A model generated the notes under the pieces. That model was not told the DNA's origin, searched no databases, and saw only the letters and a program-made list of their open reading frames with translations. The position numbers were made by a program, and so were the translations under genes. 64,000 nt of DNA from Daphnia carinata. Lineage: Eukaryota. Below are positions 1 through 64,000 of this stretch, in pieces. Every line of letters starts with the position of its first letter. Positions within the stretch are counted from its first letter, which is position 1. The stretch is taken from contig NC_081331.1 of the NCBI RefSeq assembly GCF_022539665.2, positions 7,254,001-7,318,000 of the forward strand. The letters run 5' to 3'.

Positions 1-2
1 AA

Positions 3-995
3 GATCATCCTCATGACTATACGTCTATTAAAGAAGCTTTACTTGATCACTTTCACGGGGACGAAAACGTTGACTTGTATATTAAGAAATTTAATAAGGC
101 TAAACGGAAACCGGGAGAAAAAATAATTGATTATGCTCATCGTCTTCAGGAAATCTTTAAAAAAGCGTATCCTGTAGGCCATATCGAGCGTTCCTTTTCA
201 ATTATTCTCATGCAGAAATTTATCGAAGGTTTGGATTCCAAGTTACAGGCGAAAGTTAAGTACAAAGAATTTGGCGACTTTAACGCACTGGTTGCAACGA
301 CACGCGTTTATGCTGTTCGCTTGGAAGCACTCGAATCTGACCGTGAAAAACATGAGTTTGTTAGGGCGATCGACGAGTCGAAAGGTGCAGAAAATACAGA
401 ATTGCATGAGATTAAGCAGATGTTAATCGATCAGAAAGCAATAGTCAATCAGGCCGTCGCGAATATACGTCAAGGGAACAAGATCGTAGACACTCCGAAA
501 TCGGAGAAGGATGAAATTAAAGACGCGCTGCGCGAGCTCAGTCAGGCGGTCAAACAACTCCAAATTAATAAGAAGGATAATGTTTCTTCTTCGGCGGGTG
601 CCCCATATAAAAAAAGGGTATCATTTCAAACAGGCAACGGCAATCGGGAAAGGAACTGGAAGACAAACCCTCCACCTTTCCCTAAGAGTAACACCCACCC
701 GTATCAAGGGGATAAGAACCAAAATAGGCCTACAAATTATATGCCATCTTCGCCAAGATCTGGTCATAATCCGAACAATGGGCCTATTGAGAATGTAATA
801 ACTTGCAACTATTGTGGGTTTCGGGGTCACACACAATCGGAGTGCCGTAAATTTCAACGGTATATGTTGGAACAAGCACAGCCCCCAATTTGCTATTCTT
901 GCCGTGAGATCGGCCATAAATCAAACAATTGTCCCAAGTATAGGGCCAGTAGGCCTAATATTCCGGGTCCCCCTCAGCATCAGGGAAACCAATAA
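3..995 (+). CDS. gag: Gag of element A (5'-truncated by window)
   Basis: Frame is open from base 3 (DHPHDYTSIKEALLDHF...) to TAA 993-995; two zinc knuckles, CNYCGFRGHTQSEC and CYSCREIGHKSNNC. Confidence 0.92.
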   Translation, partial: DHPHDYTSIKEALLDHFHGDENVDLYIKKFNKAKRKPGEKIIDYAHRLQEIFKKAYPVGHIERSFSIILMQKFIEGLDSKLQAKVKYKEFGDFNALVATTRVYAVRLEALESDREKHEFVRAIDESKGAENTELHEIKQMLIDQKAIVNQAVANIRQGNKIVDTPKSEKDEIKDALRELSQAVKQLQINKKDNVSSSAGAPYKKRVSFQTGNGNRERNWKTNPPPFPKSNTHPYQGDKNQNRPTNYMPSSPRSGHNPNNGPIENVITCNYCGFRGHTQSECRKFQRYMLEQAQPPICYSCREIGHKSNNCPKYRASRPNIPGPPQHQGNQ

Positions 996-1040
996 GTATC
1001 AACTGTAACTTCGGGTCAGTTGATAGGGTACCTCAGTTGA
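983..1040 (+). promoter_or_regulatory. -1 programmed ribosomal frameshift signal (gag-pol)
   Basis: Slippery G GGA AAC at 983-989 in the gag frame, 7-nt spacer, 9-bp stem TATCAACTG (997-1005)/CAGTTGATA (1017-1025). The -1 frame is open into pol (GKPISINCNFGSVDRVPQLKSR). Same signal in element B at 13194-13236. Confidence 0.85.
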
Positions 1041-3307
1041 AATCCCGACAAGTTGCGAAATTAACAACAATAATAAACGAATCGACCCCCAGAATTCCAT
1101 TACAAATTTTTCAGATCCCTTTACAGGCATTATTTGACACAGGCGCGTCTAGAAGCATAATTCACGAGAAGATATTTCAAAAGCTTCCCTCGAGAAATCA
1201 AGTAACCTGCAGTCAGCTTGATTTCGATTTATACGATGTGGGAGATAACAAGTTGCATACGCTGGGTAAAGTTACATTGCCCGTACGTTACGGAGAGTCC
1301 GTTTTACGGCAAGAGTTCATTGTTACAAATGGTGTTTCTGAAGACTGTATCCTTGGATGGGATGCAATCCAGAAACACGGGTTTCGGCTTGACGGAGAAG
1401 CCAAACGTATTTACTTAGCCAGGGATGAGCAGGGATCAGCCATCTCTAGGGCACCAGACATGGCAATTACGACGGTCAAAAAGACGACGCTAGTTCGTCA
1501 GACGGCGCTCGTAATCGCAGCGCAAATGACAGGTTCATTTCCGTATGTCCCCCCTAATAGCACATTTATTTTTACCCCAGCAGAGGATTTGCCGGCCGGT
1601 ATTTTTATTGAAGAATTTGTTGGAACTGTATCGGGAGATGGGAAATATCAAATTATGGTCGAAAACCATTCGTTAAGTCAAGTCATACTTCCTAGGAATA
1701 CAACCTTAGGCCAAATCGAAGTAATTCATAACGTAATTGGTAAGATTGCCTTATGTCAACCAGAGGAAAAGCCTACACAAAAACGGGAGCTAGTTTTAAT
1801 TTCGGAAGTCGACGCTGAATTTCAAGCTCCGCTCTCAAGTTTATTAAATGACTTTCATGACTTGTTCGCAACAAAAGACTCGGAATTAGGGAGCACTAAT
1901 CTCATTAAGCATACGATCGATACCCAAGGAAGAGGCCCTATCCGGCAACGACCCTATCGAGTTACGAACCACCAAAGAAAGATACTGGAGGATAAAGTGC
2001 AGGAAATGATGGACGCAAATGTAATACAATATTCTCATTCTCCATGGGCGTCACCTGTGGTTTTGGTTGAGAAGAAAGGCGGAGACGTGAGGTTTTGCGT
2101 TGATTATCGGAAATTAAATAGCATTACAAAAAAAGATTCATTCCCTATGCCAAGGATTGATGAAACGTTAGATAAATTATATGGGAAGAAATTTTTTACG
2201 ACCCTCGATTTGGCCTCCGGCTACTGGCAAATTCAAGTGAATGAACCAGACATTGAAAAAACCGCTTTTGTAGTAGAAAACAATCTTTACGAGTTTAAAA
2301 GGATGGCGTTTGGCTTGTGCAATGCACCCGCCACATTTCAAAGATTAATGAATTATGTACTGAAAGACGTTTTGGGACATAAAGCGTTAGTTTATTTGGA
2401 TGACGTCATTATATTTTCGGATACTTTTGATAATCATTTGAAAGATATTCGGGAAATTTTTACCTTATTGAAAACTGCCAATTTAAAATTAAAACTTAAG
2501 AAATGTCAATTCGTTAAACGTTCTGTAAATTATTTGGGCCACGTCATTTCGACTGAGGGAATTAAACCTGATCCTGGAAAAATCGACAAAATATTAAATT
2601 ACAAAACGCCTACTTCTGCCGATGAGGTGAGGTCATTTCTCGGGTTAGCAGGTTATTATAGGAGATTTATTCCCAACTTTGGTTCAATCGCAAAACCTCT
2701 GACTAGGTTAACTCACAAAGATCTTAGTAAAAGACCTTTTACCTGGGGAGACGAAGAACAAGTCGCGTTTGTAAAGTTGCGGACATCCCTGGTTACACCG
2801 CCGGTTCTCGCATATCCAAATTTTAATGAAAAATTTATTCTTTTCACTGACGCATGCGACTATGGTATTGGGGCCGTCTTATCTCAAATGCAAAACGGCC
2901 AAGAGCACCCGATAGCGTACTCCAGTAGGCAGTTAACTAAGGCGGAAATGAAGTATAGTACAACCGAAAAAGAAGCTCTGGCAGTCGTGGATGCCATTAA
3001 ACATTTCCGTCACTATCTCTTGGATAAACCCTTTGAGATAATTAGTGACCATCGTCCTTTGCAGTGGCTTAAAAATCAGAAGGATAATAATGGAAGGTTA
3101 GGGAGGTGGGCCATTTTATTGGCTGCAACAAATTATGAATTAAAATATAGGCCAGGCCGTGTTCACCAGAACGCGGACTGTTTGTCTAGATTAAAAATAG
3201 CTAGCATTCAAACTGGGAAGGATATTAAATTGATCTGCGAAAAAACAACAGGAGGACGACCTCTGTATAGCCATCAAGAATTATCTGGAAGAAGGAGAGC
3301 TGGATGA
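1037..3307 (+). CDS. pol: Pol of element A: aspartic protease, reverse transcriptase, RNase H
   Basis: ALFDTGAS (PR); FCVDYRKLN, LDLASGYWQ, YLDD (RT); TDACDYGIGAVL, EKEALA, SDHRPL (RNase H). The true frame continues into integrase across one extra A in the A6 run at 3240-3245. Confidence 0.95.
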   Translation: MKSRQVAKLTTIINESTPRIPLQIFQIPLQALFDTGASRSIIHEKIFQKLPSRNQVTCSQLDFDLYDVGDNKLHTLGKVTLPVRYGESVLRQEFIVTNGVSEDCILGWDAIQKHGFRLDGEAKRIYLARDEQGSAISRAPDMAITTVKKTTLVRQTALVIAAQMTGSFPYVPPNSTFIFTPAEDLPAGIFIEEFVGTVSGDGKYQIMVENHSLSQVILPRNTTLGQIEVIHNVIGKIALCQPEEKPTQKRELVLISEVDAEFQAPLSSLLNDFHDLFATKDSELGSTNLIKHTIDTQGRGPIRQRPYRVTNHQRKILEDKVQEMMDANVIQYSHSPWASPVVLVEKKGGDVRFCVDYRKLNSITKKDSFPMPRIDETLDKLYGKKFFTTLDLASGYWQIQVNEPDIEKTAFVVENNLYEFKRMAFGLCNAPATFQRLMNYVLKDVLGHKALVYLDDVIIFSDTFDNHLKDIREIFTLLKTANLKLKLKKCQFVKRSVNYLGHVISTEGIKPDPGKIDKILNYKTPTSADEVRSFLGLAGYYRRFIPNFGSIAKPLTRLTHKDLSKRPFTWGDEEQVAFVKLRTSLVTPPVLAYPNFNEKFILFTDACDYGIGAVLSQMQNGQEHPIAYSSRQLTKAEMKYSTTEKEALAVVDAIKHFRHYLLDKPFEIISDHRPLQWLKNQKDNNGRLGRWAILLAATNYELKYRPGRVHQNADCLSRLKIASIQTGKDIKLICEKTTGGRPLYSHQELSGRRRAG

Positions 3308-3317
3308 AATTTTTACA

Positions 3318-4961
3318 TTGTCCAAACCCGAGTGGGTAAAGGAAATTGAATATTTTGAGGTAATTGAAGGAATACTTTATAGACGGGAACTGCCATCTCA
3401 GAGTAATAAAAGGAACGACACCCATCATCAATTAGTTTTGCCATTATCCCTACGCCACCTAGTGCTTAAAGAATTACACGACGCACCGATGGGTGGACAT
3501 TTGGCATTTTATAAGACCTATATGAAAGTCAAAAATAATTATTATTGGCCCAACATGAGAGGCGATGTTAAAGAATATTGCCGGGCTTGTGAAGTTTGCA
3601 TAGCCAACACTGCTTCACCCTATCGAGCACTTTTGCATCCGCACGAAATTGCGAAGGCTCCTTTTGATGTAATTGGAATGGACTTTCTGGGTCCTATTAC
3701 ACCAGTTTCGCCCAATGGTAATAGTTACATTTTAGTTATTACAGATTATTTTAGCCGTTGGGTTGAGGCTGTTGCTTTAAAAGATCAAACTGCTCAGACA
3801 ACAGCAGAATGTGTATATAAAACTGTTATTGTTAGACATGGTATGCCTAAGGCAATTATTTCTGATCGTGGGACAAATTTCACGTCCAAGTTATTTCGCT
3901 ATTTTTGTAAAAAATTGAAGATCGATCAGAGGTTAACCACCGCTTATAACCCTGCTAGTAATGGGGAGACGGAAAGGTTCAATCGAACTTTAACGTCTAT
4001 GTTAAGAAAAGAATTAAAAGACGGCGAGCATGCCAATTGGGAAGAAATATTAGATGATGTTTTATTTGCGTATCGTAGCTCGGTCCACTCTTCGACATTG
4101 GACACTCCATATTATTTACTTCACGGTAGGGACCCAAACATTCCTATTAACGAATTTCTTAATGCATCTCCCAAAACATTCAAATCTTCTTCTGACTATG
4201 TTGGGAATCTGACAGAACGTTTGCGTTATAGTTTTCAAAGAGTTAGAGAGGAAAGCGAAAAAGCTAGAAAGCGCCAAAGGGAACAATATAACAAGCGCGC
4301 GAAAGAAAAACGATATGTGATAGGCGATCGGGTGTTATTGGATATTCGAGTAGTCAAGGAAGGAGATAGCAAGAAATTTACTTCGAAATATAAAGGGCCT
4401 TATAGAATAGTAAACGTTTATTCAAATAATACTGTAGACATTGCTGATAATTCATATATATGTCAGCGTACGCATGTAAATAGATTAAAACCCTTGTATG
4501 AAACAATGCTGTGGAAACATGAGCATTGTCCGCCACTTGAGACCCCTTTGGAATTCGAGAGCCGATTCCGGAAGTCTATTGCGACTCAAACTAATGTGCG
4601 TGAACACGAGCACGATGTCGAAACCGCAAGGCAACAAAACACCGAGTCCGAAGCCGTATCAGAAGTGGTATCAGACACTTATTCGGCAAATCATCAACTT
4701 GTGCGAGAAGACAATGTGATCGGCCCGTCTCATCTGTCGTTCGAAGGACGATTAACCTCGAGTGACAATTGCGATGTGACGAATGATGCTCAGCATCCAA
4801 TGCCACTTTCCGAAAATACTCCTATATACGCTGATAGTGATTCCGACCTTCAACAAGTAGAGCCCAAAGATGATGTGACAGCAGCGTTATTGCATCAAGA
4901 AGTCACCCGACGCCCTCAGCGAAATCGGAGAAAACCGATTCGTTACAGGGACGAAATGTAG
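3318..4961 (+). CDS. pol: Pol of element A: integrase portion
   Basis: HHCC (HDAPMGGH...CRACEVC), DDE core (GMDFLGP, SDRGTNF, NGETERFN), GPY motif KYKGPYRI, acidic tail; no chromodomain seen. Confidence 0.95.
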   Translation: MSKPEWVKEIEYFEVIEGILYRRELPSQSNKRNDTHHQLVLPLSLRHLVLKELHDAPMGGHLAFYKTYMKVKNNYYWPNMRGDVKEYCRACEVCIANTASPYRALLHPHEIAKAPFDVIGMDFLGPITPVSPNGNSYILVITDYFSRWVEAVALKDQTAQTTAECVYKTVIVRHGMPKAIISDRGTNFTSKLFRYFCKKLKIDQRLTTAYNPASNGETERFNRTLTSMLRKELKDGEHANWEEILDDVLFAYRSSVHSSTLDTPYYLLHGRDPNIPINEFLNASPKTFKSSSDYVGNLTERLRYSFQRVREESEKARKRQREQYNKRAKEKRYVIGDRVLLDIRVVKEGDSKKFTSKYKGPYRIVNVYSNNTVDIADNSYICQRTHVNRLKPLYETMLWKHEHCPPLETPLEFESRFRKSIATQTNVREHEHDVETARQQNTESEAVSEVVSDTYSANHQLVREDNVIGPSHLSFEGRLTSSDNCDVTNDAQHPMPLSENTPIYADSDSDLQQVEPKDDVTAALLHQEVTRRPQRNRRKPIRYRDEM

Positions 4962-4992
4962 CGTCATCATACATCCTAGTTCGATTGCCGAA

Positions 4993-5018
4993 CCAATACC
5001 GAGTGATTACTATATAAA
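4993..5018 (+). promoter_or_regulatory. putative internal Pol II promoter for accessory ORF
   Basis: CCAAT 4993-4997 and TATATAAA 5011-5018, 122 nt upstream of ATG 5133; equivalent TATATAA boxes precede both accessory ORFs in element B. Confidence 0.55.
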
Positions 5019-5132
5019 CCGTACGTTAAGTGAAGGAAGACACAACTTCTTGTACTCTCTGAGAACAACGACGACAACTGTTCTGTCTGTTTTGCCATTT
5101 CTTCACGTACAAAGAAGCGTTAAGAAGCCAAC

Positions 5133-5657
5133 ATGGACAACAAGTCTGAACCCATCTCTGAGCCCGTGACCAACGACTGGATACCTATGGTGTCCATCCC
5201 ACTCCCCGTCGCGGAGGCCCTCTTGGTAGACCTCACGACGTCGTCCGGAGACGCCTCGACGGCCGAACGTGACGCGCCGGATTCACCAGATCCCTCACCA
5301 ATCGACGACGAGGAGACCGCGGCCCGAAACCCGCCGGGGACGTCCGAGATGGAGGATGCCATCGATTTTAGCCGCGGCAGACCCCGCACCTCGGACTGGC
5401 ACCTCGATGCAGCCTGGGAGCAGAAGCAGCTGGAAATCAAGACAAATCAGTTGATCGCCCGTCTTCTCATCACCCTGTATGACAAGAAATGGAGTGACGC
5501 CGTCTTCACCCTAAAGGCGATCCTCGACCTGGACCCCGAAAGGCGCCATCCACCGCTCTATGGTTGGACATCGTGCCACTGGGACTTGCCCGAGAAGAGA
5601 CCCAGCACGGACGATCAACAGAAGGACCCCAACGCAAAGAAGCCGAGATACTTCTAA
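5133..5657 (+). CDS. accessory protein ORF-X(A), 174 aa: acidic N-terminus, TPR-like helix pair, C-terminal basic NLS-like motif
   Basis: ATG-started GC-rich ORF between pol and env; motif KKWSDAVFTLKAILDLDPERRHPPLYGW is conserved in ORF 18483-18923; ends AKKPRYF. Confidence 0.75.
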   Translation: MDNKSEPISEPVTNDWIPMVSIPLPVAEALLVDLTTSSGDASTAERDAPDSPDPSPIDDEETAARNPPGTSEMEDAIDFSRGRPRTSDWHLDAAWEQKQLEIKTNQLIARLLITLYDKKWSDAVFTLKAILDLDPERRHPPLYGWTSCHWDLPEKRPSTDDQQKDPNAKKPRYF

Positions 5658-5853
5658 GTCGTACGAGGACAACCGAAGAAATCGAGGAAGGAGGAAGCTT
5701 TTTCATTCGACCCTCTTTCAGTCCTCGTTATGTGTTATTCCTGATATTTCTCCTTCAATTTTTATGTTTACATTTACCATACTTTAATATTTACCTTTAT
5801 TTTGATTTCACATACCAATATTCGCTTTAACTCTCCTTGCTGCTATCCATCGA

Positions 5854-5883
5854 AATAAACTCATTGGTTGCTTAATCGTTTGT

Positions 5884-5946
<63 letters not shown>

Positions 5947-5954
5947 AAAAAAAA
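5854..5954 (+). terminator. polyadenylation signal plus genomic poly(A) tract after ORF-X(A)
   Basis: AATAAA 5854-5859, then 25 nt later an A tract 5885-5954 (one G at 5934). Confidence 0.55.
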
Positions 5955-7107
5955 TAGAAACAAAACATGATAATAAAACACTTAGTGGCTAACAAACAAC
6001 AATATCTATGAACGTATTATCCGTTACAACATGTATCTTGTTTTTCATGTCGTGCACTTTAACTTTCTCAATTTACGCCCCGTAGTCATTCCCTTGTTTG
6101 ACAGCCCATAGTATAAGTCCACATAGATTCTGATAAGTAGAGCCTTTTGAGTAGAGAAAAAAAATAATAAATAACAAAAAATCTTTTGCTTCAGAAAAAA
6201 TTTTTTAGCTTGATCATACCTTCATCAAGACCCGTAAATGAGTGTCACAACATATCAATTTAGTAGTCACAAATTAAGTAGCTCCCCTTTGTAGATTCCT
6301 ATTGCCAAACTAACACGGTAGATGTGGAGACATTACCATACTAACCAACAAAAACAACACCAAGAGAAAAAAAAAAAAAAAAAAAAGGATAAGAAAGAAA
6401 AGAAATACCTTTATATATTGTCAAAAACACATATATAACGCACAAATGATTTTCTGAACCGCAATGTCAAATTTCGTTTCCTATTTCCCTTCCTATCTCC
6501 TACACGTCACTTTCGTTATTTTTCAACGAATAGGTCCAAATCGTAGCCGTAACTTTTATACTCTCATTCCAATATGCCACGCAATACTGTTCACTTTCCC
6601 TTTCGTTCGTACACTACAGCTTGGCCATAGCCAACATCAAGAATACAGTATTAGCGCCGCCTCCCTTTTCCTGGAACTAATACTACTCTTGGACCTTGGA
6701 CCTTCGCGGCAAAATCCTTTCCCGTCGCAAACTTCTAAACATTTCTTTTCTCGTCTTCCCTGATCAACTGTCCTGTATTTTCTTACTTTCCCTTTCCGAT
6801 AATTATGGTCATCTTTTTCTCTTTCCAACGATACTAAATAATATAAAAAACAAGTTGTCCTTCCCCCTTAAAACAAAACTTTATTCTAGTGCCCTTTTTC
6901 CTTTCTCTTTTCCGTAGCCTACTAATAAAGCCGACGGGAAAAGCCGTTGACCTTGCGACAGCCGTAGGCTATTTTTCACTTCCTCACTTCTTCTTGTATG
7001 TTTTTGTTTTGTTTTGTGTTACTTAGTTAAGAAGCCCACACGATGACATTTTTCTTTTGTTAAGTCACATATTTTCTTTTGTCTGTATGTACCGGCCGGA
7101 TATAGAA

Positions 7108-8796
7108 ATGTCCCCCTCTGCATTCCTGCTGCTATTATGCGTGTACGGATTACATTCCCAGGCCTTCGAGACTACCGTATGCAATTGCGCGGAACCAGTG
7201 AAGGTGGGAATTCTTCAATTCTCCGATGAGAATTGTCAACCGACATCCACCGATATTAAAGCCACCAAGGTGAAATACGCCGTGTATAGTGAAGAACGCG
7301 CCGCGACTAAATTCCCGGGTTACATCTGTGCCCGTTGGAAAAATATCCGACACATCACAATGACCTTCTTCGGGCAACTATTGGTTGTGCCGGATAAAAT
7401 CCCAATTGATACTACCCCCGCCGACTGCAACGAAATGATTGACAACAAGAGGTGCAATGATAACCGGATGACTTTTGTCGACGGAAAATTTGTGTTCGAC
7501 AATGAACCAGATATCTCTGGATACTGGTTACAAACAATTGATTCGTCAATCATAAACTGCGTTCTCGAGAAAGTCGAACTTTTCCAGCAAAAGGAGGATG
7601 CAGACTTCTCAACACCCATCGGAATTGCTTCTGCTACGTCCGGCAATTTGTCGCACAATCACTTAACACTGATTTGGGACAAAACCTACACACAGAAGAC
7701 CAAAGTAACTACCAGACTCGTCGAAGACGGCATCGGTATGCTGACCCGATTGCCAGGAGAAAAACCACTCCTTAGACTCCAAGATGACAAAAACCAATTG
7801 GACTTCCACCTGACACCAGTACTGCGCTGCGTTTCAGTACAACAAAATTGCTCCAATAGAACTTCTTCATATGAAATCGTCGGCCAATCCAAACTCTTCG
7901 TCACGACGGCAGCCATAATGGAAAAAGCAACCCCAGTGGAGACCCGAGCGCCACTCGGCGCCGAAAACTTAAATATTCCGGCCAATATCCAGTACATCCG
8001 TGATCAACTCACCGACCACGAGAATGAATTGGCACGACAGGTTCAACTACTTCAATGTGAAGCTCGTAAAGCCAAACATGAAAGGGCCGTCACAACCGCC
8101 CAATATAATGGATGGCTAGCGGCCTCACAATTAAACTTACCCCGGTGCACGAAATTACAAGCATTCGGGAAGACGGTCGTATTAATTCAATGTCAGGCCT
8201 TAAATGTCACATTTGAGACTGTATTGACTTCGTGCGGACCGCAACCAAAATTCCAAAATTATACGATTAACCTCGATGGCTGGGAACTCGTAAAATATTC
8301 TCCTTGTTATTGGACAAATGGATTTGTCAATTTCAATAACAAACCCTATGCCTTCCGTAATAATACGTGGGAACAACTCGAAGCCACAATTGTATTGCCT
8401 GAGCAAACGCTGGCACACTCTTTCCGCTACGAGAACGTCGAATTTTTCGACTACGAACACCAAAGTAACCCGGCATACACCGACAATATGCTTAACCACA
8501 TGAACATCATGGCCGACATAGCAGCCGTGATCAACGAACATCCATCATCCGAATTTACGTCGCACGGTAAACCCAGCGCCACAAATATTTTCATAACGGC
8601 CTCCAGTGTCGGAGCTTACACATCTTGGTGGGAAACAATAAAAAATTACTTCTTCATCGGCATCATGTGCATCCTCGTATTACTCTTCCTACGCATCTGC
8701 TACTGTTGCGGTCTCTTCAAGATCTTCTGGGTTATATGCCGTCGCCCTCATAAACGTTCAACATCCTCCGGATCCATCCCCATGCATCAAGTCTGA
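7108..8796 (+). CDS. env: Env of element A: class III (herpesvirus gB / chuvirus G-like) fusion glycoprotein
   Basis: Signal peptide MSPSAFLLLLCVYGLHSQA from ATG 7108 (ORF open from 7057); Cys-rich ectodomain with NxS/T sites; fusion-loop-like GYICARW...TFFG and EPDISGYW; gB-like NIQYIRDQL...LQCEARK, AFGKTVVLIQC and CGPQP; C-terminal TM and short tail. Confidence 0.85.
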   Translation: MSPSAFLLLLCVYGLHSQAFETTVCNCAEPVKVGILQFSDENCQPTSTDIKATKVKYAVYSEERAATKFPGYICARWKNIRHITMTFFGQLLVVPDKIPIDTTPADCNEMIDNKRCNDNRMTFVDGKFVFDNEPDISGYWLQTIDSSIINCVLEKVELFQQKEDADFSTPIGIASATSGNLSHNHLTLIWDKTYTQKTKVTTRLVEDGIGMLTRLPGEKPLLRLQDDKNQLDFHLTPVLRCVSVQQNCSNRTSSYEIVGQSKLFVTTAAIMEKATPVETRAPLGAENLNIPANIQYIRDQLTDHENELARQVQLLQCEARKAKHERAVTTAQYNGWLAASQLNLPRCTKLQAFGKTVVLIQCQALNVTFETVLTSCGPQPKFQNYTINLDGWELVKYSPCYWTNGFVNFNNKPYAFRNNTWEQLEATIVLPEQTLAHSFRYENVEFFDYEHQSNPAYTDNMLNHMNIMADIAAVINEHPSSEFTSHGKPSATNIFITASSVGAYTSWWETIKNYFFIGIMCILVLLFLRICYCCGLFKIFWVICRRPHKRSTSSGSIPMHQV

Positions 8797-8829
8797 TTAC
8801 GAGACGTAATCTCACGCCGCCGGGAGTGA

Positions 8830-9522
8830 TGTAAAGAAGCAAATAAATGTTTTTATTCGATATGCCTTCCCGTTTATTCTTTGTATATGACTCATGTGTT
8901 ACGCCATATAAACTGCGCAGTAGTGTATTATATTACATCGGCACCTTGCCGCTTAGCAACATTTGTGATTGGCTGCTTAGGCGTTGATCTGTATTGCACC
9001 ATCAACTTTATATATCAAATTTCATTAGTTGCGACATGTAATTGCGCAGTTGTTAATTGCTGTGCAATATGCGAGGTTCCGTGGTGAACCAAGATCTGAG
9101 TAAGTTTAGTTGTCGATGAGCCTCTGACTCTTACAGGCGGAGTTCAAGTTCAGCTAGTGCTTCCCCATTGATAAATTGGTGCAAGTGAATTGAGCTGTGT
9201 CACGTGCTTGTCTGAGTGTTCGGTTCACCCATATTGTTTACCCACGTGCCGACGAACTCCTGTTAACGCTGCCTTCTCTTATATCCTCGCCCGTGCTCCA
9301 CTCAAGCCACCGCGGTAAGCTTATACTACAGTATCATATTACACTCCGACTTCTCTTTCTTTAGTCTGACTCCTTTTGTACTATCCCAACTGACTTCTGT
9401 ACCGCTTAGCCCTACTTGGATAAATATAAATCATCGTGTGGGTAAATCGCCTCCGAGTTCGATTCATTCCAATTTGTCTTAATTCCGTAAAGTACATCTT
9501 CTCACAGAGAAGATGCTTTACA
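8830..9522 (+). repeat. 3' LTR of element A (693 bp)
   Basis: 7-bp terminal inverted repeat TGTAAAG/CTTTACA, preceded by short purine-rich GGGAGTGA just after the env stop; closely similar copy at 11762-12542. Confidence 0.92.
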
Positions 9523-9922
9523 GTAGTATTTTGTAGTAAACTGTACTCTTTAGCGTAAAGATTTATTGACTAAATAGATTTAATTGCATCTATTCGTACT
9601 TAATTAATTCCTGGACAGTGCGTTTGTCGTCGTGTAATACTTGTTCGATCCACTTGTTTGCGTGCTGCCTTCGTGAATGAGGTTATCACGTTCGCTTCCG
9701 TGTCAGTTTCTTTTCCGCTATCCGTGTTATCACGGGAAGATTTGGCTACAATTGTCTGTCTCTCTCTTTAGATTCCCTACTGTATCGTTATTTCTTTCTA
9801 TGTTCTTGCCTCTGGTAGTACACTTGATTTAAAATAATACATTCATCATTGTGGATAATACTATTATTACTTTTGTCTTAATTACGTAAAGTCAGTCTTC
9901 CCACACGGGAAGATGTTTTACA
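9523..9922 (+). repeat. 3' part of 5' LTR of element B (interrupted by element A)
   Basis: Ends GAAGATGTTTTACA immediately before a PBS; last ~160 bp match ~21400-21581. Confidence 0.8.
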
Positions 9923-9925
9923 TTA

Positions 9926-9936
9926 TGGTGGCAACG
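9926..9936 (+). promoter_or_regulatory. primer binding site of element B (tRNA-Leu-like)
   Basis: TGGTGGCAACG 3 nt after the LTR end; resembles the complement of the tRNA-Leu 3' end (TGGTGGCAGCG). Confidence 0.6.
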
Positions 9937-9956
9937 TTTTTCAGAACTCTACCACA

Positions 9957-12900
9957 ATGATGGACGATGTTATTACAGGCGGGCATAAACTTTCTCATAC
10001 ACCTGTGAACTCTCCGCTAATTCCTGTAACACCCGTACTGCAAGTCAATGACGAAACGATCGCTAAGTTAATTAGTTTTGAAAAATTGTCAGCTCCTACC
10101 ACGACCATCCCGCATACATTTCAAGGCTGTAAGACGTCAAGAAAAACAGAAGCCATTAAGCAATCTGCCTCTCCCGTTTTAACTCCAAAAGTACAGACAG
10201 ATACCAACCAGATGAGAAAACTGAAGTCTAACACCGCGTACGAGGCCGTAGCCCCATCAGTTAAAACCAACACTAGGAAAATTTGGTCCCGTAGCAAAGC
10301 TTCCGTTGCACCTACTCAGCCCGCACCGTCTGTTTATGCAAAGTTAGCTTCTCGTTTTTCTCCCATAAAATCACCTGTAAAAACCGCGTCGAAAACTAGC
10401 TTTCTCTCAAGTACGATTATCGGTAATTTTCAAAAGAAGGGTCCACTAGATGGAAAATCACCCCAACTCGAGTCTCCATCGCCTATACCACGAGATCCAG
10501 ACCAATCAATCGAGAATATTCCCAGCACCGACGAATCAGTTAACGTCCCTGCTACTAACGCTTAAGTACCACAAGGAGAGGGAGTTGGATTTCCGATCAA
10601 CCGATTCCATAATTTGGGGACAACTAATATCGTTGATGCAAACAATCCAGCGGCGGTATCAATACCAAACCAAAGTGCCTCTGCCAAAGACACTCCTGAA
10701 ATCCTTGCATGCAATTTTGGAAGCGAGAGCCAGTGGATCATCCAGGACGACGACGCAGGTTGCGGAGCCCCAAGTGACCGTGCTGATAGCAATATTCACA
10801 ACATATGCGAGGGAGTTTTCGATTTTCCTACTAGGACAGACTTTCAGCATCCTCGAATTGCTGACATTCACGCCGGCGAACGACAAGAAACTCTTCAACT
10901 TTGCCCCCAGGGAAGGCTTACTCAACCACCGCGATGACGGGACATATTGCCTTCTCACACTAGAGATATCGGAGTTCTCAAACTACCTATAGGATACCCT
11001 GTGGGAGTCCCAGCGGACGTTTCTCACGGACAACCTGCACCTGGTCTCTTACCTAAGAAAAGCAGCAAGCAGCTGCAGTCCCTAATCAGTTTGGAGGCAC
11101 TATTGCCGGAACTGAGATCTCTTCAGACCAAATTCCAACGAATTTAGACAGTTGCTGTGATACATCCAGAGGACCCAGGAAGAACAGCAAACCACCTCTA
11201 CTCCGCATGTAGCGCCGCTGTCGGAACGCATCCCGAAGAGAAGCCGAGCACGTAAAAAAAACCGGCCTTCCAGCCAGTCACGCACTCAACACCCTACTCA
11301 AGCCCAGCACTCCAGCCAGCAGGCAGATCTGATAGTGCAACTCAGGCGATTACGAACAGCATTTCAGGACACCCTCAGTTTCACGGCGAAAGACGTTGAA
11401 TCCTCCCATATTCGATCCCAACATGGCCAAATCTTGTTCCCCTTCACGGGCAACCAAAGTCAACGATTTAAATGATTTCCAGACAAACCAACACTTTTTC
11501 GCGCCTACAATTGCTTCCATCCTTTTCGGGAAGTCCAATTTCTCGCTTCGACTCTTGGCTAGAAACTTTTGAAAGCATAGTTGATGGGGCAGCATGGTCG
11601 GAAGAAAAGATTGTTCAGATGCTGCGAGCTAAAATAACAGATAAGGCTTTTTCAGTACTTCAAAACATTGTCAGACAGCATCCAAGTACGTATAAGGAAT
11701 TTCGCGACTTGAACGAGCTTGTTGCATCAACGCGTGCTTATGCCGTTCGTTTGGAAGCTTTTGTAAAGAAGCAAATAAATGTTTTTATTCGATATGCCTT
11801 CCCGTTTATTCTTTATGTATGACTCATGTGTTACGCCATATAAACTGCGCAGTAGTGTATTATACTACATCGGCACCTTGCCGCTTAGCAACATTTGTGA
11901 TTGGCTGCTTAGGCGTTGATCTGTATTGCACCATCAACTTAATGTATCAAATTTCATTAGTTGCGACATGTAATTGCGCAGTTGTTAATTGCTGTGCAAT
12001 ATGCGAGGTTTCGTGGTGAACCAAGATCTGAGTAAGTTTAGTCGTCGATGAGCCTCTGACTCTTACAGGTGGAGTTCAAGTTCAGCTAGTGCTCCCCCAT
12101 TGATAAATCTGTGCAAGTGAATTGAGCTGTTTCACGTGCTTGCCTGAGTGTTCAGTTCACCCATATTGTTTACCCACGTGCCGACGAACTCCTGTTAACG
12201 CCGTCTTCTCTTATCCTATCCTCGCCCGTGCTATTACTGTAACGCAAATAAATATTTTTATTCAAAATACCTTTCCGTTTTAACAAGCCACCGCGGTAAT
12301 CATATTACATCGCTTATACTACAGTATCATATTACACATGTAATTGCGCGAATTGTTGTGCAATTCTCTTTCTTTAGTCTGACTCCTTTTGTCTTATCCC
12401 AAACTGACTTCTGTACCGTTACTTCTTAGCCCTACTTGGATAAATATAAATCATCGTGTGGGTAAATCGCCTCCGAGTTCGATTCATTTCAATTTGTCTT
12501 AATTCCGTAAAGTACATCTTCTCACAGAGAAGATGCTTTACACTTTAGAGAAAGATCAGGAAAAACATGAATTTGTTAGGGCGATCGACGGGTGTTGTGA
12601 CACAAAAAATTTTGAATTAAAAGACTTCAAACAAATGTTAATTGACCGGAAGGAAATAGTAAATAATGCCGTTGCTAATATTAGTCAAGGGAATTAGAAT
12701 GCGGGAGATCCCGAAAGACAACAGGGAACATTAGGGATGTTCTTCATGAACTCACGCAAGCAGTAAAAAAACTCTAAAGGGACAAGAAAGATCATTCTTC
12801 TTCTCCAACAGGCAACCCTTATAAGAAACAAGTTTCGTTCCAAACCAATAGCGGCAATCAAGACAGAAATTGGAGACCTCCTCATCGTCCCCATTCTAAC

Positions 12901-13206
12901 ACAAAGTCTTACCAACATGCGGGATTCTCCAATAGACCTACTCAGTCCCCACCCTCGTTTTCGAGACCTATTAATGATTCAAGAAATAGGCTTACTCAAA
13001 CTGGAATAAGTTGCAATTTCTACGGTTTTCGTGGGCATACACAATCGGATTGCCGTAACTTCCAACGGCATAATTTGGAACAAGCACAGCCGTCAATGTG
13101 TTATTCTTGTCGTGAAATCGGACACAAATCGAATAACTGTCCTAAGTTCAGGAGCTCCGATAGGCCGAATATTCCAGGTCCCCCTCAGCGTCAGGGAAAC
13201 CAATAG
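9957..13206 (+). pseudogene. gag: gag of element B, disrupted
   Basis: ATG 9957 after the PBS; capsid-like LPSFSG...FDSWLETFE at ~11510; matches A (AYAVRLEA/EKHEFVRAID) on both sides of the solo LTR; stops, frameshifts and an internal deletion at ~11690; zinc knuckles ~13010-13140. Confidence 0.8.
11762..12542 (+). repeat. solo LTR of element A family inserted in gag of B
   Basis: TGTAAAG...CTTTACA flanked by 4-bp TSD CTTT (11758-11761 and 12543-12546); removing it restores gag LEA-LEKDQEKHEF. Confidence 0.93.
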
Positions 13207-16200
13207 ATATCAACTGTAACTTCTGGTCAGTTGATAGGGAGCCTCAGTTAAAATCCCAAAGAGTCGCAAAATTAACAACTATAACAAATGAATCGACCAC
13301 TAGAATTCCATTAAAAATTTTTCAGATACCGTTACAAGCATTATTTGATACAGGCGCGTCTAAAAGTATAATTCACGAGAGAGTATTTCAGAAGTTACCC
13401 CCGAGAGGTCAAGCGATCTGCAGTCAGCTTGATTTCGATTTGTATGATGTAGGGGAGAAAAAGTTACAAACGCTGGGAAGAGTTACATTGCCCGTACGAT
13501 ACGGAGAGTCAGTTCTAAGACAAGAGTTTATTATTACGAATGGTGTTTCTGAAGACTGTATCCTTGGATGGGATGCAATCCAGAAACACGGTTTTCGGCT
13601 TGACGGAGAAGCCAGGAGCGTTTATTTAGCAAGGGATGAGCAGGGATCAGCCATCTCTAGGGTACCAGACATGGCAGTTACGACGGTCAAAAAGATGACG
13701 TTATTTCGTCAGACTTCGCTAGTAGTTGCAACGCAAATGAAAGGTTCATTTCCGTATGTCCCCCCTAATACCACATTTATGTTTACCCCAGCAGAGGATT
13801 TGCCGAACGGTATTTTTATTGAGGAATTCATTGGAAACGTAGCTAAAGATGGGAAATATCAAACTATGGTCGAGAATCATGCGTTAAATCAAGTCATACT
13901 TCCTAGGAACACTACATTAGGCGTAATCGAGATTATTCATAACGTAATTGGGAAAATTGTTTTAAGTAAATTAGAGGAAAAGCCTACTATTACAAGTGAG
14001 CCCGTTTTAATTTCAGAAGTCGACGCTGAATTTCAAGCTCCGCTCTCAAAACTATTAAATGACTTTCACGACTTGTTCGCAGCAAAAGATTCAGAATTAG
14101 GGAACACTAATCTCATTAAACATACAATTGATACACAAGGAAGAGGCCCTATTCGACAACGCCCTTATCCAGTTACAAATAATCAAAGAAAAATATTGGA
14201 AGATAAAGTACAGGAAATGTTGGATGCTAATGTGATCCAATATTCACATTCGCCATGGGCTACACCTGTGGTTTTAGTGGAAAAGAAGGGTGGAGAAGTA
14301 AGATTTTGCGTTGACTATAGGAAATTAAATAGTATTACGAAAAAGGATTCATTCCCTATGCCTAGGATAGATGAAACATTGGACAAATTGTATGGGAAGA
14401 AATTTTTCACCACTCTTGATTTAGCTTCAGGTTATTGGCAAATTCAAGTTGATGAGCCGGCTATTGAAAAAACAGCATTTGTAGTAGAAAATAACCTTTA
14501 CGAATTTTAGCGTATGGCATTTGGATTGTGCAATGCGCCTGCGACATTTCAAAGACTAATGAATTATGTACTGAAAGACGTTTTGGGAAGTAAGGCGTTA
14601 GTTTACTTGGATGACGTAATCGTCTTTTCGGACACTTTTGACGATCACTTGAAGGATATTCGCGAAATCTTTGAGTTATTGAAAAATGCCAATCTAAAAT
14701 TAAAACTTAAAAAATGCCAGTTCATTAAAAGTTCAGTTAATTATTTAGGCCATGTCATCTCGACTGACGGTATCAAACCTGATCCGAGTAAAATTGAGAA
14801 AATAGTTAATTATAAAACGCCCGCTTCAGTAAATGAAGTCAAATCATTTCTGGGTCTAGCTGGGTATTACAGAAGATTTATTCAAAATTTTGGATCAATC
14901 GCTAAACCATTGCCTAGATTAACCCATAAAGATCTTAGAAGGAAACCTTTTAATTGGGGAAACGAAGAAAATATTGCTTCCGAAACCTTGCGTACATCTC
15001 TAGTGACTCCACCAGTACTTGCTTACCCCAATTTCAACGAGAAATTTTTCTTTTTCACCGATGCATGCGATTATGGCATTGGAGCGGTACTGTCCCAAAT
15101 TCAAAATGGTCACGAGCACCCAATTGCGTATTCCAGTAGACAGCTAACGAAGGCAGAAGCTAAATACAGTACGACTGAAAAAAGGCACTTGCGGTTATCG
15201 ATGCGATTAAGCATTTTCGACATTACCTTTTAGACCAACCTTTTGAGATCATTAGTGATCATCGTCCACTTCAATGGCTTAAAAATCAGAAAGATAACAA
15301 TGGGAGATTAGGAAGATGGGCTATACTGTTGGCCGCAACAAATTATGAATTAAAATACAGACCGGGACGTATTCACCAAAACGCTGATTGCTTGTCACGC
15401 TCAAAAATAGCTAGTATCTAAACCGAACGTAATATTAAGTTAATTTGTGAAAAACAATTAGAAGACGACCTTTGCATAGCCATTCGGAATTATCTAGATA
15501 ACGGTGAACTTGAAGAAGTTTTTCTCCAATCTAAGCCAGATTGGGTAAAAGTAAAGATCTAAAGATCTAAGTATCTAAAAGTAAAGAATCATTATTATTG
15601 GCCTACCATGCGAAAAGACATCAAAGAATACTGTCAGGCTTGTGAGGTATGAATTGCCAACACTTCGTCAAATTACAGAGCGTTATTGCATCCTCATGAA
15701 ATTGCAAAGACCCCTTTTCAAGTTATAGGCATGGCTTTTCTAGGCCCTATCACACCAGTTTCGCCCAATGGTAACAGTTACATTTTAGTTATCACAGATT
15801 ATTTTAGCCGATGGGTGGAAGCTGTTGCTTTAAAGGATCAGACTGCGCAGACAACAGCAGAATGTGTATACAAAACAATTATAGTTAGACACGGTATGCC
15901 TAAAACTATTCTTTCAGATCGCGGAACCAATTTCACGTCGAAATTATTTCGTTACTTTTGTAAAAAATTAAAAATTGATCAACGGCTAACAACCGCTTAT
16001 AATCCAGCTAGTAACGGAGAAACAGAAAGGTTTAATAGAACATTAACAACAATGTTGAGGAAAGCATTGAAAGACGGAGAGCATGCAAATTGGGAAGATT
16101 TGCTGGATGATGTTTTGTTTGCTTATCGTAGTTCTGTCCATTCTTCTACACTGGACACCCCTTATTACTTATTACACGGTAGAGACCCCAATTCACCCAT

Positions 16201-16978
16201 CAATGAATTTCTTGACGCGTCCCCAAAAACATTTATATCCGCATCCGATTACGTAGGTAACTTAGCCGAACGCTTGCGCTACAGTTTCCAACGCGTCCGT
16301 GGGGAGAGCGAAAAAGCCAGAAAACGTCAAAGGGAGCAATACAATAAAAGAGCGAATGTAAAACAATATTTGGTAGGAGATAGAGTCTTATTAGATATTA
16401 GAGTTGTAAAAGAGGGCGATAGTAGGAAATTTACTTCCAAATATAAAGGCCCTTATAGAATTGTAAAAGTATATTCCAATAATACAGTCGACATAGCCGA
16501 CAATTCATACATATGTACACGTACGCACGTTTACCGTTTAAAACCCCTATATGAAACGATGTTATGGAAGGATGAACATTGTCCCCCTATCGAGTCGCCT
16601 TCAATATTCGAGAATCAATTCCGTAAATCGATCTCGACCCAAACAATGGGAAGTGAGGAACACCTGGAACAAGAAACAAGCGAAGTAAGAAATGGGGAAC
16701 CGGAAAAAGAGTATCCAGATAGCGTGGATGTGGAAAATATGGAATCCGAAACGGTGGAAACTGAAAACATGGTGTCAGACACCGTGGAGTTAGAAACGAC
16801 GAGGCTGGGAATTGACAAGCACCTCAATCTCCCACCAATTGCCGAAGATGATTCCAATGATAATTATGAAACGCAGCAGATAGCATCTGATGTCGTTCCG
16901 TCAGCAACAACGGCACCACAAAACGCAACCGGACGCCCGCAAAGGAATAGACAATTGCCAATGCGTTTCAGAGATTAA
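13194..16978 (+). pseudogene. pol: pol of element B, disrupted
   Basis: Collinear with pol A; TAG at 14508-14510, frameshift ~15180, stop ~15419, deletion at ~15550 before the integrase core. Confidence 0.9.
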
Positions 16979-17158
16979 ATCCGATAACTCATCCGCATGC
17001 AATTCTGTGATCGCGTTTCAGAGAAAAAACAAACAAACAAAAACTCGAAAGTATATAACGGCGAGTAGATCGAAAAGAGCCACATCTTTCCGACAACTCG
17101 TTATAGTCACAACTCTAACAAGATTTATCTCCACACCGCAAAGCATCATCAAAGTAAG

Positions 17159-17404
17159 ATGGAAAACCAAACTAGCGTTCAACACGAACAAGACACCGTC
17201 GAAGGGACTGGTGACGAGTTGCAAGCTAACGAAGTGGTGACAACAACGGAGCCCACTGCTGACTTGTCCTGGGAGCCAGTGGCAGAAAACACGGCCGAGG
17301 GGGTCAACCCAACACCTCATTCCCCAGACCAGACTAGCCCAGACTCTTGGGATCAGGCCCATCGCAACAAAAGGCCAAGGCGCGATTGGTACGACCAATT
17401 GTAA
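17159..17404 (+). CDS. accessory ORF B1, 81 aa, acidic with NLS-like NKRPRR
   Basis: TATATAA 17052-17058 upstream, AATAAA 17534-17539 downstream; resembles the N-half of ORF-X(A) (PHSPDQTSP vs PDSPDPSP; RPRRDW vs RPRTSDW). Confidence 0.55.
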   Translation: MENQTSVQHEQDTVEGTGDELQANEVVTTTEPTADLSWEPVAENTAEGVNPTPHSPDQTSPDSWDQAHRNKRPRRDWYDQL

Positions 17405-17758
17405 GGTGGAAGAAAAAAAAAAAAAAAAGCGGAAGAGAACTTCTGTTTTTCCCTAATACCGTAGTCAATATGTTTGTTCCATAGGTTAGAACGCGCTTGT
17501 GCTTTTCCCTTCTTATGTTAAGCAAATCAATCGAATAAACATAGTAGAATTATGCAACAACAATTTTTTGGGTTTTCAACAAGGAAAACAACCAAACAAA
17601 TGAGCAATGGCTGTGTTAAAAACCGCCATTTGACGAAAAAAAAAATATAAACATCGGAAAATAAATACCGAAGGCAGAATGTGCGCCATTGCAAAAGAAA
17701 TAAGAAATCAATTGGAGCGTTAAACACTCATAAGAAAAAAAAAAATAAAAGAAAAGAT

Positions 17759-17829
17759 GTTGGCGCGTCTAGAACTCAAGACTCCCGAGTCGTGGGCGGA
17801 CGCTATACCGACTGAGCCACTTCGCCAAC
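17759..17829 (-). ncRNA. degenerate tRNA-like / Pol III unit or SINE head, antisense within element B
   Basis: Minus strand GTTGGCGAAGTGGCTCAGTCGGTATAGCG...GAGTTCTAGACGCGCCAAC: A box, imperfect B box, 7-bp closing stem, then ATCTTTTCTTTT. Confidence 0.45.
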
Positions 17830-18482
17830 GGTCCAGGCCACACAAAACCCGATAGGTTTGAAGAAAAATAATAATTAGGATAAAACACGAAAAACAATTA
17901 TTTAGTGACATCAGATCACCTTTATTACCTTGAAGTTAATCAAACTTCGTGAATGGTAAACCGAAAAACTTACCGTAGGATTTTTAAGAATTGAGGTGTT
18001 GACGAGTGTAGAGCGCGGTGCTCCCGAGACGTATGCGCCATACAACCAATACCAATCCAAAAATAACACCGACAAATAGTTCAATCTCCATATAGCAAGA
18101 CAGCTTTAAAACCTTGTAACAATTAACCTCACCTGTTTTGTTGTCTTCCTTCACTTTTTCTAATTTCTCTATTACCTTTAACACACACTAAAATAATCCA
18201 AAACCAACCAAGTGACGGAAAGGAGCTAGCCACGAATCGAACAGCGCACACCTATCGCTGTTTTTCCCACGACGAAAACGCGAAACTAGAAACATAAGAA
18301 TCAATTCAAATGATACCCGAGAGTGATGAAGATGTTGAAAGCCAAACTGAGAAACGGGTGTGATCAGCCAGTGAGGATTTCGTGACTATATAAGTCAGCA
18401 CACATCTCCTCAACCCAACACTCGCGATTTCTTCAGAGCCAGAAGACGTTAGTGAAACACCCCAAAAATCAAAGACCGCACA

Positions 18483-18923
18483 ATGGCCGAAAACAATAGC
18501 CGTGCAGGAGGACCCGCCGCAAAACGGGCGTGCCGTCAGCATCAGCAACAGGTCCGCGTTGCTGAGGAACCAGTTAATCCCGACGCCGCGATCGCACCTC
18601 CGGGAGAAGCCGCAACACCAGTCGCAGCCGCAGCCCCGGGCCCAGCTGCAGCCGAACGAGAACAAAACCCGGTGGAGGCCTTCAGAGAACGAGTCCAGGA
18701 GCTCCAGGAAGAGCTGGAGGCGGTCACCCATGCCCTTACCCAAGGATTGGTGCGCTGCATCGAGCTGAAGAAGTGGAGGAAAGCGACGGAACGCTTCAAG
18801 GAGATACTGGATTTGGATCCAGCAAATCGGCACCCGCCGTTCTTCGACTGGTCGGCCGAAAGCTGGGCGGATGACGACCTGTGCCTCCATTGCAACGAAC
18901 ATCGCCATCCACCAGCCTACTAA
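18483..18923 (+). CDS. accessory ORF B2, 146 aa, homolog of ORF-X(A) C-half (TPR-like)
   Basis: TATATAA 18387-18393 upstream, AATAAA 19035-19040 downstream; KKWRKATERFKEILDLDPANRHPPFFDW; N-terminal PAAKRA NLS-like motif. Confidence 0.7.
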   Translation: MAENNSRAGGPAAKRACRQHQQQVRVAEEPVNPDAAIAPPGEAATPVAAAAPGPAAAEREQNPVEAFRERVQELQEELEAVTHALTQGLVRCIELKKWRKATERFKEILDLDPANRHPPFFDWSAESWADDDLCLHCNEHRHPPAY

Positions 18924-19790
18924 AAGAAAAACCAAACAAAAGGAACAGCAGAAGAGAACACCAACAATTTTCACTTCTCTCAATGTAGTCTTACCTAATT
19001 CTATGTAACTCGTTTCCCTTGAGTGTTGCATATCAATAAATAGGTAGTAGCCAACTAGTCCCCGTTTGTAGTCAGGAATTAAACGCTAGGAAATACGGGG
19101 GGGGGAACCATTATGAAAGGAAAATGCAAATAAAATAAGGTTACATGCCAAAAGAAATCATAAACCGTAAAGGGAAACCCACTACCTTACCTAGGGTTGC
19201 GTATAGACAGAAAAACGAATAAGTCTATACTACATGCATAACTTGACCGTCTGTCAAGGTATCCAAATAAACCAATCCACACTATAAAAAACTAAAATTT
19301 TTCTGTCACTCGCCACACGTTATCCACGTCAGACTTCCTTACGGCAAATGACACAAGTTGCCGAAAATGCATTCTCGCATTTTTTCCTTTCCCTTATTCT
19401 TATTCTTTCTCTCTCTTGCGCCAGGAAGAGTTTTTACCTTCTATTCCTTCTTTTTCATAAACAATATACTCCCCATGTATACGCGTTAATATTGCCTCTA
19501 CGTTTTGCCACAGGGCAAGTAACATGTCTCGTTTTCAACACAATATGTCTGGAGCATATGGCCTTGTTTCACGCCTTGAGGGATAACTTCCACTTCTACT
19601 CATATATCACATTCTTTCTCTCTGTCTCTTCCTTCCATTCTCTTTCTCTCTTTCTTTCTCACTTCACTGGACTTAAAAAAAACCTGACTTTCGCATCTTT
19701 CTGTTTTATCATATATATATTTGCCAAATTTATATGCACGCCTTCTTATAGCTTGATACATCAGCTACTTCGCAAATAATGAGTTATCTA

Positions 19791-19860
19791 GTCTAACTGG
19801 GGATTCGAACCTCAAACTTTGACATCACAGCTAAGAGCGCTACCATAGAGCTATTAGCTA
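19791..19860 (-). ncRNA. degenerate tRNA-like / Pol III unit or SINE head, antisense within element B
   Basis: Minus strand TAGCTCTATGGTAGCGC (A box, D arm) ... CTGTGAT loop ... GGTTCGAATCC (canonical B box) at tRNA spacing. Confidence 0.5.
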
Positions 19861-20002
19861 GTATATTACACCTGGTGTAGAAGAGTAGGTAATATACCAA
19901 TTGTTTCCGTAAATGCATTTTCTTTGTGTGTCGTAGTATACTTTTTGCTTTATGCGCTATCCCTACCGCCTTGTTGAAACTTAGAAAAAATCGAACACTG
20001 CG

Positions 20003-21399
20003 TATGACCTTTCACGGAAAAAACTTTTTCCGCCCTAAACCTTTGAACGTTTTCACGGGTTACACTCACGAGCATTTGAAACAACCGTATGCGATTGTTC
20101 GGAGCCGTCGAAAATGGGAATTATTCAATTCTCCGACGCGAATTGTCAGCCGAAATCTACCGAAAATCGTGCCATCAGTGTAAAATATGCCGTATATAGT
20201 GAAGAACGAGCTGCGATCACGTTTCCGGGATATATTTGTCCGCGCTGGAAAAATATAAGGCGTATTACAATGAATTTTTTCGGACAAACAGTGATTGAGC
20301 CAGATAAAATTTCCATTGATACAACACCCGCCGAGTGCAATGAAATGATAAACAATAAAAGGTGCGACGATCAACGAATGACTTTTTCGGATGGAAAATT
20401 TGTGTTCGACGACGAACCCGATATTTCTGGATATTGGTTGCAAACAATCGATTCCGAAATAATAAACTGTGTTCTCGATAAAATTTAACTTTTCCAACAA
20501 AGGGAGAATGCGGATTTTTCAACACCTATCGGAATTGCTTCTGCTGCGTCGCGAAATTTGTCACATAATTAACACTGATTTCGGACAAAACCTACACACA
20601 GAAAACTAAAGCAATTACCCGGCTTTTCGAAGAAGGTATCGGCAAGTTGATACAATTACCTGGGGAGAAACAAATTTTCAGACTTCGAGACGCCCGAAAT
20701 CAACTAGACTTTCATTTGTTGCCGATATCACGATGTATTTCAATGCAGAAAAATTGCCCCAATAGGACTTCTTCCTTTGAAATCCTTGGCCAATCACTAC
20801 TCTTCGTCACAACGGCGGCCATCATGAAAAATTCAACAACAACATCGGAGCCTCCGGCGCCATCTAGCGCTGAAGATTTAAACATACCGGCGAATATTCA
20901 ATATATTCGAGATCAACTGACCGATCATGAAAACGAATTGGCAAGCCAAATTCAATTATTACAGTGCGATGGTCGCAAAGCCAAACATTAAAGATCCGTT
21001 ACAACTGCTCAATATAATGGATGGTTAACAGCCTTACAACTACAATTACCCAAGTGCACAAAATTACAAGCTTTCGGTAAAACGGCTGTACTGATCCAGT
21101 GTAAAACCTTAAATGTCACATTTGATACTATTTTGACTTCTTGCGGACCGCAACCAAAATTTCAAAATTATACAATTAACCTCGATGGCTGGGAACTTGT
21201 TAAATATTCCTCTTGCTATTGGACAAATGGATTTGTAAACTTTAACGATAAACCTTATGCTTTCCGCAACAACACCTGGCAACTAATTGAAGCCACAATT
21301 GTGTTGCCTGAGCAGACGCTCGCACACTCTTTTCGCTACGAAAACGTCGAGTTTTTCGACTACGTGCATCAAAGTAATCCGGCATATACCGACAACAAA
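20003..21399 (+). pseudogene. env: env of element B, disrupted and 3'-truncated
   Basis: Collinear with env A (FETTVCDC, FPGYICPRWKNI, NIQYIRDQL, CGPQPKF); stops at 20486 and 20989, frameshifts; TM region lost by deletion into the LTR. Start approximate. Confidence 0.85.
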
Positions 21400-21581
21400 T
21401 TACTTTCTCTCTTGTGTTTCCCTACTGTATCTTTATTTCTTTCTATATTCTTGCTTCTTGTAGTATGCTTGATTTAGAATAATACATCCATCATTGTGGA
21501 AAATACGCCTCTGAGCTCGCTCTTATTTCTATTGTCTTAATACGGTAAAGTCAGTATTCCCACACGGGAAGATGCTTTGCA
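21400..21581 (+). repeat. 3'-terminal fragment of 3' LTR of element B
   Basis: Matches 9765-9922; ends CCCACACGGGAAGATGCTTTGCA. Left boundary approximate. Confidence 0.75.
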
Positions 21582-22115
21582 CTATGGACGAAACTGAAAA
21601 AGTCAAGACAGCCTTTAACACACCGGACGGCCTTTACCAATTTTTAGTAATGCCGTTTGGCTTAGCATCCGCTCCCGAGACATTTCAGCGAATGATGGAC
21701 CTTGTACTAGCTGGACTTCGATGGACCATCTGCCTCGTCTACTTATCTCGACGACATTATCATCTATGCGGGAAATACGAGTGAACACCTAGCACAACTC
21801 CGGCAAGTGCTGAGTACATTGAACAAAGCGGGATTAAAAATCAAATTGGTGAAATGTCAATTTGCGGCCCGGGAAATGAAAGCTTTAGGACACGTCATTA
21901 GCGGAGAAGGCATCCACCCTGACCCAAAAAACTGAGGGAATAGAAAAGTTCCCGTCACCGTGCTCATTGCATAAACCCACCGAACAACTGAAATGCGTTA
22001 GAAGTTTTATAGGGCTCTGCTCCTACTACAGGCGGTTTACTGTGCAATTCGCACACGTGGCTAATCCCACGGACATGTTCAAAAAGGGTGCATGCTTCGT
22101 ATGGGAAGGATGGCC
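21582..22115 (+). pseudogene. RT fragment of a third, distinct Gypsy element (C)
   Basis: KTAFNTPDGLYQFLVMPFGLASAPETFQRMM...CLVYL/DDIII (frameshifted) and VRSFIGLCSYYRRF; begins abruptly after the LTR B end. Confidence 0.8.
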
Positions 22116-22237
22116 ATAATTGAGGCGGGATCTGCATCCTGGCGCAAACAACGACAGGCTGAAGAAGCTGAATATATCACTTCATTAACTTCTTCTGCTT
22201 TCTTCCTTCGTAACATTCAAGTCTAGACATGGAAGTT

Positions 22238-22906
22238 GCAACACCATATACGCAGTTCGGCTGACATAAATGAACACCTACTAGCTGACTCACGCAAACG
22301 ATACGATACCGACATCACACCACGTTGAACGCCCCTTCTGATTGGCTATCCGCATGAAGCTTACAAGCACCTCCCAATCACGTCACTTTGCAATATGCGA
22401 AGTTCCATGGTGAAACAAGCGACTGGAAAGATTAGACAAGAGCTTGCAGCCGAGTAAACTAATTGAGTCAAGGCATCCCTCTTGCTTTTGCTAGTAGTAA
22501 TGTGTAGTGAACTTTACTCTTTTACCGTGATATTTTATTAATTTGGTTCGGCTTAATTAAGCTTGTTCGGACTTAAATTTTCGACAGTTCGATTATCTTT
22601 TGTATTACGTTTTCGAACGCTTATCTGTGTATCGCCTTCGTGAAGCTGAGTTTCAGTTCACGTTCGCTCTCCTGTCGTTTTCCCCTTCCGTTCTTCTACT
22701 CGTGTGACTACGGTAAGACTCAATTATAATTGTCTTTTAACTTGTTTCCCGATTATTTCGTCCCTTCCATGATCTCTTGCCCTTTATACTCTTAAGACTT
22801 AGCCTATAATAATACAAGCATTATTGTGAGTAGTCGTCTCCGAGTTCCCCATTTATTTCTTGTCTTAAACTCGTAGTCATCCTCCCTACAGGAAAAATGC
22901 TTTAAA
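22238..22906 (+). repeat. diverged LTR related to A/B LTRs
   Basis: Shares blocks TGCAATATGCGAaGTTCCaTGGTGAA, GCCTTCGTGAA...CACGTTCGCT, CTCCGAGTTC...TTGTCTTAA and terminal ATGCTTTA with LTRs A/B; boundaries approximate. Confidence 0.6.
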
Positions 22907-23540
22907 AAGCTGAGCCATATTCAAGTTGTAGCACAAAATTTTTACAACATGTAATTTTTCCGAAATACCTATCCTGTCTGTTTTTTGGAATTCAGAGTTG
23001 CTGTTCGATTGCACTGATCAGTCTATAACATTTTCTGATTCAAACAAACAGGCGGAAAAAGTCCGTGCGCCAAAGGTCAAACTCAGATTTTCGATTTTTT
23101 CTAAGTCCAACGCAAGAGAAAAAGGACTTTGCTAGAAACGGAGGGGAAAAGATGTGAAACATGAACAGGTGGGCGGAGCTAACGCGCTTGGAGGGGAGCA
23201 AGGAATTTTTGCAATATGAACGCGAGTGGAAGGGAAGGCTTGTTAGTTGCCCTCTGGCAAAATTGGGGGAGCAAAAATATTTTTTCCTCGCTAGCTGCGA
23301 AGCGTTGGAACAAATTCAGTGTTCGATAGAAAGGGAAAGTGAAAAGTAGTGTAAAAAAAGAGTTGATAAAAGTAAACGAAAGAAAATACATTCCCTCACT
23401 TGCTGTGTAGTGTTGGAATAGCTTTAGTGTTTAACAGGAAGGAAAAGTGAAAAGAAGTGGAAAACGAGAGATGCGTTGGAGAAAAAAAAAATTTGGGCGT
23501 TGGCTACATTCCATAAGAAGGCGTATAGAAAAAGTGGCTT

Positions 23541-24263
23541 GATGCCTATGCTGCAGCTTCGCGCAGTCTCAAAATTGAGGTTCTGCTGTCGAGAGCCGCT
23601 ATTGGGCGTGAACCGGTTATTGACTTTGGCGGTAATTACGCCACACATATTTTGACAAACCGACCGCACATACATTCCTGTTGCCCACTATTGGACGACC
23701 GTGATCACGCGCGTAACACTGAGCGGATGATGCGCTTACGTCGCGCGAAGAACGGTTGGAGGGCCAGAGGTGGTGTTGATTCGCTTGCTATATTTGAGCG
23801 GCAATTAGGATTGGACCCTGTACAAAACGACATCTTTTGTCACAGGCGTGCGCAAGACTGTTCGTATGCGGCTAGTGGTGCAATTGCTGTCCACAGTTGC
23901 TATGACATTAATTTTGACGAAATGGCGAAGATAATGTACATGCATAACTGCAAGGTCTTGCATGGCTGTTTTTTGTTCTTCCCGGCTATACTCACTGAGA
24001 ATGAGGCTACACATCCTGTATCAGGGGCGCATTTTGTTAAGCGTGATACGAAGATTGAATTAACGTTTAAGCATGATGCGGCGAACAGTTATATTCATGA
24101 GTATAAGAAGTATTTGGAGTATGTGGCTAGAACCAGTTGTGTGTATAATGGAATTGTGTATTAATACGAGCTACTTGAAAATAGAGGAGGCGTACAGTTT
24201 TTTAAATTTGTACAGGCTGGCCCAGTTTTAAGTGTAGCGAAATATACGTTCATGCATGTGTAA
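23541..24263 (+). pseudogene. endogenous viral element: alpha-like supergroup (virga/tobamo/nege-like) methyltransferase-guanylyltransferase fragment
   Basis: Single frame AYAAASRSL...VIDFGGNYATH...IHSCCPLLDDRDHAR...AIAVHSCYDI...NSYIHEYKKYLEY, collinear with tobamovirus MTase motifs; in-frame stop 24162-24164, then YELLENRGGVQFFKF. Confidence 0.85.
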
Positions 24264-24600
24264 CGAAGTCTTTTTTTTTATAGTTTTAAATGGTATCAAT
24301 TGTTATTTCTATTATATATATATGCTTATTACATATTAATTTTTTGTATATGCTTTGTACTTCTCGGAAATTGTAATCTGCTCCCTTTTCCATGTTACCC
24401 ATATCCGGTTACCCCTTCTCTTGCTTCGAACAAAAAAAAATGGATTCAGAAACGAAAGAAGACTTGCTTACAACATCAAGAAGAAACAGTAAAAAAGGAC
24501 GTTTAACGTGTCGTTTTTAGAATTGAAAAAAAAAATTTATCAATTCCAAGTAATTATTTCAAGAAAGCTGCCAATGACACTATTTGCCTATATAACAAAC

Positions 24601-25272
24601 GTGGGCGCAAGGAGAGGAATCAGTCCTTTCTCGCAATTCTTGGAAGTCGTCTTACAAAAATGCCTAAGGACCAAACTGGAGATTATCGGCTTTCTCCCTA
24701 TTCCACTCGTCGGCATGGTTCCGACACTACGTGGCGGCTAAGGCCCATCGATTTCGGTGAGCCGGAAGCAGGCCCATCAAATCGAATTACCCCTCCAGCT
24801 GTTCCGGGGCCATCTAGCCGAATTACACCCCGCACGTCACCTGTTCCGCCCCGGGTACCTTTTCCAAGTCATCAAGCCAAAGTGTGGTATAAAACCCACG
24901 CCTGAGATGTGCCTCGAGAGAGTCTTCTTGTAACCTTTACTCGCGTTAGTCGTGCTGTAGTGTTTCTCTTGCGTAGCATTCAGTTTCGTATCTAAGTGTT
25001 AGTGTATCTTCCAACGTTACGCCGAAATAAACTTGATTCAACACTCCACAACTGTCGTGCTCTCCTGGTCATATCCTCAACATCCCAAGCCGAGACGCCG
25101 CTTCCCGTTCTGCCGTGACCGCCACCAGCTCTCCCCGACGCCACAGCATCCTCAACCCTTCGGTAACCATGGATCCGATGTAAGTATCATCACACTCTCA
25201 CCCTTCTCACTTTCCTACCGTTGTTCTCTTCATATCCGTGCAGCCGACGTGACTGGCTGACGGATCCTAACA
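24601..25272 (+). repeat. possible solo-LTR relic of another family
   Basis: GC-richer island with TATAAAA (~24888), AATAAA (~25026) and an ...CCTAACA end; no clear 5' TG or TSD. Confidence 0.35.
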
Positions 25273-26159
25273 AATATAACTGTGTACCACGCACAATGAC
25301 CAGAATATTAGATTAAGACATTAACCTGACCGTTGTCAGTATTGTTTTTATTGTTGTGTGTGTCGTAATCACCCAGTTGCGTCAGATGTGACTGGGTCTC
25401 GATTATTGCAGTATCGCCTTAGCTATGTTACTGGCAAGTTACAAATGCATTTTCATTCCATTAAACATGGGTTGCATAATGTGTGTTCAACTCGATTACT
25501 ACTTTTAATCCAAACGCCGTTTTTTTTATACACTGGAAAACCGTTTCACATCCTGCTGTAGCGTACCCATAAAGTAAACAAACAGAAAAGCCCAGAACTT
25601 TAAATATACTTGAAAACCTGATTGAGTAGCATTAAACACCTCACTAACAGTAAATCAGAGCAACTTTTAATTTTGCTATAACACTTCAAAACGTTAGTAA
25701 TTATCGCGTTTTGTACGTATAAACTTAGAACGAGTTTAAATGATTAAATGCAATCTAAGGTTACTGAAATTGTTTAATATTTAACTAACCAACCAACAGG
25801 GCGCGTGCTGTGACTATTTGATAAAGTCCAGATTCTTTAAAAAAGATATATATATATATATACACATTTTTATATCTATATATATGTATCTTTGTAAAAA
25901 ACCTGGACAACTTGGAATGCACCGCAATAGTTCACAAGCACAACGAGTAAATGCCTAAACTCGGATGAACTAGGCTCATCAACCAATCTAATGACTAAGA
26001 AAACTAGCGATCAGCTAAAAGCTGCAAATAATCGCTTTCCATAATTAGTTACTGATCAATTCCATCGGATCGATTTAAATCAATTACATAAGGGACCATA
26101 TTCAATCCAACGGAAAGAATTCAGCGAAGTTCTATCAAGTTTCCTACAAACGCCAAACG

Positions 26160-27430
26160 CCATCTTCCTTCAGCTGTTGAACACATGAAAATAAAGAAAA
26201 TTTGATTTTAATTGCAGGTGTGCTATTTCTATATAGTGGAAGTTAATATGTATACACTAGTAGGCTACTTAGCGTTTTAGCCAGAGGAGTTTTGCTAATT
26301 TTTTGACAATCCATTGATAAATTCAATATTTAGTAGATTCCTCCTTCGTTGTGGGTGAAGTTTATTTAAATCTCTCGTTCGATTTTCAACAGTTGCCGTT
26401 TGATGGCAATGCAAGTAATCTAATAAACGGTTAACAGCTAACAGTTGTCTGTATAAAAGTTGGTCAACCGGCGTTCGTAGTAGACTGATGGTTCACTTGT
26501 ACGGAACGCCAATTACCCCAAAAATTTTCAGCATCCCAGGTAGTGTGAATGCAATGTTACGCTGCATATACCGATTGCAAAATCAATATAACTCGTTACT
26601 TTTCCCAGACTTCCAGTTAATTTCCTTACATAGAGGTTCCTTCTCATATCCAGCACCATGTCCACTTAACCAACTCTGGAAGTCTAATGCATGACCTTCT
26701 ATAATGTTTAAAATAGTTGACAAAGTAATACCAATTCTTTACCATGAACATGTACAATTATTTTCAGATCTAATCTGTAACCAGAAAAAAAAGGAGAAAT
26801 AATGGGCAATGAAATGTCAGAACATATTTACCTGATAATGAAATCAAACTAGATTGTGATTTATCCATTACTTAACAGCACATTTTCATTGACATATTCA
26901 TAACTCTTCTTACCAACCTCATCTGCTAGAGCTAGTGGATAAAGTCTCTTGAGGAGCCAACATATTCACAATCCTGGTCAGAGAGAATTTGAACCTGAAA
27001 CCTGACTTCTTGTTAATCTATACACACCCTTAGTAAGAAGCATAATAGATTATCCATACCTGATTGTCTTTCAGAGCAGATCTCCACTAACAAGAAAATT
27101 GGATATAATCCAAAATTCAATCCTTCATTCAATTCTACTGGCACCAAACTCCACTCCCCCCACTCATATGTAGCTAGATACAGGGATAACTCTTATACAT
27201 TGCAGATGTGAATGGCTAGTTTGCCAATACCTCACTAAGTTGCAATCTAAACCAAAGAACTCTTTTTATGAAAATAAATTATTTACTTACTCAAAAGCCT
27301 CACTTTATGGAATACCAGAGCCATCCAAATGTTGTGATATCTAAATACCACTGGCAGCTTTAAAAATATTTGTGTCCAACATATACAGATTCAGTGAAGA
27401 ATTGCTGGGCCCTCCATGGTCGATGCCTAA
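26160..27430 (-). pseudogene. degenerate multi-exon gene remnant (weak HECT-like GIDHGGP motif)
   Basis: Exon-like blocks bounded by minus-strand GT/AG, many stops; identity uncertain. Confidence 0.25.
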
Positions 27431-27768
27431 AATCAAACAACCATTCTTCCAATTTCAAAAAACAAAGCTCTAGAAATTCAAACATTCACCAGACTACTCT
27501 TGCGTGCACGTTCAAATCAACGTCAACTAGTGCAGTAAGCGTCTTCGCAGATGGCGGCATGTACTCTTTTCAACACGGAATTCATGAGCTAGCTCGGAAC
27601 GGGTGAGCTCAAACTGCGCAGTTATTTGCTGTGTGTTTCTTATGGGACTACACTGTTGCCATTTTCAAATTAGATTTATATATTAGCAGACCAAATTTTT
27701 GAATTAAAAAAAAAATGTTTTTGTTTGTAGTTCTTTCAGAAAGTGTAATTCAATTGATATAGTATAAA

Positions 27769-29000
27769 ATGGAGAGTGCTGAAGAAGCTTAAAATGATGG
27801 TGAAGGGTAAAGTTCAGGCGATAAGTTCTCTGAGAAACCAATTCAATTACGTTTTGGGGCGTTTCTCGAAGACAAGAACCAATTGTGAAATGTCTAATGT
27901 CAGAATCTACTAAAAAGAGAAAAGTAAAGGCAATGAAAGATTTGGTAAGATGATTGAATTAATTTTTGTTCTTTATAAATTACACTTTTTTACTTAAACT
28001 TTGTCTTGTATTTCATTTTTTTGCCAGACACAGGAGCTTAGTGTAATGGCCAACGTGCAAACAATCTTATGCATAGTATCCCCAAAAAAACAGATTCTGT
28101 CAAGGTTTTTGTCTTATGGTGATCACCCAGATGGATTTCCTTTTTTGACAGAATCCAGGGAGAAAGTTAAGTCTATTTTAAGAACGGCTACTCATACATG
28201 AATTGGTTAGTAGTGTCAGCTTTTACGTATTAAAATATTTATTATATAGTATTGCTTTTCCATAGGAAGTTACACTGGAAAACCACTGGGAAAAAAAAAT
28301 TCAGGAAGACAAAGCAACCATGTAGAGGAAGACAACACCACAACTGATCTAGCCAGAATTGTAGTGCAATTTGCTTTGGAAAAGGCAAAAAAGAAAAGTA
28401 AAGCATTTAAACTAATCGAAAACAAATTTGGCTTTTACAAAAAAACTAGCATTTACTGTTTTAGGGACAGGAAACGATTCAAATTTGGAAACAGTTATAG
28501 CAGGAACTGTGAAATCTACTGGCCGTGTACCGAATACTGAAAATGTAACAAATGGAAAAATTCAATCTTGCACGACTGTGGCAGAATCGGAACCAAGAGA
28601 AGAAGTAGCTTCATTTTCTTCTGCAGCTGTGGAACGTAAAAAAACAAAGTGGCAATTTCTCGTTTCTAACAACGAACATTCTCCTCCAAATAAGTACACT
28701 GTTGCATCCACTTAAGCCAAGGAAACGTTTGCGTATTTTTCAAACTAAAGAGCCAAGCAAGACTCGTAAAAATTTATCCCTTTAAAATATTACACTATCG
28801 GCGGCATGCCTAAACCAACAATCCATAGGATATCAAGATTCCTTTAAAGGTTCATACATTTTAACTTTTTTAATTTTTACGTTTTTAAAATTTCCTTTTT
28901 TTCTATAGTACTTGCGGATCCAGGATGGATTTTAATTTCGTGACCTTGAAACTATAAGGAAACATACTGAGTTCCCTTCTACTTAACCCAAAAATGAATG
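27769..29000 (+). pseudogene. second, convergent intron-containing gene remnant in the transposon
   Basis: ATG ~27769 just inside the left TIR, short GT-AG introns (e.g. GTAAG ~27946), interrupted reading frames; product unknown. Confidence 0.3.
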
Positions 29001-30580
29001 AATTTGTTTTAACTCAAACTTCTAAGCACCGGTTTGAATGAAAAGAAACAATACCAAAATGAAGCACAATACAAAATTTTCCCTATTCTGCACACTTTTT
29101 TTGGTATTTTTAACACATTAAAACAATTCATGTTATTATTATCCAATTTTTACCACGCGGGAATTTTACGATTACTGAAGAACAATAAATCTTATTACAA
29201 AAATCATAGATAGTGGTTATGAAACCCTTATGTTTGCCTTTTTTCTGACCCCCTGTTTTATAATTGGTTTTTACTATACTCGACTTTGGAGTCACATTTC
29301 ACCAAAGGTACATAAAAATACAATATCCTCGTAAAAGGCTATAAAAATTCAAGACGACTGAATCAACTCTTATTTAGCAAGTGTTCTGTTGAGCGAACGA
29401 CGGTAAGTTGTTGGTTAACTAGGTGTGCCTTAGTAGTAAGTATATGCAGGGCTGTGAAAAATCATCTTACCTCTTTTATATAGAATCACCAACTCAAACA
29501 ATTAAGCCATAGATGTTTAAACTAGTCTGTATTCAGTTTTTGCTTGACTGACAGCAATTAGTTACCAGTCATGTACATATAAAATAAGGTTAAAGACATA
29601 AAAATTGAGGCACAAATGGTACATTTCACATTCTTTGATATTATTATTTTCTTATACTATTTTTTACTTCCCAACTTTACCACCTATTAAATTCAATTCA
29701 TAAAACGATCTGCTCTTTTCAACAGGTATAACACAATTGCAATGTTTCCCGTTTTATCATCTACATTCAGTAGACGGCTATGTCAACACATCGTTAAACA
29801 TTTCAATTTCCCGCCACTAAAAAATGGCCGCCAGCTACTAGTAGCTGATTAGGCGTTTATTATTTTGAGATTTTCCCCGATAAATACGCTGAGTATAATT
29901 GATAACAATGCATCACTAGATGCACTGGTTTACGAGGTTTATAAAAACCATAATTTTATTCCGAAATTATAAAGATTAACCATCGAACGATCAAGCCAAA
30001 CTTTCGTGGTTTTAGACTTGTTCCCCTTCCCCAAAAATTTTGGCAAAAATTAAAAAAAATTACAGTTATTTCAGTTTAAGCCGAAATTTAAAAAATCTTG
30101 CAGAAACTGGTAGCTCTTAAAAAGATCTATATGTATCTTTAACATTTGTACCATAAAAGTACTAAATGAAAAACTTCGATAAGAAGTTCTAGTTTTTCGA
30201 TTTCTCATTTAGATCGAGTACTGCCATGAACCACAAAATCAAAAAAGTAGAAACTCTTTTTTAAATTTTTTGTTTTACATTGTTCTTTTTTAAATTTTAC
30301 AGAAATCGATAGATCTTGTCAAGAGCTATCTCTCTCCGTGAACTTTTTGTGTTTTGACCAATAAAAACATCAGAATAAATTTATTAAGATTTTAGATAAA
30401 ATACGGGTGAACGGGAAATTCGTCTAAGACAAAAAAATTTTTTGCTTGCTCTTTAGATTAATTATTTATAGAACTCCAGCTAAAAATGATGGTCTTTGAA
30501 ATCGTTATGATCTACTGCCTTTAATAATGAATTGTATTAATTGTATTGTAGTGAAACTTGAATATTGAAGAACCTCCTAA

Positions 30581-32830
30581 TCATCTTATAAGTGTCACAC
30601 CAAAAGCTCCCGCCGATATCTTTCGCTTATCATATACTATATTTGCGTGACTAAACCTATTAAATTGTATTAGCCCAACAATTTTTTTTGTTATGAAAAC
30701 GGCATGTTTTTGCAATCCCTGTATTGAAAGTTTTTGTCTCATTACAATAAAAATTGACGGACAACAGATGTTCACGGCACGCAAACTGATCAGTTTCACA
30801 TTAAGATTCGAAAAATAAATCGTTATCTGTTATTGCATCATCTTCGGAATCTTCGCTCTCAAAATCTTCCCCAAAATCAAAATATTTTTCTTCACCGTCA
30901 TTATAGTAAAATTTCTTGTATAGAAGACAATCTGCAAGTAGCATTTGTAGGCAATGAATTTCCTGGGATTTAATTATTGTTTCAGAGTTTTTTAAACAAA
31001 AATCAGTAAAATTTTGGTCTTGGCAGGCGGGAAGTTCTAGGTTGAACTTGGGTTTCGTTATTTCTCCTTGTAGCAAAGATGTTTCTTGGGTTATAGTAGT
31101 GATGGACTGTGACATTTCCAGTTTGTGTTGGGATATTTGTTCTGTGTTTCTCTTCACCAGCATCCAGCAATCAATAAGTTTAAAGTTTTCCTTAAATGCA
31201 AAACTGTATTTATAAAGAGTTACTTAAAAAAATGTTAAAACATGATTTTGAACCTTATTACTTTTATGCTTACTATCCCACGGGAAAACACCGTCAATGA
31301 AATGTTACTCAGTTACCAATATTTCGGCAAGATCATTAATGTCGTCCATAATCTTATTAGCTTTTGCCTTTATCCATGTTTGTTTTCTTCTTAGTTTAGT
31401 TCTCCATTTGGAAGTAGCTGAAGAAGAAATAAGAATTTTACAAATTCCTATTGCGTGTGGATGCGTACACTATGGAAGTTCACCTGCCACGCTTGAAACT
31501 CTGTCGTGTAAAGGAACATACTGAAAATTTAACAGATCGAGTTCAGGTTTTAACTCCGAGATATAGTTCGGCTTTGTGGTAGTCCGATTTTCCTTATGTA
31601 ATTTTCTAATTTAAATAAATATGCATTTGTTTGAATATTTTAACTGGCAGTCCTGGGCACGGCGAGCATCACGTTCCAATTCTGCTTGAATGGTTGGTAA
31701 TTGCGAAATAATAATATTCCGGCCATTAAGTAGTTTTGTAAGTCTTTCCTTGTAAAATTCCACTCGATAGATCGCCTAAATTGTTTTAAAGTTACTGCTT
31801 ATTGATAAAATTCAATTAAAAATGATTATTACAACGTACTATTAACAATCTATTGGTCAGCAAACGTGCTATTCCTCTTGTCGCCCATTTCAGTAAAACA
31901 TTTCTCCTGTTAAAAGTCTTTCCGGTCTAAAAAGAATATTCATTAACTACTTCCGTTGACGGGAACACCAAAAACAAATTGACATACTTCCTACGCTCAT
32001 TGTTTTCGTACAATTGCTGTATCTTGAAAATGTGGCAAAAACTTGTTCTTGTTCTTCCCCCATTATCCCTGCGGCACCATCCCTCTAATGGCCAAAGTTA
32101 AGAATCTGTATAGAAGTAAGCAAAATTGAGATAAACGACCTTAAATTATTATCATCAAATTATTTAACGCTAATAAGCATTTTCGTTTACTTGACATGGC
32201 CAGCTATGGCCCTGGCCATGCAACCAAGAGAGAAAAAGCTCCATTTCAACGGTAAGGCACTTATATCATTCTATCAGCTCTCCCATCTTAATGGTGAATG
32301 GCCAGTATTGGCAGACTACGTCGTTAACAAAGGATTTCGGTCCAAAATCCAAATTGTTGGTGGAATCGGCACAAATTTCATCTTCTTGGCAACTAGCTTC
32401 CTGAATGCTGTTTGATTTGTTTCTATTCTTCATGGCGTACAGTTAAAGATGGGATGCGAAGGTGTGTGTTCACAATGTCATTGAAGATCGATGGCTGCAA
32501 TAATTGGATCTTCAACACATACCACTACTGAAATATCTTTCAGATTCAAAAGATCAGAGAAGCAAACATTGTAACAAAACATTAGGTAATCTATAAGAAG
32601 TAATGTTTACCACTCATATTGTTAACTATCGTTGTCCGTGCGGCCCTTTTAACTGGTTTGCCGGATGATAGTGATGAAGATGTAGCAAAGCAGCCAAATG
32701 ATTTTAAACCTGTGGAGAAAATATCAAAACTTGATGAGTCTATAATTTAATTACTTCATTACAACAAATTACCTTTTCGTCTACTTTCATCGTAAACTCT
32801 ATTCTTATTAGTTTTTCTTCAACACTTAAT
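30581..32830 (-). pseudogene. KDZ (Zisupton-like) transposase pseudogene, multi-exon
   Basis: Minus strand NDVVCQYWPF (~32300-32325), FLSWLHGQGHSWPCQ (~32191-32235), intron, ILNFGH*RDGAAG/NGEEQEQVFATFSRYSNCTKTMS (~31995-32105); stops and frameshifts; ends approximate. Confidence 0.75.
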
Positions 32831-33629
32831 AATTTCTTCCTACCCATTTCACGAAAATTGCGTCAGTTAAGAAAATTCAAACACTGTGCAATACACTTCA
32901 AACAATAAACAAATGACTAATTTCGTCTGCTAATATTGAAAAAAATTCCAAAAATGGCAACACCGTAGTCCCATAAGAAACACACAGCGAATAACTCCGC
33001 AGTTTGAGCTCACCCGTTTGAGCTAGCTCATGAATTCCGTGTTAACTCTTTTGGGCGAGTTACAAAACCCAACGAGCGCTACACTTTCCGGTAAGAGGAC
33101 TCCCGTGCCATCGACATTAAGACTTTAGACCTTTTTTTTTTTACTTGATGGTTGGGACTGTAAACGTCAAACGGACTCGCATGTAAACCTCAAACGGATT
33201 CCCGATCTACCGACAAATGGACTCTCGATACAGGTAAACATTAATTTATTTTTTTTTTCACCTATAGTATTGCCAAGTAGGTAGGTATTTAATTAATGTA
33301 ATTACTATAGTGATGTTTTTCTATGATGTATCGTTTTATGAATTGTAATATTTGTATTATAGAAAAAAAAGTATTAATAAAACCATGGTGTATTAGTAAT
33401 GGTGAGACAACTCTCCATTTTAAGGCCTATCTCGAATGAAGCCTGTTTTCAGAGGAGGTGGGTGTGGCCTAATTGAGGAGACTTATAGCCAACGCCACCA
33501 TCGGAACTACTTAGGAACTAGATCATTCGCCAACCACTGAATGGCAAAGGAGGAGATCTACTAGTGTCGCGGTTCGGAGTTCGAACCCAGTATAAATCTT
33601 TCTTTTTTCTCCTTTCCTAACGTAAACTG

Positions 33630-33721
33630 CCTAGCGCCAACGTGCGGCGCTAGGTTCCACTTTCCACTGTTTTTCCACACATTTCAATTCTATATTAGTT
33701 ACCAAACAGTGGAAAGTGGAA
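33630..33721. repeat. two abutting perfect inverted repeats
   Basis: CCTAGCGCC/GGCGCTAGG (33630-33654) and 18-bp TTCCACTTTCCACTGTTT/AAACAGTGGAAAGTGGAA (33655-33672 / 33704-33721). Confidence 0.8.
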
Positions 33722-34484
33722 AGCTAAAAAGTTTTGTTGATTTTTATTTTGTTAAGGAGCGACAAGTACAAACAAGATTTTTTCCCACTTCTTCCACATT
33801 GTATACGAAGTAAACATAAAAATACGATAATATAACTACACAAAGGTTAGAAGTTAATTTTGATACGTAACAGGTAATGGGATAATGGGACATGTCCCCT
33901 TGTTTGGACTTAGAAACTGGATTATAAAACTGATACAGTTTATAAAAATGTTTCACGAAAATAGCGCAAAACAATTAACTGTTGCGGAAAGAACGTCTGT
34001 GGTAACGTTAGGCCTAGCCTGGTACTCATTAAATCAAATTTCATGAAAATTTATTGTTTTGCGTGATTTTCGCGAACATGAACTGCATCAAATTTATAGT
34101 CCAACCCCCGTTTTATACTAATTTAGCGCATAAGAACAACCATTTTGAAAAAGGCGCGTATGCCATGATGCATTAAATTGGTTACCATGGAGACGAGACT
34201 TTCCATCCGGAAGTCTGTCTCTCGTAGCCTAGTGCAAAAACAATTTTCTAGTAGATTTGTTAAAATTTTTGGCTTTGCCTGCCGGCAATTTGTCTCACCC
34301 CTTAGTAATTCGAGACACAAACTCATTCATGTCTCGTTTCTATGGTAACGTCTACCACATTCTTCCACATTTTTTCCCGCATTTTCCCATATTCTAACAT
34401 AACCCACCTAAACTACTACTCTTAAGTAACTTAGCTATACGTTGATAGGGGGCATTTTTTTTAAAGGGGGGTAGTCGGATTTTT

Positions 34485-34845
34485 TTGGAACATACTGTAT
34501 GTCCTATAAATGAAACCCCCACTCACATAATAATTAAATGCCTTCACTTCGCTTTCGAAAGAGAGGAACTTTTTAACGAACAAAAGCTACAGCTGAATTT
34601 GGTCACACTTATACACCTACCGCAAAACTGTGACGAACACGTCAAGCTCAACAGTCCGGAATCTGGTGCTAAACTTCTTCTGGAAAACGGGCCTACATAA
34701 AAGCTATTAACTAAAATTAACTTTATCTCATCTTATCATATGCCAATTTTGGTCTACTAGGACGACCCATTCTCGATATGGCAACGCCACACGAGAGGCA
34801 CGTAAAACATCTCAATCAAGCACGATAAAAAAAAAATAATAATCT
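34485..34845 (+). mobile_element. 5'-truncated non-LTR retrotransposon (LINE) 3' end
   Basis: TVCPINETPTHIIIKCLHFAFER resembles the C-terminal CCHC of LINE ORF2; short 3' UTR ending in an A/AAT-rich tail. Confidence 0.5.
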
Positions 34846-35209
34846 TTTCCATTAAGACTTACAAAAGTTTCGAATCGTGACCGCTAATGGCGTTGTTATT
34901 AGTATGCATTTTGTAAACTAGATGGCGTGCTGTCATGAAACATTACACTTATTTTCAATTTTGCTTGTGATAGCGTTATACTTAACTCTAGTATTAACGT
35001 TTTCCGTTCATGACTTATCAGACTGTTCCTAAAAAGATACTGTGAGCTCTTCTACTTTTGAAATTCCTGGCGGATTTGTCAGAAATTTCGAAATAGGTGT
35101 AAAAATACCGTGAACGTGCTGTTCTCGTGTGAATTTTGGTTCTTACCAATTTAAGTTCTGAAACAATAATTCTACGTTCTGGCAATAGAACAACCACCCT
35201 AAACAGAAT

Positions 35210-36080
35210 ATGAATGAAAATTTGGAAAATTGTTCTTCATCTGTTTTGCCCAACTTAAGCCAAAGAGCTGAAAAAAAACTATCTCTAGCAAAAGCCCTCA
35301 AATTGGAGGGAAACAATTGTTTCAGACAACAAAATCTAAAGGAAGCTATTCGACATTACCACAGGTTTTTTCCATTGTGCTCTTATACATTTGCTCTGAC
35401 TGCCTTTCAAAGCCCACTTTTAGAAAGCTATGAAACCTATTCATAAACCTGGGATCCTCGATTTTTGTAAACAGAGCCTTGCTGTATGTAAAAGGTGTGG
35501 AAAACGATGGATCTAGTGTGTTAAGAGAGTTGGGTGCTACATTTACCAAACCGGGTAATGGAAAAGGCTTTGAAGAGAAAATTGACCCTGTTGTCTTAAA
35601 GCAGAACACAGAGTTGAAGATAGATTGCTATAATAATTTGTCTGGTAAAACAATTAATTATTAATTTTTACACTATTGCTAATTGATTTTATACATGCAG
35701 CATGTTTGCTGAAGAATGAAAAACCTGATTATGAGAAAGTAGTGTTCTACTGCAAAGAAGTGATGAAATGCTCTCGTGAAAATCCAAAAACACACTTCAG
35801 AATGGCACTAGCACTTTTTGAACTTGGAGACTTTAATGCAGCTTTGGAATCTTGTAATGAAGCACTGCGATGTGGGCCTTCACAAGGTAATTCAAATGAA
35901 TTGGTAAACATAGAAATAACTTGGTTATCCTAGTTACTTCAAATTTTGTGTTTTTATACGTACAACAACTTTTGCTTAGATTCAAAGATTACCAATCTCA
36001 AAACAAGGTGTCTGGCACAACTCACCAAACAAAATTGTGAAAACAAAATTATGTATGAAAAGATGCTGGGTTTCAAATGA
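35210..36080 (+). CDS. TTC9C: tetratricopeptide repeat protein 9C-like, 4 exons (~35210-35364, 35475-35644, 35701-35886, 35980-36080)
   Basis: LKLEGNNCF...AIRHYHRALL, DCYNNLSACLL...DYEKV, ENPKTHFRMALA, MYEKMLG; GT-AG introns keep the frame. Confidence 0.8.
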
Positions 36081-37031
36081 ACATATTTGAGCCTAAGATG
36101 AAAACTGAAATAAAAGAATGAATGATTCACATATTACCAGCCATTTTAAACACTTAACTTCAAGCATAGTTATATTTGTACTATTAATGAAAAATAATAA
36201 TATTTCATAACAATAGCAAGGCCGAGACCTTTAAGGTCTTCATGGCTGGATTGTAATCCCGCGAGATGAGTAAATATTTCACGGAAAAACACGTTCGCTT
36301 CTAGGTCTTTTCTCACGTAAACGGAAGTTACCAGACGGCTACGTGATTCAAACGCAATTGAAAGAACGAGATCTTCTAAAATCCACGATCTACAAACGTG
36401 ATGTTTTATTTACTTATTATTTCCTCCATTTTCATTCATCATCGTCAACACAAAGCTTGATTTTCCCCTAGCATAATGAAATGAATAGGTATCGAGTTCA
36501 GAAGAATAGAATTGAACTAAACATTTTGCAAAAATCCTCTAGCTATTTCATTTCCTGCACTTACCTGACATTTCATCGTGAGCTATGTTGTAAAACAATA
36601 TTTACTGGTTGTTGAGCTCTCGTGCAAAAAAAAAATATATCTCTACCTTTAATTGGTTGAATTAGTTTTGTTGCGTACTTTTGTTAGCCTATATTTACTG
36701 GGACACTGTGAACCGAGGTTCGTTGCTTTCTATGCCTGAAAAAAAAAGGTTCCGTTTAACACGCTAAATAACTATCCTTTTTTGCCGGGTGCTTCAGTTA
36801 CAGATTTAAAAGTATTTGTTGTCAGAGTACTGCTCTATCCTGCATATCCAACAATTCGGAATGAGATCTGTTGTAAGTTCAGTTACAATAATATTTCCGT
36901 TAATTCTATGGTGCCTTTCTTTTAATTATTTGTTATCTTTAATGTAGCTGTTTGTGATTCTCTTTACTATTATTTTATTACTTAACATTCGTTTCGGTAT
37001 TTCTGCTTTTTCTGAAGTTCTGGTTTTGATC

Positions 37032-38102
37032 ATGGTAGCGGCTGTAACGGAACAAAAATTTGCAACCTCACCGCCTGTTTCCATTGATTTGTCTAAAGCA
37101 ACAACCTGCGCCGCTTCGAACGCCACTTCTGTGTCTTGCAACCGTCTTCATCGCCTTACGCAGGCAGCTAACGAGGTAAGAGTCTACTCGCACATAATAT
37201 GGTAAATAATAGGCTGTAATAGGATCGTTCAGTAGTCGTAGTAAAAAAAACGAATAAAAATACAGATGGCAGAGAACAAAGTTGCAGAAATGACAAAGAC
37301 TTTTGACAAAGCTACGGAAATGCTGAATGCTTTAAATCAAACACTACAATTCGTTTACGAGTATAAAGCGATGCTTGCCGGAATTTAAATTTTTTTGAAA
37401 ATCAAACACCTAGATCTTAGATCTGATGAATCTAAACAAAGTAGATAGAGAAGTTCAGCAGATGAAAATGATGGACGAAGAAGTTAGATAAAATACCACA
37501 AAATGCTGGCATTAGAACCCGAGCCGAAAGACTTAGACAACGCTAGAAAACAATTCAAATTTGGATGACCAACATCAGCAGCATCAAACTATGCTCGATT
37601 CCCAGCATATTTTTTTTTTGCCCAGCGAACAACTAGCTACATTCAAAGGAATAATATAAATAATTATCAAATAAATTAGCTTAATCAAGGAGGAGCATAT
37701 AACAAGACATCAGGATTATTTACTGTGCCAGTAAATGGTTTATATTACTTCTTCTTTGCTGGTACCAGTTTTATTTATCAATAGAGGGTAGCCAATGCAA
37801 GTAAAATTTTACCGTTTTTTTTTGTTTAGCATTAAAAACAAAGCAGGGTCTTTCTGGAACGAGCCGTTTAACAGTTCAAATCGCTCGAACAAGTCCATCC
37901 TTTCGGAGATTGGCAAAAGGTCATATAGACTCAGGTGATTGGAATGGATGGTATTCAGCGCAAGTTAAGGCAATAGCTAATCTGATGGTAAACGACCGAA
38001 TTGGCGTCCAAATACTCGGGGGTTTCTATCTACGAAAGTGGCATTTCAGGTCATGTTACGGCAACTTTTGGTGGATTCTCGTTTTCTAGCACACTTTCCT
38101 AA
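37032..38102 (+). pseudogene. C1q-domain protein, probably pseudogene
   Basis: Hydrophobic leader, helical exon, then LNQGGAYNKTSGLFTVPVNGLYYFFF and LMVNDRIGVQ...ATFGGF C1q motifs; in-frame stops and frameshifts. Confidence 0.65.
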
Positions 38103-39348
38103 TTTCAAACGAAATACAAGAGTTTATTCGGGTGTGAGGGAAATACATCAATTGTGTCATTACAAACACATATATAAACTTATCTAAGACTAAAATCCCC
38201 AAAATAATAAGTAAACAAGAAACTATAAAAACAAAATATAACACGCAAAAAAAAAGTTTGAACAATCAACAGCTGAAGAAACGGTAATCTATTACTATTG
38301 GTGCGACGGCAGAACTGATCGAAGTTGTGGAGTAAGTCATTTCTCTCTGTGGTGGTCGCGTTCTGCAGGTCTGCAAAGTTGGTTACTTCCAGGAAACAAA
38401 CATTGGAATCCAAGTCGTGTTGTTCGTCAATATAGGATTGGGAACTGCATTACCCCAGGCTACATTCTTTACACTTGAGAACAACGCCCGATGGTTTTAG
38501 CCATTTTTTTTAAAGCGAAAGAACTTCTTGGATTAATGATACCTAACACAATTGGCAACAAATGTAGGGAAAAGTAATGGAAACGTCAGTAGAGAATAAC
38601 TATAAGACAACCCCCGAATAGATCCTATTTCAATTGCTACGTTTTTCCGTGCGACTGGGTTAAATGTCACACACACCGGTAACTTTCTTCCGGAAGCGAT
38701 GGCATAACATAGACAATCGTAAGAGAACGAGAGGCGCAAGGTAAGTGGGGGGGAGGAGGAGGAATTTCACCAAGCCTATTCGCGTTTCCTTTCCTCTTTT
38801 GTTGATCGACTGAACGTCGTCGAAACGCATTCCGAGGGAGTTCTTTGTTTTTCATATCAAGAAGCTTTTGAACCCATTGCTATTTTCAAACAAACGATAA
38901 TTCCTATAATGAGTTGCCATAGGGCTGTTTCTAAGGCTTAGCCAACTTTAGGTAAAGTATCCATAAGTTTGTACTATGTGCTTCTTCAACTATAAACTAT
39001 AAGTTCTTTATGTGCTCAAGGTCTGCCTAATCCGTTCGGCAATAAAACGATAAGATGTTTATCGTAGTACTGCAGTAGCCCTGCATGACCTTGTTACCGA
39101 CAAGGTTAAAAATGGCCCACAGCCTAGAAAGGGGATCTGACCCAATGTTTATATGGAACTCGTCTCAATGTGAAAAGGAACGTTGTTGTGGAGAGAACAC
39201 TTCGCCAGTAGGTCTCATTTTGAACAACAAGCCGTCGAAGTGACCGAATATTCTAAACAACGCGAACATTTCCCAAGAAAGGGATAGCAAAATCAGCTCG
39301 AGTAGTCATAAGAAAACTGTGAAAGATCAACATTAAAATTTGTTTGTC

Positions 39349-40517
39349 ATGGAAAACGAATCGGAAGCTGTAAACATAGTGGCCATGGGTGATCCCATGT
39401 CAATGGACTATGGAGTTCTTATTGCCATAAATTCGACCGTGAGTAGCAACTGTACTAGTCGTTTCAAAAACGGTTGCAGTTCTCGTGAAAAACTACATTT
39501 CCGCTTCTGGCCAGGTACAAATCTTCAATATCCTATAAGTATAGAGTTGCCTGTAACGTTTTTACAGGCGCAGTGTCGAAATAAAATATGCTATTTTCAT
39601 AACGCAATGTGACCCGAAATGCGTCATTTGATCACTGTGCGTAATCGTTGCTAAAAATAATCTGTTTTGACTTAAGGTGGAGGTTTGCATTAAAAACGAG
39701 AGTGCATAGTACAGCACTTTGACAGTTTGAAAATTGGTACTTTTTTTATGAATGCAATTAATTAAATATATTACCATAAAACAAATTACCAAAAATGTTT
39801 TTATGTCATCAGCAGTCACTTATCAAAATTCCTAACCATCACCTTAATGTTGCAGGCGAAATTAACCCATCACAGACGTCCCAAGGATTGATGGCTTTAA
39901 CCGTTATGCTGCTTCTGCTCTGCTTAATTATTACGTACTGCTGCTGGGGAACCTGTTGTAAGCTGATTAAACGGAGATCTACAAATAGGAGAAGTAGAAG
40001 TCAAATATCTTTTGATTCAAGCATCTCCTGTGCCTCGGATCCGAGGCTAATGATGATGTGGTCTCTGCATCATCGTCGTGAAATGTGTGCACATCATCCA
40101 GAGACAACGGTTGCTTTAGATCAGCATCGTAATCACGTTTTGGTTAAACCAAGACCACTGCGACCAGACGTTCCTCCGCCTCCTTATGATGCTCTTTTTG
40201 GTCAAGAAATTAGCTACGCTCCTCCGACGTACAGCTCACTGGCATTGGATCAAGCCCTGTCCCCAGCTAGTTTACGTCCGCAAGAAACCTGTGAATCGTC
40301 GGTTTCCTCTATCCCGGTCGTCACTGTGCGCATAGAAAGGGAAGCTGAGATACCAGATGCATCGGGAGACGTTAATCGGGGTAGCTCTTTTGCTAGAAGT
40401 CAAAGCGTACCTGCCATTAGCAACAACCCATCTCAGAATAAGCCTTTTGGAATTATCTTTAGGATTGGAAACGATGATAGTGGAACGTTTGAAGACGACC
40501 ACGAAGTAGCGAACTGA
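39349..40517 (+). CDS. single-pass membrane protein with PPxY motifs (Nedd4-adaptor-like), exons ~39349-39512 and 39856-40517
   Basis: Phase-1 GT-AG intron joins the frames; TM LMALTVMLLLLCLIITYCCWG; cytoplasmic PPPPY and PPTY. Confidence 0.65.
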
Positions 40518-41012
40518 AGATGATTGACAATTGCTGATTTTAACTATTATCTATTTTTAACTATTCCCGTTTTGCTATCGTGTTCTTATAATTGGTCATT
40601 AACTTCGACTTGGCTGTTTACGGCTACGAATGCTTATTCAAGCTATTGTATAACTGTTGAACTGTGTTGTGTTTAATATACTAAAGAATATCCTTTCAAA
40701 AACCAAATCCGAAACATAGTTCCATCCTTTAATAATCATAGGCTTATGGCAGTATTAGTAAGAACATGGATATGGCAATATATCATATCAGTATTACGAA
40801 TAGCCCATATTAATTGACCGGTTAACAGGATCTGTAATGGTCTGCGGGGGGCTTAAAAAAGAAAGTTAAATCAGAAGATTTGTAGTCGTCGGATGTTGTC
40901 GGAGCATAACCATAGATCATTCATATCGTCGTCGTCATAGACTGCATAGAAAAGTGATATTTTTTACAATCATGCATCAGTCAAAATGTGTATGAATGTT
41001 TCACAAATGCGT

Positions 41013-42050
41013 TTATACATCTTCCGAATCACTACTTTCTTGTTTATCCCAATCTCGCATAGACACTTCGGGCATGAAATCGTCACGCAGTACGCTCCAT
41101 GTTGCCTCTTCCTGCTTTACGTTGGTGGGACGTTCAGTTTTTACCTAAAGTTGGACATCAAGGATTTGTTTATAACTAACAAGTCTGAAATGTTTACTAC
41201 CTCTGCTTTGACACGTTTCCCGCCTTTTAAAAGTTCAAAAAAATCCTCTTTGTTTAGAGATTTCAATGCTTTTTCGCGCTTGCGCTCTAATGGCCCCGCT
41301 TCCTTTAATTTGTCTTGGATGGTTTTCTGCTGAATTTTAACGGAATTGAACAACTGTACAACACCCCTAGTTGAAACAAACATTTTAATTACCATTTGTT
41401 ACCGTGAACAACACCTGTAAAGACACTCATGTTTGATTTGCACCTGAATTGGAAAATTTCATACCTGGTTGCTATTTTTGATAAAATTCTTTCTCTTTCT
41501 CTATCCTCAGTGACAGATGGCATAACTCTTCCAATAAGATCCCATTCTTTTCTTCTTTGTCTGCGTAGCATTTTTTCAAGATGAGCACTTCGCCTCACAA
41601 CATCAGGATCCTCGTTTTTGGTAACATTTTCTTTTTTTGCTTCTTCAACCTCAAATGATAAAGTCTTTTCCTGTTGAGCTGAGATGATCTTCATTATGTC
41701 TGCATCTTTTTTGGCTTTCGATAGAATGACAGACTTTTTCGTTTTTGGTTTGGAAGACTTAAGCACTTTAGACATGGCATCCGCCCAACCAAAATTCCCA
41801 TATACAACGTTTTTTTCATCTTGAGATGCAACTTCTTTTTCATTGGAATCAGAATCAGAATCAGAATCAGAATTGCTTCCTTTTGTGTAAGAATCACCAT
41901 CGTCCGACGCGCTTGCCTCTTGTCCGCTTTCTAGGTCATCATATTCTTCGTCGGAATTAAGCAGATCGTCGCAATCTACAGGAAATATTCTGCTAAATAT
42001 AATCACATACAATCGACAAATAAAATAATTGTTTTACCAATGGATTCCAT
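41013..42050 (-). CDS. RRP15: RRP15-like ribosomal RNA processing protein, 4 exons
   Basis: GWADAMSKVL, ERERILSKIATRGVVQLFNSV, WSVLRDDFM...RDWDK; acidic N-terminus; short introns. Confidence 0.88.
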
Positions 42051-42999
42051 ATTTTGTACGTTGTAATTCCCCACGTGAGTAGCAGTCTACTTACTTGAAA
42101 CAGCAGACAACAAATTTTGGCATTGCGGTATTCCATCTTAGTTCAATTGTTAATCGCCAGATGGCGTATGTGCCAGCGTTAAATCATTTAAAATATATGT
42201 TTACCTTAAATTTTGAAATATCATTGAAAAGTTTACATAATATTATACGAAATAAAGTAAAATAGCTATTTTCAACTATAAGTTATGTACATTTCTACTT
42301 CTATCAACCACAAACTCCATGTGTTGTACGGAATGATGGGCAATTACGCCGTATTTTATTTAAAAAGCCTTAGCCTAATACCGCACAAATCAAGGTGTAG
42401 AAATAGAAAATGTTTCTTGAAAGTCTTGAGCAAATACATGCTTAATCAACGAAAACAAATTTTTCATAGAAAGCTCCTTGCTTAGAGTTAGTAGCCATAA
42501 CTTCAAGTTAATTGTTATTTCTTCAAACAATATTTCTGTTTCTATTGACCGCATTACAAGAAGACGAACAAAATCACCCATTCGTAACCCATCATAAATA
42601 TTGAAATAAATCATACACAAGAGAAATTTCTGTATCATCATGAAAAACACATAACTTTAAATCTACTGGACTAGCTTTTTTTCTTTTTTTTTTTCCTTTT
42701 TTGTTTAATTTACTATTATTATTATTTAAAGAAAGAAAGGTATTGTGATCGTGATCTCCCTACGGAAATAGTCGAGAATACTTTTGAATTGATTTTCCGA
42801 GAACAATCACATCCTACGTTTCTTGTTAGTACAACACGGCTTGTAAGCCTGTTTCTGTGAATACGACATATCTTCGATTCATACTGTGTAGCCGATGCAG
42901 TCATCGCAAATGGTCGTGCATTGACAACGGGTCTTTCATGTATAAGCTGCACTCTTATTGGTGTGTTGATTTGCTGAAAGGCTAGAGCCGAAGATGGCG

Positions 43000-45900
43000 A
43001 ATTAGAGCGACCGTAATTGCACGACAGGTAAAAATAACAGACAGCCTTAAAATAACTGCAAATAACGTGTAGTACGGCCAGAGATATACCAACTGGATGA
43101 CAACCGATCGACTTCATAAACTTTTGCCCCGTTCGAATGAAGTTATTGGTCGATGCTTTAGGAATGTATGATTTATTTTTATTTTTTTTTTTTTTTTGGA
43201 TTTGCTTATCCTTGCACCCATTGCATGCCGTGGATATCACGCATTCACCATTGGATGCCAATAGACGCATTCGTATACATTATACCGGAGCTGTTGATGG
43301 ACTCGGAGACCAACGAATTTTTATTTTCCGTTTTGAGGGGAGCAGGAGGCGGGAGGAGATGCATGTGAAGGGCTAGAATAGAAAATGACGAAGAAAGGGT
43401 CTCAGCAGGACATGGAGATTGAGAGGAGAATTATTGAATTCCCCTTCTGTTCTCCCCGTGCTCTCCCTGAGGGACGCAGGACGCTGTTCTGCGGACGAAA
43501 CGTGTCGAATAGAATAGGGATGGATTTCACGTATGGACTCACTATGCATGTATACACGTGATGGAGAGTTTTTCGTTTCTTTTTTTTTTTTTTTTAGTTC
43601 TGTCCCTCATACTTTTTTTTTTTTTTGATTCTCATGCAAAATGGCAACCCTCCTCCGTATTTTATTGAGCTCTACCCAGATCTGATTTCCCCCTCTCCGG
43701 TACTGTACCCGTTCAGCCTCGATGATGATTCTGTCCTGCTCGCATTTTATTCCGCTCTGGCCAAATTCAATTGAACATGTTCTTTGGCTTTTTTTGTACG
43801 TACATACGTTATATTTCTATTTCTTTCCTTATTTTCCCCTGACGAATTCTATTTGATTATTACAGTCCTGTCCGCAAACGAAATCGCCACTGATGGCTGT
43901 TTGACTAGGCATCTGTTTTTTTTTACCCGGCCTGCCACCTCTTTTCTCGGTTTCATCTATTCACTTTTGAATTGTTCAATGATAGATTTGTAAGGCTGGC
44001 AGAGGGGTTGGCGGTGTGCCGCATCCTTGATGGATCGTGAGTTCCAAGGGAACAATTGTTTTGACGCACTGGTCTCCATTTTTGATGTTTCTATTACATC
44101 TGTGTACAGTAATGCTGTATTGCGAGTTACAGGAAAGAACAATGAAAAAACAAACAAGAATGCACAAGGTATTAAGAAATTTCAGGTCAAGTACGTGAAA
44201 GATGGAAGAATTCTTTTGGCAATTACAACCAGGCTGCTAGAGTTCGCAAGGTCTTAAAATAGGTGCCTTTTCGTTTAAATGATGCAATGATGGAACACAC
44301 ACGACGTTTTGGCCCTGCTCGTTTTTGTCTTCTTTCGTTTTTTTTCCTCTTTTTCAGTTATGGTTTGTTTACTGCGCTCCTAATCATCGATGAATCGATA
44401 AATTAGCAAATAATTCAACGATGACGTTTAGTGGGTTCTGCGAAATCCTACGTTTGATATCGCACACGATCGTCAGCTATGAAACAATGAATACATCATT
44501 CGCGTAACTATTGCGATGCCGGTCCAATAGATCCCGCATTCTGAAAGAAACGCATACAGTGTGTTTAAAGACAAACGTGGAAAGACAAAGATAATCCGAC
44601 GCTTGATTGTATGAAATTGTTATTATTCGAATCATTTCAAGCTTTCTTTTTGTTTGTTTTTTTTTGTTTTTTTTGTTTCGTTGACGGATCCCTTGAAATA
44701 AAGGAAGAGCACCTGATTGCATGGGGTGGCCGCCGTTGTTATCTGCATGCTAAAAAGATATAAGATCGTGTAATGGGCCAGACAATAGACGGTTGGTGTC
44801 TTACCCTCGGTGCATGTTTCAATCTCGACCGTAGCAAAATATACTGCGAGGAGGATTGTGCAATTATAGCGTAACAACCCGATCATTATGTCAAACGCTA
44901 ACTTCCCTCCTCCGCTTCATGGGCGAACATGCAGTGTCTGTTGTGTACCGAACAACAACTAGGCAGATCTACTCTCTTTTTTGTTTTCTTCATCCTTCCT
45001 CCACTTTCGTCCTCGCCCCCTCGTGTGCGGCATAATAGCTAGCTATATTCGTCCTTACCTGGACTGCACTCGGTTCGTGTTTAATGCTCGTAACAGACGT
45101 ACACTTCATATGTTCGTCATCAACAGATATTATAGCATCAACTTGCATGTCCGTGACTTCCCCGATGCACGGAGTGTCCGGGCTTCGTTCTGGCCTCCAC
45201 ATAATTTATCAACAAAGTCCAAAATGAAGATCAGTTCATTATCTTATCGTTGTTTCATAATTGCGTAATGCACATCTTGTATTTCGTCTTCGAGTCTCAT
45301 TTTTGGTGGTTGGCTTTCCGTTATTATTATTATTCTTTTTTTAGGGGGGGGGGGGGAAGGTCTTTATTAATGAAAGGAAGTGCCTACGAGCTATTAGGAT
45401 AAATCTGATGTCGAAATAGGAAAAAAAAAATAGAGAAACGAACTCGTAAAACTGGTCGAGGAGAAACAAAGAAGAGATAAAAAAAAAAAGAAGAAAAAAG
45501 GTTAGATAAAAACAGCTTGATTGTAAAGTGCTGGCACGTATTACTACTATTTCCCTCCAAAAATAAACGAGTGTGAGAGGACGGAAGGAAGGGAAAAAAA
45601 AAGATAATAATAATACTAAGAATATCAAAGAAAAGATGGAAAATAAATATAATCCGCTACTTCCGTCTACTGTCATCCTCGGATCGGTAGTCAGTCGAAG
45701 AGGGGTTGTGTTACGTCAAATATGTGCGGGATTAGCGATGGGGAAGGGCCAGTAAAGCGGACTGCGACAATCAGTCGATGGATTTTTGCTTACATACGCC
45801 AGGGCAATAATATGAACGGATACAGCAGCTTTGCATTTTATGTCTTTTGCTTGGAGCACACACACCACGGGTGTTGATTGGGAGGCAAGCCACAATCCAA

Positions 45901-46300
45901 TGCAGCGCTCCGGTTAGCCTTTAAGACGGTGCCATTTCTTGCCAGTGAGTAATTACGTAACCAAGTTGACCGTCTAGATTGGCTGCCTGATCCATTGGAT
46001 TGAATTTGGCTCTATAGGGCATTGCGGTTCTATACTTGTCTCCTCCATTACATCGGATGGGTTTTGTATAGAACAATTTTAGTTGCGTTGGAGCCGGTCA
46101 TATTCTGTGGCAAGTAGCGGCATCATGTCGAAGATTGGCCCTTCACCAAAGGAGGCTGTAATAATAACTAATAACTGGGGTCGCAACTCGCACAGCAGAC
46201 ACGAGAGTCTCAAAGCGAGCCGATGCTAATAAGCTCTATTGCGGCTGTCGTATTTAACGGTCAACTCGGCTGCTCGATACAGTGTTGTAACATGTACTCG

Positions 46301-46336
<36 letters not shown>

Positions 46337-49300
46337 TGCAGCACGGCTCTTTGCCTTTTTTTCTCATTACTAAAGCTCTCCCCCGTTAGACCCCTGGATT
46401 TGGAGGGCACTTATTGCCGTTGTCTGCCGTATATTCGGGCGCTTATTATTATTAACTTGGTGAGTAGACACGCCGCCAGCCACGGCTATGTCTTTCAAAG
46501 TCCCCCAGTAGTTCATCATAAAAAAAAAATGTCTTAAAAAAAAAAAAGGAAAGGGGGGAGAGAAAGTAAAACGGAGAAAGAAAAAGATGTTTATGAAAGG
46601 CAATCGTTGTAAACGACGTAAGGAAATCCATCGGCTATGTATAGTCATAGTGTGGCAAAGCCGCGTAGTTAAGAACCATATTGTGATTGATTGGTTGAAT
46701 TTATTCAAACATTCTCTTTTCTTTTTTCCTGCTTGATTTCTTTCCCTCGTTTTTTATACATTTTTTTTTCTTTTAGGTCTTACATTGGACAGAAAAGATA
46801 ACTGTGAAGGGGAAAAAAAAATGAGAGGAGAAGAACAACCATCACTTGGTGTTCTCTTTTCACTCGATGGAGAGGAAGAACAAGGCCCGGTAATATGAAG
46901 AGGAGCTACCAAATGTCATATTTGTCGGTGAAGGAATTGAAAAAAAAAAAAAAAGAGAGAGAAAGAACTCTCTGACCTATACCGAGCCATACTATATATT
47001 AAATTTTTTTTTTTTGTCATTTTCTCTTTACAAGCAGATAACTGGGGAGCTTTCGTTTTCATCTCTCGCTTTCGAACTGTAAGTTGCGGCTGTGCAGTAC
47101 CCGCAGTCAGCAGCTGGCTATTGGCCTTTGGTCAGAGTGACTCCGTTTGCTAGACATCATTCAACGATGTACTCCCCTCTCCATCATTCCAAACGTTTTC
47201 ACATGCAATCCTCTTTGACTTGTCTACCGTTTTTATTTTTCGTCAACATTGACCCTTTCTCATTTCTTTTGGCTTTTTACCTCCTCCCCCCAGATAGTCC
47301 GACTTAGAATTCAATTAAAGCTCTCCCGTCATGATTATGTATAAAATGCTAAGCCTTTCTACTTTAAAGGTTGTTTTATTTATTTCTCAAAATATATACA
47401 GTATATACTGTACACTGTACGTAAAATGTGTTGCCTCTAAATGTCCAGCTGCTTGTTGACGTGGGATACATTGATCATCTTCTAACAACTGGACAGTTGG
47501 TTATTTGACGCAATTTGGGTAACGCGTTGTTTTCTCAGCAGTTAGTCAGGCCGGCATCTGATTTCCTTTTTGCTGTGCTGTTTACTTTTTTTGGGGGGGT
47601 TTTCCTCGTCATCTAGCTGATAGGGTGGACGGCTACTGACGACTACTTCGTTCTTCGGTTGCCCGCCTCTCCCTATTTTTTTTTTTCTTCGCCCTCCATT
47701 TATCAAGTATCAAGGCGTTATGAGAACACAGAAAGGGACGTGTGTCCGTCCTCTCCGTCCACGGCGATACAAGACGAAACCTCTGGCAGAAGGGAAGAGC
47801 TCAGCTTTGAATGACCATCCACCGGTTGCTGGAACAGGAGGAAGTTTGTCATCGACGAGGATGCTTTTTCTCTTGGAATTGCGTAGAGTAAAATAAAAAT
47901 GAAAATCTTTTTTATTTATTTTTTTTTTTTTTTGTGCTCCCCTTCTCTTTTTTCTTTAGTCTCCTTTTGGTAGTCCCTAAAAAATAGGCGGGTCATTAAG
48001 GTCAGAGACGACGTGGAGGGGAGCGAAAGAGACGTAGCTAGAGAGAGAGAGAGAGAGAGGCAGCTGGTGGATGTTTCTCCAACATTTCGATGGCCAATGT
48101 GTGCGCATATACGTGTAGGTACTTCTCGCGTTTCTTGCTAAGGGAAACATATTTCTCTCCCCTCATAGCTCACATATATATCAAAAAAATTCCTGCCTAC
48201 TACTACTACTGCTATGCACCATATCTATATATATATATAGATGCAAACATGGATACATATCCATGCGTTATGCGCATTTTCTCATTTCTCTTGTTCATCT
48301 TTTTTTGAGGGGCTTTTTCGGACCAGGAGGTTTGACCGAGACGACCCCGCCTCTCCCACAGTTAAAAACGTATGAAAAAAAAAAAAAGGAAGAGGCTGAC
48401 GATGGGTTCGACGAAGCTGGGGGGGGGGGGGAATTCACCGACTAGCAAGAGTCATCTATATAGATTGTCGTATCGTTTTTGTATAGGTATTCCCCTTATT
48501 TCCCTTCTCCAGCGTTACTATAAAATTTTCAATTTCATATTCACTTTATTTTTGATATTTCTTAACAATCGATCCCCCTCTCTCTTCTGTTTGATAGTAA
48601 AAAGCTTTCATAATATAAAAACGGGGAAAAAAAAAAAAAAAAAAAGAAGTGACCATGTGTGAGCCCAAAGATGAAGGCGGGATTCTCACAATTGCGTGAC
48701 CTGTGTGAACGGAGACCGGTGTAGGGCGGGCCGTGGCTATTCTTCATCGGGATCTTCCCAGGTTCCCAACGATGGACTTTGGTCGAGGGGGTTAGGAAAA
48801 ATACATAGCCGATCATAACGCTAAAAACCCACATTGTATTCGAATTTCTTTTTCTTTTCCATTGCCTTTTGGCCTTTGCATTCCGGTCTGGTCAAACAGG
48901 GCCTTGTCAATTTTGATTCATAAATCGCTCATGACATTTGAACGGAAAGCCCCTCGCTTGTTTCGATTCGGAATACATTCGGTCACTTTTTTTTTTTTTT
49001 TTTTTCAAAACTCCATATTTTTCAACGGTTACTGGTATAAGGCAGTAGGCGTTGCTCTCTGTCGCTCAACAAGAAGAAGCAGAAAAAAAGGGTCACTTGA
49101 TGCTTTCTTGATTTTTCTTTTTAACACTGTCCATCTGACATAAACAGGCTAGCGATGGATCGTGTGCTGCTGTTTTCTTTCACTGGAGTTCAACCCACCT
49201 CCTTCGCTTTCTTGTTCCCTCTCTTTTTTTTTTTCATTCTTTCCGCAACATGCTGGAACACGCGCAGTCTGACTAACCAAGTCAGACGAATGTCTTTGAT

Positions 49301-50943
49301 TCATCGATTGTGCGTGTGTAGCGGTGCGTGTACTACTTGTGTACCCCCTGTTTTTCCTTCGGCCAGCGTCTTCTAAAAAGAGAAAAAAAAAAAGGGCACG
49401 ACAAAAATAGGCTGCGACAAATGACTTCTTTGTGCGCCTGCCTGGAAGTAATGTCACGTTGGGACAGTGTAGTACACTACATGTAATACCTTCAAGCAAT
49501 GAGCACTCGCTTTAGTGACCCTTCTTCGATCAGATCCTTTTCTTTAGTAGTTCCTGCGTATCGGCCTTCTCTATTTGGAACATTCGGACGTAAATAAAAA
49601 AAAATAATAATAATTCAAAACGGAATAAATCAGAATCTCAGTCTAAATACAAAGAGTTGTGTCGGCCTGACCAAAACCTTCCTCTTTTTTTTTTTTTGGA
49701 GGCATCCAAAACACGTCAGTAGTTCTGAAAAAGCGGCCGGCCCCCTTTTTTTTTCTCCAATAGCGAATGCATAAACTTTAGAATCCTCAGACTTGCAAAG
49801 GAAAGAATAGATTTTCTTTTTTCTTTCCTTTTTGTTATTATTACGAAACGAAATGTCAACCGACAGTGTTTGCCATTGAAAATCCGGATAGATGAACAAG
49901 CGCACGTATATATTTACAAGATAAATGTCGATGCATAAACGCAGGAACACAGCGGTGCGCACTCCAAGGTACTTTTATATTTCGATGTATGGTTCCCATG
50001 GCACAGTTCGCGTATTTTTATTTTATTTTATTTTTTTTTAAATCTTTCTTTTTTGTTTATACATATTGTCCATCTAGATCAATACACACCGCGACGGGCA
50101 ACTGCTGCTAAAAATGAAAACGAGAGGGGGGAAAACATTTCTTTGACCAGTCCCTCCCCCCTTTTTTTTCTCGTTTTAGCCACGGCTCTTTAGCCGTTTA
50201 GTTGCGATACATTTGGAGAAAACACGGCACAAATAAAAAAAAAAAAAAAAAAGAACATTGAAATACGCACCGGACCCATTTAACAAATGAGGTCGTTTTT
50301 CTCCCTCCATTCTTTCTTTCGACAACAGATTCGCGGTAATATAGCCAAGTAGTGAGTATTTTTGGCGGTAGACGTAACGCCGTAAACGGCGAGTTAGCGG
50401 ACCAGGGGGGGGGGGGGGGGGGGTGAGGTGCTGCCAAAGTTTTTCACACGGTTTTATGTCCTAATCTGTTGCTTTTTTTTTTGTTGTGTGTCTCTCCAAC
50501 AATAAAAACGACGACGCTTCGTCCAGCCAAACCGTTTGTCATTTACTGTTATTTTTATTCAAGTTTTCTATTTTAAAAAACACGCATAAAGAAAAACTGC
50601 CAAACTGTTTAATAATTGCTAGGTATTTTAGCGATCATTACGCCAAGTTCTCGTGTTTTTTGTGTTTTTTGTGTTTTTTTTTTTGTTTCACTTTTCACTC
50701 TGAGAAAAAAAAACTCTGTACAAGGAACACGGTGCATTGTTTTGATAGTAACTGTTTAAAAATAAACGAACTGTTCTCTCACGTTTACCCTCAAGGCTCT
50801 GAGGTCCCTTTAATGCTGATCAAAAGTCACTTATATAGTCTTGTACTACAAACAACCCGCTACTTTTAATGGCCTTTCTTATTGCAAGGCTTACCTTTTG
50901 GGTTTGGCTGTGTAAACTTTCGCTTCGTAAAGGAAATGATTAT

Positions 50944-50975
<32 letters not shown>

Positions 50976-53900
50976 AGAAGAAAAAAAGGGGAAAACTATC
51001 GGCAAGCTGGCTGGTTTCTTCCGGATGTCGATAGAGATGTGGTGCGAAACCTCCCGCTGCGATCGTTGCTGATGTTCAATCTCACGCCACTCGGTGAACC
51101 TGAGGCGGACCAATCTACCTGGAATCGGTCATCATTATCACGAACGTATTACATTCCGGAATCGTATACAAGTCACCGTATGGAATGTGAAATTTATTGG
51201 AGGTTTCACCCGAAAAGGTCAGGGGAAAAAACGCGTCGCACCACACACACACACACACACACTCCGGATTTTTGTTTTGTTTTTTATTGCGAAATATACG
51301 GCGCAAAATGTCCTCAGTCCTCCCAGAGTCTGAGACGCTCTCCAAAAATTTCACACTTAAAAAAAAAAAAGAGATGGGAAAACAAAAAAAAGAAAACGAG
51401 ACATGAAAATCACAGGTTTTCTAACTTATTTTACTTCATATATTCATTTATTTTTATCTTTCTGCTGTTTTTTTTTTTTTAATTTATTCCACAGATTTCT
51501 ATACATTTCTACAAAAGATGGGAAAAAAAAAAAAAGAAAGTCATTCGACTGTCCTGACGTCAAGTTATAATTAACTTTGGGGCGTCAGAGGTTGCAGCAT
51601 CCTGTGGCCGGCGATGAGCCTGCGAAGCTCGAGAGGGGGGGGGGGAATAGGCGGACGAAGAGAATTACGCGTACACTTTGACTTGAAACGTATAACAGTA
51701 TACACACTGGCACTAACTAAAAAATATAGTACTTCGAGACGAACCCCCCCCCCCCCTTTTTTTTTTCTTTAAAAAAAAAATAAAAAAAGGGGTAGGTTGG
51801 TTGGTTGGTTCTTGGCTTCGTGATGGTTGTTGGCGGTCGCGGTTATACTCCCAGCAGTTCTGTATTCTCTTCTTTTTTTTCTTCTTCTTCTTTCTTCTTA
51901 GTTCCTGACCCCCACCATGCCTTCACGTACCTCCCCAAGAAGGAATGTGTTTTTTTTTTTTCTTCTTTTTTTTTTCCGCAAAGACTCCCGCGCAGCCTAA
52001 AAAGACTCTCACACACAGTCATGTGCCCTTATGTTGTTCTTTTTTTTTCCCCCCATTTTCGTTCCTCGGCCGCTTGTTTTATTTTGGTTCACCACAGATG
52101 TCCACAAAGATTGACTCCCTTAGTCCCTTCGCGCATACTGGAGGAGAAATTAAAAAAAGAAGTAGAAGTCACTGGAACATGAAGGAAAGAACGAAAGAGA
52201 CACAGACACATACACGAGAAAAGACGAGAGGGGGGAGGGGATGAAGAGCAAAAGACCAGCAAACCTTGTGGTTTTCCGTTATCCTCCACGAGGGGGGTTG
52301 GACGACATAAGAAATTGTCACGCGGACGCTCAGTTAAGGAATGTTTTTTTTTTTTTTCTTTTGTAGGGGGCCGTTTGGAACCAACTAAACGATGCATTGC
52401 GTTACCGCCGAATGTCTGCTTGCTTTTTACTTCCCCGTGTCTTTTCTTTTTTTTTTTTTTTGGAGGGGAAATAAAAAAACAGGGAGAAACGAGAAGTAAA
52501 TCAGACTGATAGTTGGAATACATTTTTTGTGTATGAGGTTTGGCTGCGTGCAACTGCGCACGCTTCGTCCATCACAAGCAAACTTGATTTCGTTCTTGTT
52601 GTCTGTGGCAGATCCGTAATGGCCGCGCAACGCGCTTCAAATTGAGGAAGGAAGTCCATCATTTAGTAGACGTGCGTTTATTTGACGGTCGCTTGTCTCT
52701 AGATGTAAAAAAAAAAAAATAAATAATAATCTAAATACACAGAGAGCAGTCAAACATTACGTATACACGATAGATACGGGTCCGCGAGGTGCCAGCACCT
52801 TACGTCAAACCGAAAAAACCAAAAATAATAATAACAAAAAAGAAACGTGGAGAAGAACATTTCTCAACCTGCGGGTCAATGAGAATAACCATTCCGTGAT
52901 AAGATGGAAGAAAGAGAGAGAGAGATGGACGACCGGAAAAGGATGGAACGAGATATAATAATCTATTTGCGAGCGAGTGAGGGAGACCGAAACAAACAAC
53001 GCACACAGAGTTACATATATATATATATATATACATACATCATACATACAACAACAAAAAATACAGATAGAAGGAGAGAGTGAGAGAGAAAGAGAGAGAA
53101 AAAAAACGGAAAGTGGGGGAGAGGTTTGTTACGACAACGTCATGTAGAAGTTTGGGAGTCAAAAAAAAAAAAAAAAAAAAAAGAAGGAGAATAAGAAGAA
53201 GAAGAAGAAAGACGGGAGGAGGACAACAAGAAAAAAAAAAAATAGATGGTTGCAGCACGGGACGAGACGCTGTCGACGCCCGTCTAGGAGAAGAAGGACG
53301 CTTCGCTTGGGCTCCATGTCAAAGGGTCATTATGCAGCACGTGGGAGCATTTCCGGTGGCAAAGCCCAACGCCTATATCTCTCGGCCCCTGTCCCGTCTA
53401 CCACGGCCCCCACTTTGGCTTCAGACCAGTCTTTTCTTTTTCCCGTTTCTTTTTTTTTTTTTTTTTTTTTTTTCTTTCCTAACATCCTCTTCTTCTTCTT
53501 CATCCTGCTTCGTCCTCCGGGAGGAAGAAGACGAAAAAAAAAGAAAAGGGAACGAGAGGAACAGAAAGAAAGACACACATAAAAAATCACGAAACCAACA
53601 GCTTTCCTCATCCGCTTCCCTACGTTTCAAATCCCAAATCTTCGTCCCCTTTTACATTCCGTCTCCAAGCGATTGTCTTTTTTTTTTTTTTTTTTTTTTA
53701 CTCTGCGTTTCTGTTGTTGGTGTTCAAGCAAAAAAAAAAAAACAAACAAAACGTCTTCTGATCTGGCTGCGGGAAAATGGGCCTACTTATTTTAATTGAA
53801 TGACGTCATGTCATTGAATCATCCGGTCTTTTGATTTAACGAGCTATAACAAGCCGGTACAGCTGGTAGCTCGGTAACCGTTACAAAGCTCACACACAAC

Positions 53901-56900
53901 GCGCCATTATGTCAATCTAATGACATTACAATTTAGGCCACACTGCGTTCGTATTTTATTCCCCCCCCCCCCTTCTCTATCGTCAAAAGGAACGAAGTCG
54001 ACAAACTCCTTTCGCTTCGATACTTTGCCGAATGCTACCGAAGTTACAATATACGCTTTTTAGGAATCAAATAATGATGTCCCATCTGCCATTCGTGTCA
54101 GACGCCATGTGAAACTTGTTAAGGTTCTTTCGATGACTCCACGCCTTTGAAAGGCGCAATGTCTGTGCACGGCCAACGCTCGCTCGATCTACGAGATTTG
54201 ATAGCGTGAAAACTCTCATTTGCCAAGGCAGAGTAAATAACTAGTTTACAGCCTAACTTGCGTTGTTTACTTCGTCCTGTATTTCTATTTTTAAACAAAA
54301 TTCATTTCGGTAGTTGATCAGTCCAAGAAACGATTTAATACGATCGTTGATCGTTTCCCTTCGGAATGATTGAAGCACAGTGAAATCCCATGTTCAAACG
54401 GGACTCTTGCTCCACGACTAACTGATAGAATAGCTCTATTTAATCATTCATTTTGTGTGTGATTGCTAGCCACGAGAGGACGAAGCGGTGTGCGTTCGGA
54501 TTCAAATCGCAATAACAAAGACCGTGGTAAAAGCATATTATTAAACAGTTCACGGATATAATATAAATACAGGAATGAATATTATCCGAGGAGAAACAGA
54601 GTCCGGCTGTTTTGCCCGTGTCCCTTTTTATTTTTCCCGTTCTACATCCTTCGGCCGTATTTTCTATTTTCGTAGATGCGCGGGGGTGTTGAAATGAGAG
54701 GGAGAATAAGGGGCGAACGGGGCCGAATAGAGAAAACCGGGACAAAAAAGGGAAGAAGCTTCTGAAATAGATATAGAGCTGACCGTGCTGGTCTCCATGC
54801 CCGTTTTCAAACCGAAAGAAAGTCAAAGAGGATGGAACGCTGTGTCAAGTTGAGTCCACGTCGACTGATGCCGTTTCGTTTCTTAGCGCACACGTGGACC
54901 CTCGGCAGCCCCATATAACTATTTTGTCCGCCTCTTTATTTCGACGTTCGAGTCACTTCCTACGCCCAGTCGTGCGCTGTTCAACTCCCGTTCACTTACA
55001 AAAGCCAGTCCAGCAAACGTCGCCCTCGCCCAAAGTCTTTTCATTTTATTATTATTATTTTTTTTTTTTAACGGATCTTGGCCGATGGCACTCGAAATAC
55101 TCGAGGAGGATTGAAATGTTATAGAGGCCCAATCTTGTTGAAACAGCAAAACGGGATGACAAACTGGAAATGTTGTGGAGACGAAGGAAATGCTGGGCGC
55201 GGATAATCCACAACAAGAAATGACCAGGCGATTTTGATTCTCGTTTCGACTGTCTCTTTTTTGGGCAAGATCCTGGTCATTGGTCGTGTTGAATAACTAC
55301 GTAACTCACCGTATATGGCAAAATCCTTTATATGTTTGTGAAAGAATTGAGGGAAAAAAAAAAAAAAAATGGACCCTACCTCAATTGGGACCTTGTATTC
55401 AAACCGGGCACTGGCAGTTTGGATACAACGTTAAACGTAAAGTTACACCAACTGCTTTTTAATTGAAAGAAAAAAAAAAAAAAAAAAAAAAAATAGGACG
55501 TCGGAGCATTTTCTCCACGTACCGTACTCACACACACACACACACACACAAAAAAGAAAATTATAAGAGAACCTTTTATCCCGTCCCTGATTGAAAAGAA
55601 CTTTGAAAATTTGTTTTTGAAAAGAAATCCATTTTTTTTTTCTTTCTCCATTGCCTTGCTTTTTTTCATTGAAATGTGTGTATCGGAACTCGTTCTTCCA
55701 TTCGGTCACACAAGAGTATCTTTATGTAGTTTTTTAAAAAAAAAAGTCACCCCCTCTCTGGCCTCTATTACCTTACTGTGTTTTCCTGCTATACCCTTCA
55801 ACAAAAAAATCGGCTCTTGTGTGTGTGTGTGTGTGTGTACTTAACAAAAAAAGGATAATGAAGTAAAAAAAAAATAAAAAAAAATATGTCTGGATACAAA
55901 GGGAAAAAGGCTGGATAGCGCATTGAAGAACAGATCGTCCATTTAATGCGGCTTTTTGTGTGTGTGACCACCGAAGAGTTTCAGAGACGTCCGTCAGTCA
56001 GGGAGATGGATAGCGAGAAAAAAAAAAATAATTTTTTTTTTTTTTTTTTTAAACCCATCAGATCTTGATCCCTTTTTTTTTTTTCAATCCCTCCCATCTA
56101 TTTTATAAAGAAAAAGAAAAAAAAAAATGCTATTATCGGTGTGGGGTTGCACCGTTGCTGTGTCGAGTTCTCCGATCAAATAGGGGGGGAATTTTGACGC
56201 AACTCTTTGCGTTGTAATAGGGGAAGAAAAAAAAATCAATTTTTTTTTTCTTCTTCTCTTCGAAGGTGATGGACAATAGAAACTCTTTTTTATTTTTTTT
56301 TTTACCTCCTTTCATCCCTTCTACCCAGTGAATGCGCGTGACTGTTTCCCAGGCCTTTTTTTTTTTATTTTTAAACATAAGAGATATTATATATCTTCAC
56401 TAGTACACTACCGTGCTATTTCGGAATCCGCGGAAGGGGAGTATGTGTACTGGATAAAAAAAAAAAAAAACAAAAAAAAAACGTGAGGGTAAAAAGAATA
56501 AAAAGAAAAGAAAAGGGTGCAGATCCGTTTTTGTTCGAAAGGTTCCCTTGATCGGCGTATAAACCAAAGAGTTTAGAAAACCTTTGGTGCATGTGCGTGT
56601 GACAAGGTAGGTCTACTGCCTGTGTGTTATTGTGCCGACATGAGCCTCTGAATTGAAGATGACCATAAGAGGACTCTCTATTTTTTTTTTTGGGGGGGGG
56701 GGGGGAGGGGGTTGTTAGGGGAAACTGGGGGTTCCCGAGGACTCCACCCCGGTATTTTGTTGTTGTTCGTTGCATTCTGACAGGCGAAGAATTCTTTCAG
56801 ACAACCCCCTTCTACACTGAATGTTCCGACATTTTCTTGTTGCGTCACACAAGTTTTTCTCCCAGGTTTTTTTTTTTTTCCAAAAATTTTTTTCCCCCCT

Positions 56901-59900
56901 TATTTCTTTTTTTTTTTTTTTCCGATCATCGAAAAAGGAGAAAGGATCGGATTATATCGAAACATTCCCAAATCCAAAAGTCCACCTGGTACACGTAGCC
57001 CTATTTTTTTTAGTTCAACAGATTCTCTATTCTTTCCTCTCTTTTTTTTTTTTTTTTCATTTCAAACTTCATTCATTCTTTTCTTCTTCTTATCTTTCAC
57101 TTTTTTTTTTCCCTCCAATCTTCCATATTTTTTTATTTTTTTTTCTCCAAACTATTATTTGAAAGTGTGTTGCGTCATGCAATCACAAAATAAAACGTAT
57201 ATACACAACACGCCCCGCCAAAGAGCGCCCCTCAATGGACGGGGATTTTAGATTATCTTTCGATTTCAGGTTGAGATCGAGTGTATTGCGACTGGAAAAA
57301 AAAAAAAAAAAAAAAAATCCCCATCGTGGCGGTGGTCATCTCGATAACGGCATTTGCTCTTTCTTCAGCTTTCCCTAACATTCCGCCTTTCTTTTCTTTT
57401 TTTTTTTTTTTCACCAACTTCTTAAGCGGCCATTTTTTATTCGACGCCTACGATTGTGTAGCGATTAGGATTTTTTTTTTTCTACATGGGTGTTACGTAT
57501 AGAGGCATGGAACGAAGGGCCGGAAGTGGCCAAAACTACTCTGTTAGAAACGCGTCAATTTAAAACTTTGTGGATGTTTTTCCCCGGCTAAAAATTGCAT
57601 GATTTAAAATCGAATAAAAAAACGTAGCGCTATCCCATTAAAGGGTAGTGTATCGGCATGTGTATTTCTAGCGGTGTACGTGGCAAAAGCAAAAGGAGAG
57701 GGAAAGAAACGCGGATGTTGGCGACCTGGAGATCGTGATTTACGGAAGCTCATTACAAGAATTGGAAGAGCGAACGGCCATGGCAGTTGGGTTGGTGCAA
57801 AGACGAGCGGACGAACGGAGGAAGGCGAGCATGAAGTCGAACCGACTTCTAAAGGGGAACAGCAAACCAGAGGAGCCCACTGACAATTTACGACCACCAA
57901 ATGGGCAGAAGACGCACACAAAAAAGCGATGACTTTTCGGCTAGTAGTTCATCCTCCCCTTTTCAGATTTTTTTTTTTTTTTTTTTTTTTTACAAGATTT
58001 TTGCTCAATTTCTTTTAAAAATCTTGGTTTGATAAGTTGCTCAAACAGTTGGGAAAGAAGATCATTATTTTGCTAATTGATTTATTCGCTCGACTATAAC
58101 ACACGTGGAGCCTAATTGGACGGGTTGTTGGCCGATGTTTTCATCTCGTTCCCAAAACTGAAATGTTGGCTATTTGGCGCTATAAATCTAACCGACTGAC
58201 AAATCGCTAGTTCGGCCACTAATTGAGAGATAACACGTCCCAATAAAAGCTTTAAAAAAAAAAAAATCTGACAGCACCACAGTTCCTGCACGTCCAGCAT
58301 GCGAAATTGCCCTGACGTGGCCATTGAAAACTGTTTGCCGATGTGTTCCAGTCATTTGTCTTCTATTGTTTGCCATGCTCCCCTTTCTCGGCCGATCATT
58401 CTTGCCATTTACATTAGACTATACAAAATACATAACAAAGAGCAGTTGTAAGAACTCTGTGTAAACTTAACTGACCGTACAACAATGCCAAACACACACC
58501 ACACCCATGTCAGAGCTTGACATTGATCATTGCAAATCGGAAACGGAGGTGAGACATTGCGGGGGAGTCAAGACCGATTGGCCGCGGTATTTATAAAAAA
58601 AAAAAAAAGACAAACGTTGGGTTGAGGAAGAGAAAAGAAAAAAGAAAAAGCTCCACCCCCTTACAAAAACTGTCGTTAAAGTTGGGTCATTTTTTATTGT
58701 CTGTTATACGCCGGACAATGTCCCACCTCCAAATGTCAGGGTTATGGCATGGTTGTCTCAATTTGCTTACTGTCCGACGTCATGTCGGACGCCCTTCGCT
58801 TTTTCATGCACCCGATTTCCCTCCCTCTCTCTCTCTTTCTCTCTCTCTCTGTCTCCCTCCCCCTTTTTGTACAAGTAACGACATACGCCATAATCGTTTC
58901 CACGTTCAACTGGTGAATTTTTTTTTTATCACTCCTCTTTTGTTTCTTTTTTTTTTCCTTATTTTCTTGTCAGATTTTTTTTTTTTTTTTACTTTCCGTT
59001 TCAAAAAAAAAAAAGTTTCAATAAAACATGAGGCCAGTGAATAAGAAAAAAAAAGAGGAAAAATTTAAAAAAAAAGAAGGGTTGAAATAAGAAGAATTCA
59101 TTGAGAAGATTTTGTGTGTGTGTGTGTGTTGTTGTGTTCATTATTGTTATCCAGCCGTCCGATTTCCCGTAACGTGTGCATTCAGTCTCCCTCAATTGCA
59201 TGAATGGGGGGGGGCTGCATGTGCAAGTAGGTCTACATTCGAGCCTTTATGTTAGCCTTTATATCAAAGGGTATCCAACGTATTTTTTTTCTTTCTTGGG
59301 AAGCAGTCGAAAGGGTAGGCCAAAACCAAATATACGTAACGAAACTCAATGAAAATAGCCCTTTTTTTTTTTTTGCCCTCGATATAGAGCGTCCCCTCAT
59401 CATCATCCACCGAAAAACTGAAACTTCTTCCAGCCGCCTCTATTTTTTTTTTTTTTTTTTTTTTTTTGCATTCTATTGAGGCCGAGGGACACGGTCCTGT
59501 TCTCCGTTCCCATCGACCGGTTGTTTTGTTGTCCGCTTTAATAGCTCAAAAAAAAAAAACAAAAAAAAAAGCTAGTTCTACTCGACATTATATTCCACTC
59601 TCGTTTTTTCATTTCTTCCCTTTTTTTTTTAAATCATCTCTTCACTCTCTTTGAATCCATTTGGCTTTGGGAGCCTGATCATTCGTCTGGACGTTTTGTT
59701 TTATTTAAATTACATTTTCCCTCTTTTTGAACGTCTGGCCCTTTTTTAAAGTTGTATATCTATTTCGTCACTCTATCGGACGTGAGAGATGACGGCTAGT
59801 CTGTTCTCAAGCTTTCGTTGCATTATGCAGCAGGGAAACAATAGGCAAAAAAAAAAAAGAATAAAAATGAAGAAAACATTGTCGACTTAAAAAGCGTTTC

Positions 59901-61225
59901 TCGGCCCGTATCGTCGCCACAAAGGCCATAGAAAAATCATTTTAAATTCTCTTAATTGAGCAACAAAAAAAAAAAAATAAAGAAAAGACACTGTGACGTC
60001 ATTGTCCTTGTTGGCCGTTTGCTTACCATTGAAATGTCGATAGTTTGAATTCACGGTCGAAGGGAGCGGTTTCGCCAGCGTCGACTGCGTCCAAATCGGC
60101 CATTATATCAAACATCCCGAGTCTTTTGCTCACTCCTTACTTTTTATTATGACAATTTCTTCTTCTTTTTTTTTTTTTCCTTTTATTTTATTATTTCAAC
60201 AGGAATCCATTAAAAGACGTAAAGTGGAGGTCATCTGCCTCATTTTTTTTTTTTTTTTTTTTTTTTACGGGTTTTTAGTTCTTTTGGCCTTTTAGAAAAA
60301 AAAAAAAAAAAAAAAAAGAAGTTTTGGTATATTTTGGGCGCCGGTGCTGGGGGGCTGTTTCTGGTGACGCCAGCGAACGTGAATATCCTATAGAAAACTC
60401 GAGGATAGAAGCGAATGGGAGGGGGAGTTGTGGTCGGCCTCCCGCGGAGGAGATGGTCATCCACTTGTCAGCCTTCTGTCTTATCCGCCTTCACTCCCCC
60501 GGTCTTCTCTAAAAGAGAGTGAGTGAGCAAGAGAGAGAGAGAGAGGCCATCCTGAGGACTTTAACCGCACAAAAACAAGGAGAGAAAGAGAAAAAAACAA
60601 AAAACAAAAAAAAAAACAAAGCCGTGAAATTTGAAACCCTCGTTCTAGACACCGGTTACGAAGACGGGCGGCGGGAGGGGTAGACGGACCAAAAGACACA
60701 AAAAGAAACAAATCTCCAGTCCTCTGATTTTTTTTTTTTATTATTTCAAAAATTACACGAAGAAAAAAAAAAGCTCTAAATAATTTTTAATCTGTGATCG
60801 AGCCGGAGGTTATTATTATTTATCTAATTTTTGCACCGGACGGCTTATCATCGTCATAGCTTTTTTGCTACAATGGTAGTTCAGTCTTGCAAGACTAATC
60901 GCTTTAAACAAAATGCCTACAACGGTAGAATTGAAAAAAAAAAAAAATAATAAATAAACAAAGAAAGAAATGGGCCCGGATGGTCGTGTATTGCTGCCGA
61001 TATCGAAGCCATCGACACCCCCCGAGTGTCGAGATCGATCAACTCAGCTCGTCGTGTTTTTTTTTTTTTTTTTTTTTTTTTCTTTACCCGTTTTTTCGGT
61101 GCGGGTGGCTCCGTGACTGCATTTCAATTGAAGAATTTTATTTTCTTCTTTTTTTGTTTCCGGAAGAGAAACGCCATTATTTATGCGCCAACCAATACAC
61201 ATTTTATTCATTTCTTTTGTTTGTT

Positions 61226-61261
<36 letters not shown>

Positions 61262-64000
61262 TTCTGCCTTTTCTTTTTCTTTCTCAGTTTCATTTGTCCC
61301 CTTTCGAAAAGAGGCGTATTAAAGAATAGCGTCACCAGCATTCTACATCATTTCTAATTAGATTTACGGGTGGGTTTATATTACGATCGCATCGAAACGC
61401 TGGAAATTAATTTTTTTTTTTTTCATATTAGTTTATTGGGGCTACATTATGTGCCGTTATGTTTTTGCCTGGTGTTATGCTCGGTTGTGTCACGGCATTT
61501 GGTTGGGCGAACACGCGTCAACGGCTGCGCCAGCAAATGGTCTCTTGCCTAATTATTTAGGCTTAGTATATTCATTTACGACTGCGATAGAAGTAGCCTG
61601 TCCGTAGCCATTATTTATTTTTTGTTTTGTTTTATATCCCAGCTTCTTAAGAGAACCGTTGATTTCCATGCCATCCGTCTTTTTTTTTTTTCTCTCTTCT
61701 TTTTTGGCCGATGGCCCGGCCTCAATCCCTCTGCTTTGTGGACTCGGCGCTCCTATTTCCACCATTCCCCTCCCTCCACCCATACTGCCATTTTTTCTAT
61801 ATTCAGCAGCACAACATGAAGAGTGGACCCCTCCAAGAAAAAAAAGAAGAAGGGAGATCCGAAAAGCAAAAACACACATATAGATGTTACACATTTACAT
61901 ATATATATAATATCCCAATCCATTACGCTAGTCTGTCCAGTAGCCAACTGTCTCCGGAAGGGCTCCATAATCCTCTTCTTGGACCCCCTCTATTTTTCTT
62001 ATTCTTATTATTATTTTTTTTTTTAGTCTCTCCATCTACACTGAGAGTGTATAGTCTAGTTCCATCCGCCCTTCTTTGGCCCATGTACATGCCTCCCTCA
62101 TTCTTTTCGCTCATTGCATGATGCAATAAAAGGAGTTCAAAAAAAAAAAAGAGAGAGAGAGTAAAAAAAAAAAAAAAAAAGACCCGTTTTGCTAAAGCTT
62201 TTAGCAATTGCGTAACCTAACCGTTGAATTGTCCAGGTGAATCGCTAGAGTCGAACAGATAATGTAGCGATGCCTGACTGAACAGAGAGGCTACAGCTCG
62301 TATTTGTTATTGCGGATCAGTATAGGGTGAAGTCGGCTGCAGAGCATCCCCAACACAGGCTATAATGCTTAAGCCATTCCAGTTTCTTCTTCTTTTTTTT
62401 TTTTTTTTTGCAAAGCATTCGATGGCCTCTCTGCGGAGGTCGAATGGTAGATCTATAACATATCCATGTGTTGGTCGAGTCGAACTCGGTCTCTCTCTCT
62501 TTCTATTTTTTTTTTTCTGGCTCTCTTGCTGTTTCTTTCTCTCTTTGGGGGGGGGTGGGGGGTTATGGAAGAATGCATCATACGCGGTCATCACTCATCG
62601 CTGGTCCCTACTGACACAAGGGTCACACACAGTACTAGTAACCGAGCCAGTCTCCCATAGAGGCGAAATGCAAGGCAATATTCATACAGCCAACACAAAA
62701 ACGAAAGAAGAAGAAGAAAAAAAAAAATCGAGGGATCCTCGTCTATTGTTTGCGGGAAGAAGGACGAAAAAAAAAAAAAAAAAAGAGAGAAACGACAACA
62801 ACAAAAAAAAAAAAAAAAATACATGATCGGGAAAAGAGAGCCTTATAGGAACTACGTGGTACAACATGATGGACAAAATGAAAAACGAAAAAAAAAAAAA
62901 AGGAAATATCGTTATTCAGGAAACCCCGGGGAAGAAAAATCCCAGTCACAATAACTATAAGCTTAACGTTTCCTTGACGGCCGAATCGGACGTCATTTTT
63001 GCGGCATGAAAAGGTTTGACGACGACGTCATTTGTATTTCCTATCATTCAGAGAACGAGGCGAATATTGATGCGTTACATCGTTTTTTTTTTTTTTTTTT
63101 TCAATTTTAGCTCATTCATTTGATTGTGAATATTTCTGTTATCTTAACGGCCGGGCTCGTCTGCCCAACTATGTGTGTGTGTGTCTTAAAAAAAAAAAAA
63201 AATAATAATTTTGTTTGCATTGTTGATTGTGATGGTTTATTGCTCGCACTTGCGCCGATGTACCGTACGATGACCACACTCTTGGTTGACATATTCCAGG
63301 AGGCAATACGGCACAGCTGCAGAGTGCCGCTAAACAACGGTACTCTTTTATTAATGGCTATATGGGTGTTTGTATGCGAGCGACTCAAAATGAGGGCTGC
63401 ACAATGCAGTAGCTAGTGCAACACCAGCTTTTCAGAGCACTAAAAGGTGCGTACATAATCTGAATGGGACTCTTGACTTTTCGGCTCGTCTTTCCACACC
63501 GCTATGATTCAGCCATGATGTCACTGTCCGTATGACGGGTCACACACAAATTATACTGCAGTCAGGCAGTGGTCTCCTCATTTTCTTCGTTATGTCATTC
63601 TTATTTTTGTTTGTTGTCATCTACCTATTGCTCCCCACCCCCCTCGTTCTCATCCTCACCCTTCTTTTACGTGTTGCTGTGTCCAGTTTTTGTGCGCAGT
63701 TTTACAGCGGGCTGTACACCACCCCCCACCCTTCACTATAGATGGGAAAAAGGAGAACTCGAGTTGAGGGAACTGGCGGTTCGCCCAGTTGCCCTCTACT
63801 TAATTTCTTGTTGTCTGTTGGTCGTGCAATTATATATAAAGAAGGGAGGACAAACATAATGTTGAGATAAGTGGAGCTGCAACAGCCGCTACGGCGGCCT
63901 CTCTCTCAGCTCATGGAGCATCATTTGCTGACGGGGAGGTCTTCATGACTGGAACACACCTGAAGTTAGACGATTGTTCAGAAAGGCAAAAGAAAAAAAA
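43000..64000. other. low-complexity non-coding region (long intron or intergenic)
   Basis: Dense A/T/G homopolymers and (CA)n, (GA)n, (TA)n microsatellites; ORFs are poly-K/F artefacts. Confidence 0.7.

Follow-up and report, generated by a model that had tools for sequence, protein, structure and literature searches.

A broken cladoceran errantivirus copy in Daphnia carinata and its lineage with an apparently undescribed small gene, ORF-X, between pol and env

Errantiviruses with an env of the HSV/gB type are as common as those with an F-type env and have been catalogued in Daphnia and Ceriodaphnia, with 15 Branchiopoda members ('ancient errantiviruses') listed by Chary and Hayashi (eLife 2026; PMC13524379). 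A tRNA-Leu-type primer site is given there for Dpul_3 and Cdub_6, and the survey prefilter let through elements with at most 1000 nt between pol and env (PMC13524379). The terms 'accessory', 'promoter', 'splic', and 'frameshift' do not occur in its main text, accessory genes are not discussed there, and section 9 of a 2012 review treats such genes as not shown for errantiviruses (PMC3383448). The locus described here was taken in a first-pass annotation to carry an unusual gB-type env and to represent a possibly undescribed combination of such an env with a crustacean Gypsy element; both claims are overturned by the survey, and the gB-type env by itself is not new. What looks new is an extra small gene, ORF-X, in a cassette of the pol-env spacer, which is apparently undescribed.

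The window, which is the whole stretch of 64,000 nucleotides analyzed (contig NC_081331.1, positions 7,254,001 to 7,318,000), begins inside element A, a broken copy, as assembled, of a cladoceran Ty3/Gypsy errantivirus. The window edge cuts the element, and the 5' LTR, the primer site, and most of gag (755 to 1125 aa in complete relatives) lie beyond it. The gag and pol features are as follows.

3..995, + strand: 3' part of gag, open from base 3, with two CCHC zinc knuckles (zf-CCHC, E 1.3e-05)
959..3307, + strand: first part of pol (protease, RT, and RNase H), in frame -1 to gag
983..989, + strand: slippery heptamer GGGAAAC in the gag register, identical in sister element B, L014, L016, and L017
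997..1049, + strand: predicted pseudoknot of the H type, 7 nt downstream of the slip site (stem at 997-1025; loop bases 1010-1015 pair with 1044-1049)
3234..4961, + strand: second part of pol (integrase), split off from the first by a frameshift break within 3234-3307

The domain order of pol at 959-4961, protease-RT-RNase H-integrase, is that of Ty3/Gypsy elements (Metaviridae), and the best PDB matches of the RT are Ty3 RT (E 1.2e-84; next, E 1.7e-52). The only visible lesion is the pol frame change between RNase H and integrase, at 3234-3307, and the pol bridge, which in the 'ancient' group comprises an RNase H plus a 'mini' domain, is about 105 aa as judged by length alone. RT and integrase in continuous ORFs, by which published elements are called intact, are lacking in this copy, which leaves the lineage unaffected. 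The gag, pol, extra gene, and env layout with one visible pol lesion, as first annotated, was recovered, with gag represented by its 3' part. pol lies in frame -1 relative to gag in all eight distinct elements with both ORFs, and GGGAAAC is in register in five of them. In a nine-element alignment of the pseudoknot, 86% of cells are paired and both sides have changed in 8 of 16 pairs, with covariation exceeding that of 500/500 shuffles and of all six slid controls. Gag-Pol would be made via -1 frameshifting at GGGAAAC ahead of the pseudoknot.

Element A is followed by a sister element, and the LTRs of this region bear on mobility.

8830..9522, + strand: 3' LTR of element A, 693 bp, with ends TGTAAAG...CTTTACA
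9523..21581, + strand: sister element B, with an LTR remnant, a primer-site-like TGGTGGCAACG at 9926, and broken gag, pol, and env
11762..12542, + strand: solo LTR of the same family as element A, in the gag of element B, with CTTT on either side

The solo LTR is identical to the 3' LTR of element A at 670 of 693 aligned bases (96.7%), and gag of B resumes on both of its sides beyond a 4-bp target duplication (CTTT). The TG...CA ends of the 3' LTR, together with the short target-site duplication of the solo LTR, are also those of Ty3/Gypsy, and the 97%-identical solo LTR with its duplication indicates that the family of element A was recently mobile. The catalogued HSV/gB-type elements are marked by several genomic copies with more than 98% identity. 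A tRNA-Leu-type primer site is present in seven loci and also, with a mismatch, in B.

The env region of element A comprises two features.

7068..7105, + strand: candidate splice acceptor, a pyrimidine-rich stretch plus TAG just ahead of the env ATG
7108..8796, + strand: env, 562 aa, with a signal-peptide-like start, a class III fusogen ectodomain, and six N-glycosylation sequons

A transmembrane helix lies near residues 510-540 of env, and an R-X-X-R furin motif was not found in its 562 aa. The env model matched herpes gB in the PDB (E 1.8e-17) and xinmo-, chu-, and rhabdo-like glycoproteins in BFVD (E 1e-21 to 1e-18), and two class III Pfam families were matched by 13 and 11 of 50 env homologues. 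These matches predict a class III (gB-type) fusion protein. Together, gag, pol, and an env whose gB-like ectodomain is flanked by a signal peptide and a transmembrane helix make up the arrangement of an HSV/gB-type errantivirus. The earlier description of a crustacean Gypsy element with a class III fusogen is borne out by the domain order, the Ty3 RT match, and the env model matches. Env of element A is 29 to 33% identical (E 6e-34 to 2e-98) to proteins with the motifs of Dpul_3, Dpul_4, Cdub_5, and Cdub_6, and among eight motifs that cover the other 11 published Branchiopoda rows, just one matched a protein of the set searched, P0127, which is about 26% identical to env of A. Coronavirus spike transmembrane tails, which were returned when the env profile was run against PDB sequences, were rejected as relatives (E 0.002 or worse; compositional). 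No relatives of env or ORF-X were found in the viral contigs searched. All 11 elements checked have an AG at most 8 nt upstream of the env ATG, and five of the six sister-clade envs shown have no Met ahead of the signal peptide. Env is likely expressed from a spliced RNA, in which case the cassette would sit within the env intron.

The spacer between pol and env contains the following features in element A and in B.

5011..5018, + strand: TATA-box-like site TATATAAA, 50 nt past the pol stop and 122 nt ahead of the ORF-X ATG, a motif alone
5133..5657, + strand: ORF-X, 174 aa, GC 0.59, with a conserved, predicted helical hairpin at residues 88-133 and a low-confidence acidic N-terminal half
5854..5859, + strand: AATAAA, which may be the poly(A) signal for the cassette, a motif alone and common in the A-rich spacer
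5885..5954, + strand: A tract of 70 nt (49 A, one G, and 20 A), 25 nt past the AATAAA
17159..17404, + strand: first cassette of B, an 81-aa ORF with no detected ORF-X homology (TATA-like site at 17052, AATAAA at 17534)
18483..18923, + strand: second cassette of B, an ORF-X homologue of 146 aa (with a TATA-like site at 18387 and AATAAA at 19035)

The 2.1-kb spacer of A and the 3.1-kb spacer of B have no blastn match, and their only similarity lies in the ORF-X reading frame (43% over 54 aa with the second spacer ORF of B, E 6e-13), which argues that ORF-X is coding. As first annotated, element B repeats the layout of A, although with two cassettes in place of one and in a heavily broken state. 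Other homologues occur in a metagenomic element and beside env in the D. pulex gene set, where the accession EFX66265.1 adjoins the env EFX66266.1 on one scaffold; L001 carries ORF-X between pol and env, and the D. pulex gene model EFX72137.1 has a homologue behind integrase. The ORF-X frames stay open in D. pulex elements. A chance GC-rich reading frame or a detached pol tail is a highly improbable account of ORF-X in the face of the homologues in B and D. pulex, and the ORF-X profile found nothing below E 0.4 in any pol tail among 5594 peptides taken from the window and 40 loci. In keeping with a chance frame, its first half is low-complexity with a pLDDT of <50, and the ORF-X of the window has no Pfam match, no usable ESM Atlas match (nor has the homologue of B), and no homologue among 149 candidates in a single-sequence search; the full ORF-X profile also found nothing among PDB sequences. 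The pN/pS of ORF-X between A and B is saturated and biased by the protein-guided alignment, and it was given no weight.

In the integrase tree, element A belongs to a clade (support 100/100) in which every one of the five members combines a long spacer with a TATA box and an extra ORF, whereas a long spacer with an extra ORF is found in just one of nine labelled sister-clade elements, the eight without it including two published ones. The trees exclude L019, a permuted copy of L017, and leave L030, with its cut spacer, unlabelled; the env tree is a quick version with long-branch warnings, on which no claims rest. By these sequence comparisons, the extra cassette is a lineage trait, as first proposed for the family. 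ORF-X itself is present in just three of six long-spacer elements and is therefore not required across the clade.

A TATA box lies within -20 to +150 of the pol stop in five of six long-spacer versus one of seven short-spacer elements (background, 178 of 908 windows), counts to be read with the elements being kin and the windows having been chosen after data inspection. The box of L004 begins at +146. The first ATG past the box opens at least 80 codons in five of six elements, compared with 28 of 162 spacer ATGs; in L014 it opens only 4. The pol-env link of L014 and the short spacer of L023 presume circularly permuted contigs. The spacer of A has four TATA and four AATAAA motifs, and both are common in such AT-rich spacers. 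Element A is probably a recently mobile, broken copy from a cladoceran errantivirus lineage with a conserved ORF-X that likely has its own TATA promoter. The cassette would be a small separate transcription unit, consisting of TATA box, 5' leader, ORF, and AATAAA, and its expression would be separate from that of the genomic RNA. Unless weak or suppressed, a sense poly(A) site within the element would cut that RNA short.

Alternatively, ORF-X could be a real accessory gene on an LTR-driven RNA, reached by alternative splicing or early polyadenylation, with the box incidental or driving env as in Oikopleura Tor4b, whose env has its start at an internal promoter situated between pol and env (PMC4402516). 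In L017, pol is followed by a box and no extra ORF, so the box may serve env, and sORF1 of the Drosophila MDG1 group comes from a short LTR transcript with an internal poly(A) end (PMC11952523). However, the two ORFs of B are each preceded by a separate box at similar spacing (107 and 96 nt), the box-to-ATG distance stays at 63 to 122 nt in seven cassettes holding several unrelated ORFs, and the acceptor-like sites of env, often without a Met of its own, favor splicing. This alternative is unlikely, though by no means negligible, and a cassette with its own promoter is preferred.

Unrelated ORFs occupy the same pol-env slot in other elements, and none of the nine other spacer ORFs has a Pfam match. 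The slot would turn over, with unrelated ORFs replacing one another among relatives. A relationship between the second ORF of L008 and the ORF common to L009 and L011 was rejected, as 76 of 1000 shuffles scored as high. The unrelated contents would also suit a cassette that is captured cargo, a polyadenylated RNA copied by template switching without a role for the element; ORF capture between pol and env is already known (PMC6431247), and the AATAAA followed 25 nt on by the tract with the longest A/T run in the window resembles an mRNA end. This origin is improbable, because runs of at least 15 nt are common (37 in the window), an mRNA copy would not carry its TATA box, and searches found no host-gene or virus source for ORF-X. 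In addition, the ORF-X core is kept as protein where A and B have no detectable DNA similarity, D. pulex frames remain open, and the slot ORF of L009 and L011 has a dN/dS of 0.26. Cargo capture and later function are not mutually exclusive.

The ORF-X core is predicted to form a dimer (score 0.40 versus 0.03 for the best of three controls; pLDDT at least 70; contact agreement between runs at least 65%) by a mark that was reached by 7 of 16 solved homodimers from animals and by none of 30 single chains from eukaryotes. This pass may stem from likeness to solved hairpin dimers. The Vta1 VSL domain is a helical hairpin forming a four-helix dimer (PMC5413351). Pfam Vta1_C was weakly matched (E 0.12) by four of eight ORF-X family members, and in structural comparison the top VIA row (Z 6.8, rmsd 1.8, 53 aligned) is tied by unrelated hairpins, the first 20 rows lying within Z 1 of each other. 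A resemblance of the core to a TPR helix was seen as well; TPR repeats were rejected, since each scored 4 to 6 bits and the threshold was passed only via summed repeats. The prediction for ORF-X is that it acts not as an enzyme but as an adaptor or decoy, in which a hairpin forming a four-helix dimer carries a flexible acidic arm, and that it would serve the element by binding a host protein. The leading guess for its target, the Vps4/ESCRT budding machinery via a Vta1-VSL-like surface, is tentative and has a low chance of being right, and a counter-defence role is equally open. The boldest scheme, an exchangeable, self-promoted cargo slot in the env intron with several unrelated accessory families, in which ORF-X as a Vta1 VSL dimer mimic would steer host Vps4/ESCRT to bud enveloped particles in an invertebrate 'complex' retrovirus independent of Retroviridae, is improbable as a whole.

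A conserved cassette slot in a laboratory model genus raises the questions of whether internal transcription units operate in the enveloped retroelements of invertebrates and which host proteins bind their accessory products. It also suggests that surveys filtering for short pol-env gaps miss whole clades.

Among described systems, Dpul_3, Dpul_4, Cdub_5, and Cdub_6 are likewise cladoceran Ty3/Gypsy gag-pol-env elements with a gB-like env, but element A falls in a separate integrase clade, its spacer of 2.1 kb with a cassette compares with 219 nt in a Dpul_4-like locus and about 70 nt in a Dpul_3-like locus, and its env lacks three cysteines shared by the nearest published-type envs and has one added, differences that bear on the C2c cysteine-bridge pattern of Branchiopoda. 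Oikopleura Tor3b/Tor4b are Gypsy elements that carry an env and for which an internal promoter has been demonstrated, inside pol or behind it; that promoter drives env itself, and the passages cited describe no separate ORF (PMC4402516), whereas in element A the box comes ahead of an ORF other than env, and env appears to be spliced. The MDG1-group sORF1/sORF2 are small Gypsy accessory ORFs, as ORF-X would be, and one of them, which has a predicted helix-turn-helix, is made from a short transcript whose end lies at an internal poly(A) site; in the account cited they lie upstream of gag, are LTR driven, and belong to elements without env, and the likeness to ORF-X is by description alone (PMC11952523). 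Bdelloid and plant LTR retrotransposons have extra ORFs past pol, also between pol and env, that are swapped among lineages, and those named in the passages cited are enzymes (DEDDy and GDSL), env-like, or antisense (PMC5408684, PMC7264820, and PMC6431247), none of which ORF-X matches in Pfam. The predicted hairpin and dimer of the ORF-X core bear a weak likeness to the Vta1 VSL domain, one that unrelated hairpins equal in the structural comparison. The RT of element A matches Ty3 at E 1e-84 and, far more distantly, the Pr125Pol chains of foamy virus origin at E 1e-39, and membership of A among complex retroviruses of the foamy type was rejected on this Ty3-like RT, foamy viruses being Retroviridae. 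Foamy viruses have an internal promoter for tas/bet, and of the analogy to them drawn in the first-pass annotation, the layout idea alone stands, that of an accessory gene with a candidate internal promoter, here in a Ty3-like element with a predicted class III env.

Element A, the Gypsy/errantivirus element at 1..9522, carries an additional ORF (ORF-X) between pol and env, and it is this ORF and the slot holding it, rather than the env, that count here. The features of A and its family in the window are as follows.

3-995, 3' portion of gag; open frame with the terminal two CCHC knuckles, the window starting inside gag
959-4961, pol; -1 frame relative to gag, with protease, RT, RNase H, and integrase
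5133-5657, ORF-X; 174 aa, GC 0.59, open
7108-8796, env; 562 aa, open
8830-9522, 3' LTR of A
11762-12542, solo LTR of the A family; 670/693 aligned bases identical, flanked on both sides by CTTT, interrupting gag of the sister element B

The first-pass annotation described a gag, pol, and env set with one lesion and an extra cassette; the layout and the single pol break hold, and gag is represented by its 3' portion only, since the 5' LTR and primer site of A lie beyond the window edge together with most of its gag (complete relatives have a gag of 755 to 1,125 aa). Pol is broken once, by a change of frame that falls within 3234-3307, after RNase H and before integrase; a short A run lies there, and the change may be either a mutation or an assembly error. 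Because of it, the copy does not qualify as "intact" in the sense used for the HSV/gB-type group. The solo LTR splits gag of B (9523..21581), which indicates that the A family moved after the arrival of B. LTR-end remnants (9523-9928 and 21406-21587, 80% alike) lie on either side of B, and A's 3' LTR abuts the first of these, so A probably inserted into the 5' LTR of B. B is followed by part of a disrupted RT (21584-22068; 46-52% to pol A) from a third Gypsy element, one more distantly related. The window also contains an alphavirus-supergroup RNA-virus methyltransferase fragment (23529-24164; Pfam Vmethyltransf, E 1.4e-24), which is an endogenous nonretroviral element adjoining the retroelement cluster; an inverted repeat whose 126-nt arms (27572-27697 and 32919-33043), separated by 5.2 kb, are 87% alike and may mark the ends of a DNA transposon; and a host Rrp15-like gene exon (41389-42033, minus strand; Pfam Rrp15p, E 1.1e-06).

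The pol frame is -1 relative to gag in all eight distinct elements having both ORFs, and the heptamer GGGAAAC, at 983-989 in the gag register of A, is in register in five of these eight. In a nine-element alignment, a two-stem pseudoknot after the slip site shows 86% pairing, and in 8 of its 16 pairs both partners have changed. Its covariation, 0.339 versus 0.189 in shuffles (none of 500 reached it) and no more than 0.212 in slid controls, comes from related elements and from the same sequences in which the structure was read, and it is support for a pseudoknot rather than proof.

ORF-X matches the second spacer ORF of B (43% over 54 aa), which bears out the earlier claim that the extra-cassette layout recurs in B. 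The ORF-X frame is the sole similarity between the pol-env spacers of A and B, which gave no match to each other by blastn. A homolog lies between pol and env in the related locus L001. In D. pulex, the accessions of the family member EFX66265.1 and the env EFX66266.1 follow each other on a single scaffold of 229,610 nt, and the gene model EFX72137.1 fuses an integrase to an ORF-X homolog. By these homologies and the frame-only similarity of the A and B spacers, ORF-X is a genuine gene family. In a profile search of 5,594 peptides, drawn from the window and 40 loci, ORF-X was found at three places only, which counts against its generality. No ORF-X similarity was detected in the slot ORFs of B's first cassette or of the following loci outside the window.

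L004:1830-2399, unrelated slot ORF with a hydrophobic stretch at its end
L014:12020-12925, unrelated slot ORF with a hydrophobic stretch at its end
L021:4600-4911, unrelated slot ORF
L008:119-409 and 388-636, two unrelated slot ORFs
L009:2-400 and L011:1-450, unrelated slot ORFs; dN/dS 0.26 between the two

Three related elements (L013:565-882, L014:1043-1300, and L018:469-678, minus strand) share a small, conserved antisense ORF, 69 to 105 aa long, in the spacer ahead of env. It has no Pfam match, and amino acid changes between L014 and L013 are far rarer than silent ones (pN 0.17, pS 0.73). From its conservation, it is considered a second type of accessory gene.

A 100/100 branch of the integrase tree, built from 15 elements, separates A, B, L001, L004, and L014 from the rest. 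All five have a long region with an extra ORF downstream of pol, with spacers of 1.9 to 3.1 kb (L014 being joined to its env only by way of a permuted contig). On the other side, eight of nine labelled elements, including Dpul_3-like and Dpul_4-like loci, have spacers of about 20 to 220 nt; L021 alone departs from this, which implies at least two changes of the trait. L021 carries a cassette, and its nearest relative, L017, has none. The long spacers of L021 and L022 also contain internal repeats of 250 to 270 nt, about 70 to 75% alike (L021:5674-6353 and L022:1-857). The long-spacer clade is seemingly absent from the accessible part of the errantivirus survey by Chary and Hayashi (PMC13524379), which may be explained by a prefilter permitting pol-env gaps up to 1000 nt.

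Seven cassettes have a TATA-like box 63 to 122 nt upstream of the ATG and AATAAA downstream of the stop, motifs of a candidate promoter and a candidate poly(A) signal. Such a box lies within -20 to +150 of the pol stop in 5/6 long-spacer and 1/7 short-spacer elements (background, 178/908 windows; box start at +146 in L004), and the first ATG after it opens at least 80 codons in 5/6 elements versus 28/162 spacer ATGs, both counts being from related elements with post hoc thresholds. An AG lies no more than 8 nt upstream of the env ATG in all 11 elements checked, and five of six sister-clade envs shown have no Met ahead of the signal peptide; these motifs point to env expression from a spliced RNA. 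The env RNA of insect errantiviruses is spliced. If env of A is spliced likewise, the cassette with ORF-X would sit within the env intron.

AlphaFold predicts a confident hairpin in ORF-X (helices 88-116 and 120-133), the remaining chain being of low confidence. Residues 82-152 are predicted to form a dimer (score 0.40 versus 0.03 for the best of three controls; pLDDT at least 70; contact agreement between runs at least 65%), a mark reached by 7/16 solved animal homodimers and 0/30 eukaryotic single chains, although passing it could reflect memory of similar folds. Pfam Vta1_C weakly matches (E 0.12) four of eight family members, the window's own ORF-X not among them, and the top structural match of the core, level with hairpins that are unrelated, is the C-terminal domain of yeast Vta1 (Z 6.8, rmsd 1.8, 53 aligned). 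Both point to the VSL domain, a hairpin dimer described in the available text of PMC5413351 as binding Vps4. It is improbable that ORF-X is a VSL-like Vps4-binding protein, which would fit an enveloped element if true; a dimeric nonenzymatic adaptor is the safer prediction.

The env A protein itself has no Pfam match; 13 and 11 of 50 aligned homologs match the rhabdovirus fusion-domain and Monjiviricetes fusion families, respectively. Its model (mean pLDDT 79, pTM 0.49) matches herpesvirus gB in the PDB (E 1.8e-17, TM about 0.36), and its BFVD matches, with E down to 1e-21, are xinmo-, chu-, and rhabdo-like glycoproteins. Env A is thus securely a class III fusogen, an assignment that does not set herpesvirus gB closer to it than the glycoproteins of negative-strand RNA viruses. 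The family has 1,157 representatives at E 0.001 or better, and the homologs named to species come from D. magna, D. pulex, and D. sinensis (best, 65%), which suggests a cladoceran host, probably Daphnia. Of the 15 listed members of a sister env family (the cluster of protein P0001; 23 members, 65% identity to env A), 14 carry D. magna names and lie on several scaffolds, so this family is multicopy in that species.

In the portions available of the survey by Chary and Hayashi (PMC13524379), env of the HSV/gB type is reported to be as frequent as F-type, with at least 15 Branchiopoda gB-type entries (13 among 30 of the 33 Branchiopoda table rows and 2 in the alignment file). Motifs of Dpul_3, Dpul_4, Cdub_5, and Cdub_6 were found in related loci or proteins compared here, and the proteins bearing them are 29 to 33% identical to env A. 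A crustacean Gypsy element with a gB-type env is therefore of a published kind, not "possibly undescribed," and A, as far as motif checks reach, is a relative of the catalogued elements and none of those listed. Taxonomically, A is no complex retrovirus either, its RT being Ty3-like; the first-pass observation was largely right and its interpretation half right. No description of an extra pol-env ORF in Daphnia elements was found in the open-access literature covered, including the accessible part of an LTR survey in D. pulex (PMC2996953); the family may nevertheless already be entered in Repbase, Dfam, or GyDB, or in the repository or figures of Chary and Hayashi. Every single ingredient of the cassette layout has precedent: internal promoters in Tor elements (PMC4402516), the accessory sORFs of the MDG1 group, which have an internal poly(A) site (PMC11952523), and the capture of ORFs between pol and env (PMC6431247, PMC5408684, and PMC7264820). 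The lineage of A belongs with the HSV/gB-type errantiviruses and is errantivirus-like in its working, this copy lacking intact status.
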